IMG/VR virus record: IMGVR_UViG_3300030117_004232
Span: 9,969-73,968 of that record
Direction: 5' to 3' (one strand)
Length of the DNA stretch: 64,000 nucleotides
Origin: a virus
Below the pieces are notes generated by a model that did not search any database, had not been told where the DNA came from, and saw only the letters and a list, made by a program, of their open reading frames with translations. How positions within the stretch are numbered: position 1 is the stretch's first letter; every line of letters begins with the position of its first letter. The translations under genes and the position numbers were made by a program. Shown piece after piece: positions 1 to 64,000 of the stretch.

Positions 1-1060
1 GCAGAAAGAGCATGATAGAATATTACTCAGAGATGCTAAGTCTACTTACATGGCTGGAGAACTTCGACAACCCAAGTGGGTATTGCTCAGTCCCGGCAAT
101 GATGTTGTACTCATGGTTCTTGAACGCAGAGGCAACGGCCCCTACACATATCGATTGGGTACTGGACCAATTACACAAGATGAATCACTTGGTAAGCGTG
201 GTGTTGAGATTGATGGCAATACCTACATGGATATGGGTGCCGCCTTTGATAGTTCTGAAAAGTTCAATGTTGGCGACCATGTACGTGTCAACGTAGCCAA
301 CGTAGGTGAAATGGAAACCAATGGTCAGAAACTGTACAATGTATCCGCTTCAGAAATTGTCAGTGAAGCAGAAGGTGAAGGACTGGTAAGTCAGGAAACA
401 CTTGCTTTGCTGGCCAAGTCGGAATCTGAGCAATGGTTGTGTGAAGTTCAGCGTACAGCCAGTGGAGTGCGAATTACAATGCCACAGGGTGATGTTGTGT
501 ACAAGACCACACAATCTGGAAGCCTATGGACTATGCATAGCCCGTTGGCCCCCAACCACTATCTCATCCGTTTGGCTGAAAGTCAAAGACCCTATTGGGC
601 ACCTGTAGCGGGTGCAATGCTCAAGGCTGATGTTGATATTGCTGAGAAAGAAGAAGTGCACGACAATGGGTATGAAGCCGGTGAGGCCAAGCCGTTCATC
701 AAGCCAAAGAAAATCAAAGACACGAATTGGTGGGCAAAAAACGAGAAGCAGAAGGTTTTGGTCAAAGGCTTGAAACTTGTTGAACAGATGCTCAAGAGTG
801 GTGTTGGTTCTGTTGGTACAACGACTACAGGTACAATGGGCTTGGGCATTGGGTATGCAACTCCTATAGAATCGCCTACTGGTCCTACAAACCTACATGA
901 TGCAAAAACCATGCCTGACTATGACAACAAAAAGCGACCCGGAGAAGACTACTCTATAGAACCGGGTACGGAGGAAGAAGAGGGGGCTAAACACATGACT
1001 GTGCCCCTAAAGGAAGGTACACTTGAGGTATCTGACTCCACGGCTCGCTTCCATAGTTGA
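1..1060 (+). CDS. 3' part of an ATP-dependent DNA ligase-like protein in the head module (5'-truncated by the window)
   Basis: The frame is open from base 2: QKEHDRILLRDAKSTYMAGELRQPKWVLL, resembling ligase motifs IV-V (EG.hhK...S.Y..G.R...W.K), followed by a beta-rich OB-like segment and an acidic tail. The ORF-track start at 50 is probably internal. Confidence 0.6.
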   Translation, partial: QKEHDRILLRDAKSTYMAGELRQPKWVLLSPGNDVVLMVLERRGNGPYTYRLGTGPITQDESLGKRGVEIDGNTYMDMGAAFDSSEKFNVGDHVRVNVANVGEMETNGQKLYNVSASEIVSEAEGEGLVSQETLALLAKSESEQWLCEVQRTASGVRITMPQGDVVYKTTQSGSLWTMHSPLAPNHYLIRLAESQRPYWAPVAGAMLKADVDIAEKEEVHDNGYEAGEAKPFIKPKKIKDTNWWAKNEKQKVLVKGLKLVEQMLKSGVGSVGTTTTGTMGLGIGYATPIESPTGPTNLHDAKTMPDYDNKKRPGEDYSIEPGTEEEEGAKHMTVPLKEGTLEVSDSTARFHS

Positions 1061-1068
1061 TTAAATAG
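1059..1068 (+). promoter_or_regulatory. Putative late TATA box (GATTAAATAG)
   Basis: TTAAATAG ends 23 nt before the protease ATG at 1092 and there is no Shine-Dalgarno. This spacing is typical of a leaderless archaeal transcript. Confidence 0.5.
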
Positions 1069-1091
1069 TATGACTAGGTCTATAGACAGCA

Positions 1092-2471
1092 ATGGTCCTG
1101 ACCACTCAGATGCGCACTTCCCCTGTTGAACACAGCGGAAGCATCAGTATTGTCAAGGCAGATAATGACCTTGTCATCGCAGGTTACGCATCTGTAGAGA
1201 TGGTTGACAAGCAAGGTGACCTTATCACACGCGGAGCCCTAAAGGATGCCTTTGATGGATTCATGAAGGCTGATGGATTCCGCAATGTACAACTCGCACA
1301 CTCCAACATTCAGGTTGGTAGTGTTATTCCTTCGTACACTGACTCTGACGGTCGTGTATGGAAATCCGGTGTCGATGACGCCGGTATGTTCGTTGTTATC
1401 CAACTAAGGGATGACATCGAAAAGGCTCGTGAAGTAGCCAATGAAATTCGCAAAGGGGCCCTTCGTGGCTTCAGTATTGGAGGGCAAGCGTTCAAGCGCA
1501 TGCGTAAGAGTGACCAACAACACGGTGACTACACTGAAATCTCCAAACTGGAATTGCACGAGGTAACCATTTGCGAAAAGGGTATCAATCCCGAAGCGAC
1601 CTTCCGCATATTGAAGGAGGACACAACAATGAGTGATGAAATGAATGCATTGGAAGAACTAGGCAGCGTCTTGGACCGCTTGAGCAAGCGGATGGACAAC
1701 ATGGAAAAGGGCGAAATTCCCGAGGGCTTGAAAGAGCACATGAAAGACGAGAAAGACGAAAAAGGCGATTCCGACGAAAAAGACAATGGAGATGACAAAG
1801 ACATGGACAAAGAAGAAAAAGGCATGTACAAAGGTGATGACCAATACGCCGATGTTATCAGCAGCGAGTACCTAAACTGGATGGAAAACACACTGAAGTC
1901 TCAGGGTGTTGACACTGGTGCAGCCCGTGCTCACTTTGATGACATCAACAAGGCCAACCTTGGTAGCACACCTGAGCAAATCGGCGACGGCGCTAACTAC
2001 TTTGGCGGACAAGTTAAGGGACGTGCACAAGAAGGTGGAAGTCCATCAACTAACGCTATCAGCCGCATGAACAGTGGCGGCGGCGGAGAAGTTGCAAAGG
2101 GTTACCTCGCACCTGATAACGTATCAGCAAGCGACCTAGAGGCAGCATACGAAGTCTACAAGGCCGCAGCACTAGAACAACAATTCAAGGGTAACTTGAA
2201 CACAGTGTTCTCTGACCGACTACAGAAGGAACTCAGCGCAGAAGCAGAGGCACGCGAAGCCTCTTCCTTTGACGCTCGTGGACCTCTCGCAAGCATTGAG
2301 AAGGCAATCGCTGACCTCGGTGCTCGCATCGATGGACTTACTTCAGAAGAAGGTGGAGCAACTCTCCGCAAGGCAGTTGACCAATCCGCTGTCGAAATCC
2401 CTTCCACTGAAGAACTAGCAAACATGGACTGGAGCCAAGTACACCAGTTGGCTGGGAGTGTTTGGAACTGA
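1092..2471 (+). CDS. HK97-type prohead protease fused to a C-terminal scaffold
   Basis: Motifs IAGYASVEMVDKQGD, LAHSN (His), GFSIGG (Ser) and LHEVT are followed by an acidic/helical ~280-aa extension. The gene lies directly upstream of the capsid gene. Confidence 0.9.
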   Translation: MVLTTQMRTSPVEHSGSISIVKADNDLVIAGYASVEMVDKQGDLITRGALKDAFDGFMKADGFRNVQLAHSNIQVGSVIPSYTDSDGRVWKSGVDDAGMFVVIQLRDDIEKAREVANEIRKGALRGFSIGGQAFKRMRKSDQQHGDYTEISKLELHEVTICEKGINPEATFRILKEDTTMSDEMNALEELGSVLDRLSKRMDNMEKGEIPEGLKEHMKDEKDEKGDSDEKDNGDDKDMDKEEKGMYKGDDQYADVISSEYLNWMENTLKSQGVDTGAARAHFDDINKANLGSTPEQIGDGANYFGGQVKGRAQEGGSPSTNAISRMNSGGGGEVAKGYLAPDNVSASDLEAAYEVYKAAALEQQFKGNLNTVFSDRLQKELSAEAEAREASSFDARGPLASIEKAIADLGARIDGLTSEEGGATLRKAVDQSAVEIPSTEELANMDWSQVHQLAGSVWN

Positions 2472-2500
2472 GTTTCCACAAATAAAATGGAGGAATAAAA

Positions 2501-3664
2501 ATGGCACGAAATTATATGCGAACAGTAAATGACATGGAGCGCTACTACTACGGCGCTGGCAGTTCAATGGGCTACTCCTACAGTGGCTCAGAGTTGCTCA
2601 AAGCGGATGCACCGCTCCTAAGCACAACTGCTGGTACCTACCAAGCAATCTACGGACGAAAGGTATGGTCACAGTTGAACCAAGAATTCAACGCTTTCAG
2701 CGTTCTACCCAAGAAGCCTTGGGACCGAAGCGGATGGCGCGTTGTCACCGCAAAGCCTTCCAAGACTGTCGGCGGCGGTATTGCTGAGAACGGTACACTA
2801 CCAGAAACCACCAAGCCTACTTTCCAGCATGTGGCTGCAAAGCCCAAGACTGTGGCTCACTCATTCGATATGAGCGAAGTTGCAATCTTCCTTAACGACA
2901 AGGATGATGGTCTAGGTGACATCCGCTCAGTTCTCAAAGAAGAGATGGGCAAGCACCACGCAGAGCACATCAACGATATGCTACTTACTGATGTAGACAC
3001 CCCAGCAGGCAACGACATCGAGTCGCTTGACCGTGTAACGGCAGCATTCAGTAACAACGCAACTACCACAACTGGTCTAGTCAATGGACACGACAACCTA
3101 AGCGCCGATGCAGACCTAGACATCTACAGCATTGACCGAAGTGCAAACTCATGGTCAAACGCTGAGCACAGCAACAACGCTGTGTCCAACACATCAACCA
3201 ACAGAACCCTCAGTCTTGACCTTCTTGACGATATGTTCCAGCGAATCTGGGTTCGTGGTGGTAACCCCAAGGTTATGTTGACTGGATATGATACACTAAT
3301 GCGCATCCAGCAACTACTACAGAGCCAACAGCGATTCATGGAAGAAAAGCGTGTTGTCCCAACCTACAACGGCGTAAAGGGTGTTCCCGGCGTCGAGGCT
3401 GGTTTCATTGTGGCTACCTACAACGGTGTCCCAATCATTCCAACCAAGGAAATGACATCTGATGGCATCAGCCGTATCTACATGATGGACACAGATTACT
3501 TGTACTTCAGTACTGGTAAGCCCACACAATACTTTGAGTCTGGCATTGAGACTGGTGACCCATTCGCCATCAACCGCCTTGGACAAGAGGGACTTTACCG
3601 AACAATGGGTGAAGTTTGGACTACTTTCTTTGGAGGTCAAGGTTCAATCCGCGACTTGCAGTGA
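2501..3664 (+). CDS. Major capsid protein (HK97 fold)
   Basis: 387 aa, directly after the protease, with strong SD (GGAGG). It has HK97-like segments (LPKKPW..SGWRV, GVPIIP) and a probable maturation site LLK34|A35. Confidence 0.9.
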   Translation: MARNYMRTVNDMERYYYGAGSSMGYSYSGSELLKADAPLLSTTAGTYQAIYGRKVWSQLNQEFNAFSVLPKKPWDRSGWRVVTAKPSKTVGGGIAENGTLPETTKPTFQHVAAKPKTVAHSFDMSEVAIFLNDKDDGLGDIRSVLKEEMGKHHAEHINDMLLTDVDTPAGNDIESLDRVTAAFSNNATTTTGLVNGHDNLSADADLDIYSIDRSANSWSNAEHSNNAVSNTSTNRTLSLDLLDDMFQRIWVRGGNPKVMLTGYDTLMRIQQLLQSQQRFMEEKRVVPTYNGVKGVPGVEAGFIVATYNGVPIIPTKEMTSDGISRIYMMDTDYLYFSTGKPTQYFESGIETGDPFAINRLGQEGLYRTMGEVWTTFFGGQGSIRDLQ

Positions 3665-3698
3665 GGATTATGGAGAATAAAACAGGAGATGATTAATT

Positions 3699-4103
3699 AT
3701 GGCACAACAATTGACAGTAACCGCAGCAGGTGGAAGCATGGCAGCAGTATTGCATGGCGCATGGGAACTACGAGCAGGCTCTCAAGATACAGCCGAGTGG
3801 CAAGACGGAGCAGCCGATGTAACTTATCCCGGCGGAGGCCCCGGAACCTTCCAAGCATCTAATTCAGATGGAGCAACTGGATATGACCCAGCCCCAAAAA
3901 TGGCACTCATTGGACTTGCAGATGTAGCAGATAGTAACACAGTAACACTAAGTGGTGGCGCTACTGCAATCATTAGCGCACTCGTGTCTAATGGTGACGC
4001 AAATGTAGCACAAGGAGTTGGATGTAACCACTCTGGCCTTGTCGTCACAATGGAGACAGACGGAGCCGTAGGGACTGCACAACTATTGGTGTTCTACAAC
4101 TGA
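3699..4103 (+). CDS. Putative capsid decoration/minor head protein
   Basis: Small Ala/Gly/Thr-rich beta protein right after the capsid gene, with SD. Confidence 0.5.
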   Translation: MAQQLTVTAAGGSMAAVLHGAWELRAGSQDTAEWQDGAADVTYPGGGPGTFQASNSDGATGYDPAPKMALIGLADVADSNTVTLSGGATAIISALVSNGDANVAQGVGCNHSGLVVTMETDGAVGTAQLLVFYN

Positions 4104-4114
4104 GTTGATTCAAC

Positions 4115-4534
4115 ATGCCTTTGGTAACCTACCTTGGTCCTTTCTTTTTGCGTCGGCGTCCAGATAACGCTGGCCAATGGGAAAGGAACATTACTGAGGA
4201 GGTCAGTCAAGAGTGGCTCGATACATACCGTCGTGCTATCTGTGGCAACCCCACCGCTTTCCGAGTAGAAGGCGATGAGGGTGTCACGGTAGACGATGGT
4301 GACGGACTACCTGACAACGGATGGACCAAAAAGGACATCACAGCATGGTTAAAGGCACAGGGTGCTGAAGTGGGTGGATATGCAACGAAGAGCAAATTAC
4401 TTGGACTTGTAGCACAAACACTAAACCCACCAGCCCCTGAGCCTGAACCAGTCGTTGAGGAAGTCCAAGAAGAAGTCCCGGCTGACGTTCCAGAGGAAGT
4501 TGAAGAACAACAAATTACAGGAGATGAAGAATAA
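4115..4534 (+). CDS. Protein with HeH/LEM-like helix-extension-helix and acidic tail
   Basis: WTKKDITAWLKAQG...ATKSKLLGLV followed by an E/P-rich C-terminus. Confidence 0.55.
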   Translation: MPLVTYLGPFFLRRRPDNAGQWERNITEEVSQEWLDTYRRAICGNPTAFRVEGDEGVTVDDGDGLPDNGWTKKDITAWLKAQGAEVGGYATKSKLLGLVAQTLNPPAPEPEPVVEEVQEEVPADVPEEVEEQQITGDEE

Positions 4535-4776
4535 TGGCAATAACAATAGACAGCAGAACTCATATTATAGGCGACTTGATGCTAATATCAGGAACTTGGG
4601 CTAATGGCGACACATCAATTGATGTATCTTCACACTTAAGTTCTGTAGTTATGGCATTCGTATGTCCTTCAACAACCACTGAACAAGCCAACCCAGTCAG
4701 TATCGTAGGTACCACAATTCACTTCACTGAAAGTGGTAGCGATGACGGTGTTTGGTCTGCAATTGGTAAGCGCTGA
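4534..4776 (+). CDS. Small putative virion protein
   Basis: TAATG coupling to the upstream gene; beta-rich, 80 aa. Confidence 0.55.
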   Translation: MAITIDSRTHIIGDLMLISGTWANGDTSIDVSSHLSSVVMAFVCPSTTTEQANPVSIVGTTIHFTESGSDDGVWSAIGKR

Positions 4777-4792
4777 TTGGAGGTAAGCCTCC

Positions 4793-5011
4793 ATGGCAGT
4801 ACTGAGTGGTTATGGCACTAGGGTCATTGGGCCCTATTCGCCCCAGCAAATAGCAGATGGTACCGCAAATGCGGCTATCCAAGCAGACATCAGAGCCACA
4901 GGTGGCACTGGTGCACTTGGAGTAGCGGCTGCGAGTACGACTGCTTTGGTTGACATTAACCCATTCATGTCCCTAGGAAACCAATACTTTCTCTTAACCT
5001 ACACAGTGTGA
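4793..5011 (+). CDS. Small putative virion protein
   Basis: SD GGAGG; lies within the head operon. Confidence 0.55.
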   Translation: MAVLSGYGTRVIGPYSPQQIADGTANAAIQADIRATGGTGALGVAAASTTALVDINPFMSLGNQYFLLTYTV

Positions 5012-5020
5012 GGTTAATTC

Positions 5021-5302
5021 ATGGAAGCCTTTGGCAACCTCGGACTTGAGGACATTGAACGCTTACAGAAGCGCGGTATTCGACTTAACGAGTCATACGG
5101 CGCTTCTGTACGCACCAATGAAGATAACCCCCTTGAGGGCGTTACACTCAAGCAACGTAATCGCAATAAACATGCTGGGGATGTCCTCAACATCGGTGCA
5201 GGAACGCGCTGTAAGCACTGTGGCATGCTCCACTTTTGCTGGGTTGACAAGTGCCGTACTTGCGGTATTCAGATGGATTACAATTTGAGCACAAGAGAAT
5301 AG
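5021..5302 (+). CDS. Zn-ribbon protein
   Basis: CKHC...CRTC motifs; SD GAGG. Confidence 0.65.
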   Translation: MEAFGNLGLEDIERLQKRGIRLNESYGASVRTNEDNPLEGVTLKQRNRNKHAGDVLNIGAGTRCKHCGMLHFCWVDKCRTCGIQMDYNLSTRE

Positions 5303-5346
5303 GTTATTGGGAAGGTACACTGTGGCTCAGGTGAGGGGAATGAACC

Positions 5347-6960
5347 ATGCCAGTAGTATTCAGTCCCGGTGAGCCTGAAACGCGACCCTTAGAACCTGAC
5401 GCAATCGTCTATACGACTGCTCAGAAGGTCGCTGACCTGCTTGGTGTAGGTCGAGGAGAGGCTGTTCTTGCTAGTGCTAATTCTGTATCTGATGGTGTGT
5501 ATGTTACTGGTGGAGACTTTCGGGACCATGGCTTTGCTGTAAATGATACTGTACTCATCTATAGTGATTTAGACCCGCTAGGAACTGAGTTGAACATTAC
5601 TTCCATGGCAAATGGTGGGGCGAGTGGTGTTAAATTAGTCACAGATACTTCCTTTACTCATAGTAACTTTACTACTGCTGCCAATACGTATGTTCAGAAC
5701 ACAGCATCATTCACCAACGGCAAGACCCGTGGTGTGACCAAGGCTATTGTAGAGACACGTATCAAAGAGATTCAGGACCGCATTGACAACATCACCCACA
5801 ATGCTTGGAGGCCCTATCTAGTGGCTGCTGAGTACATCAATTTCGATACCTACAAGCCCTATCGGCGTCGATACTACACAGACTATGTGGGTACCACGCC
5901 TCTTTTGTTCCGCAATGTTCAACAAATTCTACGCCTAGAAGTCTGGCAGGGTGAGCACTACAGAGAATTGGGTTCTGCTGAAGTTCGCGTTGAATTGAAA
6001 GATACTTTGACAACTGCTGAAACTATCCACATAGGACTTGAAGGTGGATTTAAAGCAGATATTGGAGCGGCCACAAGCAACACTACGGGTTCATTTGACA
6101 TTAGATTTGACAAGGTCAACGCTGCACAGAGTTTAGCAGACTTAGTCAATAATGAGGACCGAGTCGGTAAGACTGCAATTAACTTTGTAGACAAAGATGG
6201 AGGTAACTTTACAATGGCAGGTAGTACATCTAATGTGTCTTTGCACAATGAAATTCTCGCAACGGCTAACGCCGATTACGGAAATGGTAAGGTAAAACTC
6301 ACAAGTATGCGTCAAACAAAAGGTGGTGAATCAGTAAGCATTGCGTCTACTAATTTAGATGACATTGCCTTTTCTCAAATGACATCTGTAAGTACCACTT
6401 CTACCAGTGTTTCTAGCACCACTGTACATGTAGCCAGTACTACTGGATTTGCTGATGGAGGAGTATTGATGGTTGGTGATGGGACTGGAACTAACGTAGA
6501 AACTTTGACCTACCAAAGTAAAACTGCTACTAGTTTTGTAGGCTGCGCCAATCTAAATGGAACACCACTAAGCACATTAAATACTGGAGGCACTACTGTA
6601 TTCCAGTATTTGTTCCAATCAGATATTGGTGCATTTTCTGATGCTGGTGGTGACCAAGCGCGTCTGAAAGACTGGTGGTTGGATTCGGAAATGGGTATCA
6701 TTTACTTCAACAACTCTTATCCATTCTTTGAGTGGAATGCTGTCAAAGTATCCTATATCTATGGAGAACGCTATTTGGAGAAGGCCATTGAAGAAGCCGC
6801 AACCAAATTGACGGCTTCAGAACTTCTCATGGCGGATGACCGCTCAGTGCTTATCCCTGAAGGGACACAGAATGTTGACCTTGGTTCCAAGATTCAACTG
6901 TATCGCCAAGAAGCGATGGAGATTCTGAATCGATACAAGGAGATAGTTGTGTTCGCTTGA
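5347..6960 (+). CDS. Head-tail adaptor with large beta-domain insertions
   Basis: N-terminal YTTAQKVADLLG and C-terminal VKVSYIYG...IEEAATKL are typical of SPP1 gp15/HK97 gp6-like adaptors; position fits. Confidence 0.7.
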   Translation: MPVVFSPGEPETRPLEPDAIVYTTAQKVADLLGVGRGEAVLASANSVSDGVYVTGGDFRDHGFAVNDTVLIYSDLDPLGTELNITSMANGGASGVKLVTDTSFTHSNFTTAANTYVQNTASFTNGKTRGVTKAIVETRIKEIQDRIDNITHNAWRPYLVAAEYINFDTYKPYRRRYYTDYVGTTPLLFRNVQQILRLEVWQGEHYRELGSAEVRVELKDTLTTAETIHIGLEGGFKADIGAATSNTTGSFDIRFDKVNAAQSLADLVNNEDRVGKTAINFVDKDGGNFTMAGSTSNVSLHNEILATANADYGNGKVKLTSMRQTKGGESVSIASTNLDDIAFSQMTSVSTTSTSVSSTTVHVASTTGFADGGVLMVGDGTGTNVETLTYQSKTATSFVGCANLNGTPLSTLNTGGTTVFQYLFQSDIGAFSDAGGDQARLKDWWLDSEMGIIYFNNSYPFFEWNAVKVSYIYGERYLEKAIEEAATKLTASELLMADDRSVLIPEGTQNVDLGSKIQLYRQEAMEILNRYKEIVVFA

Positions 6961-6969
6961 GGTGATGGT

Positions 6970-7419
6970 ATGGTAGCAACATGGAAAGAGCCACTCAATA
7001 CCGTCATTGATATTCTCAAAGACAATTGGAATCGGGCGAACAGTGACAACATCAAGCCTGTCATTTTGGACATTGCTTCAGAGGGGCCAGAGCGAGGCAA
7101 GCGCTTAGATTTGCAACGTAGTGACTTTATCCTATGCTACGAAACAGCACTGAATGAAGAAGTGCCTGATTTACTGTACAACTTTGTCACAACTCGCGTC
7201 AATATCACTGTGGACATGCGCACTACGCGTGGTCGTTCCCGATTGCGCAAATTAGAGAATGAGATGCGTAGGGTCATCCATACTCAGCGAAAGGGCGACG
7301 GTGTCAATTTTGACCGCATGATTCTCAAGACTCGCACTGATTTAAGCGACAGAAGCAAGAAGTTGTATCGACACACCTTCCAAGTAGAGGTCGTTATACT
7401 GGCGGAGGCGATTCCATGA
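6970..7419 (+). CDS. Tail terminator/completion protein
   Basis: 149 aa between adaptor and tail tube; VNITVDMRT and YRHTFQVEV strands. Confidence 0.6.
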   Translation: MVATWKEPLNTVIDILKDNWNRANSDNIKPVILDIASEGPERGKRLDLQRSDFILCYETALNEEVPDLLYNFVTTRVNITVDMRTTRGRSRLRKLENEMRRVIHTQRKGDGVNFDRMILKTRTDLSDRSKKLYRHTFQVEVVILAEAIP

Positions 7420-9419
7420 CCTTTGGTGCGCATTACAAGGGAGATGTCTCAGAGGTTACCATGGGTCACGAGACTGGATTGTATCTGGAATGCAATGAAC
7501 CTCTGACATTTTCTGCAAGCACCACTGCTGGCAATGATTACACAGAGATTACCTTCGCGGGCACTGGGGCTGCCAATACAGATGTGGGCGCATCTGGAAT
7601 ACTATCTGTTCCTCTAGGGATGCTTATTGGCTGTAGGATGACCTTTCACGGCTCCGCTGGTAACTTTTCACCTTATTACTACGAGTCTCTTAGTGGGCGC
7701 ACTTACACGATTGTAGACCACACATTGGACACTGTAACGAAAATCAAGATTGTGCCTGCCCTTGCTACAGGGAGCATTAGTGGCACTAACAACAATGATG
7801 TTATTTGCATTCATTCTCTTGGCTTACCTACACTTGCAGCCAGTAGTGAGTTCACGATGAATTCCAGTGCTGCAACATCCAAGGAGTTCAGCCTCATTGA
7901 CCAGTTTATCGGATTGGCTTCTTTCATGACGCTACCTGATACAACTGTGGACTTACACAAGTATCACATCGTGGGTCTAGGTAGACAAGCCGCAGTACAA
8001 CAGACAGGTAAGGTTCATCACAAAGGTGGTTCGCTTGAAATGCCATTGCATGATGCTCGTTGGCTTTACTACAGTCTAGGTAAAGAGGTCGTTGATTGGC
8101 AAAACTGTGGTGCTGCGCCATCCAGTTCGTCTGTAAGGAGTAGTGTAGCGACTGGTATTTCGGCAGGGCAGACTTACATTGACATGCCAACCAATGCGAA
8201 CTTTGGTAGTACAACTGCTGGAGTTGGAGATTATATTCTTATCAAAGACACAACTTTGACGCCAACGACTACTTACAAGGCCCCTGATTTGGCTACCAAT
8301 ACCTATTGGCCAGTGGCTTCTGGAGCAGGATTGGCCGCTGAGGATGAACATTTTGAGTGGGCTGAAACCAGTGAGATTCGCCGAATTACTGCATTTACTG
8401 CATTGTCTAGTGGTGTACGCCTGTTTGTCGATGACCCTTGGGCATTCTCTCATGGAACTTGTGACGTGTACTTGCGTGAGGCAGATGACAATGCACCCAC
8501 GATTGCGACAGACAAGAGCATCACCAATCCTGTCAAGCACCTTCTTTTCTCTAGTGACACTATACCTTCGTTTTGCATGGAACACAGTATTCGTAATCGT
8601 GATATGGGTTCTTACAGTCAAGAGGCTGGCTCTGCTGCACCGGGAGCCTCTACAGATGCAAAGCAGTTGACAAGAGTATTCAGAGGATGCAAAGTTGTTG
8701 AGTGGGAACTATCATCAACAGTAGATGCTGAACTCAAGTACAGATGTATCTTTGATGCCCTTTCCTGTTATACCGATACAGGTCGTTTAGAATCAGCAAA
8801 CAAAGGTGACCGATATACTGCTCATCGCATGTTCCAAAACACAGCCACAGATGCTGCCAGTCGAGTTGCGTCTGGCATCGCTAGTGGTAGTGAGAAGCCA
8901 TTTATGTTTTACAATGGTACGGTCAAAGCCTTCGGTGGTAGTATCGGATTCATAACTTCATTTGAATTACGTGGTAAGACAGGCGTAGAATTGTTTCACA
9001 CCATCCAAGGCACCACTGTAGCAGAAAGTGTAGATTCTGATAATCTGTCAACCAAACAGGTACCTTATGGGGGCACACGCAATGCATCAATTATCAGAGA
9101 AGGGCGCGAAGAGTTTGAAATGGATATGGTAATTGCACTTACAGATGCCAACATGTGGCACCAATTGCGTAGCCATGTAGAGCAGAGCGCTACGGTGGGA
9201 ACTACAGGAGATGCAGCAGGCTTTATTGAACTACATTTCACCAAGCCCGTAACTGCAAATGCAGACCGAGCACCTTCTATTCGCGTCATTGTGGACGATT
9301 ATGTTATCACTGAGGCCCCTATTCCAGTACCAGACGACAAGGGGCTTCTCTTCTCTAAGATTCGGATTGAGCCGCGAAATATCAAAGTCATGTCCACTGA
9401 TACAACTTTCCATTACTGA
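7416..9419 (+). CDS. Tail tube (major tail) protein with inserted accessory domains
   Basis: LPDTTVDLHKYHIVGLGR and TRVFRGCKVVEWELS segments; position before the chaperone genes; no sheath gene seen. Confidence 0.65.
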   Translation: MTFGAHYKGDVSEVTMGHETGLYLECNEPLTFSASTTAGNDYTEITFAGTGAANTDVGASGILSVPLGMLIGCRMTFHGSAGNFSPYYYESLSGRTYTIVDHTLDTVTKIKIVPALATGSISGTNNNDVICIHSLGLPTLAASSEFTMNSSAATSKEFSLIDQFIGLASFMTLPDTTVDLHKYHIVGLGRQAAVQQTGKVHHKGGSLEMPLHDARWLYYSLGKEVVDWQNCGAAPSSSSVRSSVATGISAGQTYIDMPTNANFGSTTAGVGDYILIKDTTLTPTTTYKAPDLATNTYWPVASGAGLAAEDEHFEWAETSEIRRITAFTALSSGVRLFVDDPWAFSHGTCDVYLREADDNAPTIATDKSITNPVKHLLFSSDTIPSFCMEHSIRNRDMGSYSQEAGSAAPGASTDAKQLTRVFRGCKVVEWELSSTVDAELKYRCIFDALSCYTDTGRLESANKGDRYTAHRMFQNTATDAASRVASGIASGSEKPFMFYNGTVKAFGGSIGFITSFELRGKTGVELFHTIQGTTVAESVDSDNLSTKQVPYGGTRNASIIREGREEFEMDMVIALTDANMWHQLRSHVEQSATVGTTGDAAGFIELHFTKPVTANADRAPSIRVIVDDYVITEAPIPVPDDKGLLFSKIRIEPRNIKVMSTDTTFHY

Positions 9420-9428
9420 GGTGAAAAT

Positions 9429-9782
9429 ATGCGCTGGTCTTCTCTACATCCTCGCATTAAACCCGAACCTGTTGTAGAAGAGCCTGTAGAAGAACCTGTG
9501 GTCACATTTGACCCAGAGGCTGGTAAAGCCAGCGACAACCCATTCCATGAATCTTTGAAGTATGGAGAAGATAGTACTGTCAAAGAATTGAAAGAACTAC
9601 TGAGAGCAAAGGAATTGCCCGTCAGTGGAACCAAGGCTGAGTTAATTGCTCGCCTTGAAGCATCTGAAACAGAGGCCACCGAAGAGGTCACCGCTGAAGA
9701 AGATGAGGAGGTCCCCGCAGATGCGGCTACCTCCGATGAGGAAGTGAGTAAGTATGTCACAGGAGAAGAAACTGAAAATTAA
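9429..9782 (+). CDS. SAP-domain protein with acidic flanks
   Basis: TVKELKELLRAKELPVSGTKAELIARL is a canonical SAP motif. Confidence 0.85.
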   Translation: MRWSSLHPRIKPEPVVEEPVEEPVVTFDPEAGKASDNPFHESLKYGEDSTVKELKELLRAKELPVSGTKAELIARLEASETEATEEVTAEEDEEVPADAATSDEEVSKYVTGEETEN

Positions 9783-10065
9783 CGACACCCCCACGCAAGT
9801 TACAGCCAAACGCCTGACATTCTTTGATATTCAGGCAACTGCGCCCTTGCTTATGAATGGGAATCTAGACTTTAGCGACTATTGGAATCATGCGTTTAGC
9901 CAGTGGCTAACGTGTGACCCACCTGTTGATTACAACTCATTAAGCCCTGAAGATGGGGCTGAACTCGCCAAACTACTTCCTGACCCCAGCGAAGTCATGG
10001 GGTGGCTAGTTTTTCGGGAAGCGAAGCCGGACGAATCAGACACTTTGTCCATGGGAGACCAGTGA
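9754..10065 (+). CDS. Tail assembly chaperone (lambda gpG-like)
   Basis: Lies between tail tube and tape-measure-like gene; typical size. Confidence 0.55.
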   Translation: MSQEKKLKINDTPTQVTAKRLTFFDIQATAPLLMNGNLDFSDYWNHAFSQWLTCDPPVDYNSLSPEDGAELAKLLPDPSEVMGWLVFREAKPDESDTLSMGDQ

Positions 10066-10277
10066 GTGACCGGCTTCGCCTACAACGAGAAGGAATGGAA
10101 TATTTACTAATGACACACTACAAAATGGGGTTGGAAGAAGTGAGAAAATTAAGCGTCAAAGATGCCAAGCAATTGCTGCATTGGGCACAAGCAATGCAAG
10201 GTGAAGAAGAGGCTGCTCAAAACGCAGTGTACTTGGGCTATGACTCTGTGCCACCACTGGAGGGGAGTTTGTGGTAG
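10002..10277 (+). CDS. Tail assembly chaperone C-terminal part (gpT-like), -1 frame
   Basis: Overlaps the upstream gene in the -1 frame; YLLMTHYKMGLEEVRKLSVKDAKQLL resembles gpT-type segments. The true start is uncertain (frameshift, or GTG at 10062). Confidence 0.55.
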   Translation: MASFSGSEAGRIRHFVHGRPVSDRLRLQREGMEYLLMTHYKMGLEEVRKLSVKDAKQLLHWAQAMQGEEEAAQNAVYLGYDSVPPLEGSLW

Positions 10278-10696
10278 ATGGAGATATAGACCCGCGCACA
10301 GTAGAGGCGATGGACAAATTCAAGCAATACAGCCAAGAGGCCAGTCAAAATATGAGGACCTTGCAACAGCACATGGACAAGTTCACCAATTCCATGGCAA
10401 TGACAAAATCACATACAACCGACTTGCGTGAATCGTTGCGACAAATGGGAGCAACTCAGCCTTTCCAGCAGATTATGACACAGCAATCTGTAACTGAAAG
10501 GCGAGTTGCTGGTGGGGCGCAGTCACCCGAAGAGCAGGGTAATGTAACGGTCAATCTGCGAATTGATGTCAGCGGAGTTACTGATAAGACTGACAAGCGG
10601 CAACTGGCAAAGGAAATCAGCGCAATGGTCATGAAAGAAGTACGGGCGAAAATGGGTGGCCCGCTCAATACAAGTGGGTTTAGTCGGAGTGGTTGA
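10271..10696 (+). CDS. Very short tape-measure-like protein
   Basis: Occupies the tape-measure position; helical Q/M-rich N-half and C-terminal NVTVNLRIDVSG...LAKEISAMV typical of TMP C-termini. Confidence 0.5.
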   Translation: MVDGDIDPRTVEAMDKFKQYSQEASQNMRTLQQHMDKFTNSMAMTKSHTTDLRESLRQMGATQPFQQIMTQQSVTERRVAGGAQSPEEQGNVTVNLRIDVSGVTDKTDKRQLAKEISAMVMKEVRAKMGGPLNTSGFSRSG

Positions 10697-13212
10697 GTTT
10701 GGTCAAGAATTACGCTGATGGTGAGCGCGTTCCAATTCGCCTCGTTCAAGAGAACGGGGATGCTATTGAGTTGGATGCCACCAGCATCGACATGGTTGTC
10801 GAGCGCATTCAGAGTAATTTTGGCATTCCGTTTATGTCGGCCAAGAAGTTTGGTATCGATTTGAACCAAGCGGCTGTTATGTTTGAAGTACAGGGTGTGT
10901 TTACTGATGAGGCCGGGCAGGAGGCTACATCTGGTGCAGTAGCCCACATCGACTTTCACCAAACACAGTGGGCTAACCCTCCAAAGCCCGGAGGTAGACC
11001 AAGTGGTCAAAGTTCTAAAGGGGAGGAAAAGCAAGGGACCTATACTAGTTCTGAAGAGCAAGAGTATGAATCTGTAGGGGAAAGGAACTATGGCTTCATT
11101 ATCAAAAGAGATACAACTACAAAGCAACTTTACGACAACTGGCATAAGAAGAAACTCAAATTTCCTGTAGGATATTGGTTGGACCAAGCGACTGCCAATA
11201 CACTCCCGTATACAACCAATCTACAGTTTTGGTTTGATGCAGGGCAGTCTGTAACAGGGGTTGCACACGGTGGCTCTATTTCTTCATTTACAGATAAGAG
11301 TTCCAATGCTTTCACTTTCACTGCTAGTAGCAACCCAAAGTACAACAAGTATGGTGCAAATGGTCGACCTTATGTTTTCTTTGATGGAACAGATGATTAT
11401 TTTAGCATCAGCAACAGTGACGCAATTGATACTGCAATAAATGCTGCAACTGTAACAATTTTTACTGTTGCTCATACTGAAGTTGATAACGGTGATAAGC
11501 AGACTATTTTTTCAACCACTGATAATCCGAACAAAGGTTACGAAGTTTACCATGATATGACAGGTTCTGAAAATCGAGCCGAAGCCACTGTATACAATAG
11601 TGGTGCAGACCAAACAATTACTGGTGATACGGATTCAATTACAACAACTGACCCTGTAATAATCTGCGCACAAATGGCTGCCGGAACACTAGATATTTTC
11701 GTAAATGGTAAAAAGGCTACTCAGGTAACTGGCTCTAACATTTACGTGCCAGCCGATACCAATGATGTTTACCTTGGTGCGCTACATAATGGCTCAACAG
11801 AAGCCGATTTCTTTTCAGGTAGAATCTATGAAACTATCATGTACAGTAGTGCGTTGAGCACAAATGACAGACAACTGATTGAAGGTTATCTAGCACATAA
11901 GTACAACATTGGGTTAGTAGGCGAAAGTGGAAGTGAAGAGACTCATCGGTACCATATCAACGGTCAACACACTTATCTTCCAGATGCTGGTTACGCCACG
12001 GTTATCTTTGATACTCAGCGAGCCCCATCTAAAAATGAGCCGTTTGGCTATCTTAATACTCACCGAAGCACGAGCCTAACCGTTGACGCTGGCGCTACTC
12101 CTACAACCACGAGTTGTAGATTATCTGGCAACATCAAAGAGTGGGTAGAAAGTGGTAACTCCAACAGACCATACAAAATTAGTTTCTTTAGAAGCGGTGC
12201 CCACATCCAAAATACAACCCTGCGTTCTGTAGATTCGGGCGGGACTAATATCACATTTGACCCTATTACAGCCCCTCAAGTTGGTGATGTGCTTCATCTT
12301 GCTCCAGATAATGTCATACAATTTAGTGCTCATTATGGTGAGCCAGCGCTTGTTTTACCACTGCTGAATGCAGGTGACGATTCAACTACAGGTGGCCCTA
12401 CTTATCCAAACTATGCTGATGGAACCACTCGCTTTGCTGGGACTGCGCTTTCATCCCTTAGTACAACTATCACGCGCACGGATGAATACATTGCGCATAC
12501 ATTAGCACAACTACTAAGTCATTCTTCCATTAGTATCGGTGAAAGAGCCGTAAACGACAATGGTGATACTACTATGGACAAAGTATTCTCTACCAGTGTA
12601 AGCACGGCTGGTGATGGCTCTAAGACGCTACTGAAAATTACTCAGGTACACAAGTCAAATTTCGGTCGATTAGGACTAGGTGCGAACATCAGAAGCGGCT
12701 TACCATCAGACAAAACCCCTCTTATCAGAGGATTCACAGGTGGTAAGAGTGGCAAGACTGTCAAGTCCGCAGGTGACAAGGTGCAAGACATTCTAGGTAT
12801 CTTGGGCAACAGCCAGAACTTTGCGTCAAACCATGGTGGGACCATTGGTGACTTTATTGAATCGTTTTCGGGTGCGTTGACCCAAGGTGTATACGATGAA
12901 GCACTTAGTGGAGATTATATCACCGCCATTCAAATTCCATACAATTCGTTAGTTACGTTAGGTCAAAGTTCACTTGACACAGAAGTAGCACAGCGTAACT
13001 TCTTCTTGACTGTAGGTAACGTCAATACTGCACTCAAAACTTCAGTTTCTAATGTCACTCATGCATCCAAGCGATACGCGCCCTACGAAGGGCATACAAG
13101 CGCAAGAAATGGCATTCATGGCATTGTCACTGACTTCAATGTCAAACGAGATGCTGCAATGAAAGCATACGAATTCAGCCTGCAATTTATCGCAGCAGAC
13201 ATCATCATCTGA
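10693..13212 (+). CDS. Distal-tail (Dit)-like baseplate protein 1 with LamG/ConA-like insertion
   Basis: Shares N- and C-terminal core with the next gene; insert LQFWFDAG...FDGTDDYF...FSGRIYETIMYSSALS...IEGYLAHKY is a LamG-like pattern. Confidence 0.65.
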   Translation: MSLVKNYADGERVPIRLVQENGDAIELDATSIDMVVERIQSNFGIPFMSAKKFGIDLNQAAVMFEVQGVFTDEAGQEATSGAVAHIDFHQTQWANPPKPGGRPSGQSSKGEEKQGTYTSSEEQEYESVGERNYGFIIKRDTTTKQLYDNWHKKKLKFPVGYWLDQATANTLPYTTNLQFWFDAGQSVTGVAHGGSISSFTDKSSNAFTFTASSNPKYNKYGANGRPYVFFDGTDDYFSISNSDAIDTAINAATVTIFTVAHTEVDNGDKQTIFSTTDNPNKGYEVYHDMTGSENRAEATVYNSGADQTITGDTDSITTTDPVIICAQMAAGTLDIFVNGKKATQVTGSNIYVPADTNDVYLGALHNGSTEADFFSGRIYETIMYSSALSTNDRQLIEGYLAHKYNIGLVGESGSEETHRYHINGQHTYLPDAGYATVIFDTQRAPSKNEPFGYLNTHRSTSLTVDAGATPTTTSCRLSGNIKEWVESGNSNRPYKISFFRSGAHIQNTTLRSVDSGGTNITFDPITAPQVGDVLHLAPDNVIQFSAHYGEPALVLPLLNAGDDSTTGGPTYPNYADGTTRFAGTALSSLSTTITRTDEYIAHTLAQLLSHSSISIGERAVNDNGDTTMDKVFSTSVSTAGDGSKTLLKITQVHKSNFGRLGLGANIRSGLPSDKTPLIRGFTGGKSGKTVKSAGDKVQDILGILGNSQNFASNHGGTIGDFIESFSGALTQGVYDEALSGDYITAIQIPYNSLVTLGQSSLDTEVAQRNFFLTVGNVNTALKTSVSNVTHASKRYAPYEGHTSARNGIHGIVTDFNVKRDAAMKAYEFSLQFIAADIII

Positions 13213-13221
13213 GGGAAAGTT

Positions 13222-15018
13222 ATGGGCATACCGATTCGACTCAACGTGGGGCCACGGGGGGATAGCACCATCAGCCTCGATGCAGTGAGCCTTGACGTTT
13301 CTGTTGACCGGAACGTGAGCGCTTTCCCTACCCCTAACAATATCCTCAACCGTATGGCGATTGACACAAACGTACCGTCTGTAGAGATTGAGATTGCTGG
13401 TATATTGCAAGACGATGAATATGCACCTGAAACGACTGGCAGTTCCGCAGATTACGGTGACCAGATACTAATGAATTTTGCAGCCACAGCACCTACGACA
13501 AACAATCATTGGAATTACATGACGCATTTAGCATCTGCAACTAGTCGTCATCACCAATTTTTAGAATTTCACATTAAATCAGGCGAAGGTTTTGGCATTA
13601 GTGCAAGTTCTAAAACAATTGATGTATTGGATAGGTATGTAATAGGCGCTACTGAAGATGAGGCATTTGACAATATGGTAGGTAACAAGTTGTTTGACAA
13701 GTATGGTCGTACAATAGGCACGATTAGCGCAGTTACGTTTGCTGCCGACAATACCAGTGCTGTAACCAATCCAGATGGAACCGCTTTGACATTCCAAAAT
13801 GGGCCGAATACCAATCGCGTAGATACCATTACACTCAGTAGTACTGCTATTGCACTTGATGAAGGGGAAATCATGTATTATGGTGTTGTAAGTGCGCTAG
13901 AGGACCAGTGGATTGACAGGTGCTTTGCACTGTATCCTAACTATTGGAAAGTACAAGGGCAAAACCCAGCATACACTCGGCCTGCTACGCCTACAGCAAT
14001 TATCTTCAAATTTACAAGCACAGCCTCTCACTTATCCGGCGGCTCCGCCAGACCCACTATTGTCAACACTGCTAATTCGACACAGGTTCCGGGGACGCCA
14101 AGTAGTGGTCGACATGCTGTAATTGAAATACCAATCGGAGGGGTCATGTATGCTTCTACCAATAACAATCCTGCTAGTACACTGGCACTTTTGGTTAAGG
14201 AGGCCATTGACTTATCTTCAGGCACAAGATTGTCAGTAGAAAGTAAACCACTGATGCCCGGTTTAACCACATCTTATCCTGCCGACGCCTTTGATGCACA
14301 AGTATCGGGCGGAACTGTATTGATTACTCAAAAATATGATTTGGCCAGTAGTCAAAATGTGCAACTAAATGTGTCCCCTAGCATATATGATTCTCCTGCA
14401 AATACCTCCGAAATTTTACGAAATAGGCAATTTTTTGAGGCTCCAAACCAAGCGATTCAATGGGATGAGATAGCACTGTCCGCCTCGACTGTAAGTGCAG
14501 ATGGGAAACAAAAATCTGCGGGTGACAAGGTGCAAGATTTACTTGGCATTATCTCAAACGCAACCAAGGGTCGAGATTTGATTCGGGGCATTCAAATTCC
14601 TTATGATAGTTTGATTACCAGTTCTGGTGTCACTGGCACTGCCCGTAACTTCTTCCTAACCTTTGGCGAACAGAATCTAGATGATAAGGGGTCATTGAAT
14701 AATAATCGAGAGGCATCGTTACCCTTTGTTCCCGGCATTGCGGCTAACGACATTGGTGGAGAGCCTAGTCCTGTTGGCGAATCAAACTGGCTTAGTCAAT
14801 TCGGGTTGGGTGGGGTGGCCAATGCAACAGAGTCCTTACTGTCTTTTACAGGCAATCTCATCAAAGATAGTTTCGTTTCTTTGGCTACTGCACCACACGG
14901 TAACGATGGTGGAATACGAATCCTCCCAGAGAAACTTCATGTGCGATATGATGCTGGGCATAACTACTACGCCTTCAACCTCAAGTTGTTGGCCTCAGAC
15001 TTTGTGATAGGTGTTTGA
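13222..15018 (+). CDS. Dit-like baseplate protein 2 (paralog of the preceding gene)
   Basis: Shared PIRL..G..I.LDA.S.D, KSAGDKVQD.LGI, IQIPY.SL and RNFFLT.G motifs. Confidence 0.6.
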   Translation: MGIPIRLNVGPRGDSTISLDAVSLDVSVDRNVSAFPTPNNILNRMAIDTNVPSVEIEIAGILQDDEYAPETTGSSADYGDQILMNFAATAPTTNNHWNYMTHLASATSRHHQFLEFHIKSGEGFGISASSKTIDVLDRYVIGATEDEAFDNMVGNKLFDKYGRTIGTISAVTFAADNTSAVTNPDGTALTFQNGPNTNRVDTITLSSTAIALDEGEIMYYGVVSALEDQWIDRCFALYPNYWKVQGQNPAYTRPATPTAIIFKFTSTASHLSGGSARPTIVNTANSTQVPGTPSSGRHAVIEIPIGGVMYASTNNNPASTLALLVKEAIDLSSGTRLSVESKPLMPGLTTSYPADAFDAQVSGGTVLITQKYDLASSQNVQLNVSPSIYDSPANTSEILRNRQFFEAPNQAIQWDEIALSASTVSADGKQKSAGDKVQDLLGIISNATKGRDLIRGIQIPYDSLITSSGVTGTARNFFLTFGEQNLDDKGSLNNNREASLPFVPGIAANDIGGEPSPVGESNWLSQFGLGGVANATESLLSFTGNLIKDSFVSLATAPHGNDGGIRILPEKLHVRYDAGHNYYAFNLKLLASDFVIGV

Positions 15019-18000
15019 TATGACGATAATGATTGACCCCGGATACGCGTTGAAATTCAACGGTATCACAGATGGTGTCTTGATTCCAGCGTCGCAGCAC
15101 ACATTGCATGGAACTGATACCCAAGATGATAAGCAGTTGCCCAGTGCATTGAGTTCATTTACGCTAGAAACATGGTTTATCCCTGACTCTGGTGGCTCAG
15201 TGTTTGAGTATGAAAATATCATGCGCTTGACTGTCGGTACACCTTCAAGTCCAGCGCCAGCGCAGTTTGAAATCAATCTGAAGAATATAGCAGCGGGGAC
15301 TATTGAAAGTCACGTTTTGACTAGTGCAAAGCCCGTGTACGGCATTGATGGGTCATTTACACACTGGGATGGAACATTGTTTCCACATCCTGCTCTTGAA
15401 GAGCATAATTCATTCTTGGCCACAGATGCAGGGTCTAATGACCTTACAGCCTTGAATGAAGGTCATAGAGAACTACTGAATGTCACTGTAGTGTTCAATC
15501 GAAAATACATCGTAATGTATGTCAATGGGGACATCGTGGCTGCCAAAGAGTTTGATGAGGACCATGAGGTTGTATTGACGCCTTCTCGGATGTTCCTTGG
15601 CGGGCGTGGTGGCGAGTTCCGAGGAACCATCGAAGCCGTTCATTTGTCTCGTGGAAGTAAGGATTCAGGAAAGGCTGACTTCGCCCCAATTAAAAGTGAT
15701 GATACGATTGGATTGTGGCGATTTGAAGAGCCTATTGAGCCTATTTCTCTGATTACGACTACACCTTCTATCTCTGCATCAACAGGTGCTTCATCATCAA
15801 TTAACATTGGTGCAACCGCAGCACAAGCATTGATTGATGAACTTAGTGGGCAAAGTGGACTCACAGCCATCAATTTCACTACGACCAGCCCTTGGACGGA
15901 TATGGGGCAGTATAGCGTTAAGGTTCATACCGCGACCAGTTTTGCTACACGCACCATACCCAAAGTGCCGTATAACATTCTTGTCAATCCCTTGGGCTAT
16001 ACTTCAACCACTGGAAAAGCAACCAACAAGGCTCCTGAAAGATTGCGACTCATGGCCATCGATGCTTCTGCTGGTACGATTACAGTCGAGTCTATTCACC
16101 TAGACTTTGCATCTAACTCTACAGATGGTCGACGTGGAGCCTTACAAGCGCACGATGCAGGTAGATTTGTGGTGATTACGGGCGATTGCATTGTAGATGG
16201 TGGGAATGGTAACGAGTATCAGCCACAGGGTAGTGGGACGCAGTTTTCACACCGTCAAGGGCAAGTCGTGATTGATGAGAGTCGTTTTGAGAATCACGGT
16301 CTAATGTTCTCTATGACAATGGCCAACCGAGATGTTCCCGAAAACAAATTTTCAGCATACACCACAAACCCCGGCAGCGGATTCCTGATGGGCCACTCTG
16401 GTCGACATACCCTCAATCATGTCAAGAGTCACCCGTTCATGGGTATATTGCCGGTCCCTAGTGATTACATTGTTGACAAGAAAATCGATGCGACTGCTGA
16501 TGTCATTTCTGCAACCTTTGAATCGCAGTACTCAGACATCAAAGACACCGTCCCACCAAACTCAATTGTATCTGCGTTTAGTACTCATGGGCCTGTAAAC
16601 ATCAAACCAACTATACACACGTCATTTGTTACCAGAGTATGTGAAAATGGTATGTCTGATATTAGTGATTCCAGTCGTGGATTGTTGGCTGTTGGCGGAC
16701 CGGGGTTCAATCCTATTCCTTTTGCACTAAAGGCTCTGAACAGCCCAGATGCATTAAATCCAACTGGTAGTGTAGCAGAGCATTTGATTCCTTCTTCTGA
16801 AAGTCGTATTGCTATTCTTAATGTTCCGAGTTTATCAACATACAACTACGCACCGTTTGTTCAAATTCATTACAATGCCATTGACCACACAGGTGCAGCG
16901 TTTACAACTTGCGCAGCATCAAGGATTACTGGAACTTCAAATGCAACAACTGTGACCGTACAGAGCATCAAGTCATTTGGTAAAGATGGAGAAACATTCC
17001 CTGCAAATGAATTGTACATTGGTACTACTCCAGCAAGCACGGCGCAAAAGGCGACGAACACAGTAACACTACATCATGGAACCAAGCAACTTCGGTTTAG
17101 TGCATCAACTGATAGTGCATTCCAATCTGCTGACGTGGCCGATGCAGTTGTAAGAAGATTGATTGGCGGCCCTTCACTCATGGTGACAAAAACTGTCCCT
17201 GATGTAAGTACAATTGTAACAGGTTCAACCAGCATTTTGGATTTAATTCATACTGACTTAGGAACAAATCCACTGGCCGTTTACGCTCCGGGCGGCATAA
17301 TTGAATTTGACATTCCAGATAACTTTCCATTCAATGACGGAGATTTAGAAGGAGATAGTTCTGAAGGAGTAGTAGCAGAAGAGGTGTTGGATTTCTCTTT
17401 GACTCCCGCTGCCTACTTACCATTGCATTCTTCAGATTCCCCGCAGACTACACCTCGATTGATTTCAACAGCGAAGACTGAACTTACGGGTCAAAATTCT
17501 GTATTCAATCGAATAATAGTCAAACAAAATTTCAACCCACTTGGTTTGTCTGAAAATGGAGATTTACTAACTGCAAATACAAGTACAGGGCGGAGTCGCT
17601 CAACTGGTGTATTCATCAATAATGGCGGTGGCTATTCTTCCAGCACCACTGGGGCCATGACTGTCGATGGAAATAATGCCACACATCACATCAAAACAGG
17701 TGACATATTGTACAAATTGGATGGTACTGTTGTTGGTACGGTCACAGGAGTTACATCCACTAGTGTCACTGCAAGTGCTGGGACTTCTTCTGCCGTAGTG
17801 GATAATGAAGAGTTGTTTACTTCACCCCCCTCTCCGACAAGAGGCAATACCAACCAATCAACTGCGGTACACGAAATCTTTGACATTATTGAGCACACCT
17901 CTCACAACGGTAAGGCTCGTCTTATTGTTCAGCCAAGTGACAGAACTCGTTTTAGTCAAGGGTCTAGGTTAGAAGACGTGGCATTTGGTGGTAACTCAGC

Positions 18001-21000
18001 AACTATCGAACATTTACTCAGTCGAGGGCGAGTGTTATCATTTGGCGAAGACAACTATGGGAACTCTACACTGAGGGCGCACGGTTTGATTTCTGACATC
18101 TCCGCAGCCAGTGTAAACGTCAAGGGTGATGCAGCCCCTGATTCTCACATTGTCAAGGAAATTATGCCGGGTGCGCCGGTTGTTGCAGTGACATTGGGTG
18201 GCCCCGGACAAGGTGCCATCAACACCAAAGAAACGTGGCAACCAAGCCCTACTGCAAGATTGGCATGGAATACGCGTCGAGACTGCACGACCCTCATTAC
18301 TGCCTACAATACCAGTACGATTACAGTCAAGGCTCTCAATAACAGAGCAGACGATTTGGCTTCTTGGGGAACCTATTGCTTCCCAAAGATTGGTAGAGTG
18401 TACATCGGATTGAAAGATGATGTTACGGGTAGGATGCGTTACGCTTCGGCGGAATATGCAAGCAAGAATGCAACTACATTCACATTCGATACAGGGGCTG
18501 CCGCTGGAAGAGGAACGGGCCTGTTCCTCGATTTTGACGGAAATGAAGAAGCGCGATTTACAGATTGGTACGCCACAATCATTGCTGAAGCGGATACTTC
18601 TAGCACTGGTTTGGTCGGACTAATGTTATCGATTGACGATAAATTCTCAGAGGAATCAATGTGCAGCGATGGTACCACCATCAATGACCGTTTGTTCCAG
18701 ACACTAGACACTGTCAGTCACGATTACCAATTGGGTAGTCAATATGCGAGTACACGCGCATTGGTCGAAATCCCACTGTTTGAAGAATTTTTCTTTGAGA
18801 ATCACGACAAGGGTGTTTTCCCCGGACCTGACAACAGTATGAAAATTCACATTGATTGTACACATACTGCACACACTTGGGCACCAAACCCAGTTGGGCG
18901 TAGATTTGAAGCCGTATCGCCCAAAGACCCAGAGGTATTTGCTGCGTTTTCATATACGATTGGCAACCAAACGCATCAGCCGGGAACAAAGGTTTCTCAG
19001 CCCTATGATGTGAGTAATCATAGAGTTCACGTAGAAGATTCAGATATATTTCCAATTGCTTCTGCTGCGCCTATTGCAGTGGCTGGAATCAACGGTAGCG
19101 CTCGTTATCGACGTGCCTTCTTGAGTTCAGGAGAGTGGTGCATTTATGTTGCAAAAGACCAGTCTTCTACTGTTTCTTTGGAATTAGCGGGCTCAGCAGG
19201 TGATACTTGGTCAATGTCCAAGAATTTCCTTAGAGACTTGACTGTAGGCGCATTGCTTACTCCTGCACCCGGCTACCAAGACATGAATTATCGGTCGATT
19301 GCGGACAACCCTGAGTTAATTAGTGCGGGTTACGAAGGGCGGCGGTCTTTCTACTATGACCGCTCAAACGCAATGACTCAAGGTGGAAATGTTGACTATG
19401 GACTTCGTCAGTACGTATCGGCTGTAGAATTTAGAGCAGGACCTAAGACAAATCCACATTTAGATAGAATACAAAACAAGCGAGCCCGTTCTAAGGTAGT
19501 CGCCACTACGTCTGGTGGAGGTGGTGTCGTTGCAACCATTACTGTGGAAGATGCGTCACTGTTCCCTACAGATACTCCAAATGCGTTGTATGGTTATCGA
19601 TTGGCTTGGAGAGATACAGGTGGTACGATTCGATATGGTACCTACACTACTCGTAAGCCAAATGCCAACCTCATGACAGTAACTTCTACAGAGACAACTC
19701 ACCCTGCTGTCGGGGATGAAGTATACATTGAGAGCCTATACGCACTGTCTGCATCGACTTGGCCCCGCACAATTGATGGTTTCCTCAGCCGAGCATGGGC
19801 ATATCCCTACGCACCCGGTGGACTACGTGATGGAGATACTGTATGGATGAATATGCACTACACCAATCCACACGCCATGGAAGGCTTGTTCTGTAAAAGT
19901 AGAGGTACTCTGGACGAAGGTAAGGTGTGGACAGGATTTAATGGGGGCATGGGTGCGTTACATGCAACCAATCCGAGAGATAGTATCCCACTGGAAAATT
20001 TCTTGATTGGCAATACTTGTGTCGAAACGGCTCAGAACTTTGTTCAACACGTCAACAAATCAGTTGAACTTCATCATACTGCAATGGGCGTCGCTTCACC
20101 AGCGGATAAAAGCCCGATGGTTGCATATATCGACCCATACCAAAGTACAGACGAATTTACCCGAGTTTTACTGTATGATGTGGCCCACGACCGGGAGTTC
20201 ATCGCCTTCCAAGACCTTTGGATGCAAGTACAATCGAGTGCAGATGCAACCAAGATTGGGGCAGCACCAAGTCACACTGGTGGTGTAATTCTCAACACCG
20301 ATGCTAATTCTGGCTCGTGGTTGGATGTTCCTGCTGGGTTTGCCAGCCAAAGTCCATATCTGAACAGTACAACCCAATCCGATTTCATCGAAACGGCTTA
20401 CTGCCACGCTAGTACTTGGAACGCTTCTAACACAAGCGCTGGAGGTGTCAAAGGTCTGGGTATACATCGACCACAAATCCAAACTTCTTCCTTTGGTGTC
20501 TATGCTCCTAGAACAAATCCAGCAGTAGTTGATTCAGCATCTGCTGCGACTAAACACGATGAGGTTGTCAAGGACCAACGAGAGCAATCTACATTCTTTG
20601 ATACGCCTGATGGTACTCGTTGCATACCTGCTTTCCTTGCACTAAAAGGTATTCGGGCTACTACGTTGGATTTAACCAACCACAAAGAAAATCATTCTTC
20701 ACACGGGCGAGGACTCAATAGTCACCCACACTGGACACAAATGGATTTCACTCGTAGACTGACGATTGATTTTGGTGAAGTTTCACTTAGAGATGGAGTA
20801 ACGGATATTGAGTCTGCTGCTAGAGAAGTTGTACGCATGATTAACCAAGCGGGTGCGAAGAATGGGCGGACGCACGCTCGCCTTCATTCCGACTTTTCGG
20901 CTACTGCATCGACACATGACCCTGCTCCTTTTTGGGCCCCTGAACAAGCGTTTGCTAGTCTTGATAGAGGAACACACATGGGGTATGTTCGTGCGCATCT

Positions 21001-24000
21001 CGGTCGTGTATCTATCGATTCATCAGACCCAGAAAACAAAGGGTTCAGTATTGTTATTCACAGTACTGTCCCCGGTGCATCCGGTCGAAACTTCTGTACT
21101 TGGCTTGATAACTCCAAGGCTCAGAGCCCATATCGTCCAGAATACATGATTGGGCACGGCGGGCGCTTCCGTAATTACTGGTGCCAACCAGATGAGGTAA
21201 CTGGGGAAAACATGCACCCAGCACCCATGCCAATCAACAGGCATGGTCGCCCATTTGCTCCAATTACAACTCTCAAGGAGTTCTTGCCACCTGAAGAGTT
21301 GAATGACCAAATGATGAACAATTTAGACCTCGGGCCAGAAACACAGGCAACTGCATTGTTTGCATCTACCAACGAAGAGTCCAGCACAGGGCGTAATTAC
21401 AATTCTGTTGCAAACGAATCCTTTGAGACAAAGAGTCCGGCTGGTACTCTGATTGACGGACTACGCGTTGGTACGAAGGCCAAGGCTCGCATCAACTTTG
21501 GCGGCATGACCATGGCCGGTATTCCCGGCTGGGCACCAGATGCTGGTAAGTGGGGCTTTGGTAGAGATGGAGAGAATCCAAGATTCGATGCAATTTATGG
21601 TGTAGGTGTCAATAATGCTACAATCAAGGCTACTTCTTTGAATTTAGACAATAGTGCTGACAGATATATTCCATTAGATGATATGCAGAGTCAAAACATT
21701 GGGGATGGAAATTTATACGGTATTCGCTTTGTTGACCATCGTGGTGATTCCCACACCATCCGTATGGTGTATCGTCAGTATGGAGAAAGATTCGCTAATG
21801 ATTTAACTACTCTACCGCCATCAATCGATGATGAACTTATCATTCATTTCGATGACAGAGATGTAGCACAAGGTGGGTTCACCATTGGGCAACACATGGC
21901 TGGAACAGGTGAGGTTACGGGCAACATGACCAATGGTACGGCCTCTTCTTGGAAAGGTAACTTGTGGAACAATTACCCAGCGCGTAATGTCGGGATTAGA
22001 GTTTCAACATCGATAACTGGAAGCGGTAGTGCAAGACAACTCACTCTAACACTGCAAGACCCGTATCAGAGTGGCGGAAATTTCAGCCATCCAGATGTGC
22101 TTGGTTATTTGGGCTTCCCAAAGAAAGACGGCATGATTCAACTGTCAGATGATGGCGGGCATCTTGGTCTGACTTTCTCCTATAGTAGTCGGACAACTGG
22201 GGGTGTCGGTAGCACTGTTCGATTCTATGGCGTTGTAGGTGGGTTTGCTGGATATGACGAAACTGATGCTAACGAAGATTGGATTCTCAGTCCACGCATC
22301 AATTTCACAAGTGTACTGACCGATGAAGTGATTGCTGCTGCTGTAGAGTATGCGATGAAGTTAGACAACGTCAACAGTGATGACTTGAATGTTACTAGTT
22401 TCGATTGCACCTCTATGTTTGCACCTGATGGTCGCACATTGAAAGAGTGGGGTGTAAGCCCAACTGCTATTCGTATCAGAACCAAGTCAGATGCATCTAT
22501 TCCCCTTAACAAATTGTTTGAGGTTAGCAGAGAGAAAGACTGGGGCTTGGTTGAAGGTGCCAGTAGCGACACTGCTGTTGGTAGTCATCACACAGGCGGT
22601 CTGTCAAACTCTGAGCGCGATGCCGGAACTCGACTGGATGTAGGTTACATCCCTGAAACTGTATTGCACATTACAACGAAGTATAGAGGGTCCAATGCTA
22701 ATACTGCAACTCCTGTACTTGTAGACAATCAGAACAATGTGGTCGATACAGGACTTTGGCGAAGAAATCTTCGTGGTGAAAATTACACAGATGTCGCTGG
22801 GGACCACATTATTCCGCGAGTAGACAGCCCGATGGTTAAGATTGACTCTGATACATCGACTACTCTCGTATTGGCAAGCAATGAGTATGTATTCTTAGCA
22901 GGTGCACCTTCGACGACGGCTGGTACAGGTCGATGGGGTGAGCGATTTACACTTTGGTTCGGGTCTGAGGAGTATGGTACTGTCGCAGGTACAGATGAGG
23001 ATACGCTCACCTTTGCAGCAAATGATGGTACTTCATCGGGCTTTACCAATGGAAACATTGACCAAAATGACATCTTGATTAAGAATGGCGGCCCTGTTCA
23101 CAAAGCCAAGCAAATAGATGGTATTCGTAGAGCCGGTAGTAAACTGTCAAGTCCATTTCTTTACTTCCGTGGTGGAAGAGATAGTGCTGACCACTGGGTT
23201 CCATTGTTCTTCGGAGGTGGTTTCTCTGGTGTTGTTATGGACATCAATGATGGCACGGAAAATGATTACTCGGACTTCTATACCCATCCTTACGCTGCTG
23301 GACCCACTGGTGCATGTGGATTGCAAAATGCAGGCGAAATGTCAACCGCGTTTTCTCTACTAGACACGAATGCAATGCTGGCCATGTTCCCCGGAACACC
23401 ATACCTTGACCAGCACAAAGGTCAGAATAATCCACCTTTCTTCAACCAAGATGCCATCTTACCGTTTGATATGACCAAGGGTGGTAATGCTAAGGTAACT
23501 GGGGTAGATTATACAGATGGGACCAACACTGTAACTGTAACTGTACCCAGCCCAATTGTCATCAAATTTGCTAGTGCAAATGCTAGATACTCCGCAGCAC
23601 CAAGCGCAGAACATACAACTTACATGATTTTCGGCCCCGGCCAATCATTCCCTCACAACTACATGTCTCAAGAGCCACAAGGTTCTGCGATGGTGACCGC
23701 AGGCAACGGGTATAGTGCTGTACCTATTGCTCGCACAGCAGGTGGACTTGCGTTTTTACCAAATGAGTTGGCTAATGGTTCACCAACTCATGCAGGTTTC
23801 AATACAGGTGGTGCAGAAGCGCACCTACCTATGAGTACTTTCTATCAGAAAAATAACGTGAGTGGCTTCAATTATGTCATGAATTGGGAACCAGCGAAAG
23901 GCTTTCCAAATCATCGTTCTTTGAGTGGTGCTAGTTCCGTAGGATATTCCAATGTGTTTAGTGACTCTCGATTCTTTACAGGCAAGGCGCCCGGTACGTC

Positions 24001-27000
24001 TAACTTACCAGTTCATGCACATCCGATGAATCAACCAATCAGTCTTTACAATTCAGGTACACCAAGAGAAGTCGGGACATCAAATTGGTCGACTACACGG
24101 TTTTCTTCAGTGATTTGGCACATGGATGGAGGCTATCACCCCGGTGGACATTTCTTTGATAATGCGGTGCGCAAAAATCCAATGAATGTTGTGGCAAACG
24201 CTGTTTTGTCTGGAAATACAACTAACCAGCATAACCCTGCCGCATTTAGGGTAGCAGGACTGTTGGCAACGGCTTACAACGCGGCATTCACCTCACCTCA
24301 CGAAGAACAACTGTGTGATGATAACATTGTTTTGGTCGATGCCACTAGAGTGCAGAATGCAGAAGAACTAGGTACAATCCTATCAGCAGCAATCAATACA
24401 TTCCCCGGTTCTTATGGACTCAAAGCGATTGGTGGTACATTTATGCCATCGTTCCAAACCGGCACAAATCAAGACCGATATGGTTGGCACAAACTGATTA
24501 TCGACCACAGTAGTGGATATGTTCCTCACAACTCTACCACACCTGCATCTATTACAGTGAAAACTACGATTCCTTCGACTTTACCACAGTATGGTTGGAT
24601 TCGGATGTCAAGTGGAACTAAGGCTGCCGTGGCTGCCTATTCGTCATATACGGGTAAGACATTCACTCTGGCTGTAAATTCAGTTATGTCTTCTTCTTCA
24701 GGTAATGAGACAAATGCCTACGAGCCAAATACTGCCGCAGCAATTACAGATACTGATTTCAATGTGGAAGATGGAGAAGTGTATGTATGGACAAAGGCAG
24801 GTACACGAAGACACAACAACGTGTCTGGTACTACTTCGCGCGACCACTTATGTCAAGTTCACTTCAATGGACTGATTGATGCTGTAGATAGAACAAAGCC
24901 CATAGGCGCAGTTGGTTGGCACGGCGAAGCATATTCTTACTTCAATTCTTACCTAGTTGATTCAGCCTATCCTGCCGGACTTGGTGCTTGGCATCCCTTC
25001 CTCGGATTCAGTCCTTATGGTGCTGCTGAAACATGCTTGGGTAGTTCAACACCAGTAGGGGTTGCAGACACTCCAACAGCACTTGCCTCAGAGTTTTGTG
25101 TAAATGGCCTATCTTCTCGACACTTGGTAGCGGTTAGTCGAGAATGTGCTTTGTCCTTGGTAGCATTTTCTGACAGAGATGGTATATTTATGCGAGGAGA
25201 CAGATTATCAGCAAAATTGGGGTCTGACATTTCCTACGCCGGTACGGTAATGAATTTGAGTGGGTTTAGCAATTCAAGATTTGAAGCGCCCGCGACAGGT
25301 GGACCTCATATTGAAGCACATTTCCACACTGGATTTGCTCGACCTACACTAGCAGCAGATTATCCTGCTACTAGTGCTGTTCCAACTGACGCACAACTTC
25401 ACCGCGCCATGCAATCAGGTGATATGGTACACGGAACCACTTGCCAATATCCAACAGGAGACTTGTTTTGGGATGAAAGCGTCGTCAAGTCAAACAACTT
25501 CCATGAAGATTTTTCAGATTACGGCGTCGAGTGTATGGGGGCCACAGCCCACACAGATTACTTGAATACCGCAGTGACTGCTGCTCAGCCTCACCCCGGT
25601 TTATACGGTTACTACTCAAAGCGCTCTGCTGCACGTAATTTCCTACCAGAACATATTGTATGGAAGCGTATGGATGGTGGAAATCTAACGATGCCTGCTC
25701 TTAATGCTCGTGGTTTAGGACAAATGCCACTTTTCTACGCAAAGGATAGTGGGGCATGGAAGTTAAATGGAGAAAAAATTCTTGGCAACGTAAGGTTTTC
25801 ATTTGAGACAACAAATGCTTCTATGTTCCCGATTATACAAGCACAAGAACTAGCACATCCGCAGTTAGCAGAGCAGTACCCAAGAGAAATTCAACAGGCT
25901 TTACTAATTCCAAATGAACAAGAGCAATTCAAGAGTGTACAAGTCATTGATGATACAGGTCAAGAACATCGCCTTGAAGGTGGTTCTCCACTCGGTACAG
26001 TCATACTTGATTTCCGCCATGTTAGTGATAGAGAAATAGAAGGATTGGCGCCTGCTTTGGCTGGAAGCGGCGTATCTCCCAATATGAAGATTGGATTACC
26101 AAACCCAGATGAAATACCGGGCAATGTCATTGTCCGTTCTGGGTTTGACCGAATCCAAGGCTATCAGAATGAAACAATGGGGTCTGGTGGGCTTCAGCAT
26201 CCTTCACAGCCAAACCAACAAATTATTGATTTGTTCAAAAACACGAATGCAGGCCCCCGGTTGTGGCCTTTTTGGGAAAATAACGGATGGGAACACATTA
26301 GTCAAGATAGTGTAGATGTTTCCCAACTCAAGAATATACACCGATTGGATTATCCAGCATCTACAAGTAACGGGTGGGAGGATTCCACTGGAAATGCACC
26401 TTTGCAAACTGCCTATGAGCCCCATGACCGAAGTTTGTATTTCCATGTAACAAGAATGGGCATATCCTCTACCCATCGATATTCTAATGACGAGTTGACT
26501 TTCAGTAGTTACAGTGGTACAACAATTACGGTGGGTTCAGCCCCGGAAGCCACGACTTGGAAAATCGAAAGTGAAAAAAGTGGTGGGCGATGGTTCCTAC
26601 GAGTCTATGACCCTACGACCAACAAAGGTGTAATTGCCAGTTACACAAATACGTCTAGTAGTACCTTTACTGGTGTGGTTTATTCTCCTGATTTTGCTGA
26701 GTTTGTCGAAGGTAAGACTGGTTTGAAAGTCGTGCCTTCTTATTACATGCCTGCTGGTACTACTCGATTCTTTGCATCTCGTCGTTTGCGAGACCACTGC
26801 GAGGTTAGCGGCGCCAGTCCAGATGCAGCGCAAATTGATTGGTTTGCTTTCCATAGTACTTTGCCTGCGGACACAGCCGCTACAGAAAATGTCAGTGACA
26901 ATCCGTGGTATACTCACTTTACAGAGAGGGGATTAACTCCTATGCCTATCCCGCGTATGGGCCATCATTACGTAACGCCTACAATGGCTATTTTGCCCGG

Positions 27001-30000
27001 TCACTACGCGCATCCTGCATACCAACGAGTGTACGATTTGCACCATGCATGTAGAAGTTCCAATCACAAGCCTATGGTTGATGAATTATTGGGCCTAAAG
27101 GCTGCAACAAGGGCTGCCAATGAAACAAGCGGCGTGCTGGTCAATCATCCTAGTGCTGGGACTTACGCTGTGGGAACAACTGCTATTGCAGTGGATACAG
27201 TAGATGCTACGACTAAATTCTCAATTGGTGACCGAGTCTATGACAGTGTAGGGACTGAACTAGGATTTGTAGAAGCAGTCGGGGCTAACCTCGTTACCTT
27301 GGCCTCTCCGGGTATACCTGTCACCATTGCCAACAACGCTGCTCTGTTTATGAGTACGGCGACAACACTTACCCGAGGTATTGGATGGAATCCAGCAGCG
27401 TGGTTCTCAACACCTACAGCCACCTATGGTCCGTCAGATATTCATGGCGGTGCGTTTACTCTGATGACTGAAACCAAGGTCAAGTATGATGGATATGGAA
27501 TCGCAGCGTCTGCGGGAACTCCCGGTAATACAAATGCAGCCGGTGGGCACAGTCTTGTTTTGGAAGCAGGCTCGACATATACCCTCAATCATCATTTCCC
27601 TGACCCATTGGAAGTGGGCGCGTATCAAATTATCATTCAGCCCAATGTATTCGCACAGCAATTTAGTGGATTTCATGTAAATCATGCAACCGAAAATAAA
27701 GCCCCGTCTGAAAGTGGAACTAAAGTTACAGAATTGACTGGTCAGCAAGTAAACACGGTGATTGCAGTTGAGCAAGATACAGCCACAAATGGTGCTTACA
27801 CGCTGATTTTAGCAGAAGCGATGATGGCAGATGTGCGTGGCTGTGAGGTCATTGTAAACGAAGTAATGTTGGATATTGACCCTGATGTCGGTAGTCAGTT
27901 TACGTGCTTACCGCCCATGGCTCTGTATAATCCTCTAGGTGTTCAAGAAACAGCATCTGCACCATTTACACGACGGAGTTTACCTTACCGACCGGGTATG
28001 TTCATTAGTTCTACGCCGGGTAGAACTTTGACGATTCCTTGGTGGGGTATGCTGCACAAAGACGGATTGACAGAGGGGCTTATCCAAGGGGATGGACTGA
28101 GTGTGACCGCAGGTGGTAGTGGTTACACAGGTGCCACCAACGTAGCAGTGGGCGGAGGAAGTGGCACTGGTCTTACAGTCAATACCACTGTGAGCACAGG
28201 TGCAGTTACCGCAGTTGCTATCCATACGGCTGGAACAGGCTATCGACTTGGAGATACACTTACCATTAGCGGAGGTGGGAGTGATGCTACACTTAGTGTA
28301 GATAGAATCAGTTCAACGGGGTGGAGGCACCTAGAATGGCACAAGCCAGACAATTACTACGAATTCTGTCGAGCATCTTATGGGTGCGTCGGTGCACAAT
28401 TGACCTTGGCTGGCTACCCCACCTCTTACATGGACATCTATGCCAAGTATCGGAACAACCGCTCAGCCAACCCAACTTGTGTTGTACTTTCATTGAGTTC
28501 TGGCGGCAAGACGATTACGGTGGACAACAATGACTTATTCCCTTCCAGACCACACTATGGAGAGCAGTTAGAATACACCAAGAATGGTATTCGCTTTACT
28601 GCAACTTACAACAATCGCACAGGTACGCTTGATTATGCTACACTGGGTGTATCGACTATTTTCCAAGGGGTTGAAGGAAGTGCTGATTTCTGGGCAAACT
28701 TGGCCGCTAATCAGGTACTCAAACTTACGCGCCCATACGATACACACCCCTCTGACAGTATCTATCTGGAATCCGATAGTAGCATTGTTACCAGACTTAT
28801 GGAGAAGCCTTTAGAGATACACAAAGGGAGTCGTGATACGAACAGTTTGCATCTACCTGATGCATATTTGTGTATGTGGCATCCCAACCTTGGTCGCCCA
28901 TTCACATGGTATAGTGATACTGCTACTGGTGGTAGTCGCAACTTCTACACAGCGGCTGGTGCAGCAGACACTCCGGTTGACCAAAAGCCATACAATCACA
29001 TTCCTGAGCACTTTGAAACCATCCACTATCACGATTTCAATTATGCAGCGTCGAAGGGGCCATTTGGATTGGCTATGCGATGGATTGTACCACCTGCTGC
29101 TGGCACAGCGCCAACCAACTCAAATGATGGCATGACATATACTGCGGCTTTGATTGATGCGGATGCAAACCTTGAGCATCAAGGTGGCACGTCTGGTTCG
29201 GACAAGTACAACTTTGCTGGCTTTTGGCCTAGTGGTAGTCGTGGTGGGCCCGGTGTCAGTCGGCTGGAAATGTACGCAGAAGCCTTGGCAGGCTGGGGTG
29301 GCGAAAGTTATGGCATGACTGTTACGACTTACACAGATAGCACAGGCATTGCATCTGCATCAAAGCCAAACAACTTGAACGATGGATTCGGCTATCGGTT
29401 TGGTGTAGGCCAAGCCCGAAACCGACCGCGTTGGGCACCTTATATTCGCGGTTGGTTGGAAGTTGCAAATAGCAATGCTCTACTGGGTTACTATCACGGT
29501 CCACTTATCCAACAAGATAACAAGACAAACGGATGGGATTATGTTGGTGCAGACGGATTGGCTGATGTGAGCCTAACCGCACTCTACGTGGGTATTTTGG
29601 AAAGAATCACACAAGTAAGTTCACTGATGAATCAAGACCAGTATGGTCGAAAGGTGCGCTATAGTGATGGTAGGCGGCATACTGCCCCATTCGGCTGTCC
29701 TGTCCGCACATTGCGCAATGCCTCAACTGTACGTCGGTTGTATCCGGGCGATGATACAGGAAAGGGTGTGACAGAACTCGCCAATGCACATCGTTACTAC
29801 ATTGTTGACTGGTGGGGCAATACCCGTGGTGAAGATGTCAGACGTTTCCCTGTACGTGGATTCGGTATTCGGCCATCTTGGGACCCCGAAGATGCTTATG
29901 CAGACACCAACGTCACTCATCGACCCAAGGATGGTAGTGCGGCGGGCTCAGGGCTTCTGTTCAATGGTGATTATTCAGACAAGTATAGCGGTAACAACAA

Positions 30001-31270
30001 TTACGTCAGTAACACCGCATCTGGTAATATCAATGGTGGTGTTGATTGGTTTAACCCAGCCAGTTCACTGCGTGTGGGTGACCGTGGTGATGGACGTGGT
30101 TGCCGATGGCCGACTGTGTTTAACGAAAGTCTACTTATGGCCGTCAGTGAAACCCACGATGCCTCTGGACTTGTGTTGTCTCACAGCACAGCAGAGCCTG
30201 CCTTTGGACAAGGACTCATCCGACCCAGTAACTTGGTTTTGCAAGATGGAGAAGTTGAAAGAGGTATCAGTGACCGAGTCGATTTGAATTCCGATGATGG
30301 ATTGCTGCGACCAAGTGCATCCGTAGGCGAAGGCTTTGAGACAGTGACTGCGGATACTCGTGGTGCTGAGCCGGTTTCCAGAGATGACTTCAGATTAGGA
30401 TTAGATGTAGATACGTTGGCTGAACTGAATGATGGGACTTCAAGAGAGTACGTGGTTATGTCCACAGAGGCTGCGAGTTTACACACAGACCGTGAAGTCG
30501 GTCAACGGACCAATATCAGAGGAGCATACAATGTCGCATCTCGCACTCTTACCGATTTGGATATGACTGCGCTTACCTTTGCAGCACAGCCTGTGGCTGG
30601 AATCATAAAGCACTCTAATGCACACGCTATGTGGTCATTGGGCGGAACATACGTCATAGATTGGAGCGTATATTCTGGCGTACTCAACGACAAGGGTTGG
30701 GGTAAGGCCGGTGCTTCTTCGTCATCCAATCCATATCAGGATTCAAACCACGACCCTACTGTTCAGGCTACGAACACAACTGATTCGACAATACAATTCT
30801 TGTATCGCCCACAACAAGTGTTAGATTACAAGCATTCGCAGATGTTTAGACCCTACATCACACTCAACGGTCCACAGGCTGGGGCCAATTTTTACAAGGC
30901 GACAGCAGGAGGGAAATACGGCTTGTTTACCAGTGATGTACCCAGTGCTCGTACAGGGACGCCCAGTTCGCCTCCATACGCGCCCGTGTACACCATGGTG
31001 CCAACCTCTAGTACCACCGTGCCCGATAGCATGGGACCAAAGATTCAGGGTGTGGATGTTACGGGATACAACAAGGCCGACATCCGCAGCCCTGTAGCAC
31101 GCATGCTAATGAGTGAGAACACACTAGAACATTTCAGGTCTGACGCGAGCAGAACAGATGGTACTGGTGAAGGTGATTACACTGTTCAGCCAAGGCACAG
31201 TCAAACTTTGCACCCGAAGGGTAGCGATGGCGATGCATCTTATAACACAGGAGACCATAGCGGGGAGTGA
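15011..31270 (+). CDS. Giant (5,419 aa) virion/tail protein with N-terminal LamG-like domain and repeated beta modules
   Basis: Uninterrupted 16.2-kb ORF; FTLETWF, FRGTIEAVHL and GLWRFEE LamG-like motifs; Thr/Gly/Ser-rich. Likely start is ATG 15020. Confidence 0.8.
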   Translation: MFDMTIMIDPGYALKFNGITDGVLIPASQHTLHGTDTQDDKQLPSALSSFTLETWFIPDSGGSVFEYENIMRLTVGTPSSPAPAQFEINLKNIAAGTIESHVLTSAKPVYGIDGSFTHWDGTLFPHPALEEHNSFLATDAGSNDLTALNEGHRELLNVTVVFNRKYIVMYVNGDIVAAKEFDEDHEVVLTPSRMFLGGRGGEFRGTIEAVHLSRGSKDSGKADFAPIKSDDTIGLWRFEEPIEPISLITTTPSISASTGASSSINIGATAAQALIDELSGQSGLTAINFTTTSPWTDMGQYSVKVHTATSFATRTIPKVPYNILVNPLGYTSTTGKATNKAPERLRLMAIDASAGTITVESIHLDFASNSTDGRRGALQAHDAGRFVVITGDCIVDGGNGNEYQPQGSGTQFSHRQGQVVIDESRFENHGLMFSMTMANRDVPENKFSAYTTNPGSGFLMGHSGRHTLNHVKSHPFMGILPVPSDYIVDKKIDATADVISATFESQYSDIKDTVPPNSIVSAFSTHGPVNIKPTIHTSFVTRVCENGMSDISDSSRGLLAVGGPGFNPIPFALKALNSPDALNPTGSVAEHLIPSSESRIAILNVPSLSTYNYAPFVQIHYNAIDHTGAAFTTCAASRITGTSNATTVTVQSIKSFGKDGETFPANELYIGTTPASTAQKATNTVTLHHGTKQLRFSASTDSAFQSADVADAVVRRLIGGPSLMVTKTVPDVSTIVTGSTSILDLIHTDLGTNPLAVYAPGGIIEFDIPDNFPFNDGDLEGDSSEGVVAEEVLDFSLTPAAYLPLHSSDSPQTTPRLISTAKTELTGQNSVFNRIIVKQNFNPLGLSENGDLLTANTSTGRSRSTGVFINNGGGYSSSTTGAMTVDGNNATHHIKTGDILYKLDGTVVGTVTGVTSTSVTASAGTSSAVVDNEELFTSPPSPTRGNTNQSTAVHEIFDIIEHTSHNGKARLIVQPSDRTRFSQGSRLEDVAFGGNSATIEHLLSRGRVLSFGEDNYGNSTLRAHGLISDISAASVNVKGDAAPDSHIVKEIMPGAPVVAVTLGGPGQGAINTKETWQPSPTARLAWNTRRDCTTLITAYNTSTITVKALNNRADDLASWGTYCFPKIGRVYIGLKDDVTGRMRYASAEYASKNATTFTFDTGAAAGRGTGLFLDFDGNEEARFTDWYATIIAEADTSSTGLVGLMLSIDDKFSEESMCSDGTTINDRLFQTLDTVSHDYQLGSQYASTRALVEIPLFEEFFFENHDKGVFPGPDNSMKIHIDCTHTAHTWAPNPVGRRFEAVSPKDPEVFAAFSYTIGNQTHQPGTKVSQPYDVSNHRVHVEDSDIFPIASAAPIAVAGINGSARYRRAFLSSGEWCIYVAKDQSSTVSLELAGSAGDTWSMSKNFLRDLTVGALLTPAPGYQDMNYRSIADNPELISAGYEGRRSFYYDRSNAMTQGGNVDYGLRQYVSAVEFRAGPKTNPHLDRIQNKRARSKVVATTSGGGGVVATITVEDASLFPTDTPNALYGYRLAWRDTGGTIRYGTYTTRKPNANLMTVTSTETTHPAVGDEVYIESLYALSASTWPRTIDGFLSRAWAYPYAPGGLRDGDTVWMNMHYTNPHAMEGLFCKSRGTLDEGKVWTGFNGGMGALHATNPRDSIPLENFLIGNTCVETAQNFVQHVNKSVELHHTAMGVASPADKSPMVAYIDPYQSTDEFTRVLLYDVAHDREFIAFQDLWMQVQSSADATKIGAAPSHTGGVILNTDANSGSWLDVPAGFASQSPYLNSTTQSDFIETAYCHASTWNASNTSAGGVKGLGIHRPQIQTSSFGVYAPRTNPAVVDSASAATKHDEVVKDQREQSTFFDTPDGTRCIPAFLALKGIRATTLDLTNHKENHSSHGRGLNSHPHWTQMDFTRRLTIDFGEVSLRDGVTDIESAAREVVRMINQAGAKNGRTHARLHSDFSATASTHDPAPFWAPEQAFASLDRGTHMGYVRAHLGRVSIDSSDPENKGFSIVIHSTVPGASGRNFCTWLDNSKAQSPYRPEYMIGHGGRFRNYWCQPDEVTGENMHPAPMPINRHGRPFAPITTLKEFLPPEELNDQMMNNLDLGPETQATALFASTNEESSTGRNYNSVANESFETKSPAGTLIDGLRVGTKAKARINFGGMTMAGIPGWAPDAGKWGFGRDGENPRFDAIYGVGVNNATIKATSLNLDNSADRYIPLDDMQSQNIGDGNLYGIRFVDHRGDSHTIRMVYRQYGERFANDLTTLPPSIDDELIIHFDDRDVAQGGFTIGQHMAGTGEVTGNMTNGTASSWKGNLWNNYPARNVGIRVSTSITGSGSARQLTLTLQDPYQSGGNFSHPDVLGYLGFPKKDGMIQLSDDGGHLGLTFSYSSRTTGGVGSTVRFYGVVGGFAGYDETDANEDWILSPRINFTSVLTDEVIAAAVEYAMKLDNVNSDDLNVTSFDCTSMFAPDGRTLKEWGVSPTAIRIRTKSDASIPLNKLFEVSREKDWGLVEGASSDTAVGSHHTGGLSNSERDAGTRLDVGYIPETVLHITTKYRGSNANTATPVLVDNQNNVVDTGLWRRNLRGENYTDVAGDHIIPRVDSPMVKIDSDTSTTLVLASNEYVFLAGAPSTTAGTGRWGERFTLWFGSEEYGTVAGTDEDTLTFAANDGTSSGFTNGNIDQNDILIKNGGPVHKAKQIDGIRRAGSKLSSPFLYFRGGRDSADHWVPLFFGGGFSGVVMDINDGTENDYSDFYTHPYAAGPTGACGLQNAGEMSTAFSLLDTNAMLAMFPGTPYLDQHKGQNNPPFFNQDAILPFDMTKGGNAKVTGVDYTDGTNTVTVTVPSPIVIKFASANARYSAAPSAEHTTYMIFGPGQSFPHNYMSQEPQGSAMVTAGNGYSAVPIARTAGGLAFLPNELANGSPTHAGFNTGGAEAHLPMSTFYQKNNVSGFNYVMNWEPAKGFPNHRSLSGASSVGYSNVFSDSRFFTGKAPGTSNLPVHAHPMNQPISLYNSGTPREVGTSNWSTTRFSSVIWHMDGGYHPGGHFFDNAVRKNPMNVVANAVLSGNTTNQHNPAAFRVAGLLATAYNAAFTSPHEEQLCDDNIVLVDATRVQNAEELGTILSAAINTFPGSYGLKAIGGTFMPSFQTGTNQDRYGWHKLIIDHSSGYVPHNSTTPASITVKTTIPSTLPQYGWIRMSSGTKAAVAAYSSYTGKTFTLAVNSVMSSSSGNETNAYEPNTAAAITDTDFNVEDGEVYVWTKAGTRRHNNVSGTTSRDHLCQVHFNGLIDAVDRTKPIGAVGWHGEAYSYFNSYLVDSAYPAGLGAWHPFLGFSPYGAAETCLGSSTPVGVADTPTALASEFCVNGLSSRHLVAVSRECALSLVAFSDRDGIFMRGDRLSAKLGSDISYAGTVMNLSGFSNSRFEAPATGGPHIEAHFHTGFARPTLAADYPATSAVPTDAQLHRAMQSGDMVHGTTCQYPTGDLFWDESVVKSNNFHEDFSDYGVECMGATAHTDYLNTAVTAAQPHPGLYGYYSKRSAARNFLPEHIVWKRMDGGNLTMPALNARGLGQMPLFYAKDSGAWKLNGEKILGNVRFSFETTNASMFPIIQAQELAHPQLAEQYPREIQQALLIPNEQEQFKSVQVIDDTGQEHRLEGGSPLGTVILDFRHVSDREIEGLAPALAGSGVSPNMKIGLPNPDEIPGNVIVRSGFDRIQGYQNETMGSGGLQHPSQPNQQIIDLFKNTNAGPRLWPFWENNGWEHISQDSVDVSQLKNIHRLDYPASTSNGWEDSTGNAPLQTAYEPHDRSLYFHVTRMGISSTHRYSNDELTFSSYSGTTITVGSAPEATTWKIESEKSGGRWFLRVYDPTTNKGVIASYTNTSSSTFTGVVYSPDFAEFVEGKTGLKVVPSYYMPAGTTRFFASRRLRDHCEVSGASPDAAQIDWFAFHSTLPADTAATENVSDNPWYTHFTERGLTPMPIPRMGHHYVTPTMAILPGHYAHPAYQRVYDLHHACRSSNHKPMVDELLGLKAATRAANETSGVLVNHPSAGTYAVGTTAIAVDTVDATTKFSIGDRVYDSVGTELGFVEAVGANLVTLASPGIPVTIANNAALFMSTATTLTRGIGWNPAAWFSTPTATYGPSDIHGGAFTLMTETKVKYDGYGIAASAGTPGNTNAAGGHSLVLEAGSTYTLNHHFPDPLEVGAYQIIIQPNVFAQQFSGFHVNHATENKAPSESGTKVTELTGQQVNTVIAVEQDTATNGAYTLILAEAMMADVRGCEVIVNEVMLDIDPDVGSQFTCLPPMALYNPLGVQETASAPFTRRSLPYRPGMFISSTPGRTLTIPWWGMLHKDGLTEGLIQGDGLSVTAGGSGYTGATNVAVGGGSGTGLTVNTTVSTGAVTAVAIHTAGTGYRLGDTLTISGGGSDATLSVDRISSTGWRHLEWHKPDNYYEFCRASYGCVGAQLTLAGYPTSYMDIYAKYRNNRSANPTCVVLSLSSGGKTITVDNNDLFPSRPHYGEQLEYTKNGIRFTATYNNRTGTLDYATLGVSTIFQGVEGSADFWANLAANQVLKLTRPYDTHPSDSIYLESDSSIVTRLMEKPLEIHKGSRDTNSLHLPDAYLCMWHPNLGRPFTWYSDTATGGSRNFYTAAGAADTPVDQKPYNHIPEHFETIHYHDFNYAASKGPFGLAMRWIVPPAAGTAPTNSNDGMTYTAALIDADANLEHQGGTSGSDKYNFAGFWPSGSRGGPGVSRLEMYAEALAGWGGESYGMTVTTYTDSTGIASASKPNNLNDGFGYRFGVGQARNRPRWAPYIRGWLEVANSNALLGYYHGPLIQQDNKTNGWDYVGADGLADVSLTALYVGILERITQVSSLMNQDQYGRKVRYSDGRRHTAPFGCPVRTLRNASTVRRLYPGDDTGKGVTELANAHRYYIVDWWGNTRGEDVRRFPVRGFGIRPSWDPEDAYADTNVTHRPKDGSAAGSGLLFNGDYSDKYSGNNNYVSNTASGNINGGVDWFNPASSLRVGDRGDGRGCRWPTVFNESLLMAVSETHDASGLVLSHSTAEPAFGQGLIRPSNLVLQDGEVERGISDRVDLNSDDGLLRPSASVGEGFETVTADTRGAEPVSRDDFRLGLDVDTLAELNDGTSREYVVMSTEAASLHTDREVGQRTNIRGAYNVASRTLTDLDMTALTFAAQPVAGIIKHSNAHAMWSLGGTYVIDWSVYSGVLNDKGWGKAGASSSSNPYQDSNHDPTVQATNTTDSTIQFLYRPQQVLDYKHSQMFRPYITLNGPQAGANFYKATAGGKYGLFTSDVPSARTGTPSSPPYAPVYTMVPTSSTTVPDSMGPKIQGVDVTGYNKADIRSPVARMLMSENTLEHFRSDASRTDGTGEGDYTVQPRHSQTLHPKGSDGDASYNTGDHSGE

Positions 31271-31725
31271 GTAGTATGACACCGATGGATAAGGCTTGGT
31301 TGATTTTAAAGCGCCAGACTACACTTGGCGAGTTTCATCCTGACTTTCCTAGTCCTTATGGTGACCATATTATGTATTATCACGGTACCACTGCGCCTCG
31401 TGCTCAACAAATGCTTTCCGATAAACTCCATGCTAATCGTGGAGTTCACGGCACTGGTGCGTATGTAACCAGTGACTACGATAAAGCGAAGAAATATGCT
31501 GATAGGCGTGCATACTCGGACAAAAAACCTCATCTGTGGAATGAGGGAATGCAAGAGTTAGATGAGTCGGCACCAATGGTATTAGGAATACGAGAAAGGG
31601 CGTTCGATGATTTAGGCAAGCCGACCACTGTTATGGGAACAGATGATTGGATGGAGGAGGGTTATTTTCCACAGGGGATTCCTCCTCAGTATTTAACACG
31701 CCTCCCTGAAAATTACAATTGGTGA
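31267..31725 (+). CDS. H-Y-E-type ADP-ribosyltransferase-like protein
   Basis: YYHGT, GTGAYVT, AKKYA and a distal WMEEGYF match the H-Y-E ART fold pattern. Confidence 0.65.
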   Translation: MSSMTPMDKAWLILKRQTTLGEFHPDFPSPYGDHIMYYHGTTAPRAQQMLSDKLHANRGVHGTGAYVTSDYDKAKKYADRRAYSDKKPHLWNEGMQELDESAPMVLGIRERAFDDLGKPTTVMGTDDWMEEGYFPQGIPPQYLTRLPENYNW

Positions 31726-31734
31726 GGTTTTGAA

Positions 31735-33378
31735 ATGGCACTAGGTAAGAACCTCTCAACTGGTCGCTTCAATGCGGCTCAAACTCCAGTTATGAAGCGC
31801 GTGCGCAAGCCTCGATTCGTGGATAATGCTGTGCGGCATGGAGAGTATACCAAAGTGCAGGCTGGGTTCAATGTGGCTGCCCCTACATCAAGTGACTTCC
31901 TTCCTACACATGACCGCAAGTATCTTTTGGCAGAAGAAGACGATACCATCCGTATCCTTCACAATCCTTCTGACGGGCATCAATACACAGGTGCAGTTTA
32001 CACGGACTCGGATAAAGTGACGACATCCAGTACATTGCCGCCTCTATTCGTGGGCGGTGAAGATTCCAAACAATCATTGGTTCCTTCCTCTATTGAAACG
32101 AGTACTAAAGGGACTCGTTACAGAATTGAAAACCTCAAAGGAAGGGACTTGTCTCAAATTGGATTTACTGACAAAACAGTTCACATTGCACAGAAAGTGG
32201 GTGTTGGCCTCCGTACATCAGACCTTGCAATTCGGGTTGCCAAAGGAACAAACAGCGGACTCAATGGGGTGATTGTACCGAATCCTAGCGCTACCTTTGT
32301 CGCCCAAGATTTCTATGGAACTGATGCCGTTACTGCACTACGATACTTGACTCGGCATGACAACTACAATGTGCGAGCAGATTCTTTCGGGAACATCTAC
32401 TATGTCCATCAGAAAAAGCACGGTCGAGAGCACATCATATCGCAAAATATGGTGTCCGATGGTTCTGTCAAAGAAGATAGTGAAAGCGTACCAAATCGAG
32501 TTATCGTGCACGGCAGGTCAAGGGCAAATAACGATGAAAATTCTATCCAAATAGATGACAGAGGAGCGCAAGCCAGTGGTATCAATGAGATACCGGGTGG
32601 CATTCATGCGCCTACCGCAATCACAAAGTCAAGTGCAAGGGCAATAGGGAGGAAATTCCTCTCCATGGCCAAGCAAGCAACTGGGGGAGAAACTCTCCGT
32701 GGTGTCTTTCATGCCTCTACGATTCAACCGGGAGATGTATTGTCTTACAAGGAAATTACAGGTAGCCAAAGGAAAATTGTGTTGTCAACCACACACAATA
32801 TCACAGAGCGAAAATCTGATGTAAGAATCAACAGCGTAGAATCTTCCTTAGAGGACATTATCCAGCGGTTTCAAGAGGGAGATATTGCATCCACGCTCAA
32901 TCAAAATTCAGAGCGAAATAGACAGTTTTCCACGGAGGAGTTTTCGACTGGATTTGGGTTTGATGTCAGAGTCACTTGGCAACTTGATGTAAGAGAAGTC
33001 AAGAATCGACAACAAGGTATGGTCGTTGGTAAAGAGAGGGCCGTAATTCACGGTCGGAAGGAATTGAAATCTACAGGTACACTCATCAACAATGGTAGTG
33101 GTTATGCGATAGGTACAACTTCATACACAGTTGATGGGACAGCAGCCACCAGTTCTTTTGCTGTTGGTGATTGGGTATACAGAGGTAACGGTAACAAACT
33201 GGGGAAGGTCGCTAGTCGGACCACAACCAACGTCACTATCGCTATCGGTGCGCCAGATTTAGTCGGTGACAATGAGGAGTTGTTCCTGTTCCCGAATAAC
33301 AGTATGAAAGAATCCTTAAACAGCCATTTGAAGATTGGAATGAGCAAGGGTAATTACGACAGTAGGAGGCGAGGATGA
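31735..33378 (+). CDS. Baseplate hub/tail tip protein (gp27/Tal-like)
   Basis: ALRYL..YNVRADSFGNIYY, VPNRVIVHG, ARAIGRKFL and IQPGDVL follow the hub pattern. Confidence 0.6.
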   Translation: MALGKNLSTGRFNAAQTPVMKRVRKPRFVDNAVRHGEYTKVQAGFNVAAPTSSDFLPTHDRKYLLAEEDDTIRILHNPSDGHQYTGAVYTDSDKVTTSSTLPPLFVGGEDSKQSLVPSSIETSTKGTRYRIENLKGRDLSQIGFTDKTVHIAQKVGVGLRTSDLAIRVAKGTNSGLNGVIVPNPSATFVAQDFYGTDAVTALRYLTRHDNYNVRADSFGNIYYVHQKKHGREHIISQNMVSDGSVKEDSESVPNRVIVHGRSRANNDENSIQIDDRGAQASGINEIPGGIHAPTAITKSSARAIGRKFLSMAKQATGGETLRGVFHASTIQPGDVLSYKEITGSQRKIVLSTTHNITERKSDVRINSVESSLEDIIQRFQEGDIASTLNQNSERNRQFSTEEFSTGFGFDVRVTWQLDVREVKNRQQGMVVGKERAVIHGRKELKSTGTLINNGSGYAIGTTSYTVDGTAATSSFAVGDWVYRGNGNKLGKVASRTTTNVTIAIGAPDLVGDNEELFLFPNNSMKESLNSHLKIGMSKGNYDSRRRG

Positions 33379-33734
33379 TGCCATTATTGAATGAAGCAAG
33401 TAGATACATGATTGACACACTAAAGGGGCGAATCAACCAAGTTGTATTCGGATTCGGGGGCAACCTCGCCAGCCAAGATGATGTAGGGGCATCTCAGCCA
33501 GCGGTTACCGTAACTCCAACCGTGCGTGTGATTGACGACCACACACTTTCGGTCGAGGCGAAACTAGCATTGGATTCCTCATTTACACGCCCACTCCGAG
33601 AGGTGGTGGTGCAGTACAAGAATCCCGATAATGCTTCAGATACCACTGCTTTACTCCGCTACACTTATGACGCTGTGACCAAGACGAATGACAACGAGAT
33701 TCGATTCTCCGCCATCATTGAGGTGAACCCATGA
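33375..33734 (+). CDS. Putative tail/baseplate protein
   Basis: Translationally coupled in the tail operon; beta-rich. Confidence 0.5.
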   Translation: MMPLLNEASRYMIDTLKGRINQVVFGFGGNLASQDDVGASQPAVTVTPTVRVIDDHTLSVEAKLALDSSFTRPLREVVVQYKNPDNASDTTALLRYTYDAVTKTNDNEIRFSAIIEVNP

Positions 33735-34912
33735 GCAATCCAAAGGCCGGTCACACAAGTGCGACGGGTATGGGTACGAGTTCAGAAGGGCTGCGTGATG
33801 GGGATGGATTGTCTTCACCTAGTTTGACTGGTCCGATTGAGGCTGCACATGGTAATGGTATTCTCAGATTGGAGGATACGGCAGTTGGCGCGTCTGCTCG
33901 CAACAGTATTGCTACGTCTACGCCGGGGTACATCGTTACGGCTGCCAGTGGTGTCGTAACCATACACGGTGGTTGGTGTGTCATTGATGGCGTACTCTAC
34001 AAGTTCGCAGGTGGCCCCGGCTCAACTCAACAAATCACTATCGGTGCTACTGGGACTGCGAATTTCAATGGTGAATTGCCCGCAGTTCCTTCGGCTAACA
34101 GTGAAGTTTACGTCGTAGTGTATATTTCGTCGGATTCGACCACTACGGCCCGTATTCGTTACGAAATGGGCTCACCTGCGGCTCCCAGCACAGGAACGCC
34201 TCTGATTCCATCCACTTTCCTTTCTGACCCATTGCTGGGACTTACCCGCAAGAATCACCAACATATCGTACTAGGTGTACTCAAATACACCATGTCAGCA
34301 GGAGCAGGAAGCGTTACTGCATCGCTTGGTGCTACACCTGTATTGCACGACAGGCGAGTTTACGTGAGAACCAGCCCGATGTACTTACAGCACATGTCCA
34401 AGGGTGGTACAACAGTTGGCACGAATCTGGTCACTGTTGCGAACGCAGTCGATTCACACACGGATTTGGCTGCACTGTATGCTTCTCCTGAGAGTGGTGA
34501 TTTCACCAACAGTTTCTTCGGTGCGCTATGGCAGAGTCATACGCCTGACGCTCACGGCATGCTGTACTATGCAGCCCCTCACACCATGGGTGGCTCAATC
34601 GCAACCTACACTCATCGATTGGGACCAAGTGAAGTCAAGGTAGCGACCATCTCAACTACCCAGACTTGCACCTTTGATGGACCCAATATGTGGATTGCAA
34701 CGACTAGCGGTACAACCACATTTACTCCAAGTGGTACATTCCCACCGGGTCATGTCATTGAGATATACCATACGGCAGGTGCTCACGCACTGAACTTCAT
34801 TAACGCCCCTGCTGGGTCAAGTACACTGCTAAATGTAGCAGCAGACCAATATGCCAAGTTTGTATTCGATGGCACCAATTGGCATGTACTGGACCATCAC
34901 GCGGTGATTTGA
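33731..34912 (+). CDS. Putative tail fibre/baseplate protein
   Basis: VTIHGGWCVIDGVLY N-terminal fibre-attachment-like segment; ends in FVFDGTNW. Confidence 0.55.
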   Translation: MSNPKAGHTSATGMGTSSEGLRDGDGLSSPSLTGPIEAAHGNGILRLEDTAVGASARNSIATSTPGYIVTAASGVVTIHGGWCVIDGVLYKFAGGPGSTQQITIGATGTANFNGELPAVPSANSEVYVVVYISSDSTTTARIRYEMGSPAAPSTGTPLIPSTFLSDPLLGLTRKNHQHIVLGVLKYTMSAGAGSVTASLGATPVLHDRRVYVRTSPMYLQHMSKGGTTVGTNLVTVANAVDSHTDLAALYASPESGDFTNSFFGALWQSHTPDAHGMLYYAAPHTMGGSIATYTHRLGPSEVKVATISTTQTCTFDGPNMWIATTSGTTTFTPSGTFPPGHVIEIYHTAGAHALNFINAPAGSSTLLNVAADQYAKFVFDGTNWHVLDHHAVI

Positions 34913-35160
34913 TGGGACGACTCGTCAAGCAGTTCAAGTGTACTTGCGAGAACTGTCAGAAGGCATCTATTCCCCTGTCAATTTCGGGGCGGTATGTATC
35001 TGGCGAGCCAGTGGTTTTGCACCAATGCCCTCATTGTAGTTACGTGAGGCCGCATGGGGGACTGGGCCCTGTCGGCCTACGCAAGCGTAAGAAATCGCCT
35101 GTCAGTAGGCGGGCAAATGGTCGACTTTCCTTGTTTCTCAGGGAAATGGCTAAGAAATGA
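34912..35160 (+). CDS. Small basic Zn-finger protein, last late gene
   Basis: CENC...CPHC with K/R-rich tail; ATG 34912 overlaps the previous stop. Confidence 0.55.
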   Translation: MGRLVKQFKCTCENCQKASIPLSISGRYVSGEPVVLHQCPHCSYVRPHGGLGPVGLRKRKKSPVSRRANGRLSLFLREMAKK

Positions 35161-36651
35161 TTACTCTGCTCTCATACCGATGATGTCATCGATGCGCAGA
35201 ATGCTCATGGTGACCTCGCTCGCTGATTGAACTGCTTGGCGTACAAGTGCCAGTGGTTCCCAGACATTCGCCTCTGCCATATCGCAGGTTCCACCGTTCT
35301 CAATATCAGGACCAGTGAGTTTACCCGCAGAGTGGTCGTTACGTAGTGAAAGGACAGTGTCTAGTGGGTCATGCCCTGCGTTCTCTGCAATGGCCGCAGG
35401 AATGGACTCTAGGGCGTCTGCGAAGGCGTCAATGGCCATCTGCTCACGACCACCTGCCTCTGCTGCTCTAGCGCGTAGGTGTAGGGCTGCATTGAGGTAT
35501 GCTGCGCCCCCGCCGGGCACGACATTGCCACTGTTGTAAGCAAGGCAAACGACACCAAGCGCATCTTCAAACCCACGCTCAGTTTCATCAAGCGTCTGCT
35601 TGGTTGCGCCTCGTAGGATGAGTGTAGTAACTTCACCTTCGCCCTTGACGACAACGTACTTCATGTCACCAATGGTCTTGCACTCTGCATCACAAGGGAC
35701 AGCCTCATGCAAATCTTCAGGCGTGTGCGCACTAGTGGTGTTCAGGAGTTTACCTAGTGCAATCATATCACTTTCTGGAATCCGGTGAACGACGCTGATA
35801 TTCTTCCGGGCTAGTGCAGCAGACATGACTTCATTTGCTGAATCTCGGACAAATACAACACCGCCATCTGGCAACTTAGAGGCAATTAGTTCTGCTTTTT
35901 CCAGCCAGTTGTCTCTGTTTGTCTGCCGCTTGTACTGCTGCATTTCACTCGCTGAACCAAGTTGAAGTTGGATATTATCATCGCCCTTGTCCGCAGACAT
36001 TCCAGTATTGATGAGTAGGGCTTGACCGTGCGGGTTGGTTGGCATTGCAGGGAGGATGAACTCCTTGTGCAATACGACACCCGAGAAGCACGTTGAGTCA
36101 TCAAGTGCCCCTCCGGGCTGACAAAGCACACGGATGCGCTCAAACTCACCATCTGCGTTCTCTACTGCATCCACACATAACTGACTCACATGGTCCATGG
36201 AGGATTCTAGCGATTTGCCTGTAATTGAAGTCTGAGCGACATGCTTCAGGTGCTTCTTTGCTGATACTTTCATACTGTCAATATGTTCTGTAGCCCACCG
36301 AGATGCTCGGCGGTACCCACGACATACGACGTTCGCATGCAGACCTTTGTTGAACAGAAGTTCGCTATTTCCTAGCAATTCCCCTGCCAATACGACGGTG
36401 CTGGTCGTGCCATCGTAGCACATGTTTTCTTGCGTGTTCGCTGCCTCTACTACCATCTTGGCAGCAGGGTGCGCGACATCGATTTCCTGCATGATGGTGG
36501 CACCATCGTTGGTGACAATCACATTGCCTCCGGCGTCTACCATCATCTTGTCCATGCCCATCGGACCTAATGTGGTCTTGACGGTATTGACAATTTTCTT
36601 TGCTGCTCTAATGTTGTGCACTTGTGCACTAATTGCTTCATTATCTGACAT
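35161..36651 (-). CDS. ths: Group II chaperonin (thermosome subunit)
   Basis: [26 protein letters not shown] and ILRIDD motifs; helical-protrusion region present. Confidence 0.95.
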
Positions 36652-36687
36652 TTAACTCCCTCTCTGTTGGCCGTAGGCCAGCCGACA

Positions 36688-37296
36688 TTACCAATCGACT
36701 TCGTACTCTTTTATGACACCATCGGTCCTCGACCGCGCCCTGACGAATCCTTCTTCCACACCATGTTTCCACAGTTCGTACACCAATTCAGCATCTTTGA
36801 GACAATACTCAGCCACTTTGCTGTAGTTGCCCTTTCGCCATTCGACTGGTGCATCGTGGCTATTCATCAGTTTACCTTTGCTGAGTGTGTGGTAGCATGC
36901 GTCTGACAAGGGTACTGCGTGACCGACAATGGACTTGAGTAGGAATGAAGTATCGAATATCTGTTCCTCTGATTTGGATAGCACATCACTGGCTGTCCAG
37001 CAATCTAGTCCATCACGAAGCACAGGTAAATCGAATCCCTTGAGATTGTGACCAAGTATCATCCCACCTTTGGCCACATGCTTGGCCATGTCCTCACCCA
37101 ATGCTCTAGGGTGCAAAGGCTTGATGATAGTTCCCTCGGGCAAGAACTTCTCTACATTTTCATTGGAGTAAACTGTCCCTTGGTTGCCATCCCATGTGGC
37201 GACCACTGATGGCTCAAACAGATGGGTGTTACCCCACCCCCCAATCTCGTGGGAGAAGTTGGTGGTCTCAATATCAAGTGCGAGCATATCAGTCAT
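36688..37296 (-). CDS. DEDD/DnaQ-like 3'-5' exonuclease (RNase H-like fold)
   Basis: LDIET, GHNLKGFDL and YCLKD motifs. Confidence 0.85.
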   Translation of the reverse strand: MTDMLALDIETTNFSHEIGGWGNTHLFEPSVVATWDGNQGTVYSNENVEKFLPEGTIIKPLHPRALGEDMAKHVAKGGMILGHNLKGFDLPVLRDGLDCWTASDVLSKSEEQIFDTSFLLKSIVGHAVPLSDACYHTLSKGKLMNSHDAPVEWRKGNYSKVAEYCLKDAELVYELWKHGVEEGFVRARSRTDGVIKEYEVDW

Positions 37297-37424
37297 TTTT
37301 TCTTGGCCTCCTTAAGTTCCTTTACAAGTAGTGGTCTGTAGCAACTGATGCATCGCATGTAGTGGCTCGACGCCGTCTTCTGCTTACAGCCGGGGCATGT
37401 GTAGTATCTGTTACTTGCCATCAT
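37293..37424 (-). CDS. Small Zn-finger protein
   Basis: MMASNRYYTCPGC...CISC; likely starts just after the stop of the ATPase gene. Confidence 0.45.
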   Translation of the reverse strand: MMASNRYYTCPGCKQKTASSHYMRCISCYRPLLVKELKEAKKK

Positions 37425-37425
37425 A

Positions 37426-38850
37426 TCACTTCTTTTGGTGTTCCTTTCTGAGTCTGAGGTACACACGGATACCTTCTCTTGTGTCTTTGAACATCTTAGC
37501 ACCATACTCATTGAATTTGTTGTTGATTGTACTTGGACTACTGAAATTAGAGATTTGAGAGAAAGCCTTCAGTAACTCTGACTTCTTTACCCACCCTTGT
37601 CCTCTTCTATCATCAAAGTCGAACCGTTCACAGCGATTAAAGGCATCCTTCCAGAACGCTTCCATCTGACCTTTCTCCTTGTTACCTGCACCCACCTTGA
37701 CTTCCGATTCAAGCCAGTGGATAAGATTCTGATACAGGTCGTAGAGAATCTCCTTGGCCATATCAATGTGGTCGCCTCTGAGTTCCCACGTACCCTCAAT
37801 CATCGCCATGTGGTGGGCAAGTACAGCCGTATAGTTCTGAAGACCCATGATGAACGATGCACAGACACCCTGCTTATCGGCTGACATGTTCTCGACCAGT
37901 GTGTAGTATTCGTCGATGGCCTGAATCAATGCAGGTACATAACCGGAATCGGGTCTGAACAGACGCTTCTCTTCACAGCAGATGCGCATGACTACCGCTT
38001 CTTGGTCATCTTCTGACATCTCATTCCACTCTAAGTCTGAGAGTCCGCTCAATTCGATGATGCGTGCTTCAAGTCGCTGTTGCAAGTTCGTGAAGTAAGT
38101 GGTGACTTCATCGAATGAGATTTCAAAGTCAGGCTGATTGTATTGTGCCTCAGCCAACTCGTGGTTGATTGCACGTCGCATCTCCAATGTCCAGTCACGC
38201 CAGTATGTCAGTACGCGCTGGAAGATACCTTTCTCCAAAACGTGTTCCTTCACACCCTTGGGTGGATAGGTCGTAATCCAAAGGGAGACCTCTGACTTGA
38301 TGGTGAACGTATCTCTGGCCATGTGCTTGGTCAGATAGTTTCTACCTGTACCAGCAGAGTTTAGTGCAGATTGGAGGAATAGAGTTGTATTCTCATTGTG
38401 CTGTCCACCCTTGAGTAATACTGACCCTTCGTCGAAGTTCAGTCCCTTCCGCCCTGCGAGTAGACCGGGGCGTGTTATCATCTGTGGGTTCTGCCTGTCC
38501 TCATCGTCAGGGTCAGGTACGAGGGTGCCCACTAGAGCAGCATCGTTACCGGAGTTGTAATCGACACTCTCTAAGTTTGCACCGTCGCATACTTTCTCAA
38601 TCACTTGGAAGGCGGCTGACTTGCCTGTTCGTGTAGGCTGAATCCAGAACGTACTCACACGCGGGTCAAGGTTACTCCCACCCACTGGAATACGAACAAA
38701 AGGAATGGCCGCTTGTCCTTGAATGAAGAAGAATGACAGCAGGCCCGGAATTTCGTTGTTCCGACTGACCTCATTGAAGTGGTCTAGATACCCTTTCAGG
38801 ATGGGGTATTTCTGCACGCATTCGTACTTATCTGCGCGGTGCTCCATCAT
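37426..38850 (-). CDS. MCM-related AAA+ ATPase, putative replicative helicase
   Basis: Walker A QPTRTGKS, ALVGT, RPGLL, Walker B NFDEGS and a possible Arg finger (FQR). Confidence 0.65.
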   Translation of the reverse strand: MMEHRADKYECVQKYPILKGYLDHFNEVSRNNEIPGLLSFFFIQGQAAIPFVRIPVGGSNLDPRVSTFWIQPTRTGKSAAFQVIEKVCDGANLESVDYNSGNDAALVGTLVPDPDDEDRQNPQMITRPGLLAGRKGLNFDEGSVLLKGGQHNENTTLFLQSALNSAGTGRNYLTKHMARDTFTIKSEVSLWITTYPPKGVKEHVLEKGIFQRVLTYWRDWTLEMRRAINHELAEAQYNQPDFEISFDEVTTYFTNLQQRLEARIIELSGLSDLEWNEMSEDDQEAVVMRICCEEKRLFRPDSGYVPALIQAIDEYYTLVENMSADKQGVCASFIMGLQNYTAVLAHHMAMIEGTWELRGDHIDMAKEILYDLYQNLIHWLESEVKVGAGNKEKGQMEAFWKDAFNRCERFDFDDRRGQGWVKKSELLKAFSQISNFSSPSTINNKFNEYGAKMFKDTREGIRVYLRLRKEHQKK

Positions 38851-39005
38851 GCCGATTCCTCCTCCTCTTCTAGTCGCTTGAGTAGTGCGAAGATTCCATT
38901 CATGGCTTCTACGTATTCCTTATCGTTTTGTTGCATGGCATACAGTAGATACTGCTGGTGAATACCCTCTAGTGCCTTTCTTGCTTTCTTAATTTCTGAT
39001 TTCAT
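38847..39005 (-). CDS. Small helical hypothetical protein (~52 aa, not in the ORF track)
   Basis: MKSEIKKARKALEG...EEEESA fills the gap and is coupled at both ends. Confidence 0.6.
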   Translation of the reverse strand: MKSEIKKARKALEGIHQQYLLYAMQQNDKEYVEAMNGIFALLKRLEEEEESA

Positions 39006-39716
39006 CTAATTCCCTCTCTTGTACTTCTTTTCCATTCGCACTGGTTCTTCCGAAGTCAGCACGTCAAGTAGGCGTTTACGTAGGGTTGGCCCCATGCCTT
39101 TGACTTGCTTCAGTGATTCTTGGAATAGCATCTCTTCGATAGAGCCGCACTTCTCTAGGGTACGGTCTACGAGGTCGGGACCAAATCCCGGTATAGCGAG
39201 TAGCATATCTGCTCTCACATCATTTGTACTTACACGCGTAACGGCCTTGGCCCCATGACGGGATGCAGGCTTGTGCATTTTACTGTGTAATTTGGTGATG
39301 AACATGGCCGCTTCTGAGTGGTCCTTGGCTCTGTAAATGTGGCAGTCAAAGTCTGCCGTGATGCGTGCAAACGTACCGATGAGTTCGTTCATTACGCGTG
39401 AATAGGATAGGTTGCGACCCTGCTTCTTGTGGATGGCGACGTGCTTGGCAATGTCACCGTGTACGACAAGGAACACCCTGTCGCAGTTGGCATCTAGGTT
39501 GTCTAGTTGGCGCATGAGGTGGCCACTATGACTGGATTGGAACAAATCGGATAGGCTCTTGCACTCAACGTGTCCATAGCCACCGACCTTGTAATCGCCC
39601 ATACCCTGCATGTGTACACGCTTGGTAGGGAATCCTTGTTTCTCAGCCAAACGGATGACAGAATCGCAAAGGGGGCCGCGTTCATTTGTGTCGATAATGA
39701 GTGGTGGTGTCGGCAT
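39006..39716 (-). CDS. XPF/ERCC4 structure-specific nuclease with HhH domain
   Basis: IIDTNE, GDY, VECKSLSDL..S; C-terminal AIPGFG and VKGMGP HhH motifs. Confidence 0.9.
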   Translation of the reverse strand: MPTPPLIIDTNERGPLCDSVIRLAEKQGFPTKRVHMQGMGDYKVGGYGHVECKSLSDLFQSSHSGHLMRQLDNLDANCDRVFLVVHGDIAKHVAIHKKQGRNLSYSRVMNELIGTFARITADFDCHIYRAKDHSEAAMFITKLHSKMHKPASRHGAKAVTRVSTNDVRADMLLAIPGFGPDLVDRTLEKCGSIEEMLFQESLKQVKGMGPTLRKRLLDVLTSEEPVRMEKKYKRGN

Positions 39717-39856
39717 TATTCATCCCCCTGTTTCTTGTGATGGCGGCAGTATTGTGACCCTTCTGCCTTCCATTGTTGACATGGTTTTCCCTCTGCGGTA
39801 GTTCCTTTACACAGCCCTCTGCTACTGGGCCTTGGTTTGGATATAGTGTGCTTCAC
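39716..39856 (-). CDS. Small C-x9-C-x10-C-x2-H Zn-finger protein
   Basis: CKGTTAEGKPC...YCRHH; GTG start overlaps the primase stop. Confidence 0.55.
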   Translation of the reverse strand: MKHTISKPRPSSRGLCKGTTAEGKPCQQWKAEGSQYCRHHKKQGDE

Positions 39857-40992
39857 TGTGGTTCCCCCTTGAGTGCGCCCGTCTTGTCCCAGTACCGACA
39901 TTTGCCCAAGCACATTCCTTTCTTCCATAGCATGGAACAGGTCTGTGGGTAATCTGTGTTCATGAGTGTGGATACTTGGTAGCGCGTGATGCCCTCGTCA
40001 AAGTCCGCCCACTCAAGCCCTCTGATAAAGTTTACAATGGTCTCAGTGTGCTTGTCGATGTCCTCTTGCTTGGCTCGTTCTAACGGTACGAAATTACGCA
40101 TCCGCTTGGCCAAATACTTGACCAATTGAACCCGCGCATCGTGGCTGGGATTGCCACCCTTTTGGCAAGCCGCAGCATTCAGGCAGGGTAGGATAATGAC
40201 GCCTTCCATGGACACGGTAGGCAAATCGATAGGAGTAGAATTAGGATTGAAAATTTGTGCCCGCTCTTCGGGCTTTTTGACAGGTAATGTGATGCCTGTC
40301 GAACCATAGGAAACCATGCCACTGCGAGGCTGCGCTGCCTTGTTCCAAATATGCTCAAGACCACGTTCAAGGTCGGTAGATGTCAGGGGAATAGACCAGA
40401 ACCCACGCTTGGCATTATACGAGTTTGGAATGCGAATCATCCCACTGGTATCAAATGGTACTGCGGGGTCTGAGCAAAACAAATCTAAGTCACGGACCCA
40501 GTCGTTCACTATCTGCATACCTGCTTCCTTGATAGCGGATAGGTGGGCACCACTTCCGGGGATGTATGCCTTGTCTAGTTCCACCCATACGTGAAAGCCA
40601 CCGCCACTGTACCAGATGGCATGTGATGTATCGTTTGACAGTAGGAACTGGTGGAGTTTACGCGCTTGCTCTAGTGCGACCTCCACCTCTACATCCGGCC
40701 TGTTCTGAGCGCGGAAGTTCTTCGGGTCAAAGTCCAATACGAAATGGCGCACGATAGGAGTCATCAAATCGACTCTACGATTGTGTGGTTGCTGAGTAGC
40801 ACGGTATCCATACACGGTTGTGAATGCATTGGATACTCCATTCTTACCTTGCCAGTATCGCTCAAAGTCCTCAGTGTCTGCCACCAACTTACGGAACCCC
40901 TTACCCTTCTCAGTAGAGAGTTCCATAACTTCGCGTGGGAAATCAAACACCATCTTCATCATAATCACCTCAATTTCGGTATTTCTCGACAA
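39853..40992 (-). CDS. Archaeo-eukaryotic primase, PriS catalytic domain fused to a PriL-like Fe-S domain
   Basis: LDFD, YSGGGFH and D..GMIRIPNS, then PCL..H.AR..YPQTC..GMCLGKC. Confidence 0.85.
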   Translation of the reverse strand: MSRNTEIEVIMMKMVFDFPREVMELSTEKGKGFRKLVADTEDFERYWQGKNGVSNAFTTVYGYRATQQPHNRRVDLMTPIVRHFVLDFDPKNFRAQNRPDVEVEVALEQARKLHQFLLSNDTSHAIWYSGGGFHVWVELDKAYIPGSGAHLSAIKEAGMQIVNDWVRDLDLFCSDPAVPFDTSGMIRIPNSYNAKRGFWSIPLTSTDLERGLEHIWNKAAQPRSGMVSYGSTGITLPVKKPEERAQIFNPNSTPIDLPTVSMEGVIILPCLNAAACQKGGNPSHDARVQLVKYLAKRMRNFVPLERAKQEDIDKHTETIVNFIRGLEWADFDEGITRYQVSTLMNTDYPQTCSMLWKKGMCLGKCRYWDKTGALKGEPQ

Positions 40993-41248
40993 TTTCGTTC
41001 AGAACTCTCAGCAATTCCTCTGTGTCTTGGAAAAGGCGGCGGTTCAGTGTGATGTACATGGGGCCTTCTTCGCCTGATTCCATGTCAGGGGCATATTCGT
41101 ACAGGCTCTTCTGTATGGCTACTGAGTAGTCCTTGCTCTGCCCAAGGTGGTCAAAGGATACGATAGTAGGACGACCAACGATGTGCTTTAGCAGTGTGTC
41201 ACATATCATCGACACCGTGCGCGTTGTCAGTTCTTTTCTCGGCGTCAT
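40970..41248 (-). CDS. Hypothetical protein
   Basis: Coupled ORF (MTPRKEL...); contains QKSLYEY. Confidence 0.6.
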   Translation of the reverse strand: MTPRKELTTRTVSMICDTLLKHIVGRPTIVSFDHLGQSKDYSVAIQKSLYEYAPDMESGEEGPMYITLNRRLFQDTEELLRVLNEIVEKYRN

Positions 41249-42243
41249 GCTTCGGCCTCCCATGCTTTGCGATATTCTTCGGGGTCATCGCTTCCATCCC
41301 ATGCAGGGCAGATACCCTTGAATGAACAGTATGAACATCTACCTTGACTTGGGTTAGTCTCAAAGTTGTTTGTCAAGTAAGCCATGAGCAGAGCATCGAC
41401 CATGCGTCGAACTTTCTTGGCATAGTCGTTATGGCGACGACCTGTGCATGGTTCGTACCAAATACGATTGGTGGACTTCTGCTCATATCCCCACTTGTTC
41501 ATTGAAGGGACTTCGACATGGTCACCTGACGGATAGACCCAGCCCCAGTGCGTCACATCTTGGTATTCGTGGTCGCACAGTTCAAGCAGTTTCTTGTAGA
41601 ACATCATCTCAGTGCGCATCGACTTGACCTTGAAGTCTGAATCAATCCAGTTGCCATCCTTCAGAGTTTTTATCCATTTACCTGTCTTCAATTCCATGAG
41701 GGCTACTGAACCTTCAGGTGTGCGGAATCCTCGGTCAATCATACCCGCATAGTGTACAGGAATGGTGATGGTTTCACCATTGAACTCAATGGTTTCATCA
41801 GTGAATCCGTGTAGTTCCAATTCGTTGATGATGGGTAGGAATCGTGTGACTCCATCCCCAAGTAATCGGTCGAGGTCTATCTCTAATCGTGAATCAATCG
41901 CTGCCTGCTCGCCCAACACATAGGACTCTTCAGGTACAGGGAGGGCCTTCTGAAAGAGTTCCATGGCCTCATCCCTTTTGTTGGCTTGCAGCAAGTCATA
42001 CGCCTTTTGGACATACGGAACGACGTTGACATAGAAGCCTTCGATTGCATCGTGGACATTCGTACCCTTTGTCATCGCATCAGAGCCGGGTTCCGGTAAC
42101 TTGTGTATGCGCTTGTATTCATACTGCTTAGGGCAGTAATCGAAATCACTCGTCAGGCTCGACTTGGTGATGCGTAGGTACTTCTCGTGCCCCGGCTTCC
42201 ATTGGTATGTGGATTTGGCGTATTGCTTGAAGTCCCTAGCCAT
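41245..42243 (-). CDS. Cas4-like/AddB-type PD-(D/E)XK exonuclease with Fe-S cluster
   Basis: N-terminal CPKQY, GT.VH, GMID...ELKTG and C-terminal CSYC..IC. Confidence 0.85.
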   Translation of the reverse strand: MARDFKQYAKSTYQWKPGHEKYLRITKSSLTSDFDYCPKQYEYKRIHKLPEPGSDAMTKGTNVHDAIEGFYVNVVPYVQKAYDLLQANKRDEAMELFQKALPVPEESYVLGEQAAIDSRLEIDLDRLLGDGVTRFLPIINELELHGFTDETIEFNGETITIPVHYAGMIDRGFRTPEGSVALMELKTGKWIKTLKDGNWIDSDFKVKSMRTEMMFYKKLLELCDHEYQDVTHWGWVYPSGDHVEVPSMNKWGYEQKSTNRIWYEPCTGRRHNDYAKKVRRMVDALLMAYLTNNFETNPSQGRCSYCSFKGICPAWDGSDDPEEYRKAWEAEA

Positions 42244-42476
42244 CAGATGTTCCCCCTGTATTTTCGCTTCTCACTCTTCATGCCCACACGCTCAGTCGTG
42301 TTGACTGGTATCATGTCTGGGTCGAAGTCGGTGAGTTTGCTCTGAGTCTCCGGTACAAAGATGTTCGGGTCGAATTCATCCAGTGTGGTCTGCCTTGTTG
42401 TAATGCCACCGCATTGGCAGTATTGCTTACGCTCAGATATTTCTGGCTTCTTTCTGAATCTGTCAAACCACTTCAT
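42243..42476 (-). CDS. Small protein with two PIP-box-like motifs
   Basis: QTTLDEF and QSKLTDF. Confidence 0.55.
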   Translation of the reverse strand: MKWFDRFRKKPEISERKQYCQCGGITTRQTTLDEFDPNIFVPETQSKLTDFDPDMIPVNTTERVGMKSEKRKYRGNI

Positions 42477-42664
42477 TCATTCCCCTCCATCTCAATCAGT
42501 TTCTGTAGATAGACTGCTAGGTCCATCGCTTCCTCTTGCGCGTGGATAAGCCACTCTAATCGTGTGAGTGGGGCTGTCTCCATTGTGACGCCATACTTCT
42601 GTTTACCAACGTCTGAGCGTTGTTGTATCTTCTTGCATACTTCATCTTCTACTCTACTCATATT
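42473..42664 (-). CDS. Small MazG-like/nucleotide pyrophosphohydrolase-like helical protein
   Basis: G.QKYGVTM...WLIHAQEEAMDLAVYLQK (EE..D metal-binding helix). Confidence 0.55.
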   Translation of the reverse strand, partial: NMSRVEDEVCKKIQQRSDVGKQKYGVTMETAPLTRLEWLIHAQEEAMDLAVYLQKLIEMEGNE

Positions 42665-42665
42665 A

Positions 42666-45059
42666 TCACCCATACCTCTTCGGTCGTGCTGCACCTGCTG
42701 CGAAATCTAGATTCCAATTCAGTGCGTTGAATATACTCTTAACCTTGGACTTGACCAACTTGTCCACCATCGTGTCATAGTCAAGTGTGTAACCCGCCAA
42801 GTCTGCCTCCTCACGATATGCGACGATGTCTGTCTTTGGCAAGCCATCCGGTACGCCACTGACATACACCCAGTTTACGCTATTTCCCTCACCCATGCGC
42901 TCGGACTTACCTTTCGCAATGTGTTCGTTGTAGTAACGTGCGCCCTTAACGCCCGGTACGCCCGCACTAGGGGCATACTGATTGAGTTTCTTTTGGATGC
43001 GGGTGGTGCCTGTGATTTCTGATATATCGACATCGCCTCTAGCAATTCGCTTGGATAGTGGGCGCACCATATCAATGACCTCATCCTCATCTGCACCTGT
43101 GCAAACGGCTGTCAGTACATCGTTCTCCAAATTCTTGGAGATGGGAGCGAGCGTGCTGATTTTACCAAACCGAGCAGACTTGACTTTGCCCTCATCTTCG
43201 GGTGGCCAAGAGCAGATGCCATAGTACAGGTTCTTCCCTGCAACCAACCAGTAGGGCATGTATGCCTCAAACTCTACGATGAGTGCGTGCTCTTGGTAGC
43301 GTCGTTGAATCTCTTCAGTCAGATGCTTAGCGAGTGCAGGTGCCTCGTCGAATGGCACTTTGACAAAGGCAGAGTCCGTGTGCCCGTATAGGGCCTCGTA
43401 GCCCTGTGCCTGCGACTCTTCCATGAGGAACTTGATAGCGCGACGACCGCAGGCTGTGATTGCACTGGCGATGTCAAAGTCTGACCAACCCCAGTGTGCA
43501 GATGCAGTCATCCCGTAGAAAGAGGCCATGACACGCTTCACTGCAAGTTGCATGGTGTTCCATCCCTTTCTCTCAGTTTCTGTCGCAGACTCTTTCATTT
43601 TCTTCTTGTACATATCACGGAGGTCAAACATCTCAGTCACAATACGTGGAAGCAGGCCCGGTTCACCCTGTTGCCAACAAGTACCATCAGGTAACTCATG
43701 TACATCATCGTCGTTGGCTCTACCTTTGGGCACGCGTGTCTCCCATGAGAAGTTGTGACTAAGGATAAGGCTCGGGTACAGACCCTTGTAATCTAAACAC
43801 GCTACGCCTTCATAGCGCCCCGGTGTGGGTGGTGGAATGTATGCACCTTCGTACTCTTGCTTCTCTTGTTGAGAGCGAGTCGGTGCTTTCCAATGTGTGC
43901 GCCTCGACAGGAGGCCCCGCGCAAACCGAGTCACGTTGTGACAAGATGTGAACGAAACGCCTGTGATTCGTTGGAGTGATAAGTAAAAGTTCAGAACGTG
44001 ATTTTCCTCATCTATTTTTTTGAGGAGGAGGACATCCTGCATACAGTATGCGACGTAATCATCGAAGCGGTCATACCATCCCGTATGTACGTCCATCTCA
44101 AACTTTCCACCATAGCCAAGAGTCTCAGCAATGGTGTTCAATTTGAGGTTCTTGAGTTGGGGTTGGCCACTGTCTTTCCATACCCGCTCAAAGCCAGTCC
44201 CACTTCTCAGCGGGGCCGCTGTGTCGAAGCAAAGTCGACCGCAAATCGGCTGTGCTGTGTAGTCATATCCTCGGTTCCCTTGAGGTGGTCTGAGCACTCT
44301 TCCGAGTGGACTTAGTCTCCTAAACTCAGGGAAACGCCTGACAATGTGGGGAAGGTCGGCCCACATTATCGCATGTGCAACGAAGATGTCAGGGTTGCAT
44401 TCTTCCAGATATTCAAAGAATGCTTGGTACATAGATTCCTCATCCATGTACAGATGTTGTTCGTATGTGAAGTGGTGGCGAATCCCATCTTCGTCAGTGT
44501 TATCGACTTCGACATTTTCTATAGAAACCAAACCATTCTCATCTACTTCTCCCAAATCTTTGGCTCGATAATTGGATGATTCTGACCAACAGAAAACTAC
44601 ATTCCTTTCGTTGTAACTATCTGTGACGGCCATGACGGTCGTGAAATCCTTCTTTGGGTCCCACTCAAGGTCAAAGTGCCAAACGCGGGGCTTCCACTCA
44701 GGCATTTCATCTATAGAATCAATGAGGTATCTGTCTGTCAAACTGAGGTCACCCTCCCACGTTTGGCCGAATTCCTTGGTCATCTCCCTGATGTCCGTCG
44801 TTCTATAGGCGTAGACCTTGACCAACTCTTCATTTGTCCGCAACGCCTGAGCACGGTCATACCAGTCGATAGACGAGCCCGGATACCGAGCAAGCGCACG
44901 GTCTATAATTCTCTGAGGGGTGCTGGCCTTAATCCAGAAGTAAGGTTGGAAGTCTTCGACCACCTCTTCGATGAGGTTTCCATCAGCGTCACGCCACCGT
45001 TTGTAGATGTGGTCGGGACCTTCTGGGTCTGGTCTGAAGACATCGATAATCATGTTCAA
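42666..45059 (-). CDS. polB: Family B DNA polymerase
   Basis: Exo motifs FDLE and Y.MQD; polymerase motifs DYKGLYPS, KRVMASFYG, YGHTDS and KNLY. No intein. Confidence 0.95.
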   Translation of the reverse strand: MNMIIDVFRPDPEGPDHIYKRWRDADGNLIEEVVEDFQPYFWIKASTPQRIIDRALARYPGSSIDWYDRAQALRTNEELVKVYAYRTTDIREMTKEFGQTWEGDLSLTDRYLIDSIDEMPEWKPRVWHFDLEWDPKKDFTTVMAVTDSYNERNVVFCWSESSNYRAKDLGEVDENGLVSIENVEVDNTDEDGIRHHFTYEQHLYMDEESMYQAFFEYLEECNPDIFVAHAIMWADLPHIVRRFPEFRRLSPLGRVLRPPQGNRGYDYTAQPICGRLCFDTAAPLRSGTGFERVWKDSGQPQLKNLKLNTIAETLGYGGKFEMDVHTGWYDRFDDYVAYCMQDVLLLKKIDEENHVLNFYLSLQRITGVSFTSCHNVTRFARGLLSRRTHWKAPTRSQQEKQEYEGAYIPPPTPGRYEGVACLDYKGLYPSLILSHNFSWETRVPKGRANDDDVHELPDGTCWQQGEPGLLPRIVTEMFDLRDMYKKKMKESATETERKGWNTMQLAVKRVMASFYGMTASAHWGWSDFDIASAITACGRRAIKFLMEESQAQGYEALYGHTDSAFVKVPFDEAPALAKHLTEEIQRRYQEHALIVEFEAYMPYWLVAGKNLYYGICSWPPEDEGKVKSARFGKISTLAPISKNLENDVLTAVCTGADEDEVIDMVRPLSKRIARGDVDISEITGTTRIQKKLNQYAPSAGVPGVKGARYYNEHIAKGKSERMGEGNSVNWVYVSGVPDGLPKTDIVAYREEADLAGYTLDYDTMVDKLVKSKVKSIFNALNWNLDFAAGAARPKRYG

Positions 45060-45817
45060 TCCTCCTCATACTCTTGGTCGATGACCACCATTAGGAAGTC
45101 AGTACTTACTTGCTTGAGCACTATCACGCACTCGTCACTTGTGTGAATGTCGAGTTCCCCACTGGGGAGATTCTCCAATAGTTCAGGCAACCAATAGTCG
45201 AATGCTGAGCGTGCAGAAATGTCAGGCGATTCGATGTCAATGAGCGGGGCTCGTACAAACATCTTGCCCTTGTTGGATGAGCCACCACGAATCACCAACT
45301 CTGCACCTTGGGGGTCGAACTCAGTCTTGCATGAGAACTTACTACCCACGACCTTGCTAAACTTACTTGCAGGTTTCAGCGATTCGGCTGTAACTTTCGC
45401 ATGGTATTTGAGTGGGAATCCTGCCCACTTCTGCCACATGCTTTCCTCAGCCTCACGGATTAGGCGACTCATCAATCCAACCTTGTCCTGTGATTGAATG
45501 TAGGATGATGTCGGTAACTGTAGGCTTGACGATGGACCTACGATATGCAGGGTGCTCGCCTTGCCTGATTGAGTAATCTTGAGGTCGCCACTCTTCATGG
45601 TGCCCATGAACGCTTTGACCTTGGCCAAGTCACTGATGTTCACCTTGCCCGGTTGGCTGACATCACACTCCACCTTTCTGCGGATGAAGTGTGTGTCCTT
45701 ACCAACTGAGGCGTGGATGCCATCGCTCTTGGCTTCGATGACCAAGTCTGCTAGGTCCTTACCGAAACTGCTCAAGAAGTCCTTGAGGCCACTGTGTGAG
45801 ATTGTAAATTCTGTCAT
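45056..45817 (-). CDS. Putative sliding clamp (PCNA-like)
   Basis: 253 aa with a two-domain alpha/beta pattern, adjacent to PolB; an RFC gene is nearby. Confidence 0.6.
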   Translation of the reverse strand: MTEFTISHSGLKDFLSSFGKDLADLVIEAKSDGIHASVGKDTHFIRRKVECDVSQPGKVNISDLAKVKAFMGTMKSGDLKITQSGKASTLHIVGPSSSLQLPTSSYIQSQDKVGLMSRLIREAEESMWQKWAGFPLKYHAKVTAESLKPASKFSKVVGSKFSCKTEFDPQGAELVIRGGSSNKGKMFVRAPLIDIESPDISARSAFDYWLPELLENLPSGELDIHTSDECVIVLKQVSTDFLMVVIDQEYEED

Positions 45818-45838
45818 AGTATCATATCCTGTAAAGGG

Positions 45839-45975
45839 TTGGGGGGAAGAGGTGGGCGGAGTTGAAGCGCCCAGTGCCGTTGCACTCCTGCTGGTATCCT
45901 CTTATTACTGCACAAACCCCCAAGCGTCGGCTAACTGTGGATATATTGCGATGGTCCACCCTGCCGTGCCGACGC
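45839..45975 (-). ncRNA. Putative structured intergenic RNA
   Basis: Six short perfect inverted-repeat pairs in ~140 nt, including a T-arm-like hairpin (see findings). Confidence 0.45.
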
Positions 45976-45983
45976 AGATGTAA

Positions 45984-46970
45984 TCATAGCATGTTGTCCC
46001 TCATCTCAGCGAGTCCGTACCATGTGGCCTCCTCGCCCTTCTTCGTCACGAAGTACACTCGCTCCTGACCCTTGAGGTTGGAGTTGGTCTTCTGCTTGAA
46101 GAAATCAACATAGTGTCGCACTTCCCCTGTGGTTGAACCATCAGAGTTGCGCATCACCTGTGTCTTACACCATAGGATTTGGAACAGGTCGTTGGTCGCA
46201 CTCTTCTCCCATGCGAACTTCCAACCATCGAATCCAATCTTGCCCTCTCGGTCCTCTTTGAGATGTGTCTCCCAAAAGACATCGACTCCAAGGCTGTTGA
46301 GTTGACGGCAGATTGCAGTCAGTTGTCGGAATCGTGTGGAACGAATGCCCCAGTTCCAACCAATCTCTTGATTGAGTTTGGATTGAGATGCTTCGATAGC
46401 ATCCTTCGCATTCATATCCAAGTCGTAGATTTTCATGATGTCCATGCACATGCCGTCGAACTGGTCAACCGCCGTGACAAGGAATGTCTTGAGCAGAGGG
46501 CCTTCAAAGCCTTCTTCGTACTGCTTACTCGCATACTCTACGGCTGCCTTACCGATGTCCATGACACGCTGATAGGTTGCGATGTAATCGTAGGCCGTGC
46601 GGTCCTCCATCTGCATTACCCATGGTGAGAAGGTACGGAAGCGTGCATCGTCCCGATAGTGCGCCTGCTTGCAAGCCATTGCACCATTGTCGAAATCGAG
46701 TGCCCAGAGCATCTCTCCCTCCTTGAATCGGTGGGCGTGGGCATCCAGTACTAGACCGGACTTACCCACACCCTCATGCCCTACCATACCACAGAAGACG
46801 TGTGATACCTTGGATGGTTCACCGAGTCCTTCCATCTCTTTGATGATGTCAGGAAAACTGCTGACAAATGCCTCTGAGGTTACAGGTGCCTGTGCTGCGA
46901 TGGGTGCGTCTTCAGGGACTACTTCCTTCTCCGCTTCGCTGGTCTGCGCTAGTGCTCCCCATCCACTCAT
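45984..46970 (-). CDS. RecA-fold recombination ATPase (Sak4/AAA_24-like)
   Basis: Walker A GHEGVGKS, ALDFDNG and VFWETHLK. Confidence 0.7.
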   Translation of the reverse strand: MSGWGALAQTSEAEKEVVPEDAPIAAQAPVTSEAFVSSFPDIIKEMEGLGEPSKVSHVFCGMVGHEGVGKSGLVLDAHAHRFKEGEMLWALDFDNGAMACKQAHYRDDARFRTFSPWVMQMEDRTAYDYIATYQRVMDIGKAAVEYASKQYEEGFEGPLLKTFLVTAVDQFDGMCMDIMKIYDLDMNAKDAIEASQSKLNQEIGWNWGIRSTRFRQLTAICRQLNSLGVDVFWETHLKEDREGKIGFDGWKFAWEKSATNDLFQILWCKTQVMRNSDGSTTGEVRHYVDFFKQKTNSNLKGQERVYFVTKKGEEATWYGLAEMRDNML

Positions 46971-47314
46971 TCTTTCAACTCCTCATCTGTTTCTGGTCTG
47001 TAAATTTCAACCATTAAATCAATCCCTTCCTCATCAATTTCCCAACCAAACTCCGCAGGGTCGTAGTTCACTTCTTCGACCTCTTCGTTGATAGCCAGCA
47101 TCAGGTGATGAGGCCAATCCTCGTTCTTGGGTGTGTCTGAAAAGGCGATGGCTTGTGTCATAGTTCCGACACCCCACTCAACGGATTGGATATTCTCTCC
47201 GTCGTCATCCAAGTGTGCTTCAATGTGAATCACCTTGTCTGTCCCACGGACATCAAATGTCCACGGCTCACCTGTCATGAGTCTGTCAAAGATTCCCTGT
47301 TCAAACGGATGCAT
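46967..47314 (-). CDS. Acidic hypothetical protein
   Basis: Coupled ORF, very D/E-rich. Confidence 0.6.
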   Translation of the reverse strand: MHPFEQGIFDRLMTGEPWTFDVRGTDKVIHIEAHLDDDGENIQSVEWGVGTMTQAIAFSDTPKNEDWPHHLMLAINEEVEEVNYDPAEFGWEIDEEGIDLMVEIYRPETDEELKE

Positions 47315-48612
47315 CACTGGTCACCTCCGAATTGATTGAGGGATGTGTTGCCACCAGTGGCCGCAGGGCGAGCCGTGCGTGGTGGTACAAACACACCCAG
47401 TGCAGTAACACTTGGTAGGGTGTCGTTGTTGTAAGGGCGCAACTTAAGGCGACCGATGACGATAACCTGTGTGCGCTCTGCGTATGGTACCCATTCACCC
47501 GGACTCTTCTCGTAGTCGAATGGATGTTGGTCGTCGTACAATGCGCCCGGAATCCAGACAGTGACCTCTGAGTGAGGACTGTCACGACCGTTGCGTGATT
47601 GCAATGCTAGACTGGTGACGCTCATACGGAATGAGCGGCCTGTCGAATCGTACTCAGAGTCCATTGGCTCTTTGTTCAATCGACTCACGTATCCCTTGGT
47701 GATGACAATTGGATTCATTGTGTTACCATTGGGCAACTGAATCTTGCGGTCACCGTGTGCTTCGACAAGTTCGCTGAGGTCCACGTATTCCTTGTGCATC
47801 TGGTCGTTGGACAAGAGGCGCTCGGGTCGTAGTTCAGCACGTAGTTCATCAGGCACAAACGAATCTGTGTACTCCACGGTCTCGTGGAAGTTGCGGTTCG
47901 TGTACAGTGTGTCTCTACCCTCTTGGGTAGGTGGAACCACCTGAATCTTACACGGTGTGTAGTACTGGTAGTCCGCGTTCATTGCGTTGTTGGTCAAAGC
48001 CACGCGCCACATTTTGATGTCGCTTGAGCGCTCATCAGAGCCAAGGAAATACATGTTGCGCACCATGCTGGTCGGTGCCATTGGTTTTCCTACGTTTGCG
48101 CTGCCTTGGTTGGTGTTCAGCAAGCACAGGATGAGGTCATCGTGCTCAAATGCGAACCAAGGTAGTTCACTGCCGTCTACGCGCTCACCTGTTGGCTCAC
48201 CGTTGATACACCAGTTCCCTTCTCTTGCTGTCACAATGCCGATAACTCGGTCACTGATTGCTCGGTCTTGGTTACTCTTGAACAGATTGAGAGCGGATTG
48301 TCTCGCATTCTCTCTCTGGTCTCTTGCACTCGATTCGATGGCTACCATCATACCGACGTATGTGCTTGTCTCTCGCTGACTTCCACCAGATGCTCCGAGG
48401 TTGCGTGTTTCGATAACGAACATCTCTGTCCATTCCGTCACGAGGAAAGAGTCTTCTGAGTGGATGTCATCCACCTCAAACTCAGCCTTCAGCCAGTCTT
48501 TCAACTGAGTGAGGGCTTCCCCTGTGCTGATACCCAGCCTCTCGGCATAGGCACCTAGCCTCTCCTGTACACCTGTGGGAAGCGTGTCCCATTCATTTCC
48601 TTCATTTTCCAT
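47314..48612 (-). CDS. Putative RPA-like ssDNA-binding protein (OB folds)
   Basis: OB-like strands (VITKGYVSRL, VTVWIP, VIVIGRLKL) next to the recombination ATPase and RFC. Confidence 0.5.
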   Translation of the reverse strand: MENEGNEWDTLPTGVQERLGAYAERLGISTGEALTQLKDWLKAEFEVDDIHSEDSFLVTEWTEMFVIETRNLGASGGSQRETSTYVGMMVAIESSARDQRENARQSALNLFKSNQDRAISDRVIGIVTAREGNWCINGEPTGERVDGSELPWFAFEHDDLILCLLNTNQGSANVGKPMAPTSMVRNMYFLGSDERSSDIKMWRVALTNNAMNADYQYYTPCKIQVVPPTQEGRDTLYTNRNFHETVEYTDSFVPDELRAELRPERLLSNDQMHKEYVDLSELVEAHGDRKIQLPNGNTMNPIVITKGYVSRLNKEPMDSEYDSTGRSFRMSVTSLALQSRNGRDSPHSEVTVWIPGALYDDQHPFDYEKSPGEWVPYAERTQVIVIGRLKLRPYNNDTLPSVTALGVFVPPRTARPAATGGNTSLNQFGGDQ

Positions 48613-48642
48613 ACTTATCTCTCCTTTTGTTTCTCCTTTTGT

Positions 48643-48903
48643 TTACCACCTTACTACTTCGTGGAATCTCTCCATTTGCTTTCGTGTGACTTTGATAAAT
48701 GACTCAAGGTCTTCTAGGTCTGCTGTGATGTCATAATGTGTCCCTAGAACTTTGTGCCTTTCGTGATGGTACGCCTTGCATTCTTCTACGCTTCCTAACC
48801 AATCATAGAGATTGTTACGTAAGATGTTAAGGCAGTCCCACAGGCTTTGCTGTTCGGGTGTCATATCATTGACGTTCGTTCCTTTCGGTATTGTCGTTTC
48901 CAT
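48643..48903 (-). CDS. Hypothetical helical protein
   Basis: ORF in operon with SD. Confidence 0.55.
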   Translation of the reverse strand: METTIPKGTNVNDMTPEQQSLWDCLNILRNNLYDWLGSVEECKAYHHERHKVLGTHYDITADLEDLESFIKVTRKQMERFHEVVRW

Positions 48904-48906
48904 TTT

Positions 48907-49845
48907 TCATTCCTCCTTCATATTTTTCTTCAGTTTTGCTACAAAGTACTCAACAAATGCCAAGTCGTCGTCGGGCCACTGTGTGGCCAACATGACGAAC
49001 TCGCCATAAGTGAGCATGAACTTGTGCCAATCATCTTCACTCTCCATGAGAGGTTTGGCTCGGAAGCGGAGTCCTTTAAGCACTCCGATTCTGCTGTTGC
49101 CTGACTCCAACGCTTGGGTCAGCAAGGCAGTGACCTGTGGGAAAGCACTACCCATCAAGTTGATGGCGGCTTTGTTGAGGGCGTTTGTATCTCGCTTGAG
49201 ATATTCTAGTAGTGCACCATCTTCTTTGGGCAATGCCTGAAGGGTGTCTATGCTTCTTCGTAGGCTACCACCATGTAATCGATTGAGGGAACCGAAATGG
49301 TCTGCCCAAGTAGTAGGTATTGTTGTCTTTTCGTGGAATTGGATATGATGGAGGCGTTCACAAGCCTCATCGTCGGAGAGCGGCTTGAACACGTATGTCA
49401 TGCATCTGTCTCGGATGGCACTGTTTATCCGCCCAATATCATTGGCTGCCAAGATGAAGATGGTAGTCTTGTGACTGTCCTCCATAATTTGCTTGAGGGC
49501 TTTCTCTCCTTGAGGGGTGAACTCATCCGCCTCGTCTAAGAAGATGATGCGGCGACTGACACCAAGTCCCTTCTGCTTACTGATGCTCTTGAGTTCTCTC
49601 ACAGCATCAATGCCTCTGTCATCACTGGCGTTGGTAACAATGAAATTCATCGGGTCAAAGTATTCACCAAGCAAGTCTCTTGCCAATGCCTTAGCAGCAC
49701 TACTCTTTCCTGTCCCCGATGGACCAACGAACAACAGGTTAGGTGGGCACGAGTCAAGGTCCCACTGCATCGCAGCGTTCTTGTACTCTTGGCAACCTAC
49801 GAGTTCACTCGTGGTAGTGGGTCTGTATTTCTCTCTCCAATCCAT
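48907..49845 (-). CDS. rfcS: Replication factor C small subunit (clamp loader)
   Basis: WREKYRP, GPSGTGKS, NASDDRGID, LDEAD, FILAAN and IRDRC motifs. Confidence 0.95.
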   Translation of the reverse strand: MDWREKYRPTTTSELVGCQEYKNAAMQWDLDSCPPNLLFVGPSGTGKSSAAKALARDLLGEYFDPMNFIVTNASDDRGIDAVRELKSISKQKGLGVSRRIIFLDEADEFTPQGEKALKQIMEDSHKTTIFILAANDIGRINSAIRDRCMTYVFKPLSDDEACERLHHIQFHEKTTIPTTWADHFGSLNRLHGGSLRRSIDTLQALPKEDGALLEYLKRDTNALNKAAINLMGSAFPQVTALLTQALESGNSRIGVLKGLRFRAKPLMESEDDWHKFMLTYGEFVMLATQWPDDDLAFVEYFVAKLKKNMKEE

Positions 49846-49858
49846 TTTGGCTCACAAC

Positions 49859-49884
49859 CATATCTTTCTTGTTTCTATTTAAAG
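49859..49884 (-). promoter_or_regulatory. Repeated TATA-containing element, copy 1
   Basis: CTTTAAATAGAAACAAGAAAGATATG on the - strand, upstream of rfcS; identical copies at 55239-55264 and 61528-61553. Confidence 0.7.
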
Positions 49885-49891
49885 GACCAGT

Positions 49892-51346
49892 CTAATTTGC
49901 CATTTCTATGAGGTCTGTCAATTGTGCTACGTCACTGTATCCTAAGTTGTCATCTACATAGTCTAAGTTCGCACCTGCGAGTGACAACGTATCGAGTTTG
50001 AAATCAGTTACCTCCACGGTCACGACGACCGCGTATTCATCTACAGGCAACCAGTTGAGACCTGCGAGCATACCTTGCTGTGCAAGGCGCTGACGCATGT
50101 GCTGCGCGGGGCCTACAGGTACCTCCAGTTCGCCCACCTCGTACATCTCGTAGCCGTCCATCGCAGCCACGCGCACGAATGTATTGAACTCCTCATCCTT
50201 ACGGATGGAAGCAATGAGGAGATTGATGTGGAACGCGTCCTTGAGAATCATCCACCCACCTTCGCCGCCTACCTGAAATGGTCCCGGTAGTGTCAGGCGA
50301 ATGCGTTCCTTGTCAGACGATTCGATGAGGTGGCCCAGTTCAGAATCTGCCTCCATGAGCCTTCCCTCTTTAATTGGTAATTTGCTATCTGTTTTGTTGA
50401 GAAACGAAAGCCGGTCGGCGTAAGGCAACTTGTGAATATCCCAGTCATCACCCAGTGCGAATACATCTGTCAGGCATTTGACGTTACAGCCGTCTGCCTC
50501 TACTTCAAACACACCTTCCTTATCGATGGGAACCTGTGTGACCTTGCCGATGACCTGCCGGTCCCGCCCGTAGAGTACACCCTTGAATGTCCCCTGTGGG
50601 AACTCAGTGATGTGGAGGTATCTACGTGGGTGCTCAATGGTTTCGACGTACACTTTCGTAGGCGTACTCATCTTCGCCCACGCTCTATAGACCGGGCCCC
50701 TGAACGCCTGACCGGGTTGCATTGTTCGCACATCCATGTCAATGATTTCCTCCTTGAGCAAGCGATTGATTATCTCTGTAGGTGACATCGTATCGAGCAT
50801 CTGACGAATGGCCATCATGCTCTGCGCACCTGCGTCTGTGATGTAGGATACCATCTGTAGGAAGCGGTCGATGGGCATGATAGGTGGCTCATCTGTGGCT
50901 CGTGACCAGAAGAGCATTGCTTCTTTCTCATTCATTTTGCTGGCAATGTGGAGAAAGCCGAGGTCTTGAATCCGACCCATGAGCATGAGTGCTTGCTTGA
51001 CTGTCATGCCCTCGCCTCCATACTCAGGTGATTCAACTGCAAGAAGTGGTACCATCGGTTTGCCTGCAAGTGACTCATCCCATATCAGAGGGGAGATGGA
51101 TAACTTGCTGCACACATCATCACGTATCCAACGAATCGAAATGAACTGTCGTTCAAATCGTGAGTGCGCAGGATAGAAGATGTCAATGAGTTCCTCCAGT
51201 TCAGCACCCGTATCACGTATCGATTGCTCAATCAGATTGAGGCACTGTTGGAAATACTTCCAACGGTTCTCTTTGTCCGTTAGGATTTTCCTATTTAGTC
51301 GCCTGAGATTTTCAGCGATGTCTGCCGCCTCTGCTAACAACATCAT
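49892..51346 (-). CDS. ATP-dependent DNA ligase-fold protein lacking the KxDG motif
   Basis: Ligase-like order: PGQAF.GP, VYVETIEHPRRYLH (motif I position), EGVFEVE, TDVFALG..IHKLPYADRL, GWMILKD, then an OB-like region. Confidence 0.55.
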   Translation of the reverse strand: MMLLAEAADIAENLRRLNRKILTDKENRWKYFQQCLNLIEQSIRDTGAELEELIDIFYPAHSRFERQFISIRWIRDDVCSKLSISPLIWDESLAGKPMVPLLAVESPEYGGEGMTVKQALMLMGRIQDLGFLHIASKMNEKEAMLFWSRATDEPPIMPIDRFLQMVSYITDAGAQSMMAIRQMLDTMSPTEIINRLLKEEIIDMDVRTMQPGQAFRGPVYRAWAKMSTPTKVYVETIEHPRRYLHITEFPQGTFKGVLYGRDRQVIGKVTQVPIDKEGVFEVEADGCNVKCLTDVFALGDDWDIHKLPYADRLSFLNKTDSKLPIKEGRLMEADSELGHLIESSDKERIRLTLPGPFQVGGEGGWMILKDAFHINLLIASIRKDEEFNTFVRVAAMDGYEMYEVGELEVPVGPAQHMRQRLAQQGMLAGLNWLPVDEYAVVVTVEVTDFKLDTLSLAGANLDYVDDNLGYSDVAQLTDLIEMAN

Positions 51347-51792
51347 TCTTCCTCTCCTTTCTTCCGACGGCGGTAATTTCTGTGGTATTCAATCATCTTC
51401 TCTCGATTCTTCTTGTAGTATTCACGATGGTATTTACGAACCTTCTCTGGATTCTCCTTGTAGCGTTCCCTTGCTCGTTTACGCCGACGTTCCTTCACTT
51501 CAGGTCGCTTTTCATATTCACGCTTACGTTCCTTCACTTCAGGGCGTTGGTAGTATTCACGATTGCGTACAAGTATATTTTCTCGATTCTTCTTGTTGTA
51601 TTTACGCTGGCTGATTTTATTACGTTCCTTCACTTCAGGGCGTTGGTTATACTCCTTTAGTCGCTTAGCCTTACAAGTGTCGCAGAATCTTTTCTGCGGG
51701 ATGTATTTGAAAAAGGTATCACAGGTTTCGCATAGAGTTATTTGTTTTCTGAAAATCAAATCCATGAGGTCATCATCATCATAAGTTGTCAT
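51343..51792 (-). CDS. Zn-finger plus charged-repeat protein (EY.[QK]RPEVKER x3)
   Basis: CETC...CDTC followed by three near-identical nucleotide repeats; AT-rich. Confidence 0.7.
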   Translation of the reverse strand: MTTYDDDDLMDLIFRKQITLCETCDTFFKYIPQKRFCDTCKAKRLKEYNQRPEVKERNKISQRKYNKKNRENILVRNREYYQRPEVKERKREYEKRPEVKERRRKRARERYKENPEKVRKYHREYYKKNREKMIEYHRNYRRRKKGEEE

Positions 51793-52051
51793 CTAATTCC
51801 CTCAGTTCTTGGAGGGCGTGTTCGATTGCTTTCACTAAAGATGCCGCTTCCTCTTGGCTCAGCCTCACGCCCTCTCTCGTGAAGCCCTTACCACTAGGAT
51901 GCTCTTCTGTTCGTCTGACTCGGATGTCTATGGATGCAGGTGCATCACCTATGGGGTCGGCTACGCTCATGACAGTCTCGGCCTTGCCTTTCCACTTCTT
52001 GGAAGTGTTGGGCACACGCCACTTGATTGTCTGAACGAAGCCTCTGCTCAT
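51779..52051 (-). CDS. PC4-like ssDNA-binding protein
   Basis: IDIRV...GFTREGVRLSQEEA..L matches the PC4/Sub1 pattern. Confidence 0.6.
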   Translation of the reverse strand: MSRGFVQTIKWRVPNTSKKWKGKAETVMSVADPIGDAPASIDIRVRRTEEHPSGKGFTREGVRLSQEEAASLVKAIEHALQELRELDDNL

Positions 52052-52404
52052 GCTTTCAACTCCTTGTATGCCGCTATCCATTCACGTTTGTGTCTTCGCA
52101 TCTGACTCAACTTGTCACGACGACTTTCTGCTTGTCGTGAAGCCCAACCTTTGTCCCAATGTGGTCCTGCTCTTGGAGTGATGGCAGCAAGTTCTTCAAT
52201 CATCTTTTCTAGATGTCCCATCGTCTTGTATTTCTCCAAGAATCTATCGTGTTGGAGTCTACCGGCTGGCGCACACTGTAGACAATGAGTTACACCACAT
52301 TTGTGTTGTAAATTAGCATCGAGTATGGATGCCCACTTACCTTCTTCTACACCACGTTGTCTGTCGTCTAGGCACTTTTCTGTTGCTTCCCAATCAACTG
52401 TCAT
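52048..52404 (-). CDS. Hypothetical protein
   Basis: Coupled ORF with C/H motif. Confidence 0.55.
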   Translation of the reverse strand: MTVDWEATEKCLDDRQRGVEEGKWASILDANLQHKCGVTHCLQCAPAGRLQHDRFLEKYKTMGHLEKMIEELAAITPRAGPHWDKGWASRQAESRRDKLSQMRRHKREWIAAYKELKA

Positions 52405-52649
52405 AGTGCTTTCACCTTTCTGAATATCTTACGTCGATTGTTTGGACAAGTATTATCCGTTTCCATGACATATCTACCATAGCCTGACTTTCGCTTGAGC
52501 CAGTATGCAATGGATGATGCTGTGAACTTGTTGTCGTAACCCATGTACTTTGCAATTTCACGGCAGTTGCGCCATGCACCGTCGTCCATGAGTTCTTCAA
52601 TAACGGCTTTCTGCTGCATTGAAATCTTATACTTCCCCTTACTCATCAC
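52401..52649 (-). CDS. Winged-HTH protein
   Basis: VIEELM..AWRNCREIAKYM..TASSIAYWLK followed by a wing. Confidence 0.55.
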   Translation of the reverse strand: MMSKGKYKISMQQKAVIEELMDDGAWRNCREIAKYMGYDNKFTASSIAYWLKRKSGYGRYVMETDNTCPNNRRKIFRKVKAL

Positions 52650-53374
52650 TCTTCCTCCTCTGAACGTGGGTAGTAGATGACCACTGAGCCACGTACATGG
52701 GGTGGTAATAGTTCACCGCTGAATGGACAGAATGTACCGAGTACCTTGATACTCTCAGCCAGTTTGTTGTCGACCATGTTGATAATCTCAGGGCGGGACA
52801 ACGCGACATAGGTGGCAGCCTTCGCATCAAACTTGAGCATCAGGTCATCACCAGCCAACAGGCCATAGTCGTATGGTTCCATGGGAACAGATGTGTCACA
52901 CACAGGGCAGGTAATCACGACTGACCACTGTTCGACCAACTCTGTGGTCTGGCCATCTTCACCCTCTACTCCTTCCGGCAAAGCCATCTCGGCCTGACCG
53001 TCAAATGTCCATACTCCTTCCTCCAAGGGGAAAGACGACAAAGGCACTGAACAATCAGGGCAAGGCCACTGTTGTGCAATCTCTTGTCGCTTCATCATCT
53101 CTTGCATGTGTCGCTCTTGTGGCGTGAGATGTTGTACATCAATCAGTTGAACCTCAGATTCATCTACAGTCCAACCAATCCCTTCTACGAGAATCTTCAT
53201 ACGAATTCTCGCTTGGGCGGCACTAGGATGATTCTCCTGCTGCACCAATTTGATGCTGCGGTCACCATCTCTCAGGTAAGATAGGCCCAAGCCTGCGGGT
53301 TCCCACAAGCCATTCAGGCGCAACCTACTCAATATCTCTTTCACATTATCTTCAGGCGTCGTTTCTTCCATCAT
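52646..53374 (-). CDS. Zn-binding hypothetical protein
   Basis: CPDC and CPVC motifs. Confidence 0.65.
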   Translation of the reverse strand: MMEETTPEDNVKEILSRLRLNGLWEPAGLGLSYLRDGDRSIKLVQQENHPSAAQARIRMKILVEGIGWTVDESEVQLIDVQHLTPQERHMQEMMKRQEIAQQWPCPDCSVPLSSFPLEEGVWTFDGQAEMALPEGVEGEDGQTTELVEQWSVVITCPVCDTSVPMEPYDYGLLAGDDLMLKFDAKAATYVALSRPEIINMVDNKLAESIKVLGTFCPFSGELLPPHVRGSVVIYYPRSEEEE

Positions 53375-53693
53375 ATTCCTCTCCTATTTTTTCTGTTATC
53401 CAAAGGAAGGTGTCACAGCATCTTGCTGGTATCATTCTTGCGCCATACTCCGTAACAAAGCACGGGTATGTCTCATCAAAGTGCTCATTACAAGACAAGC
53501 AGTTGTCATATTTCACCAACGCAGTTGTCATGTATAGCACCTCTTGTTGTTCAGGCTCACCTCTCAGCCTCGCAGTGTCGGGGACTGGGATGGTTGAACC
53601 CACGAGGGGGATTTTCTCCCCCTCATGAATCCAGTTCCCATCTTCGTCAATCTCTGCGGCTTTCATCATCGTTCCTTCATAACTCTCCTTCAA
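53352..53693 (-). CDS. Hypothetical Cys-containing protein
   Basis: Coupled ORF; CLSC...CC. Confidence 0.55.
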   Translation of the reverse strand: MKESYEGTMMKAAEIDEDGNWIHEGEKIPLVGSTIPVPDTARLRGEPEQQEVLYMTTALVKYDNCLSCNEHFDETYPCFVTEYGARMIPARCCDTFLWITEKIGEEYDGRNDA

Positions 53694-55195
53694 TGCAGCA
53701 CCTCTGAAAACATCGGGACACTCTTGAGTTGGTCCTCAATGTCCTGACCGGATACTACGCGAGTCGTGATGTCCCCAAGAACCTTGTGGACCTTCTGTAG
53801 TCGGTCGTGGAAGGTGTTGAAGTTCAGCGTACTACCCTTGAGCACCTTGCCATCCTCGTCTTGCCACTCTGGCTTGTGCGTGATTGCACCTGTCAGAATG
53901 TTGTAGACGTGGTACAGTGTCCCTTGGTCTTCGTTACTGACTGCAACCCACGGCTCAGAAGGCTTTGTCCACCCTTGGCCCATGAGTCTCCACATGTGTC
54001 CACGACTGATGCTTTCCACCTTGCCGTGGTCATCTCGCTTGAGTGTAGGCTTGGTAATCAATCCGTTTCGCTCACAAATTGTCATCAACTTCTCAAAGGT
54101 ATCACGGTTGACTTCTACATCTCTCATCGATTCTGCTACAAGGATTTCCCTAGCAGCCATTTCGATGACACCATCAATCTTCTCGGCCAATGCATCGAAA
54201 TCATACGAGCCCAACACACCATTGGTGTGCTTCAGGCTGATGAGATTTGCTCGGTCACCCATGACCATACCATTCGTGCAAGCCAGTCGTTCTGCTACTG
54301 CCTGTACCTTGAATGCACTGGAGCCATCCAAACTGTTGTGGATAGCGATACCGATTCGATAGTCACCGTTGTTCAAGAATCCACTCTTAGTCCACTTGTC
54401 TCCGACATTAGAATCTGCTACTGCCTTGTCCCAATCTACGTTGGTGGACACGTCGAGGAAGCACGCTGCTCGCTTGCCCTCATCCCATGCCAACACCTTG
54501 GCATTGTAGCCACGCTCTGCGGCCAAGTCAAGGACAGGGCCGAATCCCTTGCGGTAAGGCATGGGGTAGTAGGTGGGACTGAAGGTACCCAAGTAGGCAC
54601 CAGCAGGTCGCTTGTCATCTGCATACAGTGGGTTGAAGATGTGGTAGGATACTGGCTCGCCGTTCGCATTGTTCACACGAGCCATGGTCGAACCCATCTC
54701 ATCACTGCCACTGTCATACAGGACAAAGGCAGGCTTGCGCACTGGGTCAAAGTCCCAATCTGTGCTTGCCTTCTCCTTGCGCCCACCTGAGAATAGCATG
54801 TCATCGAACGCGCCTTCCGACTGCTCTACCTTCACGCCATCCACAATGATGTCGGGGGCAGATGCATCGACCCACATGGGGACTTCGTCATCTGCGACTT
54901 CGACTGAATCAAGGGGTTCGTTGTTCTCCATTGCGTTCACAATTCCAATCTGTTCGTCTGTAATGTGCAGGGGTGCACCTTGTCCGATGAGACTGGGCAT
55001 CAGACCATCACTGATGGCGTTGCCCTCTTCCCCACGAACGAGCACTGCTACTCGCCCATGGTCAATCTTCTCAAATCTCGCTATCAACACCTTGGGTACT
55101 CTCACCGTTTGGATGCCCGATACAGACGGGTAATCCATCTCGACGAAAGCCTGTGTGCTTCCTGTCACTTTTCCAATCAATACTACTTCGTTCAT
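53690..55195 (-). CDS. DUF932-family protein
   Basis: IHNSLDGSSAF...RLACTNGM...KHT signature. Confidence 0.8.
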   Translation of the reverse strand: MNEVVLIGKVTGSTQAFVEMDYPSVSGIQTVRVPKVLIARFEKIDHGRVAVLVRGEEGNAISDGLMPSLIGQGAPLHITDEQIGIVNAMENNEPLDSVEVADDEVPMWVDASAPDIIVDGVKVEQSEGAFDDMLFSGGRKEKASTDWDFDPVRKPAFVLYDSGSDEMGSTMARVNNANGEPVSYHIFNPLYADDKRPAGAYLGTFSPTYYPMPYRKGFGPVLDLAAERGYNAKVLAWDEGKRAACFLDVSTNVDWDKAVADSNVGDKWTKSGFLNNGDYRIGIAIHNSLDGSSAFKVQAVAERLACTNGMVMGDRANLISLKHTNGVLGSYDFDALAEKIDGVIEMAAREILVAESMRDVEVNRDTFEKLMTICERNGLITKPTLKRDDHGKVESISRGHMWRLMGQGWTKPSEPWVAVSNEDQGTLYHVYNILTGAITHKPEWQDEDGKVLKGSTLNFNTFHDRLQKVHKVLGDITTRVVSGQDIEDQLKSVPMFSEVLH

Positions 55196-55205
55196 ATTTT
55201 CACTC

Positions 55206-55391
55206 TCATTTGTTTCCCTTGTTTTTTGGGGCTGTCTTCATATCTTTCTTGTTTCTATTTAAAGGGGGGTCGATTTTCAACCCCTCTAATTGCTCTGGGT
55301 CGATGGTACAATCGCACGGCATAGGCTCCCATTCTCCATCGTATCCTATCTGGGCTACGATACCTGTCCCTTTGCATGCTTTGCATCTCAT
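55206..55391 (-). CDS. DnaJ-type CxxCxGxG micro-protein
   Basis: CKACKGTG...PCDC. Confidence 0.55.
   Translation of the reverse strand: MRCKACKGTGIVAQIGYDGEWEPMPCDCTIDPEQLEGLKIDPPLNRNKKDMKTAPKNKGNK
55231..55264 (-). promoter_or_regulatory. Repeated TATA-containing element, copy 2
   Basis: 34 bp identical to 61520-61553; upstream of the DUF932 gene. Confidence 0.7.
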
Positions 55392-57391
55392 TCATTCCCC
55401 TCCAATTTCCATCCGCGCTCGGTCTGTAACTTCTTCACGAGTTCACTGACAAGTCCTTGCCTCTCTTCGGCATCTCCGCCGTCGAGAACGGCCTTCACGA
55501 CTTTCCGCTTGCTTTCAACCACACGGTCGAAGTGTTCGTCAATCGTGCCAGCACAGGAGATGTACACTGCGTGCACACTGTCACTCTCCTGCCCAATACG
55601 GTACACTCGGTCCTCCGCTTGTTCTTCATCGGTAGGAACCCATTCGCGCTCAAGGAATAGTACGGTGTCTGCTGCTGTGAGGGTAATCCCTTCCTTGGCA
55701 GCAATGGTGTTACAGATGAGTACGTCAATCTCATTGTCTTGGAAATTGTCTACAATCTCCTGACGTTGCTTGGATGATACGTCACCACTGATGGTATCGA
55801 CAACCAACCCATCTTTCAGACGCATGCCTAAGTTGTTCATGACATCACGGTGATGTGTGAATACCACAATGGGCCTGCCCGTCTGTTCATTGTACTCCTG
55901 AATCCACTCAGAGGCATACTTGACTTTGATGCGCCCACAGATGTGGCGTAGGTCATTCAGCATGTTCAGCATCATACCCTGTGGCATGGGCTGATTGTTC
56001 AGGTAGTAATCGTCGATGCGCCTGTCCCACTCTTCTTGGGCGAGGTCGTATGGTCTACGCTCTTTCCTATCCAAATGGATGGGAAGGAACGTGCGTCGCT
56101 TGGGTGGTAGTTCAGGTAGCACCTCTTTCTTCAGACGACGAATGCACATGTCTCTGGTCAGTCCATTGAGTTCCTTGATGTTCGATGCTCCGTCGAAGTT
56201 CCATGCGTACCCATTGTGCCATGGGTCACAGTATCGCTGAGCAAAGTTCCAAAACGAAGAGAACTGAGCAGGCCGTATGAGATTGAGTGTGTTGAAAAAC
56301 TCAGAGGGGCGGCTGCTAATTGCAGTGCCACTGAGTGCTAGAATCTGAGGGATATACTTGGCAAGTTCAAGTGTTGATACAGTACGCTTGACTGGGTTGT
56401 TCTTGGAGCCACGGTTCTTCAGGTAGTGGACCTCGTCAAGCACGATGAGTTGTGCATCGATTGCCTTGAGTTCGTCTAACTTCTTGGTCACCAAGTCGTA
56501 GTTAATGACAATCCAATCGGCTGAGCGAACCTCATCCTTTCCTTTGGCAATTGCGTACACGTCTTCGTTAGGTAACCACTTACTTACTTCCTTTACCCAG
56601 TTGTATTTCACATTGGCAGGGCACACAACAATGGCCGGTCGCATCTCTGGGTTCGCGGCTGCATACCCAATGGCGGAGATGGTCTTACCAATCCCCATCT
56701 CATCCCCAATCAGGCATCGGCCATCACTGGCTTCAGCGAATGCAACTGCGACCTTTTGGAAGGGGAACAGTTCCAATCCTTCAGGGAATGCACCCTCAAG
56801 TTTCTTGGAAATCTCATCCATTTTGCTGTCATCGAGAAGGGCTGCCCCACTCATTTCTACACGCTCAATGCTTCCTTCGACATCTTCCTTGACATCTTCG
56901 TTGTCGATGATGGCATTGGCAAGGCAAGGGTACACATCCTCAAGTAGAGAGTGTAGTGTACGTGCTTGTGTAGATGGAATCGACCAACACTTCTGCTCTT
57001 TGTGGAACTTGCGACCAGAGATGCTACGCACAATCAGGCGTACCTTGTCTCGGAAAGCATTGTCGGGGATGTAGGGCCAGTGTAGATACAGCAAGCCCTC
57101 TGATAATCGAGTCCAGCACTCACTGTTGCCTCTTGTAGTCTCAGGCAATTGCTTGGTTCTTGAGATGAGGGCCGTGCAATTGTAATCCATTCGCTCAAGG
57201 ACTTCAATCGCCTTGTTGATTGTGACTTGGTTATCCTGCACGCTCCATGCTCGCTTGTCTGCATCCCACTTGAATTGGGGGAAGGGTAGCACATCCTTGA
57301 GGATGGCATTGGTCTCAGGTGAGTACGGATAACGCAGGGCAAGCCTGTTGCCATACGAATCTGTGTACGCCTCTACTTCGATAGGTGTCAT
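55388..57391 (-). CDS. SNF2-family helicase with two HARP-like domains (SMARCAL1-like annealing helicase)
   Basis: WDADKRAWSV and FHKEQKCWSI HARP-like motifs; DEMGIGKT, DEVH, LSGT and QAEDRVYRIGQ. Confidence 0.9.
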   Translation of the reverse strand: MTPIEVEAYTDSYGNRLALRYPYSPETNAILKDVLPFPQFKWDADKRAWSVQDNQVTINKAIEVLERMDYNCTALISRTKQLPETTRGNSECWTRLSEGLLYLHWPYIPDNAFRDKVRLIVRSISGRKFHKEQKCWSIPSTQARTLHSLLEDVYPCLANAIIDNEDVKEDVEGSIERVEMSGAALLDDSKMDEISKKLEGAFPEGLELFPFQKVAVAFAEASDGRCLIGDEMGIGKTISAIGYAAANPEMRPAIVVCPANVKYNWVKEVSKWLPNEDVYAIAKGKDEVRSADWIVINYDLVTKKLDELKAIDAQLIVLDEVHYLKNRGSKNNPVKRTVSTLELAKYIPQILALSGTAISSRPSEFFNTLNLIRPAQFSSFWNFAQRYCDPWHNGYAWNFDGASNIKELNGLTRDMCIRRLKKEVLPELPPKRRTFLPIHLDRKERRPYDLAQEEWDRRIDDYYLNNQPMPQGMMLNMLNDLRHICGRIKVKYASEWIQEYNEQTGRPIVVFTHHRDVMNNLGMRLKDGLVVDTISGDVSSKQRQEIVDNFQDNEIDVLICNTIAAKEGITLTAADTVLFLEREWVPTDEEQAEDRVYRIGQESDSVHAVYISCAGTIDEHFDRVVESKRKVVKAVLDGGDAEERQGLVSELVKKLQTERGWKLEGNE

Positions 57392-57729
57392 GCCTCTTCC
57401 TCATTCTCGCTTGTTTTCATGTCGAAGTAATCTCTCAACAAGTCCCACGCAATACCATCAGTCTTTGCGAAGATGTTGTTTGAACGTAGTCGTTCCATCT
57501 GTTCCTCTATCTTCTTCGACACTGCTTCAAGTTCCTCGATTGCGTCTAGAAGGCCACGCTCGACCTTCTCTGCCTCTCTTACACAAACACCTTCTGCTGC
57601 CAATAGAGATATTTCCATGAAAAACTGTGATTTCTCTGGCCATGCTTGTGGGAAAGCCATTCTCAAATCTTCAAGTATCTTATTTCTCAACCGCCAAAAG
57701 ACAATTCCTGCTTCATTCATTTCATTCAT
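57388..57729 (-). CDS. Hypothetical coiled-coil protein
   Basis: Coupled ORF. Confidence 0.55.
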   Translation of the reverse strand: MNEMNEAGIVFWRLRNKILEDLRMAFPQAWPEKSQFFMEISLLAAEGVCVREAEKVERGLLDAIEELEAVSKKIEEQMERLRSNNIFAKTDGIAWDLLRDYFDMKTSENEEEA

Positions 57730-57947
57730 TCCATCAACTCCTTCACTTCAGCCCAGAATAGTTCGCGCCACTGCGCTTGATATGCTAGGCCACCTTTCTC
57801 TCCATACTCATTTCTTGAGTCGGCTTCAAGCCAACGGTGCTCAGGCCAAGGCTTGTCGCTTGCAGCCCAAGGATACCAGACAGGTCGCCCTTCGGCTACG
57901 TGGTTGGCGTAGTCTTTCTTCGCATCTCCTCTTGCTTTCTTGGTCAC
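57726..57947 (-). CDS. Hypothetical Trp-rich micro-protein
   Basis: Starts at the GTG inside the junction repeat. Confidence 0.6.
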   Translation of the reverse strand: MTKKARGDAKKDYANHVAEGRPVWYPWAASDKPWPEHRWLEADSRNEYGEKGGLAYQAQWRELFWAEVKELME

Positions 57948-58126
57948 GCCGTCACCTCCACGACAATCTCATCCCACGAAGCATAGCCGTATGGCTCATC
58001 ATTACCATCAATTGCACCTGCAATAATTCCAACCAACAACTTAAGCGCATAATCTTCACGCCAGCCCCAGTGACTCAAACACTCATGCTTAAGCCAATCC
58101 ATTACTTTCTCTTTCGTATCGCTCAC
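57944..58126 (-). CDS. Cassette micro-protein (MSDTKE...EVTA)
   Basis: Bounded by junction repeats; open frame. Confidence 0.7.
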   Translation of the reverse strand: MSDTKEKVMDWLKHECLSHWGWREDYALKLLVGIIAGAIDGNDEPYGYASWDEIVVEVTA

Positions 58127-58356
58127 GCCGTCACCTCCACGCATTCTTCACAAACAACATCATTACCCATGTGTGGCCCTCCGTCGCAATCATTGACCTT
58201 CTCGCATTTAGGACACCATGCGGCATTAGTTACCAACCCAAGAAAATAGTCATAGGTAAAATCCCTACCTGTTCTGTCAATAAACATCAAAACTTCATGC
58301 TCCCAATTCCTCGTTTCTCGCCAACCGCAGTTCCATACATCACCTTCACAACTCAC
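58123..58356 (-). CDS. Cassette Zn-finger micro-protein (MSCEGD...EVTA)
   Basis: CPKC...CEEC; bounded by repeats. Confidence 0.7.
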   Translation of the reverse strand: MSCEGDVWNCGWRETRNWEHEVLMFIDRTGRDFTYDYFLGLVTNAAWCPKCEKVNDCDGGPHMGNDVVCEECVEVTA

Positions 58357-58505
58357 GCCGTCACCTCCACGCAGTACCGGTGTTCACAATTCCAACATAC
58401 TCTATATGTGGTAGTATGAGAGAAGTGTCCATTCCAATAGTTCTCACTCTTCCTTTTCTTAGTACGAGTGTAAGTCTTTTGATTTGCTTTGCATTTGTAA
58501 CTCAC
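58353..58505 (-). CDS. Cassette micro-protein, 50 aa (MSYKCK...CWNCEHRYCVEVTA)
   Basis: Translated by hand; exactly fills the interval between repeats. Confidence 0.65.
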   Translation of the reverse strand: MSYKCKANQKTYTRTKKRKSENYWNGHFSHTTTYRVCWNCEHRYCVEVTA

Positions 58506-58648
58506 GCCGTCACCTTCCTACATTTTCTTCGTGGAACTTTTGCCTTTTTCTTGACCACTTGCCCACAACATTTGCATTTGTAATGCACCTCAATAGTTCC
58601 ACTCGGCCATTGAAATTGCCTTGCAACCACAAATTCACATCTGCTCAC
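58502..58648 (-). CDS. Cassette basic Cys-rich micro-protein, 48 aa (MSRCEF...KVTA)
   Basis: Translated by hand; exactly fills the interval between repeats. Confidence 0.65.
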   Translation of the reverse strand: MSRCEFVVARQFQWPSGTIEVHYKCKCCGQVVKKKAKVPRRKCRKVTA

Positions 58649-58827
58649 GCCGTCACCTCCATAACCTCTTTGAATATCGCTACCGCATCCTTGATGTGTT
58701 GGTGCGCCTGTTCTATTTCTTCAGTGTAGCCATCACCAAACACGGATGATTCCCATAATGCCCCTTCAATGTCAAGTAGCATTTGCCAATGTCGTGGTTC
58801 AAAACCAACAGTAATCTGCCAACTCAC
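58645..58827 (-). CDS. Cassette micro-protein (MSWQIT...EVTA)
   Basis: Bounded by repeats. Confidence 0.7.
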   Translation of the reverse strand: MSWQITVGFEPRHWQMLLDIEGALWESSVFGDGYTEEIEQAHQHIKDAVAIFKEVMEVTA

Positions 58828-58997
58828 GCCGTCACCTCCACGCCTTCTTCCATAATACCACGACCCTTCTTTGCATTTTCATAGGGGCTTTCTACATCAC
58901 ATGATACAACCATACCGCAGTTCTTACACTTGAAGCCCACGTATGCGCCGTCAACGTCATCGTAGTATGATAACTCAAAATCATGTTCACAACTCAC
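58824..58997 (-). CDS. Cassette Zn-ribbon micro-protein (MSCEHDF...CKNC...EVTA)
   Basis: Bounded by repeats. Confidence 0.7.
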   Translation of the reverse strand: MSCEHDFELSYYDDVDGAYVGFKCKNCGMVVSCDVESPYENAKKGRGIMEEGVEVTA

Positions 58998-59509
58998 GCC
59001 GTCACCTCCACGCCTTGCCACCAATCGGGGGCAGGTGTTCCCTTCTCCCACTTGGCGAACTGCTTGGAATGGTAGTAGGCTCGGTATGCCTTGACCACAT
59101 TATCATCACGATACTCGTCAGGCATGGCCTGTGCGAATGGTGTGAGATACCTTTCATCCGTAAATGGAATTAACCCACATATACAATGCATATCTATGAT
59201 AGGGTCGTGACAAGCATGACGCTTACCAAACCGCTTTGTGTATTCTTCACACAAAGCGAGTGCGTGTTGAGCAAGCCATAGAAAATTGGAACGGCTGTTA
59301 CATGCCCATACTGTGCATGGGTGATGAGCGTAGCCACCCTTGTAGGGTGTACCCTTCTTGGTCAGTGGCATCTGCTCGTCAGTCGCACCGTGGTAACGCA
59401 GGGCCGATGCCATCATCTGTGCCGCTTCGACACACATCTTGGGAACGTGCTTGTCACAGTGCATACGTGCCGCTACTACGGGGTCTAAGTCTAATACGAA
59501 TATGTTCAT
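58994..59509 (-). CDS. Pyrimidine-dimer DNA glycosylase-like (DenV/Pyr_excise family) protein
   Basis: MNIFVLD.DP..AA..HCDKHV.KM..E.AQM, HPC..W and AYRAYY motifs. Confidence 0.8.
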   Translation of the reverse strand: MNIFVLDLDPVVAARMHCDKHVPKMCVEAAQMMASALRYHGATDEQMPLTKKGTPYKGGYAHHPCTVWACNSRSNFLWLAQHALALCEEYTKRFGKRHACHDPIIDMHCICGLIPFTDERYLTPFAQAMPDEYRDDNVVKAYRAYYHSKQFAKWEKGTPAPDWWQGVEVTA

Positions 59510-59580
59510 TCTTGTCCCTCCTTGCCGACTTCGCACTCGCATACAATGTCTTGATTACAAGACCAACAATTGTGATTCAT
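59506..59580 (-). CDS. 24-aa Cys-rich micro-peptide
   Basis: MNHNCWSCNQDIVCECEVGKEGQE; SD present, coupled at both ends. Confidence 0.5.
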   Translation of the reverse strand: MNHNCWSCNQDIVCECEVGKEGQE

Positions 59581-60054
59581 TCACTCGCCTCCTTCTCCCC
59601 CTAGGTTGTCTAGGGATTTTTTCATGCCGCCCCATGATACTCGGTACGCACCTGATTCAGTCTTCTCGCTCTGCACTGAGGGCGGTGGTGGTGGGTGCGA
59701 TGATGATAGTTCCTCTTCTTCCAACTGGGGGGCAGGTGGTTCGATGCCTTCCCAGATGTCTGATACTTTCACATGACCATCTCCAAAGATACCGTCAGGG
59801 AAATACCATGTGCTTGGCTCCCATTCCATCCCTTCCATGTTCCCAACTGTACACCATACGCCGCTTCTCTTGCATCGTAGAGTTACGTAAGGCGGTCCAT
59901 CGAATAGGTCTGGATTGACCGCCTCAAATAGTTCTACTTCGTACCCATACTTGGAACACTCCTCCAGTAGTTCCAACATTCTCTTTTGTTTGCCTAGCAT
60001 TTCTGCTTCGGTTGTCAGTTCTTTCACTCGCTTGTCAATATCACTCTGCTTCAT
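59581..60054 (-). CDS. Hypothetical protein
   Basis: ORF in the early operon. Confidence 0.6.
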   Translation of the reverse strand: MKQSDIDKRVKELTTEAEMLGKQKRMLELLEECSKYGYEVELFEAVNPDLFDGPPYVTLRCKRSGVWCTVGNMEGMEWEPSTWYFPDGIFGDGHVKVSDIWEGIEPPAPQLEEEELSSSHPPPPPSVQSEKTESGAYRVSWGGMKKSLDNLGGEGGE

Positions 60055-60286
60055 TTGTCTCTCTCCATTCTTCTATGACCTTATCACAATGCTTGACTAG
60101 ACCAATGCCCCATTGAGTGTCAAGGTATACAGCCAATGCCTTGGCATCATCTACAGACCACGAGCAATACTCAGGGTCGCTTAGTGCATCTCTCAATACG
60201 TAAGTGAAGTTTTTCACCGTGTCGAATCCCAACAGGTATCGGATTAGTTCTTGGTTGTGCTTCTTCAGTTCGTTGCTCATGTTCAT
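60041..60286 (-). CDS. Hypothetical protein
   Basis: MNMSNEL...; SD GGAGG; coupled. Confidence 0.55.
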   Translation of the reverse strand: MNMSNELKKHNQELIRYLLGFDTVKNFTYVLRDALSDPEYCSWSVDDAKALAVYLDTQWGIGLVKHCDKVIEEWRETNEAE

Positions 60287-60372
60287 GCCTCCTTGTATTC
60301 CCAAAATTCCCAAATGGGTTCTCCAGTTTCTTCGTCGATGGGGCCGCGTAGATGGCTGAATAGTTTGGCCAT
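60283..60372 (-). CDS. 29-aa micro-peptide
   Basis: MAKLFSHLRGPIDEETGEPIWEFWEYKEA; SD present, coupled. Confidence 0.5.
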   Translation of the reverse strand: MAKLFSHLRGPIDEETGEPIWEFWEYKEA

Positions 60373-60537
60373 TCACTCGTCCTCCCAATGCTTTGCTTCT
60401 TCGTCAGATGCTTCCCGTACCGATAGTCCGGCTTGCACAAACTCATCCCAATGGTTGCCAAACTTGTCTTCCAAGAACTCGATATAACCCAACATATCTT
60501 CAAACTCGCTATCATCAATTGTCACTGTTCTTCTCAT
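60373..60537 (-). CDS. Acidic micro-protein ending WEDE
   Basis: Hand-translated, 54 aa. Confidence 0.55.
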   Translation of the reverse strand: MRRTVTIDDSEFEDMLGYIEFLEDKFGNHWDEFVQAGLSVREASDEEAKHWEDE

Positions 60538-60848
60538 TCTAACCCCTCATCCTTGAAGTATTGTGCTGCGTCTGCCTTGGTCATCCACTTCTGCCCCCAA
60601 GTCTTCACTGTTACAGCCACTAGTTGGTGGGTATCTTCGTTGGATTCTTTCATCAATTGATTGCTGAATTGTTGGTTGTAATCGAATATCGCAACGACCT
60701 TGAACCCACAATCGGGGCAATCAGCATACAGTTGTAAGTCGCTATTCGCATCACCAAGTGAATCAATTGTGCCACCTATGTAGGACATGCACTTGAGTTC
60801 TATCTCAAAGTCATCGTCGCATACTGGACAATACATTGGGTGACTCAT
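60534..60848 (-). CDS. Zn-ribbon protein
   Basis: CPVC...CPDC. Confidence 0.6.
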   Translation of the reverse strand: MSHPMYCPVCDDDFEIELKCMSYIGGTIDSLGDANSDLQLYADCPDCGFKVVAIFDYNQQFSNQLMKESNEDTHQLVAVTVKTWGQKWMTKADAAQYFKDEGLE

Positions 60849-61001
60849 TTACTCGTCCTCCCATACAATGCAATCTTCGTACTCCTCAGCAAGTAGCCTC
60901 ATGTTGAGTTGTATCTCACCCTTCACACCGTCATCACGGACAACTGTAAAGTAGAACTCATTCATTATGTTGTCAATTACACCTGTAACATCAAAATTCA
61001 T
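60849..61001 (-). CDS. Acidic micro-protein ending WEDE
   Basis: Hand-translated, 50 aa. Confidence 0.55.
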   Translation of the reverse strand: MNFDVTGVIDNIMNEFYFTVVRDDGVKGEIQLNMRLLAEEYEDCIVWEDE

Positions 61002-61226
61002 TCACTCGACCTCCACTTCGCTAATCCAATACAGGATGTCGTCAACATCTGCACCGTATATGTGTCCAATCATTCGGAAGAAGTCATCGGCGACTTCCCA
61101 CCCAACTGTTTCTACCAAGTCCTCAACAGTATCTCGGTCATATTTTGTTACGTGCTGGTCTGCTACATAGCAGGCCAATCTTGTCATTTTTCTATACAAC
61201 TTAGCAAATTCACTCATTCTTTTCAT
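61002..61226 (-). CDS. Hypothetical protein
   Basis: Ends EVEVE at a junction repeat. Confidence 0.55.
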   Translation of the reverse strand: MKRMSEFAKLYRKMTRLACYVADQHVTKYDRDTVEDLVETVGWEVADDFFRMIGHIYGADVDDILYWISEVEVE

Positions 61227-61335
61227 CCTCCTGTGTTACTTCCTTTCGTGGTGGCTTGTGTGAGATGTTCCTCTCACGCAAATAGACTTGTGACTTGCGC
61301 TGATTCCAACGCCATCGTAGTGCCTTGCGTGTCAT
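61210..61335 (-). CDS. Basic micro-protein (41 aa)
   Basis: MTRKALRWRW...; coupled. Confidence 0.45.
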   Translation of the reverse strand: MTRKALRWRWNQRKSQVYLRERNISHKPPRKEVTQEDEKNE

Positions 61336-61508
61336 TCGTCATCACCTAGTAGTTCCTGTAATTGTTGTTCGCTGTTCATCATCGAGTCCTTTTGGCTCAG
61401 GTAACTGTAAGCCATAGCCAATACTCGCCATGTTTCTTTCATCTCGTCTGCATCGTCAATTGACTTTGCCAGTTCAATCATCTCTCTTGCTATTCGTTTT
61501 GCTTCCAT
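61332..61508 (-). CDS. Helical micro-protein (58 aa)
   Basis: MEAKRIAREM...; first gene after repeated element copy 3. Confidence 0.55.
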   Translation of the reverse strand: MEAKRIAREMIELAKSIDDADEMKETWRVLAMAYSYLSQKDSMMNSEQQLQELLGDDE

Positions 61509-61519
61509 TTCGATTCCTC

Positions 61520-61553
61520 GCTGTCTTCATATCTTTCTTGTTTCTATTTAAAG
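61520..61553 (-). promoter_or_regulatory. Repeated TATA-containing element, copy 3
   Basis: Identical to copy 2 over 34 bp; overlaps the stop of the upstream gene. Confidence 0.7.
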
Positions 61554-62348
61554 AGGCTCTGCTTTCTCATACGCCTCCATCCTAGCCAATAAGTCAGGGT
61601 GTAGCCCCTTGGAAGTCGCACCCCTCCTTGGGATTGACCCATCTGGCTTTGGTCTAATGGTCAATTGTTTTTTGAGTACCATTCGCTTCAATAATTCTGT
61701 TGCCGCCAATGGAGTGATTATATTCCAAACATCATCTAAGAGTTCGCTTCGTCTGAACCATTGTTGTTCCTTTCTCCTAGCGAACATATACTCTATGGCA
61801 TCATCACACAGTGTTTCGCACATGCTATCTGAAATTTGCCTTATAGACCGCCTGAATGGTTTGGGGGCTTGTTTTATTTTTTCTTGGGCGATATTGACCT
61901 CTTCTGCTAAGTTCTGTAATGCTATCAGTTTCATATCAATGGACGCTTCCATCTCCTGCATTTGTTCAAGTAGTGTACTCTCAGGATTGATGGCCAGTAG
62001 ACGACTGTTCACGGTCGCTAGTTTGCCCATGAATCTCTCTTCCATGGATTTGATTTGTGGACCCATAGCAGTTGGTAGCATCTCTTCTACGATGTCTGCG
62101 AGTTTTCCTAACAGTTCTGCCTTAAGTGCGTCCTGCCACATTTCCATATCTATCTCTCTGGTTTCCTTCCACTCCTCTAATTGCTCGATTCGTGTCATAA
62201 CCCTCGTTGCTGCATCAGCATGTTGCCTGTGCCGATTACTTCTCCTTGGGCGACACGCTTCACACCTACCTTCCGTACTCTTCATTGACAACTTAGTGAA
62301 ATTATCTCCACATTTTTCACACTGCACTACGTATACCATATCTATCAC
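61548..62348 (-). CDS. Zn-finger/coiled-coil protein with possible C-terminal wHTH
   Basis: CEKC...CEAC, heptad region, then a FRRSELL...ELLKRMV segment. Confidence 0.6.
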   Translation of the reverse strand: MIDMVYVVQCEKCGDNFTKLSMKSTEGRCEACRPRRSNRHRQHADAATRVMTRIEQLEEWKETREIDMEMWQDALKAELLGKLADIVEEMLPTAMGPQIKSMEERFMGKLATVNSRLLAINPESTLLEQMQEMEASIDMKLIALQNLAEEVNIAQEKIKQAPKPFRRSIRQISDSMCETLCDDAIEYMFARRKEQQWFRRSELLDDVWNIITPLAATELLKRMVLKKQLTIRPKPDGSIPRRGATSKGLHPDLLARMEAYEKAEPL

Positions 62349-62566
62349 TCCAGTGGATGCTGTACATCCTTATCTCCTAGCACCCAACGTAATGCTTTGA
62401 CCACGCCTTCCAGTGCTTTGTAATTCCTCATGTGTTCAATCCGCTTACTCTTGTGAGTCGTCGTCGCCTTGGTGAAATGCCAGTTCTGCTTGCGCTCCGC
62501 CTTGTCGAGCATGGTTTCAATCTCTGCCCATGAGCGGTCGTAAGTGAAGTGTTCTGTGTCAATCAT
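62345..62566 (-). CDS. Hypothetical protein (MIDTE start)
   Basis: Shares the GAATGATTGACACAGA start junction with the upstream paralogs. Confidence 0.6.
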   Translation of the reverse strand: MIDTEHFTYDRSWAEIETMLDKAERKQNWHFTKATTTHKSKRIEHMRNYKALEGVVKALRWVLGDKDVQHPLE

Positions 62567-62915
62567 TCAATCCTCTCCTTGTTTTATCCCACTCAATCAT
62601 TTCCACCAACTTATCAACACCAAAGCGCTCAGTCATTAGTTCAAGTTGACGATTCGATTCTCTAAGTAAAGTCGAAAGACGCTTGACTTCTGCGAGCAGT
62701 AGTGGTGCGTCTGCGATGAGTCGTGCATCGGCTTCTGTCATGTATGAGTTGCCAATGTTTCGCATCCACTCCCCACTACTGGTCTTTGCTCTCGCCTCAT
62801 TCAATTTCACCCACCAATTTTCAAGGTCTTTCGGTGCATCATCCCTCAATGGGCCTGACCGCATCAACTCCCACGGTGCGGGTGTGTGTCCTTCGTACTT
62901 GTCTGTGTCAATCAT
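62559..62915 (-). CDS. MIDTDKY-family paralog (HTxxPW...ADAPLLL.EVKRL)
   Basis: Conserved blocks A and B present. Confidence 0.75.
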   Translation of the reverse strand: MIDTDKYEGHTPAPWELMRSGPLRDDAPKDLENWWVKLNEARAKTSSGEWMRNIGNSYMTEADARLIADAPLLLAEVKRLSTLLRESNRQLELMTERFGVDKLVEMIEWDKTRRGLND

Positions 62916-63097
62916 TCAATCACCTCATACAAGTCTTTGATAAAACCCTGCAAATAAACAGGGTCGGCAGCATCCATGTTACGAGCAATGTCAGAAATCG
63001 CTTCACGTAATCGCTTGACTTCTGCTTGTAACTCAACTACCTTATCTTGCGTAATACTCAACAAGGGGTGTGTAAAGTATTTGTCTGTGTCAGTCAT
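62912..63097 (-). CDS. Short MIDTDKY-family paralog
   Basis: MTDTDKY...AEVKRLRE. Confidence 0.7.
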   Translation of the reverse strand: MTDTDKYFTHPLLSITQDKVVELQAEVKRLREAISDIARNMDAADPVYLQGFIKDLYEVIE

Positions 63098-63438
63098 TCT
63101 TCTTCACCTCGTATCACTTGTTCTGCTCGTCGTATAATGGAGTAAGCATCAACTCCAACTCCTTCAGCCATCATTACAAGCGCATCTATTCTAATGTCTT
63201 CTAAGACTTTACGCAACCGCTTGACTTCTTCAAGGAGAAGTGGTGCATCTGCGATAAGTTGTGCATTCGCCTTGCACATGTCTTCCCACTTTCCACCTCT
63301 GTCATTCATCACTTGTGCGATGTGCCAATGATGAACACCTTCGGGTAGGTTTTCATCAGCCCTTATCTTGTAGCGACTGTTGGGTGATACTCGCCACGGC
63401 CCTTCTGTATGTCCTTCGTATTTGTCTGTGTCAATCAT
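63094..63438 (-). CDS. MIDTDKY-family paralog
   Basis: Conserved blocks A and B present. Confidence 0.75.
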   Translation of the reverse strand: MIDTDKYEGHTEGPWRVSPNSRYKIRADENLPEGVHHWHIAQVMNDRGGKWEDMCKANAQLIADAPLLLEEVKRLRKVLEDIRIDALVMMAEGVGVDAYSIIRRAEQVIRGEEE

Positions 63439-63727
63439 TCCTCTTCACCTCTTGCAACTCACTTCCAAGTGCTTTGCATAATACTTTCAGTACATAATAA
63501 TCCTGTACAACATAACCAATAGCCTGTTCCATAGCATCACGCAATCGCTTGACTTCTTCAAGGAGAAGTGGTGCGTCTGCTATGATGTGCTTGTTACACA
63601 TACCCATGGGGTCTGGTATGGTGCATACATGGTCGCCGTTTGCATCCTTTACAGAATGTCCGGCATTACCTGTCTTGATTGACCACGGCCCTTCCGTGTG
63701 TCCTTCGTATTTGTCTGTGTCAATCAT
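63431..63727 (-). CDS. MIDTDKY-family paralog
   Basis: Conserved blocks A and B present. Confidence 0.75.
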   Translation of the reverse strand: MIDTDKYEGHTEGPWSIKTGNAGHSVKDANGDHVCTIPDPMGMCNKHIIADAPLLLEEVKRLRDAMEQAIGYVVQDYYVLKVLCKALGSELQEVKRND

Positions 63728-64000
63728 TCGCAATCACATCCTCTAACAAGCGAGAAATCAAGCCGAAATTCTCATGATACTCTCTCGTAATGTTCACAAG
63801 ATTTTCACGTAGTTCGTTGTATTCTCTCTCAACTTCACGCAACCGCTTGACTTCTTCAAGGAGAAGTGGTGCGTCGGCTATGAGTTGTGCTGATTCTCTA
63901 TTCACTTGACCTATCATTACAGACATCTCTTGCCCTTTGTAGTTGGTCTTTATCGCAACATCGGAATAGATTATGGGTCGCTCATCTGTTCCTTTAGATG
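63720..64000 (-). CDS. MIDTDKY-family paralog, 5'-truncated by the window
   Basis: Frame is open to the window end; contains AQLIADAPLLLEEVKRLRE. Confidence 0.7.
   Translation of the reverse strand, partial: SKGTDERPIIYSDVAIKTNYKGQEMSVMIGQVNRESAQLIADAPLLLEEVKRLREVEREYNELRENLVNITREYHENFGLISRLLEDVIAND

Follow-up and report, generated by a model that had tools for sequence, protein, structure and literature searches.

The window analysed here, a 64-kb stretch of viral DNA, derives from a group A magrovirus, a marine archaeal virus, and its structural-gene block contains a small gene of the ADP-ribosyltransferase (ART) type. The features of this locus are as follows.

15011..31270, + strand: ORF of the giant virion protein gene (5419 aa), directly 5' of the ART gene
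31240..31245, + strand: TTATAA, candidate TATA box of archaeal type, 31 nt 5' of the ATG
31262..31269, + strand: GGGGAGTG, Shine-Dalgarno-like as read from the sequence, overlapping the stop codon of the giant gene
31276..31725, + strand: ART gene (P0001), ORF with translation, 149 aa, stop codon included
31282..31311, + strand: amphipathic N-terminal helix, residues 3-12 (PMDKAWLILK), an optional part of the leader
31312..31365, + strand: putative PIP-like docking peptide, residues 13-30, RQTTLGEFHPDFPSPYGD, assigned by conservation and a host-tail match
31366..31722, + strand: ART catalytic domain, residues 31-149, assigned by structure and profile matches
31735..33378, + strand: ORF of a 547-aa structural-block gene (the "hub" of the initial annotation), a conserved neighbour that closes the ART slot

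The ORF is exactly as it had been described, with the N-terminus MTPMDKAWLILK followed by RQTTLGEF. Homologues have the ATG at 31276 as their common start, and a GTG at 31267 is not shared. The order of giant gene, ART slot and 547-aa gene is kept in approximately 50 related viral contigs, and the 547-aa ORF itself gave no Pfam or PHROG match. Within group A magroviruses the slot is variable, holding one to three genes or a single fused multi-ART gene; in other virus lineages the ART gene has small non-structural neighbours, such as an HMGL-like gene.

Both upstream elements, TTATAA and the Shine-Dalgarno-like GGGGAGTG, are kept in relatives. TTATAA occurs once in the window against about 10 copies expected, a rarity to be read in the context of a genome-wide avoidance of palindromes, and, being within the giant ORF, it codes for S-Y-N of the giant protein. 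Its distance from the start had been given as about 22 nt, which is wrong; its last base lies 31 nt 5' of the A of the ATG. The virus's RFC-like gene has an equal 31-nt spacing for its own TTTAAATA element. The arrangement suggests that the ART gene may possess its own promoter, which would fit independent expression.

A compact ART fold of the H-Y-E type

The proposal of an H-Y-E ART-like domain proved sound. The AF2 model of the 149-aa protein (pLDDT 83.9) was used in an unbiased search of 48,161 structure chains, and the best 50 listed matches all belonged to the ART superfamily. The best structural match was the C-terminal NAD+ lobe of Tpt1/KptA (Z 10.0-10.2, rmsd 2.7-2.8, 88-89 residues; in the VIA comparison, Z 10.2 and rmsd 2.7 over 89 residues, covering model residues 31-146). 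KptA was also the best match when the family profile was compared with PDB sequences (E 2e-4, with YHGT...GLKP...V-x-[ST]-D aligned), followed by DarT (1.3e-3) and exotoxin A (1.5e-3). The key residues are H36 (in YHGT), Y63 (in AYVTS), an invariant R106, an IPPQYL strand, and E127/E128 as the candidate for the catalytic Glu that the initial annotation had called for, an acidic residue at this position not being universal across the family. On the strength of the model and these matches, the gene encodes an ART-fold protein, predicted to be a small H-Y-E-type mono-ART that is probably active. Identity with the Tpt1 enzyme is ruled out: the viral protein has no counterpart of Tpt1's N-terminal nucleic-acid-binding lobe, where most of the Tpt1 catalytic tetrad resides, so the match concerns the compact-type NAD lobe only.

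The viral protein has its fold and its YHGT and Y-x-[ST] motifs in common with ART-PolyVal (PF18760), DUF3990 and PARP-like H-Y-E ARTs. It differs from them in being a stand-alone 149-aa protein from archaeal viruses, in matching Pfam directly at a weak level, below the cut-off (18.5 bits against 31.2), and in its N-terminal peptide, which is confined to its clade and missing from generic ART-PolyVal proteins. Among 58 relatives, Pfam assigned eight to PARP, four to ART-PolyVal and two to DUF3990, and larger relatives with many ART repeats gave clear matches. We found 37 relatives in a set of 5.8 billion proteins and 79 in a representative set of 1.84 billion, some of them fused multi-domain proteins; the family is specific to magrovirus-like marine archaeal viruses.

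DarT resembles the viral protein by a profile match over the whole domain and by structure (Z 6.0-6.3), and both would act on replicating DNA. The viral ART, however, has no adjoining DarG-like partner gene, and its similarity to DarT is no greater than that to the protein-targeting exotoxin A and cholix toxin (Z about 7).

The leader peptide and its counterparts in virus and host

Judged by sequence identity across relatives, the leader is far more tightly constrained than the enzyme behind it: mean pairwise identity is 75% for the peptide RQTTLGEFHPDFPSPYG and 29% for the ART domain. K12 is invariant, and conservation reaches 90% or more at L11, R13, Q14, L17, G18, E19, P25, S26 and G29. The near-invariant stretch is R-Q-T-T-L-G-E-F-H-P-D-F, with the core Q14-T-T-L17-G-E19-F20 (Q-T-T-L-x-E-F), and the HPDFPSxYGP stretch that follows the core is conserved as well. 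The QTTLGEF motif is essentially invariant in the family, with His at motif position 7 in 8/58 relatives. ART-core homologues outside the clade lack the leader.

The motif resembles the PIP tails of replication enzymes in the Poseidoniales, which are the presumed host according to published work; the thermosomes found in this group share only ~40% identity with that of the virus. In this group FEN1 ends in GGQTSLFDF (three MAGs; PIP box QTSLFDF), NAD-ligase in [GDE]QTSLSDF (four MAGs) and PolD DP2 in VYTLDDFL. The likeness covers six positions, and these three tails indicate that the host PIP, like the ART motif, requires just one aromatic residue.

The motif also recurs in otherwise unrelated proteins of the virus, two of them in the replication module; these are listed here together with the viral clamp and clamp loader.

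21266..21289, + strand: residues 2086-2093 of the giant protein, TTLKEFLP, a third copy of TTLxE[FHY]xP
42243..42476, - strand: ORF of a 77-aa micro-protein with TRQTTLDEFDPNI and TQSKLTDFDPDM, between PolB and a PD-(D/E)XK nuclease gene
45056..45817, - strand: 253-aa PCNA-fold sliding clamp adjoining PolB, the candidate motif partner
47314..48612, - strand: 432-aa replication-module protein with the C-tail GGNTSLNQFGG, a looser motif copy
48907..49845, - strand: RFC-like clamp-loader ATPase (Pfam AAA, DNA_pol3_delta2, Rad17)

Among the 50 proteins of the window, the pattern Q[TS][TS]L.[DE][FWY] has two occurrences where 0.012 would be expected, a count reached in 0/2000 shuffles, and TTLxE[FHY]xP has three where 0.004 would be expected. 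In the micro-protein family (n=24) R-Q-x-T-L-x-E is invariant and is followed by F or W, some relatives carrying QTTLDEFF or QTTLDEFY, a canonical PIP; its profile matches an ART leader (E 0.006), and in a complete relative genome with the ART the micro-protein was not detected. The motif block of the giant protein is kept in relatives, with F, Y or H at the aromatic position, and the 432-aa protein retains its [ND]-T-[ST]-L-x-Q-F tail in ~55%-identical relatives. No such canonical motif is present in PolB or in the remaining replication proteins of the virus.

Magroviruses have been reported to encode a sliding clamp and a clamp loader (PMC5434244). The clamp in the window gave no Pfam match, and its AF2 model (pLDDT 92.5) matched archaeal PCNAs by Foldseek (E 1.6e-11, TM 0.66-0.69). 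Its structural matches include PDB 5da7 ("monomeric PCNA bound to a small protein inhibitor"); this Thermococcales inhibitor of PCNA, one of the small PCNA-binding inhibitors of mobile elements, and the 77-aa micro-protein are both very small with PIP-like peptides, a likeness of size and motif. The initial reading of the ART leader as PIP-like gains support from the FEN1 and NAD-ligase PIP boxes of the Poseidoniales and from the same motif in an unrelated protein beside the PCNA-fold clamp.

Proposed docking on a sliding clamp and alternative roles for the leader

The explanation we tentatively prefer is that this small H-Y-E mono-ART, with its optional helix, would use the PIP-like peptide to attach in trans to a sliding clamp (host PCNA or the virus's PCNA-fold clamp), mimicking the Q-T-S-L-x-D-F PIP boxes of the host. 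The ART would thereby be brought to replicating DNA and would ADP-ribosylate a target close to the replisome, which may be a protein or else the end or a base of a nucleic acid. Several observations weigh against this explanation: the His variants at motif position 7, the lack of the canonical motif in PolB and the remaining replication proteins, the relative's genome in which the micro-protein was not detected, the acidic catalytic residue that is not universal in the family, the literature-based host assignment, and the beta-bridges of the AF2 model described below. In addition, a clamp partner leaves the TTLxEFxP copy in the giant protein unexplained, and the constraint on G18, E19 and HPDFPSxYGP exceeds what a PIP box needs.

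That excess constraint would suit a role in cis, in which the peptide is a structural, autoinhibitory or pseudosubstrate segment on the ART domain and clamp binding is not its function. In the AF2 model the motif segment is of medium confidence (pLDDT ~65 over residues 11-20), as are residues 15-30, and isolated beta-bridges at residues 19, 21 and 24 suggest that the peptide may pack on the domain. Alignments with exotoxin A and cholix toxin likewise begin at model residues 13-19 (those with Tpt1 begin at residue 30), and the motif always lies a fixed 10-12 residues ahead of the first ART strand. In a variation, the ART would recognise or modify TTLxEF in its own sequence, in the micro-protein, in the giant protein and possibly in host PIP tails; the giant protein as a substrate would explain its motif copy. 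We nevertheless consider a cis role unlikely, as the peptide is missing both from ART-core homologues beyond the clade and from every ART of known structure, the micro-protein bears the motif without an ART domain and as a textbook PIP in some lineages, and the likeness to host PIP tails extends across six positions.

The giant-protein copy could also reflect a signal for virion incorporation, the leader binding a structural partner that also binds TTLKEFLPP of the giant protein, so that the ART would be delivered with the DNA in the manner of T4 Alt or polyvalent-protein ARTs, with no need of proteolysis. The motif shared with the neighbouring giant virion protein, the position behind its gene in the ~50 contigs, and the relationship to ART-PolyVal, defined on polyvalent proteins of phages and conjugative elements, are consistent with such delivery. 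It is nonetheless doubtful, given the non-structural surroundings of the gene in other lineages, the replication-module location of the motif-bearing micro-protein and 432-aa protein, the possible promoter that suits independent expression, and the fact that we found no known packaging domain in the ART protein. T4 Alt, an ART of the R-S-E clade of about 70 kDa on which the initial annotation had based its model, is similar in being virus-encoded and in that the viral ART too may act as infection starts, whereas the protein described here is of the H-Y-E type, 17 kDa, and without support for packaging or cleavage.

The initial annotation had proposed a capsid-targeting helix cut after L-L-K by a prohead protease to expose an N-terminal PIP-like motif; the virus does encode an S78 prohead protease, L17-G18-E19 happens to fit a T4-type L-x-E site as read from the sequence, and T4 Alt is processed by such cleavage, but this version is highly improbable, because some members do without the helix, its spacing from the motif differs between members, and the helix and motif lie internally, even twice, in fused proteins. 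The helix (residues 3-14 in the AF2 model; 56% mean pairwise identity among relatives) is missing in some members, and in others 0-5 extra linker residues stand between it and the RQ motif, leaving the LLK|R junction unconserved. Its consensus, PMDxAWxLLK, is restricted to this ART family. The suggested search for unrelated cargo with a DxAWxhLK leader returned none that was clearly unrelated, every bearer found having the YHGT domain or being a divergent relative that retains the G[IV]R and IPPxxLV elements. Nor do the head proteins (protease/scaffold and MCP) contain a site comparable to the end of the leader, which had been likened to putative protease sites in them. PIP boxes, moreover, need no free N-terminus.

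Docking of the ART on a sliding clamp would have a functional analogue in human PARP10 (ARTD10), a mono-ART described as using a PIP box to bind PCNA (PMC9940457, PMC11266678). In each, a mono-ART domain of the H-Y type would be combined with a peptide that contacts PCNA, predicted here for the viral protein; PARP10 differs in that it is eukaryotic, large and multidomain, and in that a long stretch separates its PIP from the catalytic domain, and the two have no specific sequence relationship. Given that its N-terminal peptide copies the clamp-binding tails of the presumed host's replication enzymes, the viral ART is probably aimed at the replication fork.

A virus-specific ADP-ribosyltransferase gene in group A magroviruses

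The window encodes an S78 prohead protease, an HK97-type capsid protein, a tail-tube-like protein and a LamG virion protein, together with a family B DNA polymerase (PolB), an RFC-like ATPase, a SNF2 helicase and a thermosome-type chaperonin. The combination of thermosome and SNF2 is the reported signature of group A magroviruses, a set of head-tailed viruses whose assigned hosts are Marine Group II archaea (Poseidoniales) (PMC5434244). The source record is a 74-kb IMG/VR contig, approximately 69% complete. Within its structural-gene block we examined the following gene, which encodes an ADP-ribosyltransferase (ART):

31276 to 31725, + strand: ART gene, ORF of 149 aa from ATG to stop

The translation of this ORF matches the N-terminus read in the initial annotation, and the start common to the homologues is the ATG at 31276, not an upstream GTG. 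A 6-nt gap separates the start from the stop codon of a giant ORF (5419 aa, 15011 to 31270, + strand), and a Shine-Dalgarno-like GGGGAGTG overlaps that stop codon ahead of the ART gene. Downstream, 9 nt lie between the end of the gene and a 547-aa ORF (31735 to 33378, + strand); family searches with this protein, previously called a hub, and with its neighbours gave no match.

The AF2 model of the ART protein (pLDDT 83.9) adopts the split beta-sheet ART fold. It superimposes on the NAD lobe of the 2'-phosphotransferase Tpt1/KptA with Z scores of 10.0-10.2 and an rmsd of 2.7-2.8 over 88-89 residues, including a VIA match to Tpt1 8tg4_A (Z 10.2, rmsd 2.7, 89 residues), and the best 50 chains listed from a Foldseek-independent search of 48,161 representative chains were all ADP-ribosyltransferases. 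Searches with the single protein against Pfam, PHROG and PDB sequences gave sub-threshold matches only: ART-PolyVal (PF18760) scored 18.5 bits (E 0.0037) over residues 29-77 only, short of the curated gathering cut-off of 31.2 bits, and DUF3990 gave an E-value of 0.057. Pfam assigned PARP to 8, ART-PolyVal to 4 and DUF3990 to 2 of 58 relatives, and larger relatives with many repeats (P0057 and P0105) clear the ART-PolyVal cut-off, with an E-value of 5e-22. The family profile matched PDB sequences of KptA/Tpt1 (2e-4), DarT (1.3e-3) and exotoxin A (1.5e-3), as well as PARP16 and diphtheria toxin, and its alignment with KptA pairs YHGT...GLKP...V-x-[ST]-D.

The catalytic positions can be followed through the family. 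The NAD-binding histidine of strand 1 lies in H36-G37-T38, which aligns to the KptA YHGT motif, and is retained in 57/58 relatives. The second motif strand reads A-Y63-V-T65-S; at the Y63 column 31 of the 58 relatives have Y and 20 have F, and [TS] is kept at its column in 55. R106 is also conserved. In H-Y-E enzymes the penultimate strand begins with the catalytic glutamate, and the sequence and AF2 model place the candidate E127-E128 immediately before the penultimate strand at 128-131. An acidic residue or histidine occurs 2-4 residues ahead of this strand in most relatives, not all. The enzyme studied here is thus likely to be active, whereas activity across the whole family is not assured.

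Two known classes of protein provide useful comparisons. The ART protein matches only the C-lobe of Tpt1/KptA (chain residues ~91-181); the N-terminal nucleic-acid-binding lobe is absent, its place being taken by only a 30-residue leader, and the protein is therefore not a Tpt1. Polyvalent proteins are large, injected polypeptides with several fused effector domains, whereas this gene encodes a single domain of 149 aa. We conclude that the gene is a real member of a virus-specific ADP-ribosyltransferase family.

The genomic context of this family was taken from 71 IMG/VR loci. In approximately 50 of these, the ART gene or genes have an orthologue of the giant gene on one side and one of the 547-aa gene on the other; the genes beyond are constant, comprising a 119-aa gene, a 393-aa gene and the thermosome, the last in divergent orientation. 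Since one to three leader-bearing genes, or a single fused gene, can occupy the interval between the giant and 547-aa genes, this interval behaves as a variable cassette; the fused genes of two loci (L039 and L057) each comprise two leader-ART units. This variability is illustrated by loci L008, L010, L012, L014, L024, L031, L039, L054 and L057. In other virus lineages of ~100 kb (L035, L044, L058 and others) the ART gene sits amid small, non-structural-looking genes, such as an adjoining HMGL-like gene. No ART homologue was found in four Poseidoniales MAGs, which is not evidence of absence. One 9.6-kb contig, deposited as part of a Parvibaculum sp. MAG (L084, NZQM01000180.1), has a thermosome gene that shares 76% identity with that of the virus, and is probably a magrovirus contig mis-binned into a bacterial MAG.

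A TTATAA sequence at 31240-31245, inside the giant ORF, had been placed approximately 22 nt upstream of the ART start; the actual distance to the ATG is 31 nt. The same spacing separates a TTTAAATA element from the start of the RFC-like gene. Counting this one, three copies of TTTAAATA on the - strand head gene blocks (49876-49883, 55256-55263 and 61545-61552). TTATAA is conserved in relatives but also encodes S-Y-N of the conserved C-terminus of the giant protein, and it is the sole copy in 64 kb, with ~10 expected. This rarity was discounted as promoter evidence because palindromes are avoided generally in this genome: GATC and AGCT are absent from the 64 kb (~250 of each expected), as are 28 of the 64 palindromic hexamers, among them GATATC (0 versus 19 expected) and CTGCAG (0 versus 17 expected). 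Such avoidance probably reflects avoidance of restriction. Given the S-Y-N coding and the wholesale purging of palindromes, TTATAA ranks as no more than a candidate internal promoter.

Conservation and architecture of the leader

The 30-residue leader consists of a helix (residues 3-12) and a PIP-like peptide (residues 13-30). Mean pairwise identity is 75% in the peptide, 56% in the helix and 29% in the ART domain. Among the 58 relatives K12 is invariant, and L11, R13, Q14, L17, G18, E19, P25, S26 and G29 each reach 90% conservation or more; at the PIP-like positions, Q14 is retained in 56/58, and L17, E19 and an aromatic residue or histidine at position 20 in 57/58 each. The RQT-LGEFH-DFPS--GPV stretch lies a constant 10-12 residues ahead of the first ART strand.

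The initial annotation took the helix for a possible capsid-targeting leader cleaved after LLK, as in phage T4. Several features of the family speak against this reading. The junction varies, with up to five extra residues between the helix and RQ (for example, LLKQTRQ, LLKQDTRQ and LKMTVEESRQ); the helix is dispensable, being missing from a 217-aa paralogue in loci L011-L013 and from several internal units; and the helix-peptide unit also occurs inside longer or fused proteins, sometimes in two copies (P0050 and the fused genes in the L039 and L057 slots). No related site was found in the protease/scaffold and capsid (MCP) proteins. A T4-like L-x-E prohead-protease site after E19 was also considered and rejected, as the head proteins lack the motif.

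A search for unrelated cargo sharing the helix, which the same annotation had envisaged, found it only with this ART family. All of the leader bearers found have either a YHGT domain, like that of the ART here, or a diverged version of it; the latter, comprising RRxHPT domains and a few without the histidine, retains G[IV]R and E-x-x-h-x-x-IPPxxLV. With the leader trimmed, hhalign links the RRxHPT and YHGT classes over the last 21 columns only (E-x-x-h-x-x-IPPxxLV), with a probability of 83%, which suggests that the two classes are at least partly related; the idea of unrelated cargo was rejected on this ground. The ART gene is the only leader-bearing gene found in the window or the whole 74-kb record, and the leader is absent from ART-core homologues outside the clade. 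The T4-type proteins Alt and IPI-III differ in that their targeting sequence is common to unrelated cargo and ends at a conserved protease site; neither was found for the ART leader. Neither packaging of the protein nor cleavage of its leader is supported.

PIP-like motifs in viral and host proteins

The PIP consensus is Q-x-x-[LIVM]-x-x-[FYW]-[FYW]. The ART peptide agrees with it at Q14, L17 and F20, and has a non-aromatic histidine at position 8. Across 50 window proteins, Q[TS][TS]L.[DE][FWY] was observed twice against 0.012 expected, a count reached in 0/2000 shuffles. Four further genes of the window bear on this motif:

42243 to 42476, - strand: ORF for a 77-aa micro-protein, between PolB and the PD-(D/E)XK nuclease gene
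47314 to 48612, - strand: 432-aa protein of the replication module, no family match
40970 to 41263, - strand: ORF of 97 aa, flanked by the 379-aa and nuclease genes
45056 to 45817, - strand: PCNA-type clamp of 253 aa, adjoining PolB (AF2 pLDDT 92.5)

The micro-protein includes two PIP-like motifs (...TRQTTLDEFDPNI...TQSKLTDFDPDM...). In its 24 relatives R-Q-x-T-L-x-E is invariant and is followed by F or W, and some of them carry QTTLDEFF, QTTLDEFY or QATLDEFY, which conform to the canonical PIP consensus. Its family profile matches the ART leader of another magrovirus (E 0.006), and its C-terminal tail is basic (TERVGMKSxKRKYRGNI). The micro-protein may bind or block the clamp. After a Gly-rich linker, the 432-aa protein ends in [ND]-T-[ST]-L-x-Q-F-G-G, retained in relatives ~55% identical, and this resembles a further clamp- or hub-binding tail. 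A weak lead is QKSLYEYAPDM in the 97-aa ORF. The ORF contains IQKSLYEYAPDM (IQTSLYEFDENV in locus L007), a weaker relative of the motif that may belong to a structured region and not be a linear motif. A regular-expression search over the termini of PolB, the RFC-like protein and the nuclease found no canonical PIP. The clamp ORF had no Pfam match, and the PCNA_N model matched nothing in the record; the structural model of the ORF matched archaeal PCNAs with a Foldseek E-value of 1.6e-11 and TM scores of 0.66-0.69.

For the host side, Poseidoniales MAGs were retrieved through their thermosome gene and the termini of replication enzymes were read.

C-termini of Poseidoniales replication enzymes
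FEN1: GGQTSLFDF, 3 MAGs
NAD-dependent DNA ligase: [GDE]QTSLSDF, 4 MAGs
PolD DP2: VYTLDDFL, 2 MAGs
RNase HII: RNLLDY, 4 MAGs

In FEN1 and the ligase, Q-T-S-L-x-D-F stands directly before the stop codon (loci L104-L106, L119, L121, L122 and L124). A DNA pattern for Q-T-[ST]-[LF]-x-[DE]-F gave ten matches versus four in a reversed control, and the FEN1 and ligase tails made up 7/10. Read from these termini, the host PIP box is Q-T-S-L-x-D-F, with a single aromatic residue, and a one-aromatic box seems typical of Poseidoniales. Because the FEN1 and ligase tails end at position 7 (QTSLFDF and QTSLSDF), a second aromatic residue appears not to be used in the presumed host. The ART peptide, Q-T-T-L-G-E-F, agrees with Q-T-S-L-x-D-F at every constrained position.

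Candidate partners of the ART peptide

These similarities suggest that the conserved docking peptide of the ART may mimic host PIP boxes and so direct ADP-ribosylation to the sliding clamp, a mechanism that is plausible but unproven. Several observations fit it poorly. Three copies of the pattern TTL.E[FHYW].P stand in the window proteins against 0.004 expected. Besides those of the ART and the micro-protein, the third copy lies in the giant virion protein (residues 2086-2093; 21266-21289, + strand), within a Pro-rich block invariant among group A relatives, its aromatic position being F, Y or H as in the ART. This copy is not explained by a clamp partner, and the ART peptide may instead bind a partner in the virion; inspection of the aromatic position in the ART and the giant protein of the same genomes revealed no consistent pattern of co-variation. 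Moreover, the constraint at G18, at E19 and along the HPDFPSxYGP tail exceeds that required of a PIP box, and 8/58 relatives have histidine in place of the aromatic residue at position 20. It is also possible that the peptide acts in cis or as a substrate motif, and packing in cis is consistent with the AF2 model, in which residues 19, 21 and 24 form isolated beta-bridges. In view of the giant-protein copy, the excess constraint, the histidine variants and the beta-bridges, we put forward clamp binding by the peptide only tentatively, leaving room for action in cis or as a substrate motif and for a virion partner.

A broader proposal, rather unlikely in its entirety, joins these proteins: PIP-mimicking T-T-L-x-E-F-x-P peptides would be a private address code of magroviruses for the sliding clamp, recruiting the ART and shared by the micro-protein and the giant protein. 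Recruited to PCNA, the ART would shut down host replication by modifying replisome proteins, DNA ends or DNA bases at host forks, or else host FEN1 and ligase at their PIP tails. Clamps would be occupied or redistributed by the micro-protein with its two motifs, and after entry the giant virion protein would rely on this peptide as well. If this proposal were correct, recruitment to PCNA would be a first among virus-encoded ADP-ribosyltransferases.

In the surface ocean, magroviruses rank among the most abundant viruses of archaea; both viruses and hosts are uncultured. The magrovirus literature searched contains no mention of an ADP-ribosyltransferase. If clamp-directed, such a viral ART would be a novel way of taking over an archaeal host and would parallel the PARP10-PCNA pair in a virus of prokaryotes. 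That the motif recurs in three or four viral proteins points to a small network of interactions, which could be mapped by peptides alone, and the motif offers a synthesisable peptide handle for testing binding partners in this uncultured virus-host pair.

Follow-up and report, generated by a model that had tools for sequence, protein, structure and literature searches.

A probable translational-coupling junction that may double as portable homology for cassette shuffling in a magrovirus-like archaeal virus

Here we present an array of micro-genes in a marine virus genome, in which each gene is joined to the next by a copy of one short repeat. The best explanation of the locus is a hypervariable array of accessory genes carried by a magrovirus-like archaeal virus, and the repeat is probably a translational-coupling junction that doubles as portable homology for cassette shuffling. 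Gene content and order are mosaic among relatives, a natural variant has lost the DNA between one repeat copy and another, the junction is confined to the array, and integrases are absent from this record and from the five relatives searched.

Results

The window is a stretch of 64,000 nt from a virus record of 73,968 bp that is 69% complete, and by its gene content it looks like a contig of a magrovirus-like archaeal virus. Pfam searches of the record returned DNA_pol_B (4.7e-35), Cpn60_TCP1, a thermosome subunit (3.7e-116), and SU10_MCP (1.2e-9), along with clamp-loader phrogs. These genes agree with a group-A-like gene set of the magroviruses, viruses of Poseidoniales (MG-II), whose genes include PolB, a clamp loader, a thermosome subunit, an SNF2 helicase and an HK97/halovirus-like structural module (PMC5434244). 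The array lies on the minus strand within a string of genes of a single orientation, which runs from a glycosylase-like gene through the cassettes to an SNF2 helicase. The first of these, the anchor gene (58994..59509, 171 aa), encodes a pyrimidine-dimer DNA glycosylase-like protein, judged by its matches to Pfam PF03013, Pyr_excise (E=2e-8, 34.9 bits, with a cut-off of 23), and to phrog_624 (E=3e-60); its C-terminus reads ..PDWWQGVEVTA, and its final codons are the first copy of the repeat. Downstream of the array and co-oriented with it stand a 113-aa gene (57388-57729) and the 667-aa helicase (55388-57391), which matches SNF2-rel_dom (7.6e-33) and Helicase_C (2.9e-17) and whose best PDB match is 1z63, an SNF2/Rad54-family helicase.

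An earlier, sequence-only reading of this DNA had described a 16-mer, GGAGGTGACGGCGTGA, in seven copies, one of them a variant, 143-230 bp apart. The count stands: six exact copies and one with a single mismatch (GAAGGTGACGGCGTGA) lie on the minus strand at low coordinates 57944, 58123, 58353, 58502 (the variant), 58645, 58824 and 58994, against a mean of 0.03 in shuffled sequence, and none of 100 shuffles reached seven. The entire 73,968-bp record contains these seven copies and no more. The repeat is therefore real, but its length had been put too short, for the true unit is the 20-mer GCGTGGAGGTGACGGCGTGA, which adds GCGT at the 5′ side; each of these added bases is about 72-79% conserved across 101 junctions, and all four lay outside the search pattern with which the junctions were gathered. 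At the other end, information content in the junction alignment drops to background right past the TGA.

The 20-mer packs three things together: the upstream tail ..VEVTA, an 8-nt Shine-Dalgarno sequence, and a GTG start that overlaps a TGA stop (GTGA). Each copy is read GAG GTG ACG GCG TGA, that is, EVTA and a stop, with KVTA at the variant copy. The Shine-Dalgarno sequence GGAGGTGA is perfect over 8 nt and sits 4 nt ahead of the start; together with the start/stop overlap it accounts for 12 of the 20 nt. The protein endings, the near-perfect Shine-Dalgarno and the GTG/TGA overlap had all been claimed before, and they are confirmed at each copy. So are the tight clustering and the distinctness of the junction, as the other junctions of the window are mainly ATGA overlaps with varied Shine-Dalgarno sequences and spacers, and outside the array GGAGGTGA occurs once more, near 47317. 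The exclusive use of GTG holds in the window but not beyond it: at the repeat junctions of relatives the start is GTG in about 60% and ATG in about 35%.

Successive copies are 170, 179, 143, 149, 230 and 179 nt apart, each distance being 2 mod 3, and the genes between them can be followed from the anchor downwards. Copy 1 (58994..59013) is a full 20-mer with the VEVTA codons, GGAGGTGA and the GTGA overlap, and it opens cassette 1 (58824..58997, 57 aa, 4 Cys), whose family recurs in the relatives L118/L132, where it is the fourth cassette (94% nucleotide identity), and in L091/L174. Cassette 1 ends in copy 2 (58824..58843), one breakpoint of a natural deletion variant of 880 bp. Cassette 2 (58645..58827, 60 aa, Cys-free) is a singleton in the IMG/VR survey and is present in a foreign context in metagenome contigs of run X4 (record 25); it ends in copy 3 (58645..58660), an exact 16-mer with TTAT, not GCGT, on its 5′ flank. 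Cassette 3 (58502..58648, 48 aa, Cys-rich and basic) has the C-terminus ..RKVTA and ends in the variant copy 4 (58502..58517), with its one mismatch to the 16-mer. Cassette 4 (58353..58505, 50 aa) is likewise found in a foreign context in metagenome contigs (records 12 and 24), and its family recurs at 88.7% nucleotide identity in L087/L159, downstream of the cassette-5 family, which reverses the order seen in the window. Copy 5 (58353..58372, a 20-mer) leads into cassette 5 (58123..58356, 77 aa, Cys-rich), whose family includes members without the VEVTA tail, and copy 6 (58123..58142, again a 20-mer) into cassette 6 (57944..58126, 60 aa), which has a foreign context in a metagenome contig (record 18). 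Copy 7 (57944..57963), the last, is the other breakpoint of the deletion variant and starts a 73-aa gene (57726..57947) that terminates at a generic junction, GGAGTTGATGGAATGA, where the array stops. The six ORFs lying between copies (57, 60, 48, 50, 77 and 60 aa) fill their intervals exactly, belong to separate blastp families and in four of six cases have at least 4 Cys, which upholds the description of six unrelated, mostly Cys-rich ORFs of 48-77 aa.

Searches for what these cassettes encode gave sub-threshold zinc-finger matches and nothing better in Pfam and PHROGs, while the ESM Atlas placed them with viral hypothetical and "zinc-ribbon" clusters at 0.90-0.91. Cassette 5 may be zinc-ribbon-like, a description we offer as a lead only. 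A single-sequence AlphaFold (AF2) model of this 77-aa cassette had a pLDDT of 45 and was discarded.

A repeat that encodes a shared tail could in principle be kept for the sake of the peptide, with ..VEVTA targeting the proteins to a protease, the viral chaperonin or the virion, and the DNA repeat a by-product. The C-terminus EV[TK]A is present on all upstream proteins in the window and on about 90% of those in relatives, and the virus does encode a thermosome-like chaperonin. The codons, however, tell another story. Of 89 tail threonines, 87 are encoded by ACG, a codon with a background share of 13%; at codon -6 the residue itself varies (G, C or S), yet 31 of the 32 glycines there are GGC, whose background share is 21% (p=2e-20). 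Since synonymous sites are frozen, conservation acts on nucleotides and not on the peptide. A cassette family also has a member without the tail (L058_5821), and in methyltransferases that carry it the tail lies beyond the Pfam domain. We therefore give hardly any credence to a peptide tag.

Relatives were recruited through the glycosylase protein alone, which yielded 71 non-redundant loci. In 51 of the 71 the glycosylase stop codon lies inside a copy of the repeat, and the same junction recurs in the arrays. There are usually 1-11 copies per array, mostly contiguous from the glycosylase stop, followed by an abrupt switch to generic junctions; in five relatives of 90-109 kb the copies are grouped in one array per genome, and more distant relatives keep the glycosylase and have no array. 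When NTGA junctions of the 71 relatives are scored by their mismatches to the 16-mer, the distribution is bimodal (69 with none, 55 with one, 18 with two and 9 with three, and a second mode at 8-9), so the junction is a discrete class and not the tail of ordinary Shine-Dalgarno junctions. In cellular genomes the 20-mer gave single matches only, in high-GC actinobacteria and other bacterial MAGs, plus two mis-binned virus contigs; because it is otherwise missing there, a host origin of the junction was rejected.

What varies in these relatives is the cargo. The 48 non-redundant arrays hold 150 genes, of which 69 are singletons and the others group into 28 families; 26 of these 28 have members in two or more neighbourhoods. 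Order varies too, families f07 and f03 standing as f07-f03 in L171 and as f03-f07 in L194 at about 98% nucleotide identity. The sequence-only reading had named, as a finding that would count against it, relatives with the same genes in the same order and variable junctions, and the outcome favoured it: the junction is kept, and the genes and their order differ. The cassettes are real coding genes under purifying selection, with a pooled pN/pS of 0.32 and spacings of 2 mod 3 in 97 of 104 cases. One array carries an HNH-like gene, and repeat-type ends are also found on N6/N4, C5 and Dam methyltransferases, three unrelated Pfam families.

Could a single ancestral zinc-ribbon micro-gene have been duplicated into the whole array, its copies then diverging everywhere except at a selected junction? 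Among proteins of up to 110 aa, 75 of 130 have at least 4 Cys, and many end in C-x-C-VEVTA, as tandem paralogues might. The same ends are nevertheless carried by Cys-free proteins and by the three methyltransferase families, information content is at background right beside the repeat, and in none of the 48 arrays does the same family occur twice. Moreover, cassettes 94-100% identical are found at different positions and in different genomes, which speaks of exchange rather than of ancient divergence, and we regard descent from one micro-gene as extremely unlikely.

Several observations place that exchange at the repeat. Edges of blastn blocks in the arrays of relatives mostly lie 0-5 nt from the edges of the 20-mer, and homology to the closest relative, L127, ends exactly at 58994, the last base of copy 1. 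Otherwise unrelated cassettes have matches of 23-33 nt in common at the junction. An estuary-run contig of 2,062 nt (depth 45) matches the window at about 97% identity but is missing five cassettes; its joint, 57943->58824, can be placed with 19 letters fitting either side, a loss of 880 bp from repeat to repeat. Indel breakpoints had been expected at the repeat, and that is where most of these edges, and this loss, fall. No back-joint was among the joints listed for the runs, which were used as assembled contigs. Joints such as 57963->58992 and 58149->58994 were discarded, as their sides measure 20-27 nt, hold little beyond the repeat and probably come from other viruses.

Transfer between dissimilar loci is seen in L169/L174 and L135/L157, to which this line of evidence is restricted (no other similarity in the flanks): their cassettes are 94-98.6% identical, and beyond the cassettes the fetched loci resemble each other over more than 100 nt in the glycosylase gene alone, at about 72.6%. 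In other pairs, a contrast of similar cassettes with a dissimilar glycosylase overstates horizontal transfer, because among relatives otherwise 91-99% identical the glycosylase allele has itself been swapped for a divergent one; for the same reason its 3′ end was rejected as a yardstick of genome divergence. The two halves of the junction behave somewhat differently, the first 8 nt travelling with the upstream cassette in 38 of 57 cases against 34% for random pairs, and the last 12 nt showing weak linkage to either neighbour; crossovers within the repeat would fit this pattern, which is too faint to serve as evidence for them. A comparison of array with flank in close pairs found the array less shared in two of three, while in the third the upstream flank was as patchy as the array, which makes the array at most a candidate hotspot of variation.

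These data have to be set against a simpler account, in which the 20-mer is a purely translational signal, kept for coupled translation and idle in DNA exchange, perhaps through binding of the bases outside the Shine-Dalgarno by a factor from host or virus, and in which genes turn over by illegitimate recombination and selection. Whole-gene indels with selection would also map to repeats, because every gene boundary inside the array is a repeat copy. The 12 nt taken up by the Shine-Dalgarno and the start/stop overlap fit this account, as does mosaicism at gene boundaries without a long repeat, which in these genomes occurs also on the 5′ side of the glycosylase. A known phage signal, the SAS, likewise combines a Shine-Dalgarno core with conserved flanks that do not pair with rRNA, upstream of the starts of unrelated genes (PMC3203893). 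What this account leaves unexplained is an identical 20-mer at both ends of about 100 unrelated families, including the three methyltransferase families, its restriction to a single array in genomes whose other coupled NTGA junctions, dozens of them, vary in sequence, and the 23-33 nt of junction homology between unrelated cassettes. Nor is there a conserved RNA structure at the junction: across 146 junction contexts the mean folding energy was -21.2 kcal/mol against -20.8 for shuffles, pairing at the 20-mer was not raised, and no dyad symmetry or hairpin was seen. On balance we hold a purely translational role to be rather unlikely. Selection for translation and recombination are not mutually exclusive.

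The array had been called an integrase-free, integron-like system, and the first half of that phrase holds: six-frame searches found no match to the tyrosine recombinase PF00589 in this record (69% complete) or in five relatives (85-100% complete), with positive controls, and the serine recombinase PF00239 is absent from the same six. The second half holds as an analogy, there being no attC-type hairpin. The enzymes that had been named as drivers fared unevenly. A Cas4-like nuclease of the PD-(D/E)XK type is confirmed and the adjacent helicase is of the SNF2 family; HARP gave no Pfam match, the Sak4-type ATPase (AAA_24) gave a weak P-loop match of 11.6 bits inside the clamp-loader ORF, and Rad51/RadA-type ATPases gave no Pfam match, so that Pfam searches leave HARP, Sak4-type and Rad51/RadA-type enzymes of this virus unsupported. 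An unrecognised virus protein might still promote exchange by recognising the 20-mer and cutting or nicking it, making the array a functional analogue of an integron, with the adjacent DenV-like glycosylase/lyase or an HNH-type nuclease as candidates. The array begins at the glycosylase-like stop codon in those 51 of 71 relatives, which recalls the adjacency of intI and attI, bases outside the Shine-Dalgarno are conserved at the nucleotide level, and there is the HNH-like gene of one array. Adjacency is automatic, however, if the glycosylase gene is a fixed left anchor, and distant relatives that have the glycosylase without an array fit ordinary UV repair in surface-ocean viruses. With the motif lacking dyad symmetry and hairpin, and with both recombinase families missing from the six genomes, such a site-specific system seems to us very unlikely.

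Discussion

The reading we favour, then, is that a junction for coupled translation also serves as portable homology, and it gives the 20-mer work to do in both RNA and DNA. On the RNA it would provide the gene upstream with its final codons (..VEVTA), present a perfect 8-nt Shine-Dalgarno 4 nt before the next start, and through the GTGA overlap let the terminating ribosome restart on the next micro-gene; its layout suggests that the junction mediates coupled translation, and a single upstream promoter may serve the whole array. On the DNA it could act as portable homology, because it is identical at the junctions and across the virus population. A crossover or template switch between any two copies, whether in one genome or in co-infecting relatives, would delete, insert, permute or exchange whole genes, and the product would always be in frame, with a ribosome binding site and translationally coupled. 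Every exchange would regenerate the repeat, and bases without a role in translation would stay frozen because of it. We infer that homology-driven recombination, rather than selection alone, yields the pattern and that the repeat is the cause of the shuffling; any assignment of proteins to the recombination step is likewise indirect. The cassettes, mostly Cys-rich micro-proteins here and including DNA methyltransferases in relatives, may serve host takeover or counter-defence.

A stronger version would make the 20-mer a selected recombination signal and the translational junction a crossover site, in an integrase-free system of cassette exchange. Circular forms of the cassettes might aid it, as might a viral protein able to recognise the 20-mer, either the DenV-like enzyme or some other nuclease. 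We consider this version quite unlikely. If it were true, abundant archaeal viruses of the ocean would have a self-contained system in which a hundred or so micro-gene families, perhaps more, are shared across the population, and new in-frame inserts would be translated at once, so that novel proteins and counter-defence genes could arise there.

Apart from mechanism, one 20-mer links about 100 unrelated gene families in dozens of virus genomes from the environment, and a natural population has yielded a variant whose break is precise to the junction. The array marks a site in the magrovirus genome where putative host-interaction genes turn over, among them methyltransferases and many Cys-rich micro-proteins. 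Cassettes of 26-100 aa may be missed by automated gene calling, because most have GTG starts and overlapping stops. A design that tolerates crossovers, keeping genes in frame, coupled and supplied with a ribosome binding site, could also serve synthetic operon shuffling.

Among known systems, the SAS mentioned above is a 13-bp sequence, GGGATAGGAGCCC, found 3-7 bp upstream of starts in cluster K mycobacteriophages (Pope et al. 2011, PMC3203893). Like the 20-mer it is an asymmetric repeat with a Shine-Dalgarno core and conserved flanks just before the starts of unrelated genes; those genes are non-structural, the repeat sometimes contains the upstream stop, and it is missing from the host genome. 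Its copies are spread through half of the genome and keep to the same gene families from phage to phage, with no cassette shuffling reported, whereas the 20-mer forms a single contiguous array with reshuffled gene content and is unrelated in sequence (GCGTGGAGGTGACGGCGTGA versus GGGATAGGAGCCC).

Integrons have an IntI tyrosine recombinase, an attI site, attC sites that are imperfect inverted repeats folding as single strands, and a promoter, Pc. The array shares with them abutting, promoterless cassettes in the same orientation, presumably expressed from upstream, variable content (over the 48 arrays) and a fixed anchor gene, but has no integrase, no attC-type hairpin and no attI. Its joint is a direct repeat that serves as stop, ribosome binding site and start, and the likeness to integrons is one of outcome only.

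Direct repeats of 20-30 nt that lie 90-1000 nt apart are a classical substrate for deletion, by RecA-independent slippage or single-strand annealing. Recombination in T4 requires less than 50 bp of homology (as cited in PMC2839356). The 880-bp deletion variant, with its 19 nt common at the joint, bears the signature of short direct repeats, and such deletion or unequal crossing-over accounts for losses and duplications within one genome. Recombination between co-infecting genomes is also needed, because near-identical cassettes have been exchanged between dissimilar loci.

In Botstein's "linker" model, viruses are said to swap modules at short conserved sequences that also secure correct expression. 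To our knowledge clear natural cases are few, and the T4 PeSLs are the best. The PeSL arrangement, like the present array, fits this model. PeSLs are the promoter-early stem-loops of hyperplastic regions in T4-type phages (Arbiol et al. 2010, PMC2839356; Comeau et al. 2014, PMC4122927), recombination at these conserved regulatory linkers is documented (PMC2839356), and their authors, too, liken the arrangement to integrons (PMC2839356, PMC4122927). In both systems copies of a short, conserved signal for expression alternate with small genes (mostly ORFans in the case of PeSLs), the repeat delimits the indels and replacements that distinguish relatives, and no dedicated recombinase is known. 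A PeSL is an intergenic boundary between transcription units, with a sigma-70-like promoter and a terminator hairpin, and excised mini-circles of one motif with cassettes have been demonstrated for it. The 20-mer, in contrast, is translational (a Shine-Dalgarno and a stop/start overlap), lies within coding sequence without spacer or hairpin, puts the same tail on every upstream protein, and belongs to a virus with an archaeal host. Linker-mediated shuffling at T4-type PeSLs is thus the closest precedent (PMC2839356), and in its light the idea of cassette shuffling is less new than the sequence-only reading implied. What the array adds is an unusually clean "linker" case in another domain of life, with a signal that is translational rather than transcriptional.

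Results

The repeat and the genes it joins

By sequence, the window has genes for a family-B DNA polymerase, a thermosome-type chaperonin, an SU10/HK97-like capsid protein, a clamp loader and a PD-(D/E)XK nuclease. Magroviruses, which infect marine group II archaea, are described as having this set (PMC5434244); a thermosome subunit is known from magrovirus groups A and D, and an SNF2 helicase from group A (PMC5434244). The genome's structural half includes a single ORF of 4,018 aa (19214-31270, plus strand). On the minus strand, a row of micro-genes, here called the array, runs from a pyrimidine-dimer-glycosylase-like gene upstream (58994-59509, minus strand; PF03013 above cut-off, phrog_624 at 3e-60) to a 113-aa gene and a 667-aa SNF2 helicase gene downstream. 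A search of the window for GGAGGTGACGGCGTGA with up to two mismatches recovered the seven copies, one of them variant, claimed in the earlier sequence-only reading, all on the minus strand (low coordinates 57944, 58123, 58353, 58502, 58645, 58824 and 58994), against a mean of 0.03 in dinucleotide-preserving shuffles. Numbered from the glycosylase end, copy 1 (58994) consists of the glycosylase-like gene's own last codons. In minus-strand orientation every copy reads GAG GTG ACG GCG TGA, the EVTA-stop tail of the upstream gene, with the copy at 58502 (one mismatch, GAAGG..) giving KVTA instead; the GTG start of the next gene overlaps that TGA, and GGAGGTGA lies 4 nt before the GTG. The intervals from copy to copy (170, 179, 143, 149, 230 and 179 nt) are each 2 mod 3, the remainder that a -1 overlap demands, and each is filled exactly by one ORF (57, 60, 48, 50, 77 and 60 aa); the last copy starts a seventh gene (73 aa), which stops at a generic junction.

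The 16-mer first described is present but is not the full repeat. Across 101 junctions of related contigs, the 5' bases GCGT, which lie outside the search pattern, are each conserved in about 72-79%, and information content is at background directly 3' of the TGA, so the unit is the 20-mer GCGTGGAGGTGACGGCGTGA. The rest of the full virus record (73,968 bp, estimated 69% complete) has no further copy, and the window's other junctions are mostly ATGA overlaps after varied spacers and varied motifs resembling a Shine-Dalgarno (SD) sequence. At the window end, a tandem small-gene family carries a block of about 32-42 nt three times, about 300 nt apart (63215-63246, 63543-63576 and 63833-63874), which also matches L127, the window's closest IMG/VR relative, at 88-94%; this is a paralogue array, with an architecture unlike that of the repeat-joined array.

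Conservation was examined by codon at 102 unique junctions at cassette ends (a cassette being one repeat-started gene), with glycosylase ends left out. The residue at codon -6 varies (Gly, Cys, Ser). Of the 32 Gly codons there, 31 are GGC, compared with a share of 21% in cassette bodies (p=2e-20); Thr is encoded by ACG in 87 of 89, against a background of 13%. The tail peptide as the selected object was therefore rejected, since synonymous drift would be expected and yet both codons are near-invariant; conservation acts on nucleotides. Neither the SD nor the start/stop overlap accounts for GCGT and CGGC, which make up eight of the 20 positions, and no RNA structure was found at the junction.

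Distribution among viruses and cellular genomes

An exact-motif scan of IMG/VR found at least 119 stretches with the motif, about 20 of them multi-copy arrays. To avoid ascertainment by the motif, we also fetched 80 loci by the glycosylase protein alone and walked downstream gene by gene from its stop codon. That stop lies inside a repeat copy in 51 of the 71 non-redundant loci, where repeat junctions are mostly contiguous, usually 1-11 copies, and then change abruptly to unrelated generic junctions. Mismatches of NTGA junctions to the 16-mer are bimodal (69, 55, 18 and 9 junctions at zero to three mismatches, with a second mode at 8-9), and in five relatives of 90-109 kb the copies sit in one cluster (8 of 9, 3 of 3, 9 of 11, 1 of 1 and 2 of 2). 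Because of these contiguous runs, the bimodal mismatches and the single clustering, the repeat is a discrete feature of one locus, not the ordinary gene joining of this virus group. Among the glycosylase-sampled loci, no array was found beside the glycosylase of more distant relatives.

Across 185,579 prokaryote species the 20-mer occurs in single copies only, mainly in high-GC actinobacteria, apart from two contigs of bacterial MAGs: CAXXDF010000003.1 ('Opitutales'; L219), with 2 copies, and NZMJ01000078.1 ('Maricaulis'; L223), with 5. As both carry the viral glycosylase gene, followed by the repeat copies, they look like mis-binned, magrovirus-like virus DNA. The repeat-joined array is a real, well-supported feature that occurs widely within a single group of marine archaeal viruses.

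Cassette content and rearrangement

The 150 repeat-started genes of the 48 non-redundant arrays have a median length of 53 aa and fall into 28 families and 69 singletons; 75 of the 130 cassette proteins of up to 110 aa have at least 4 cysteines. The cassettes are real genes: pooled pN/pS is 0.32, differences within families are mostly synonymous, and copy-to-copy spacing is 2 mod 3 in 97 of 104 intervals. The other seven are 1 mod 3 (L058 1586-1722, L104 6966-7333 and 5 more); in at least some, the cassette frame stops short of the next repeat or two genes share a non-repeat junction, and these intervals may be decaying cassettes. Larger genes with repeat ends in the arrays of relatives include an N6/N4 methyltransferase (..GVEVTA), C5 methyltransferases (..SVEVTA), a Dam-type (D12) methyltransferase and an HNH-like gene (L161:6543-8200, L133:6960-7706, L162:7003-7782, L172:4818-5744), from which we suggest that genes for anti-restriction or host interaction reside in the array. 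In several relatives (L136:1024-1968; homologues in L142, L148, L160 and L185) the last copy starts a core replication gene, a 314-aa RFC-like AAA+ clamp loader, so the junction is not restricted to accessory micro-genes.

Relatives with the same genes in the same order across variable junctions, or with indel breakpoints away from the repeat, would have told against the cassette proposal of the sequence-only reading. We found instead that 26 of the 28 families turn up in two or more neighbourhoods with the junction kept. Order is reversed between the window (f27 then f01) and L159 (f01 then, further downstream, f27), and swapped at about 98% nucleotide identity between L171 (f07-f03) and L194 (f03-f07). 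Blocks of blastn similarity between arrays have edges mostly 0-5 nt from those of the 20-mer, junction homology of 23-33 nt is common to otherwise unrelated cassettes, and similarity between the window and L127 (glycosylase 88.8% identical in nucleotides) ends exactly at 58994, the last base of copy 1.

The glycosylase itself is a swapped, divergent allele, 72-79% identical in nucleotides where the flanks are 91-99% identical, with sharp boundaries (window 58994-59509; L143, L153, L171 and L194, at about 6001-6545); the pattern is indicative of allele replacement or diversifying selection at a repair-type gene. Cassettes 94-100% identical beside glycosylases 70-79% identical are consequently no general sign of transfer between distant viruses, a reading we dropped, and the contrast stands free of this objection for L169/L174 and L135/L157, whose fetched loci share nothing else above 100 nt apart from the glycosylase gene. 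Of three close pairs compared, one has an array that does not vary more than its upstream flank.

A variant in natural populations

Four public metagenome runs were compared, as assembled contigs, with window 56800-60200. An estuary run holds a 2,062-nt contig (depth 45), about 97% identical over the helicase end, the 73-aa gene and cassette 1, in which 57943 is joined to 58824; 880 nt are skipped, and 19 letters fit either side. This is the loss or, read the other way, the gain of five cassettes with both breakpoints within repeat copies, a junction-precise deletion of the kind that the sequence-only reading had proposed to seek in metagenomes. The 19 shared nt are shorter than the k-mer length of these assemblies, which we take to be 31; if so, the joint is spanned by real reads and is not a graph artefact. 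Single window cassettes also occur within foreign sequence in other runs (58353-58515, 57944-58143 and 58645-58816), and the probable source sample has a variant with a different cassette after the glycosylase. In the estuary contig, 262 unrelated letters also stand in place of window 57553-57724 (172 nt, coding for the N-terminal part of the 113-aa protein), with one edge at the ATGA junction 57725/57726.

Discussion

In the simplest account, the 20-mer would act as a strong translational coupler whose identical sequence at all junctions would favour it as the place where homologous crossovers or template switches happen, inside one genome and between co-infecting ones; since every such event would remake the 20-mer, even functionless bases would stay uniform. 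We infer the repeat's causal role here, as we do the enzymes and the functions of the micro-proteins. Besides the close pair noted above, two points call for caution over this account: every gene boundary inside the array is a repeat copy, so that selection for intact genes alone would put indels there, and mosaic boundaries also occur on the 5' side of the glycosylase, with only short generic SDs. It is improbable, though worth weighing, that the repeat is a purely translational signal with no part in DNA exchange. The strongest argument against such a signal is that about 100 unrelated gene families have the identical 20-mer at both ends, which independent illegitimate insertions would not give. 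Neither this record nor the five near-complete relatives has an integrase or resolvase, so any recombination would have to use general viral or host functions. As to the enzymes earlier put forward, the Cas4-like exonuclease is borne out as the PD-(D/E)XK nuclease, and neither a HARP domain nor a Sak4-type ATPase was detected in the window, leaving the nuclease and the SNF2 helicase as the sole candidates confirmed there.

A keyword search of three magrovirus papers found no mention of the repeat or the array. The earlier term 'integron-like' holds as an analogy only: the array lacks the integrase and attC that define integrons and is like them in outcome only. The start-associated sequences (SAS) of cluster K mycobacteriophages have an SD core with conserved non-pairing flanks (PMC3203893), as does the 20-mer, but SAS are scattered and stay with their own genes, whereas the 20-mer copies are clustered and their cassettes change context. 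The closest precedent is the T4-type PeSLs, conserved promoter-terminator motifs between ORFans in hyperplastic regions, which bound indels and replacements (PMC2839356, PMC4122927) and can give mini-circles (PMC2839356, PMC4122927). The 20-mer works alike; unlike a PeSL, it sits in coding sequence, with no intergenic space or hairpin and apparently no promoter. We read the array as a new form of modular shuffling through linkers, the linker here being a junction that would couple translation.
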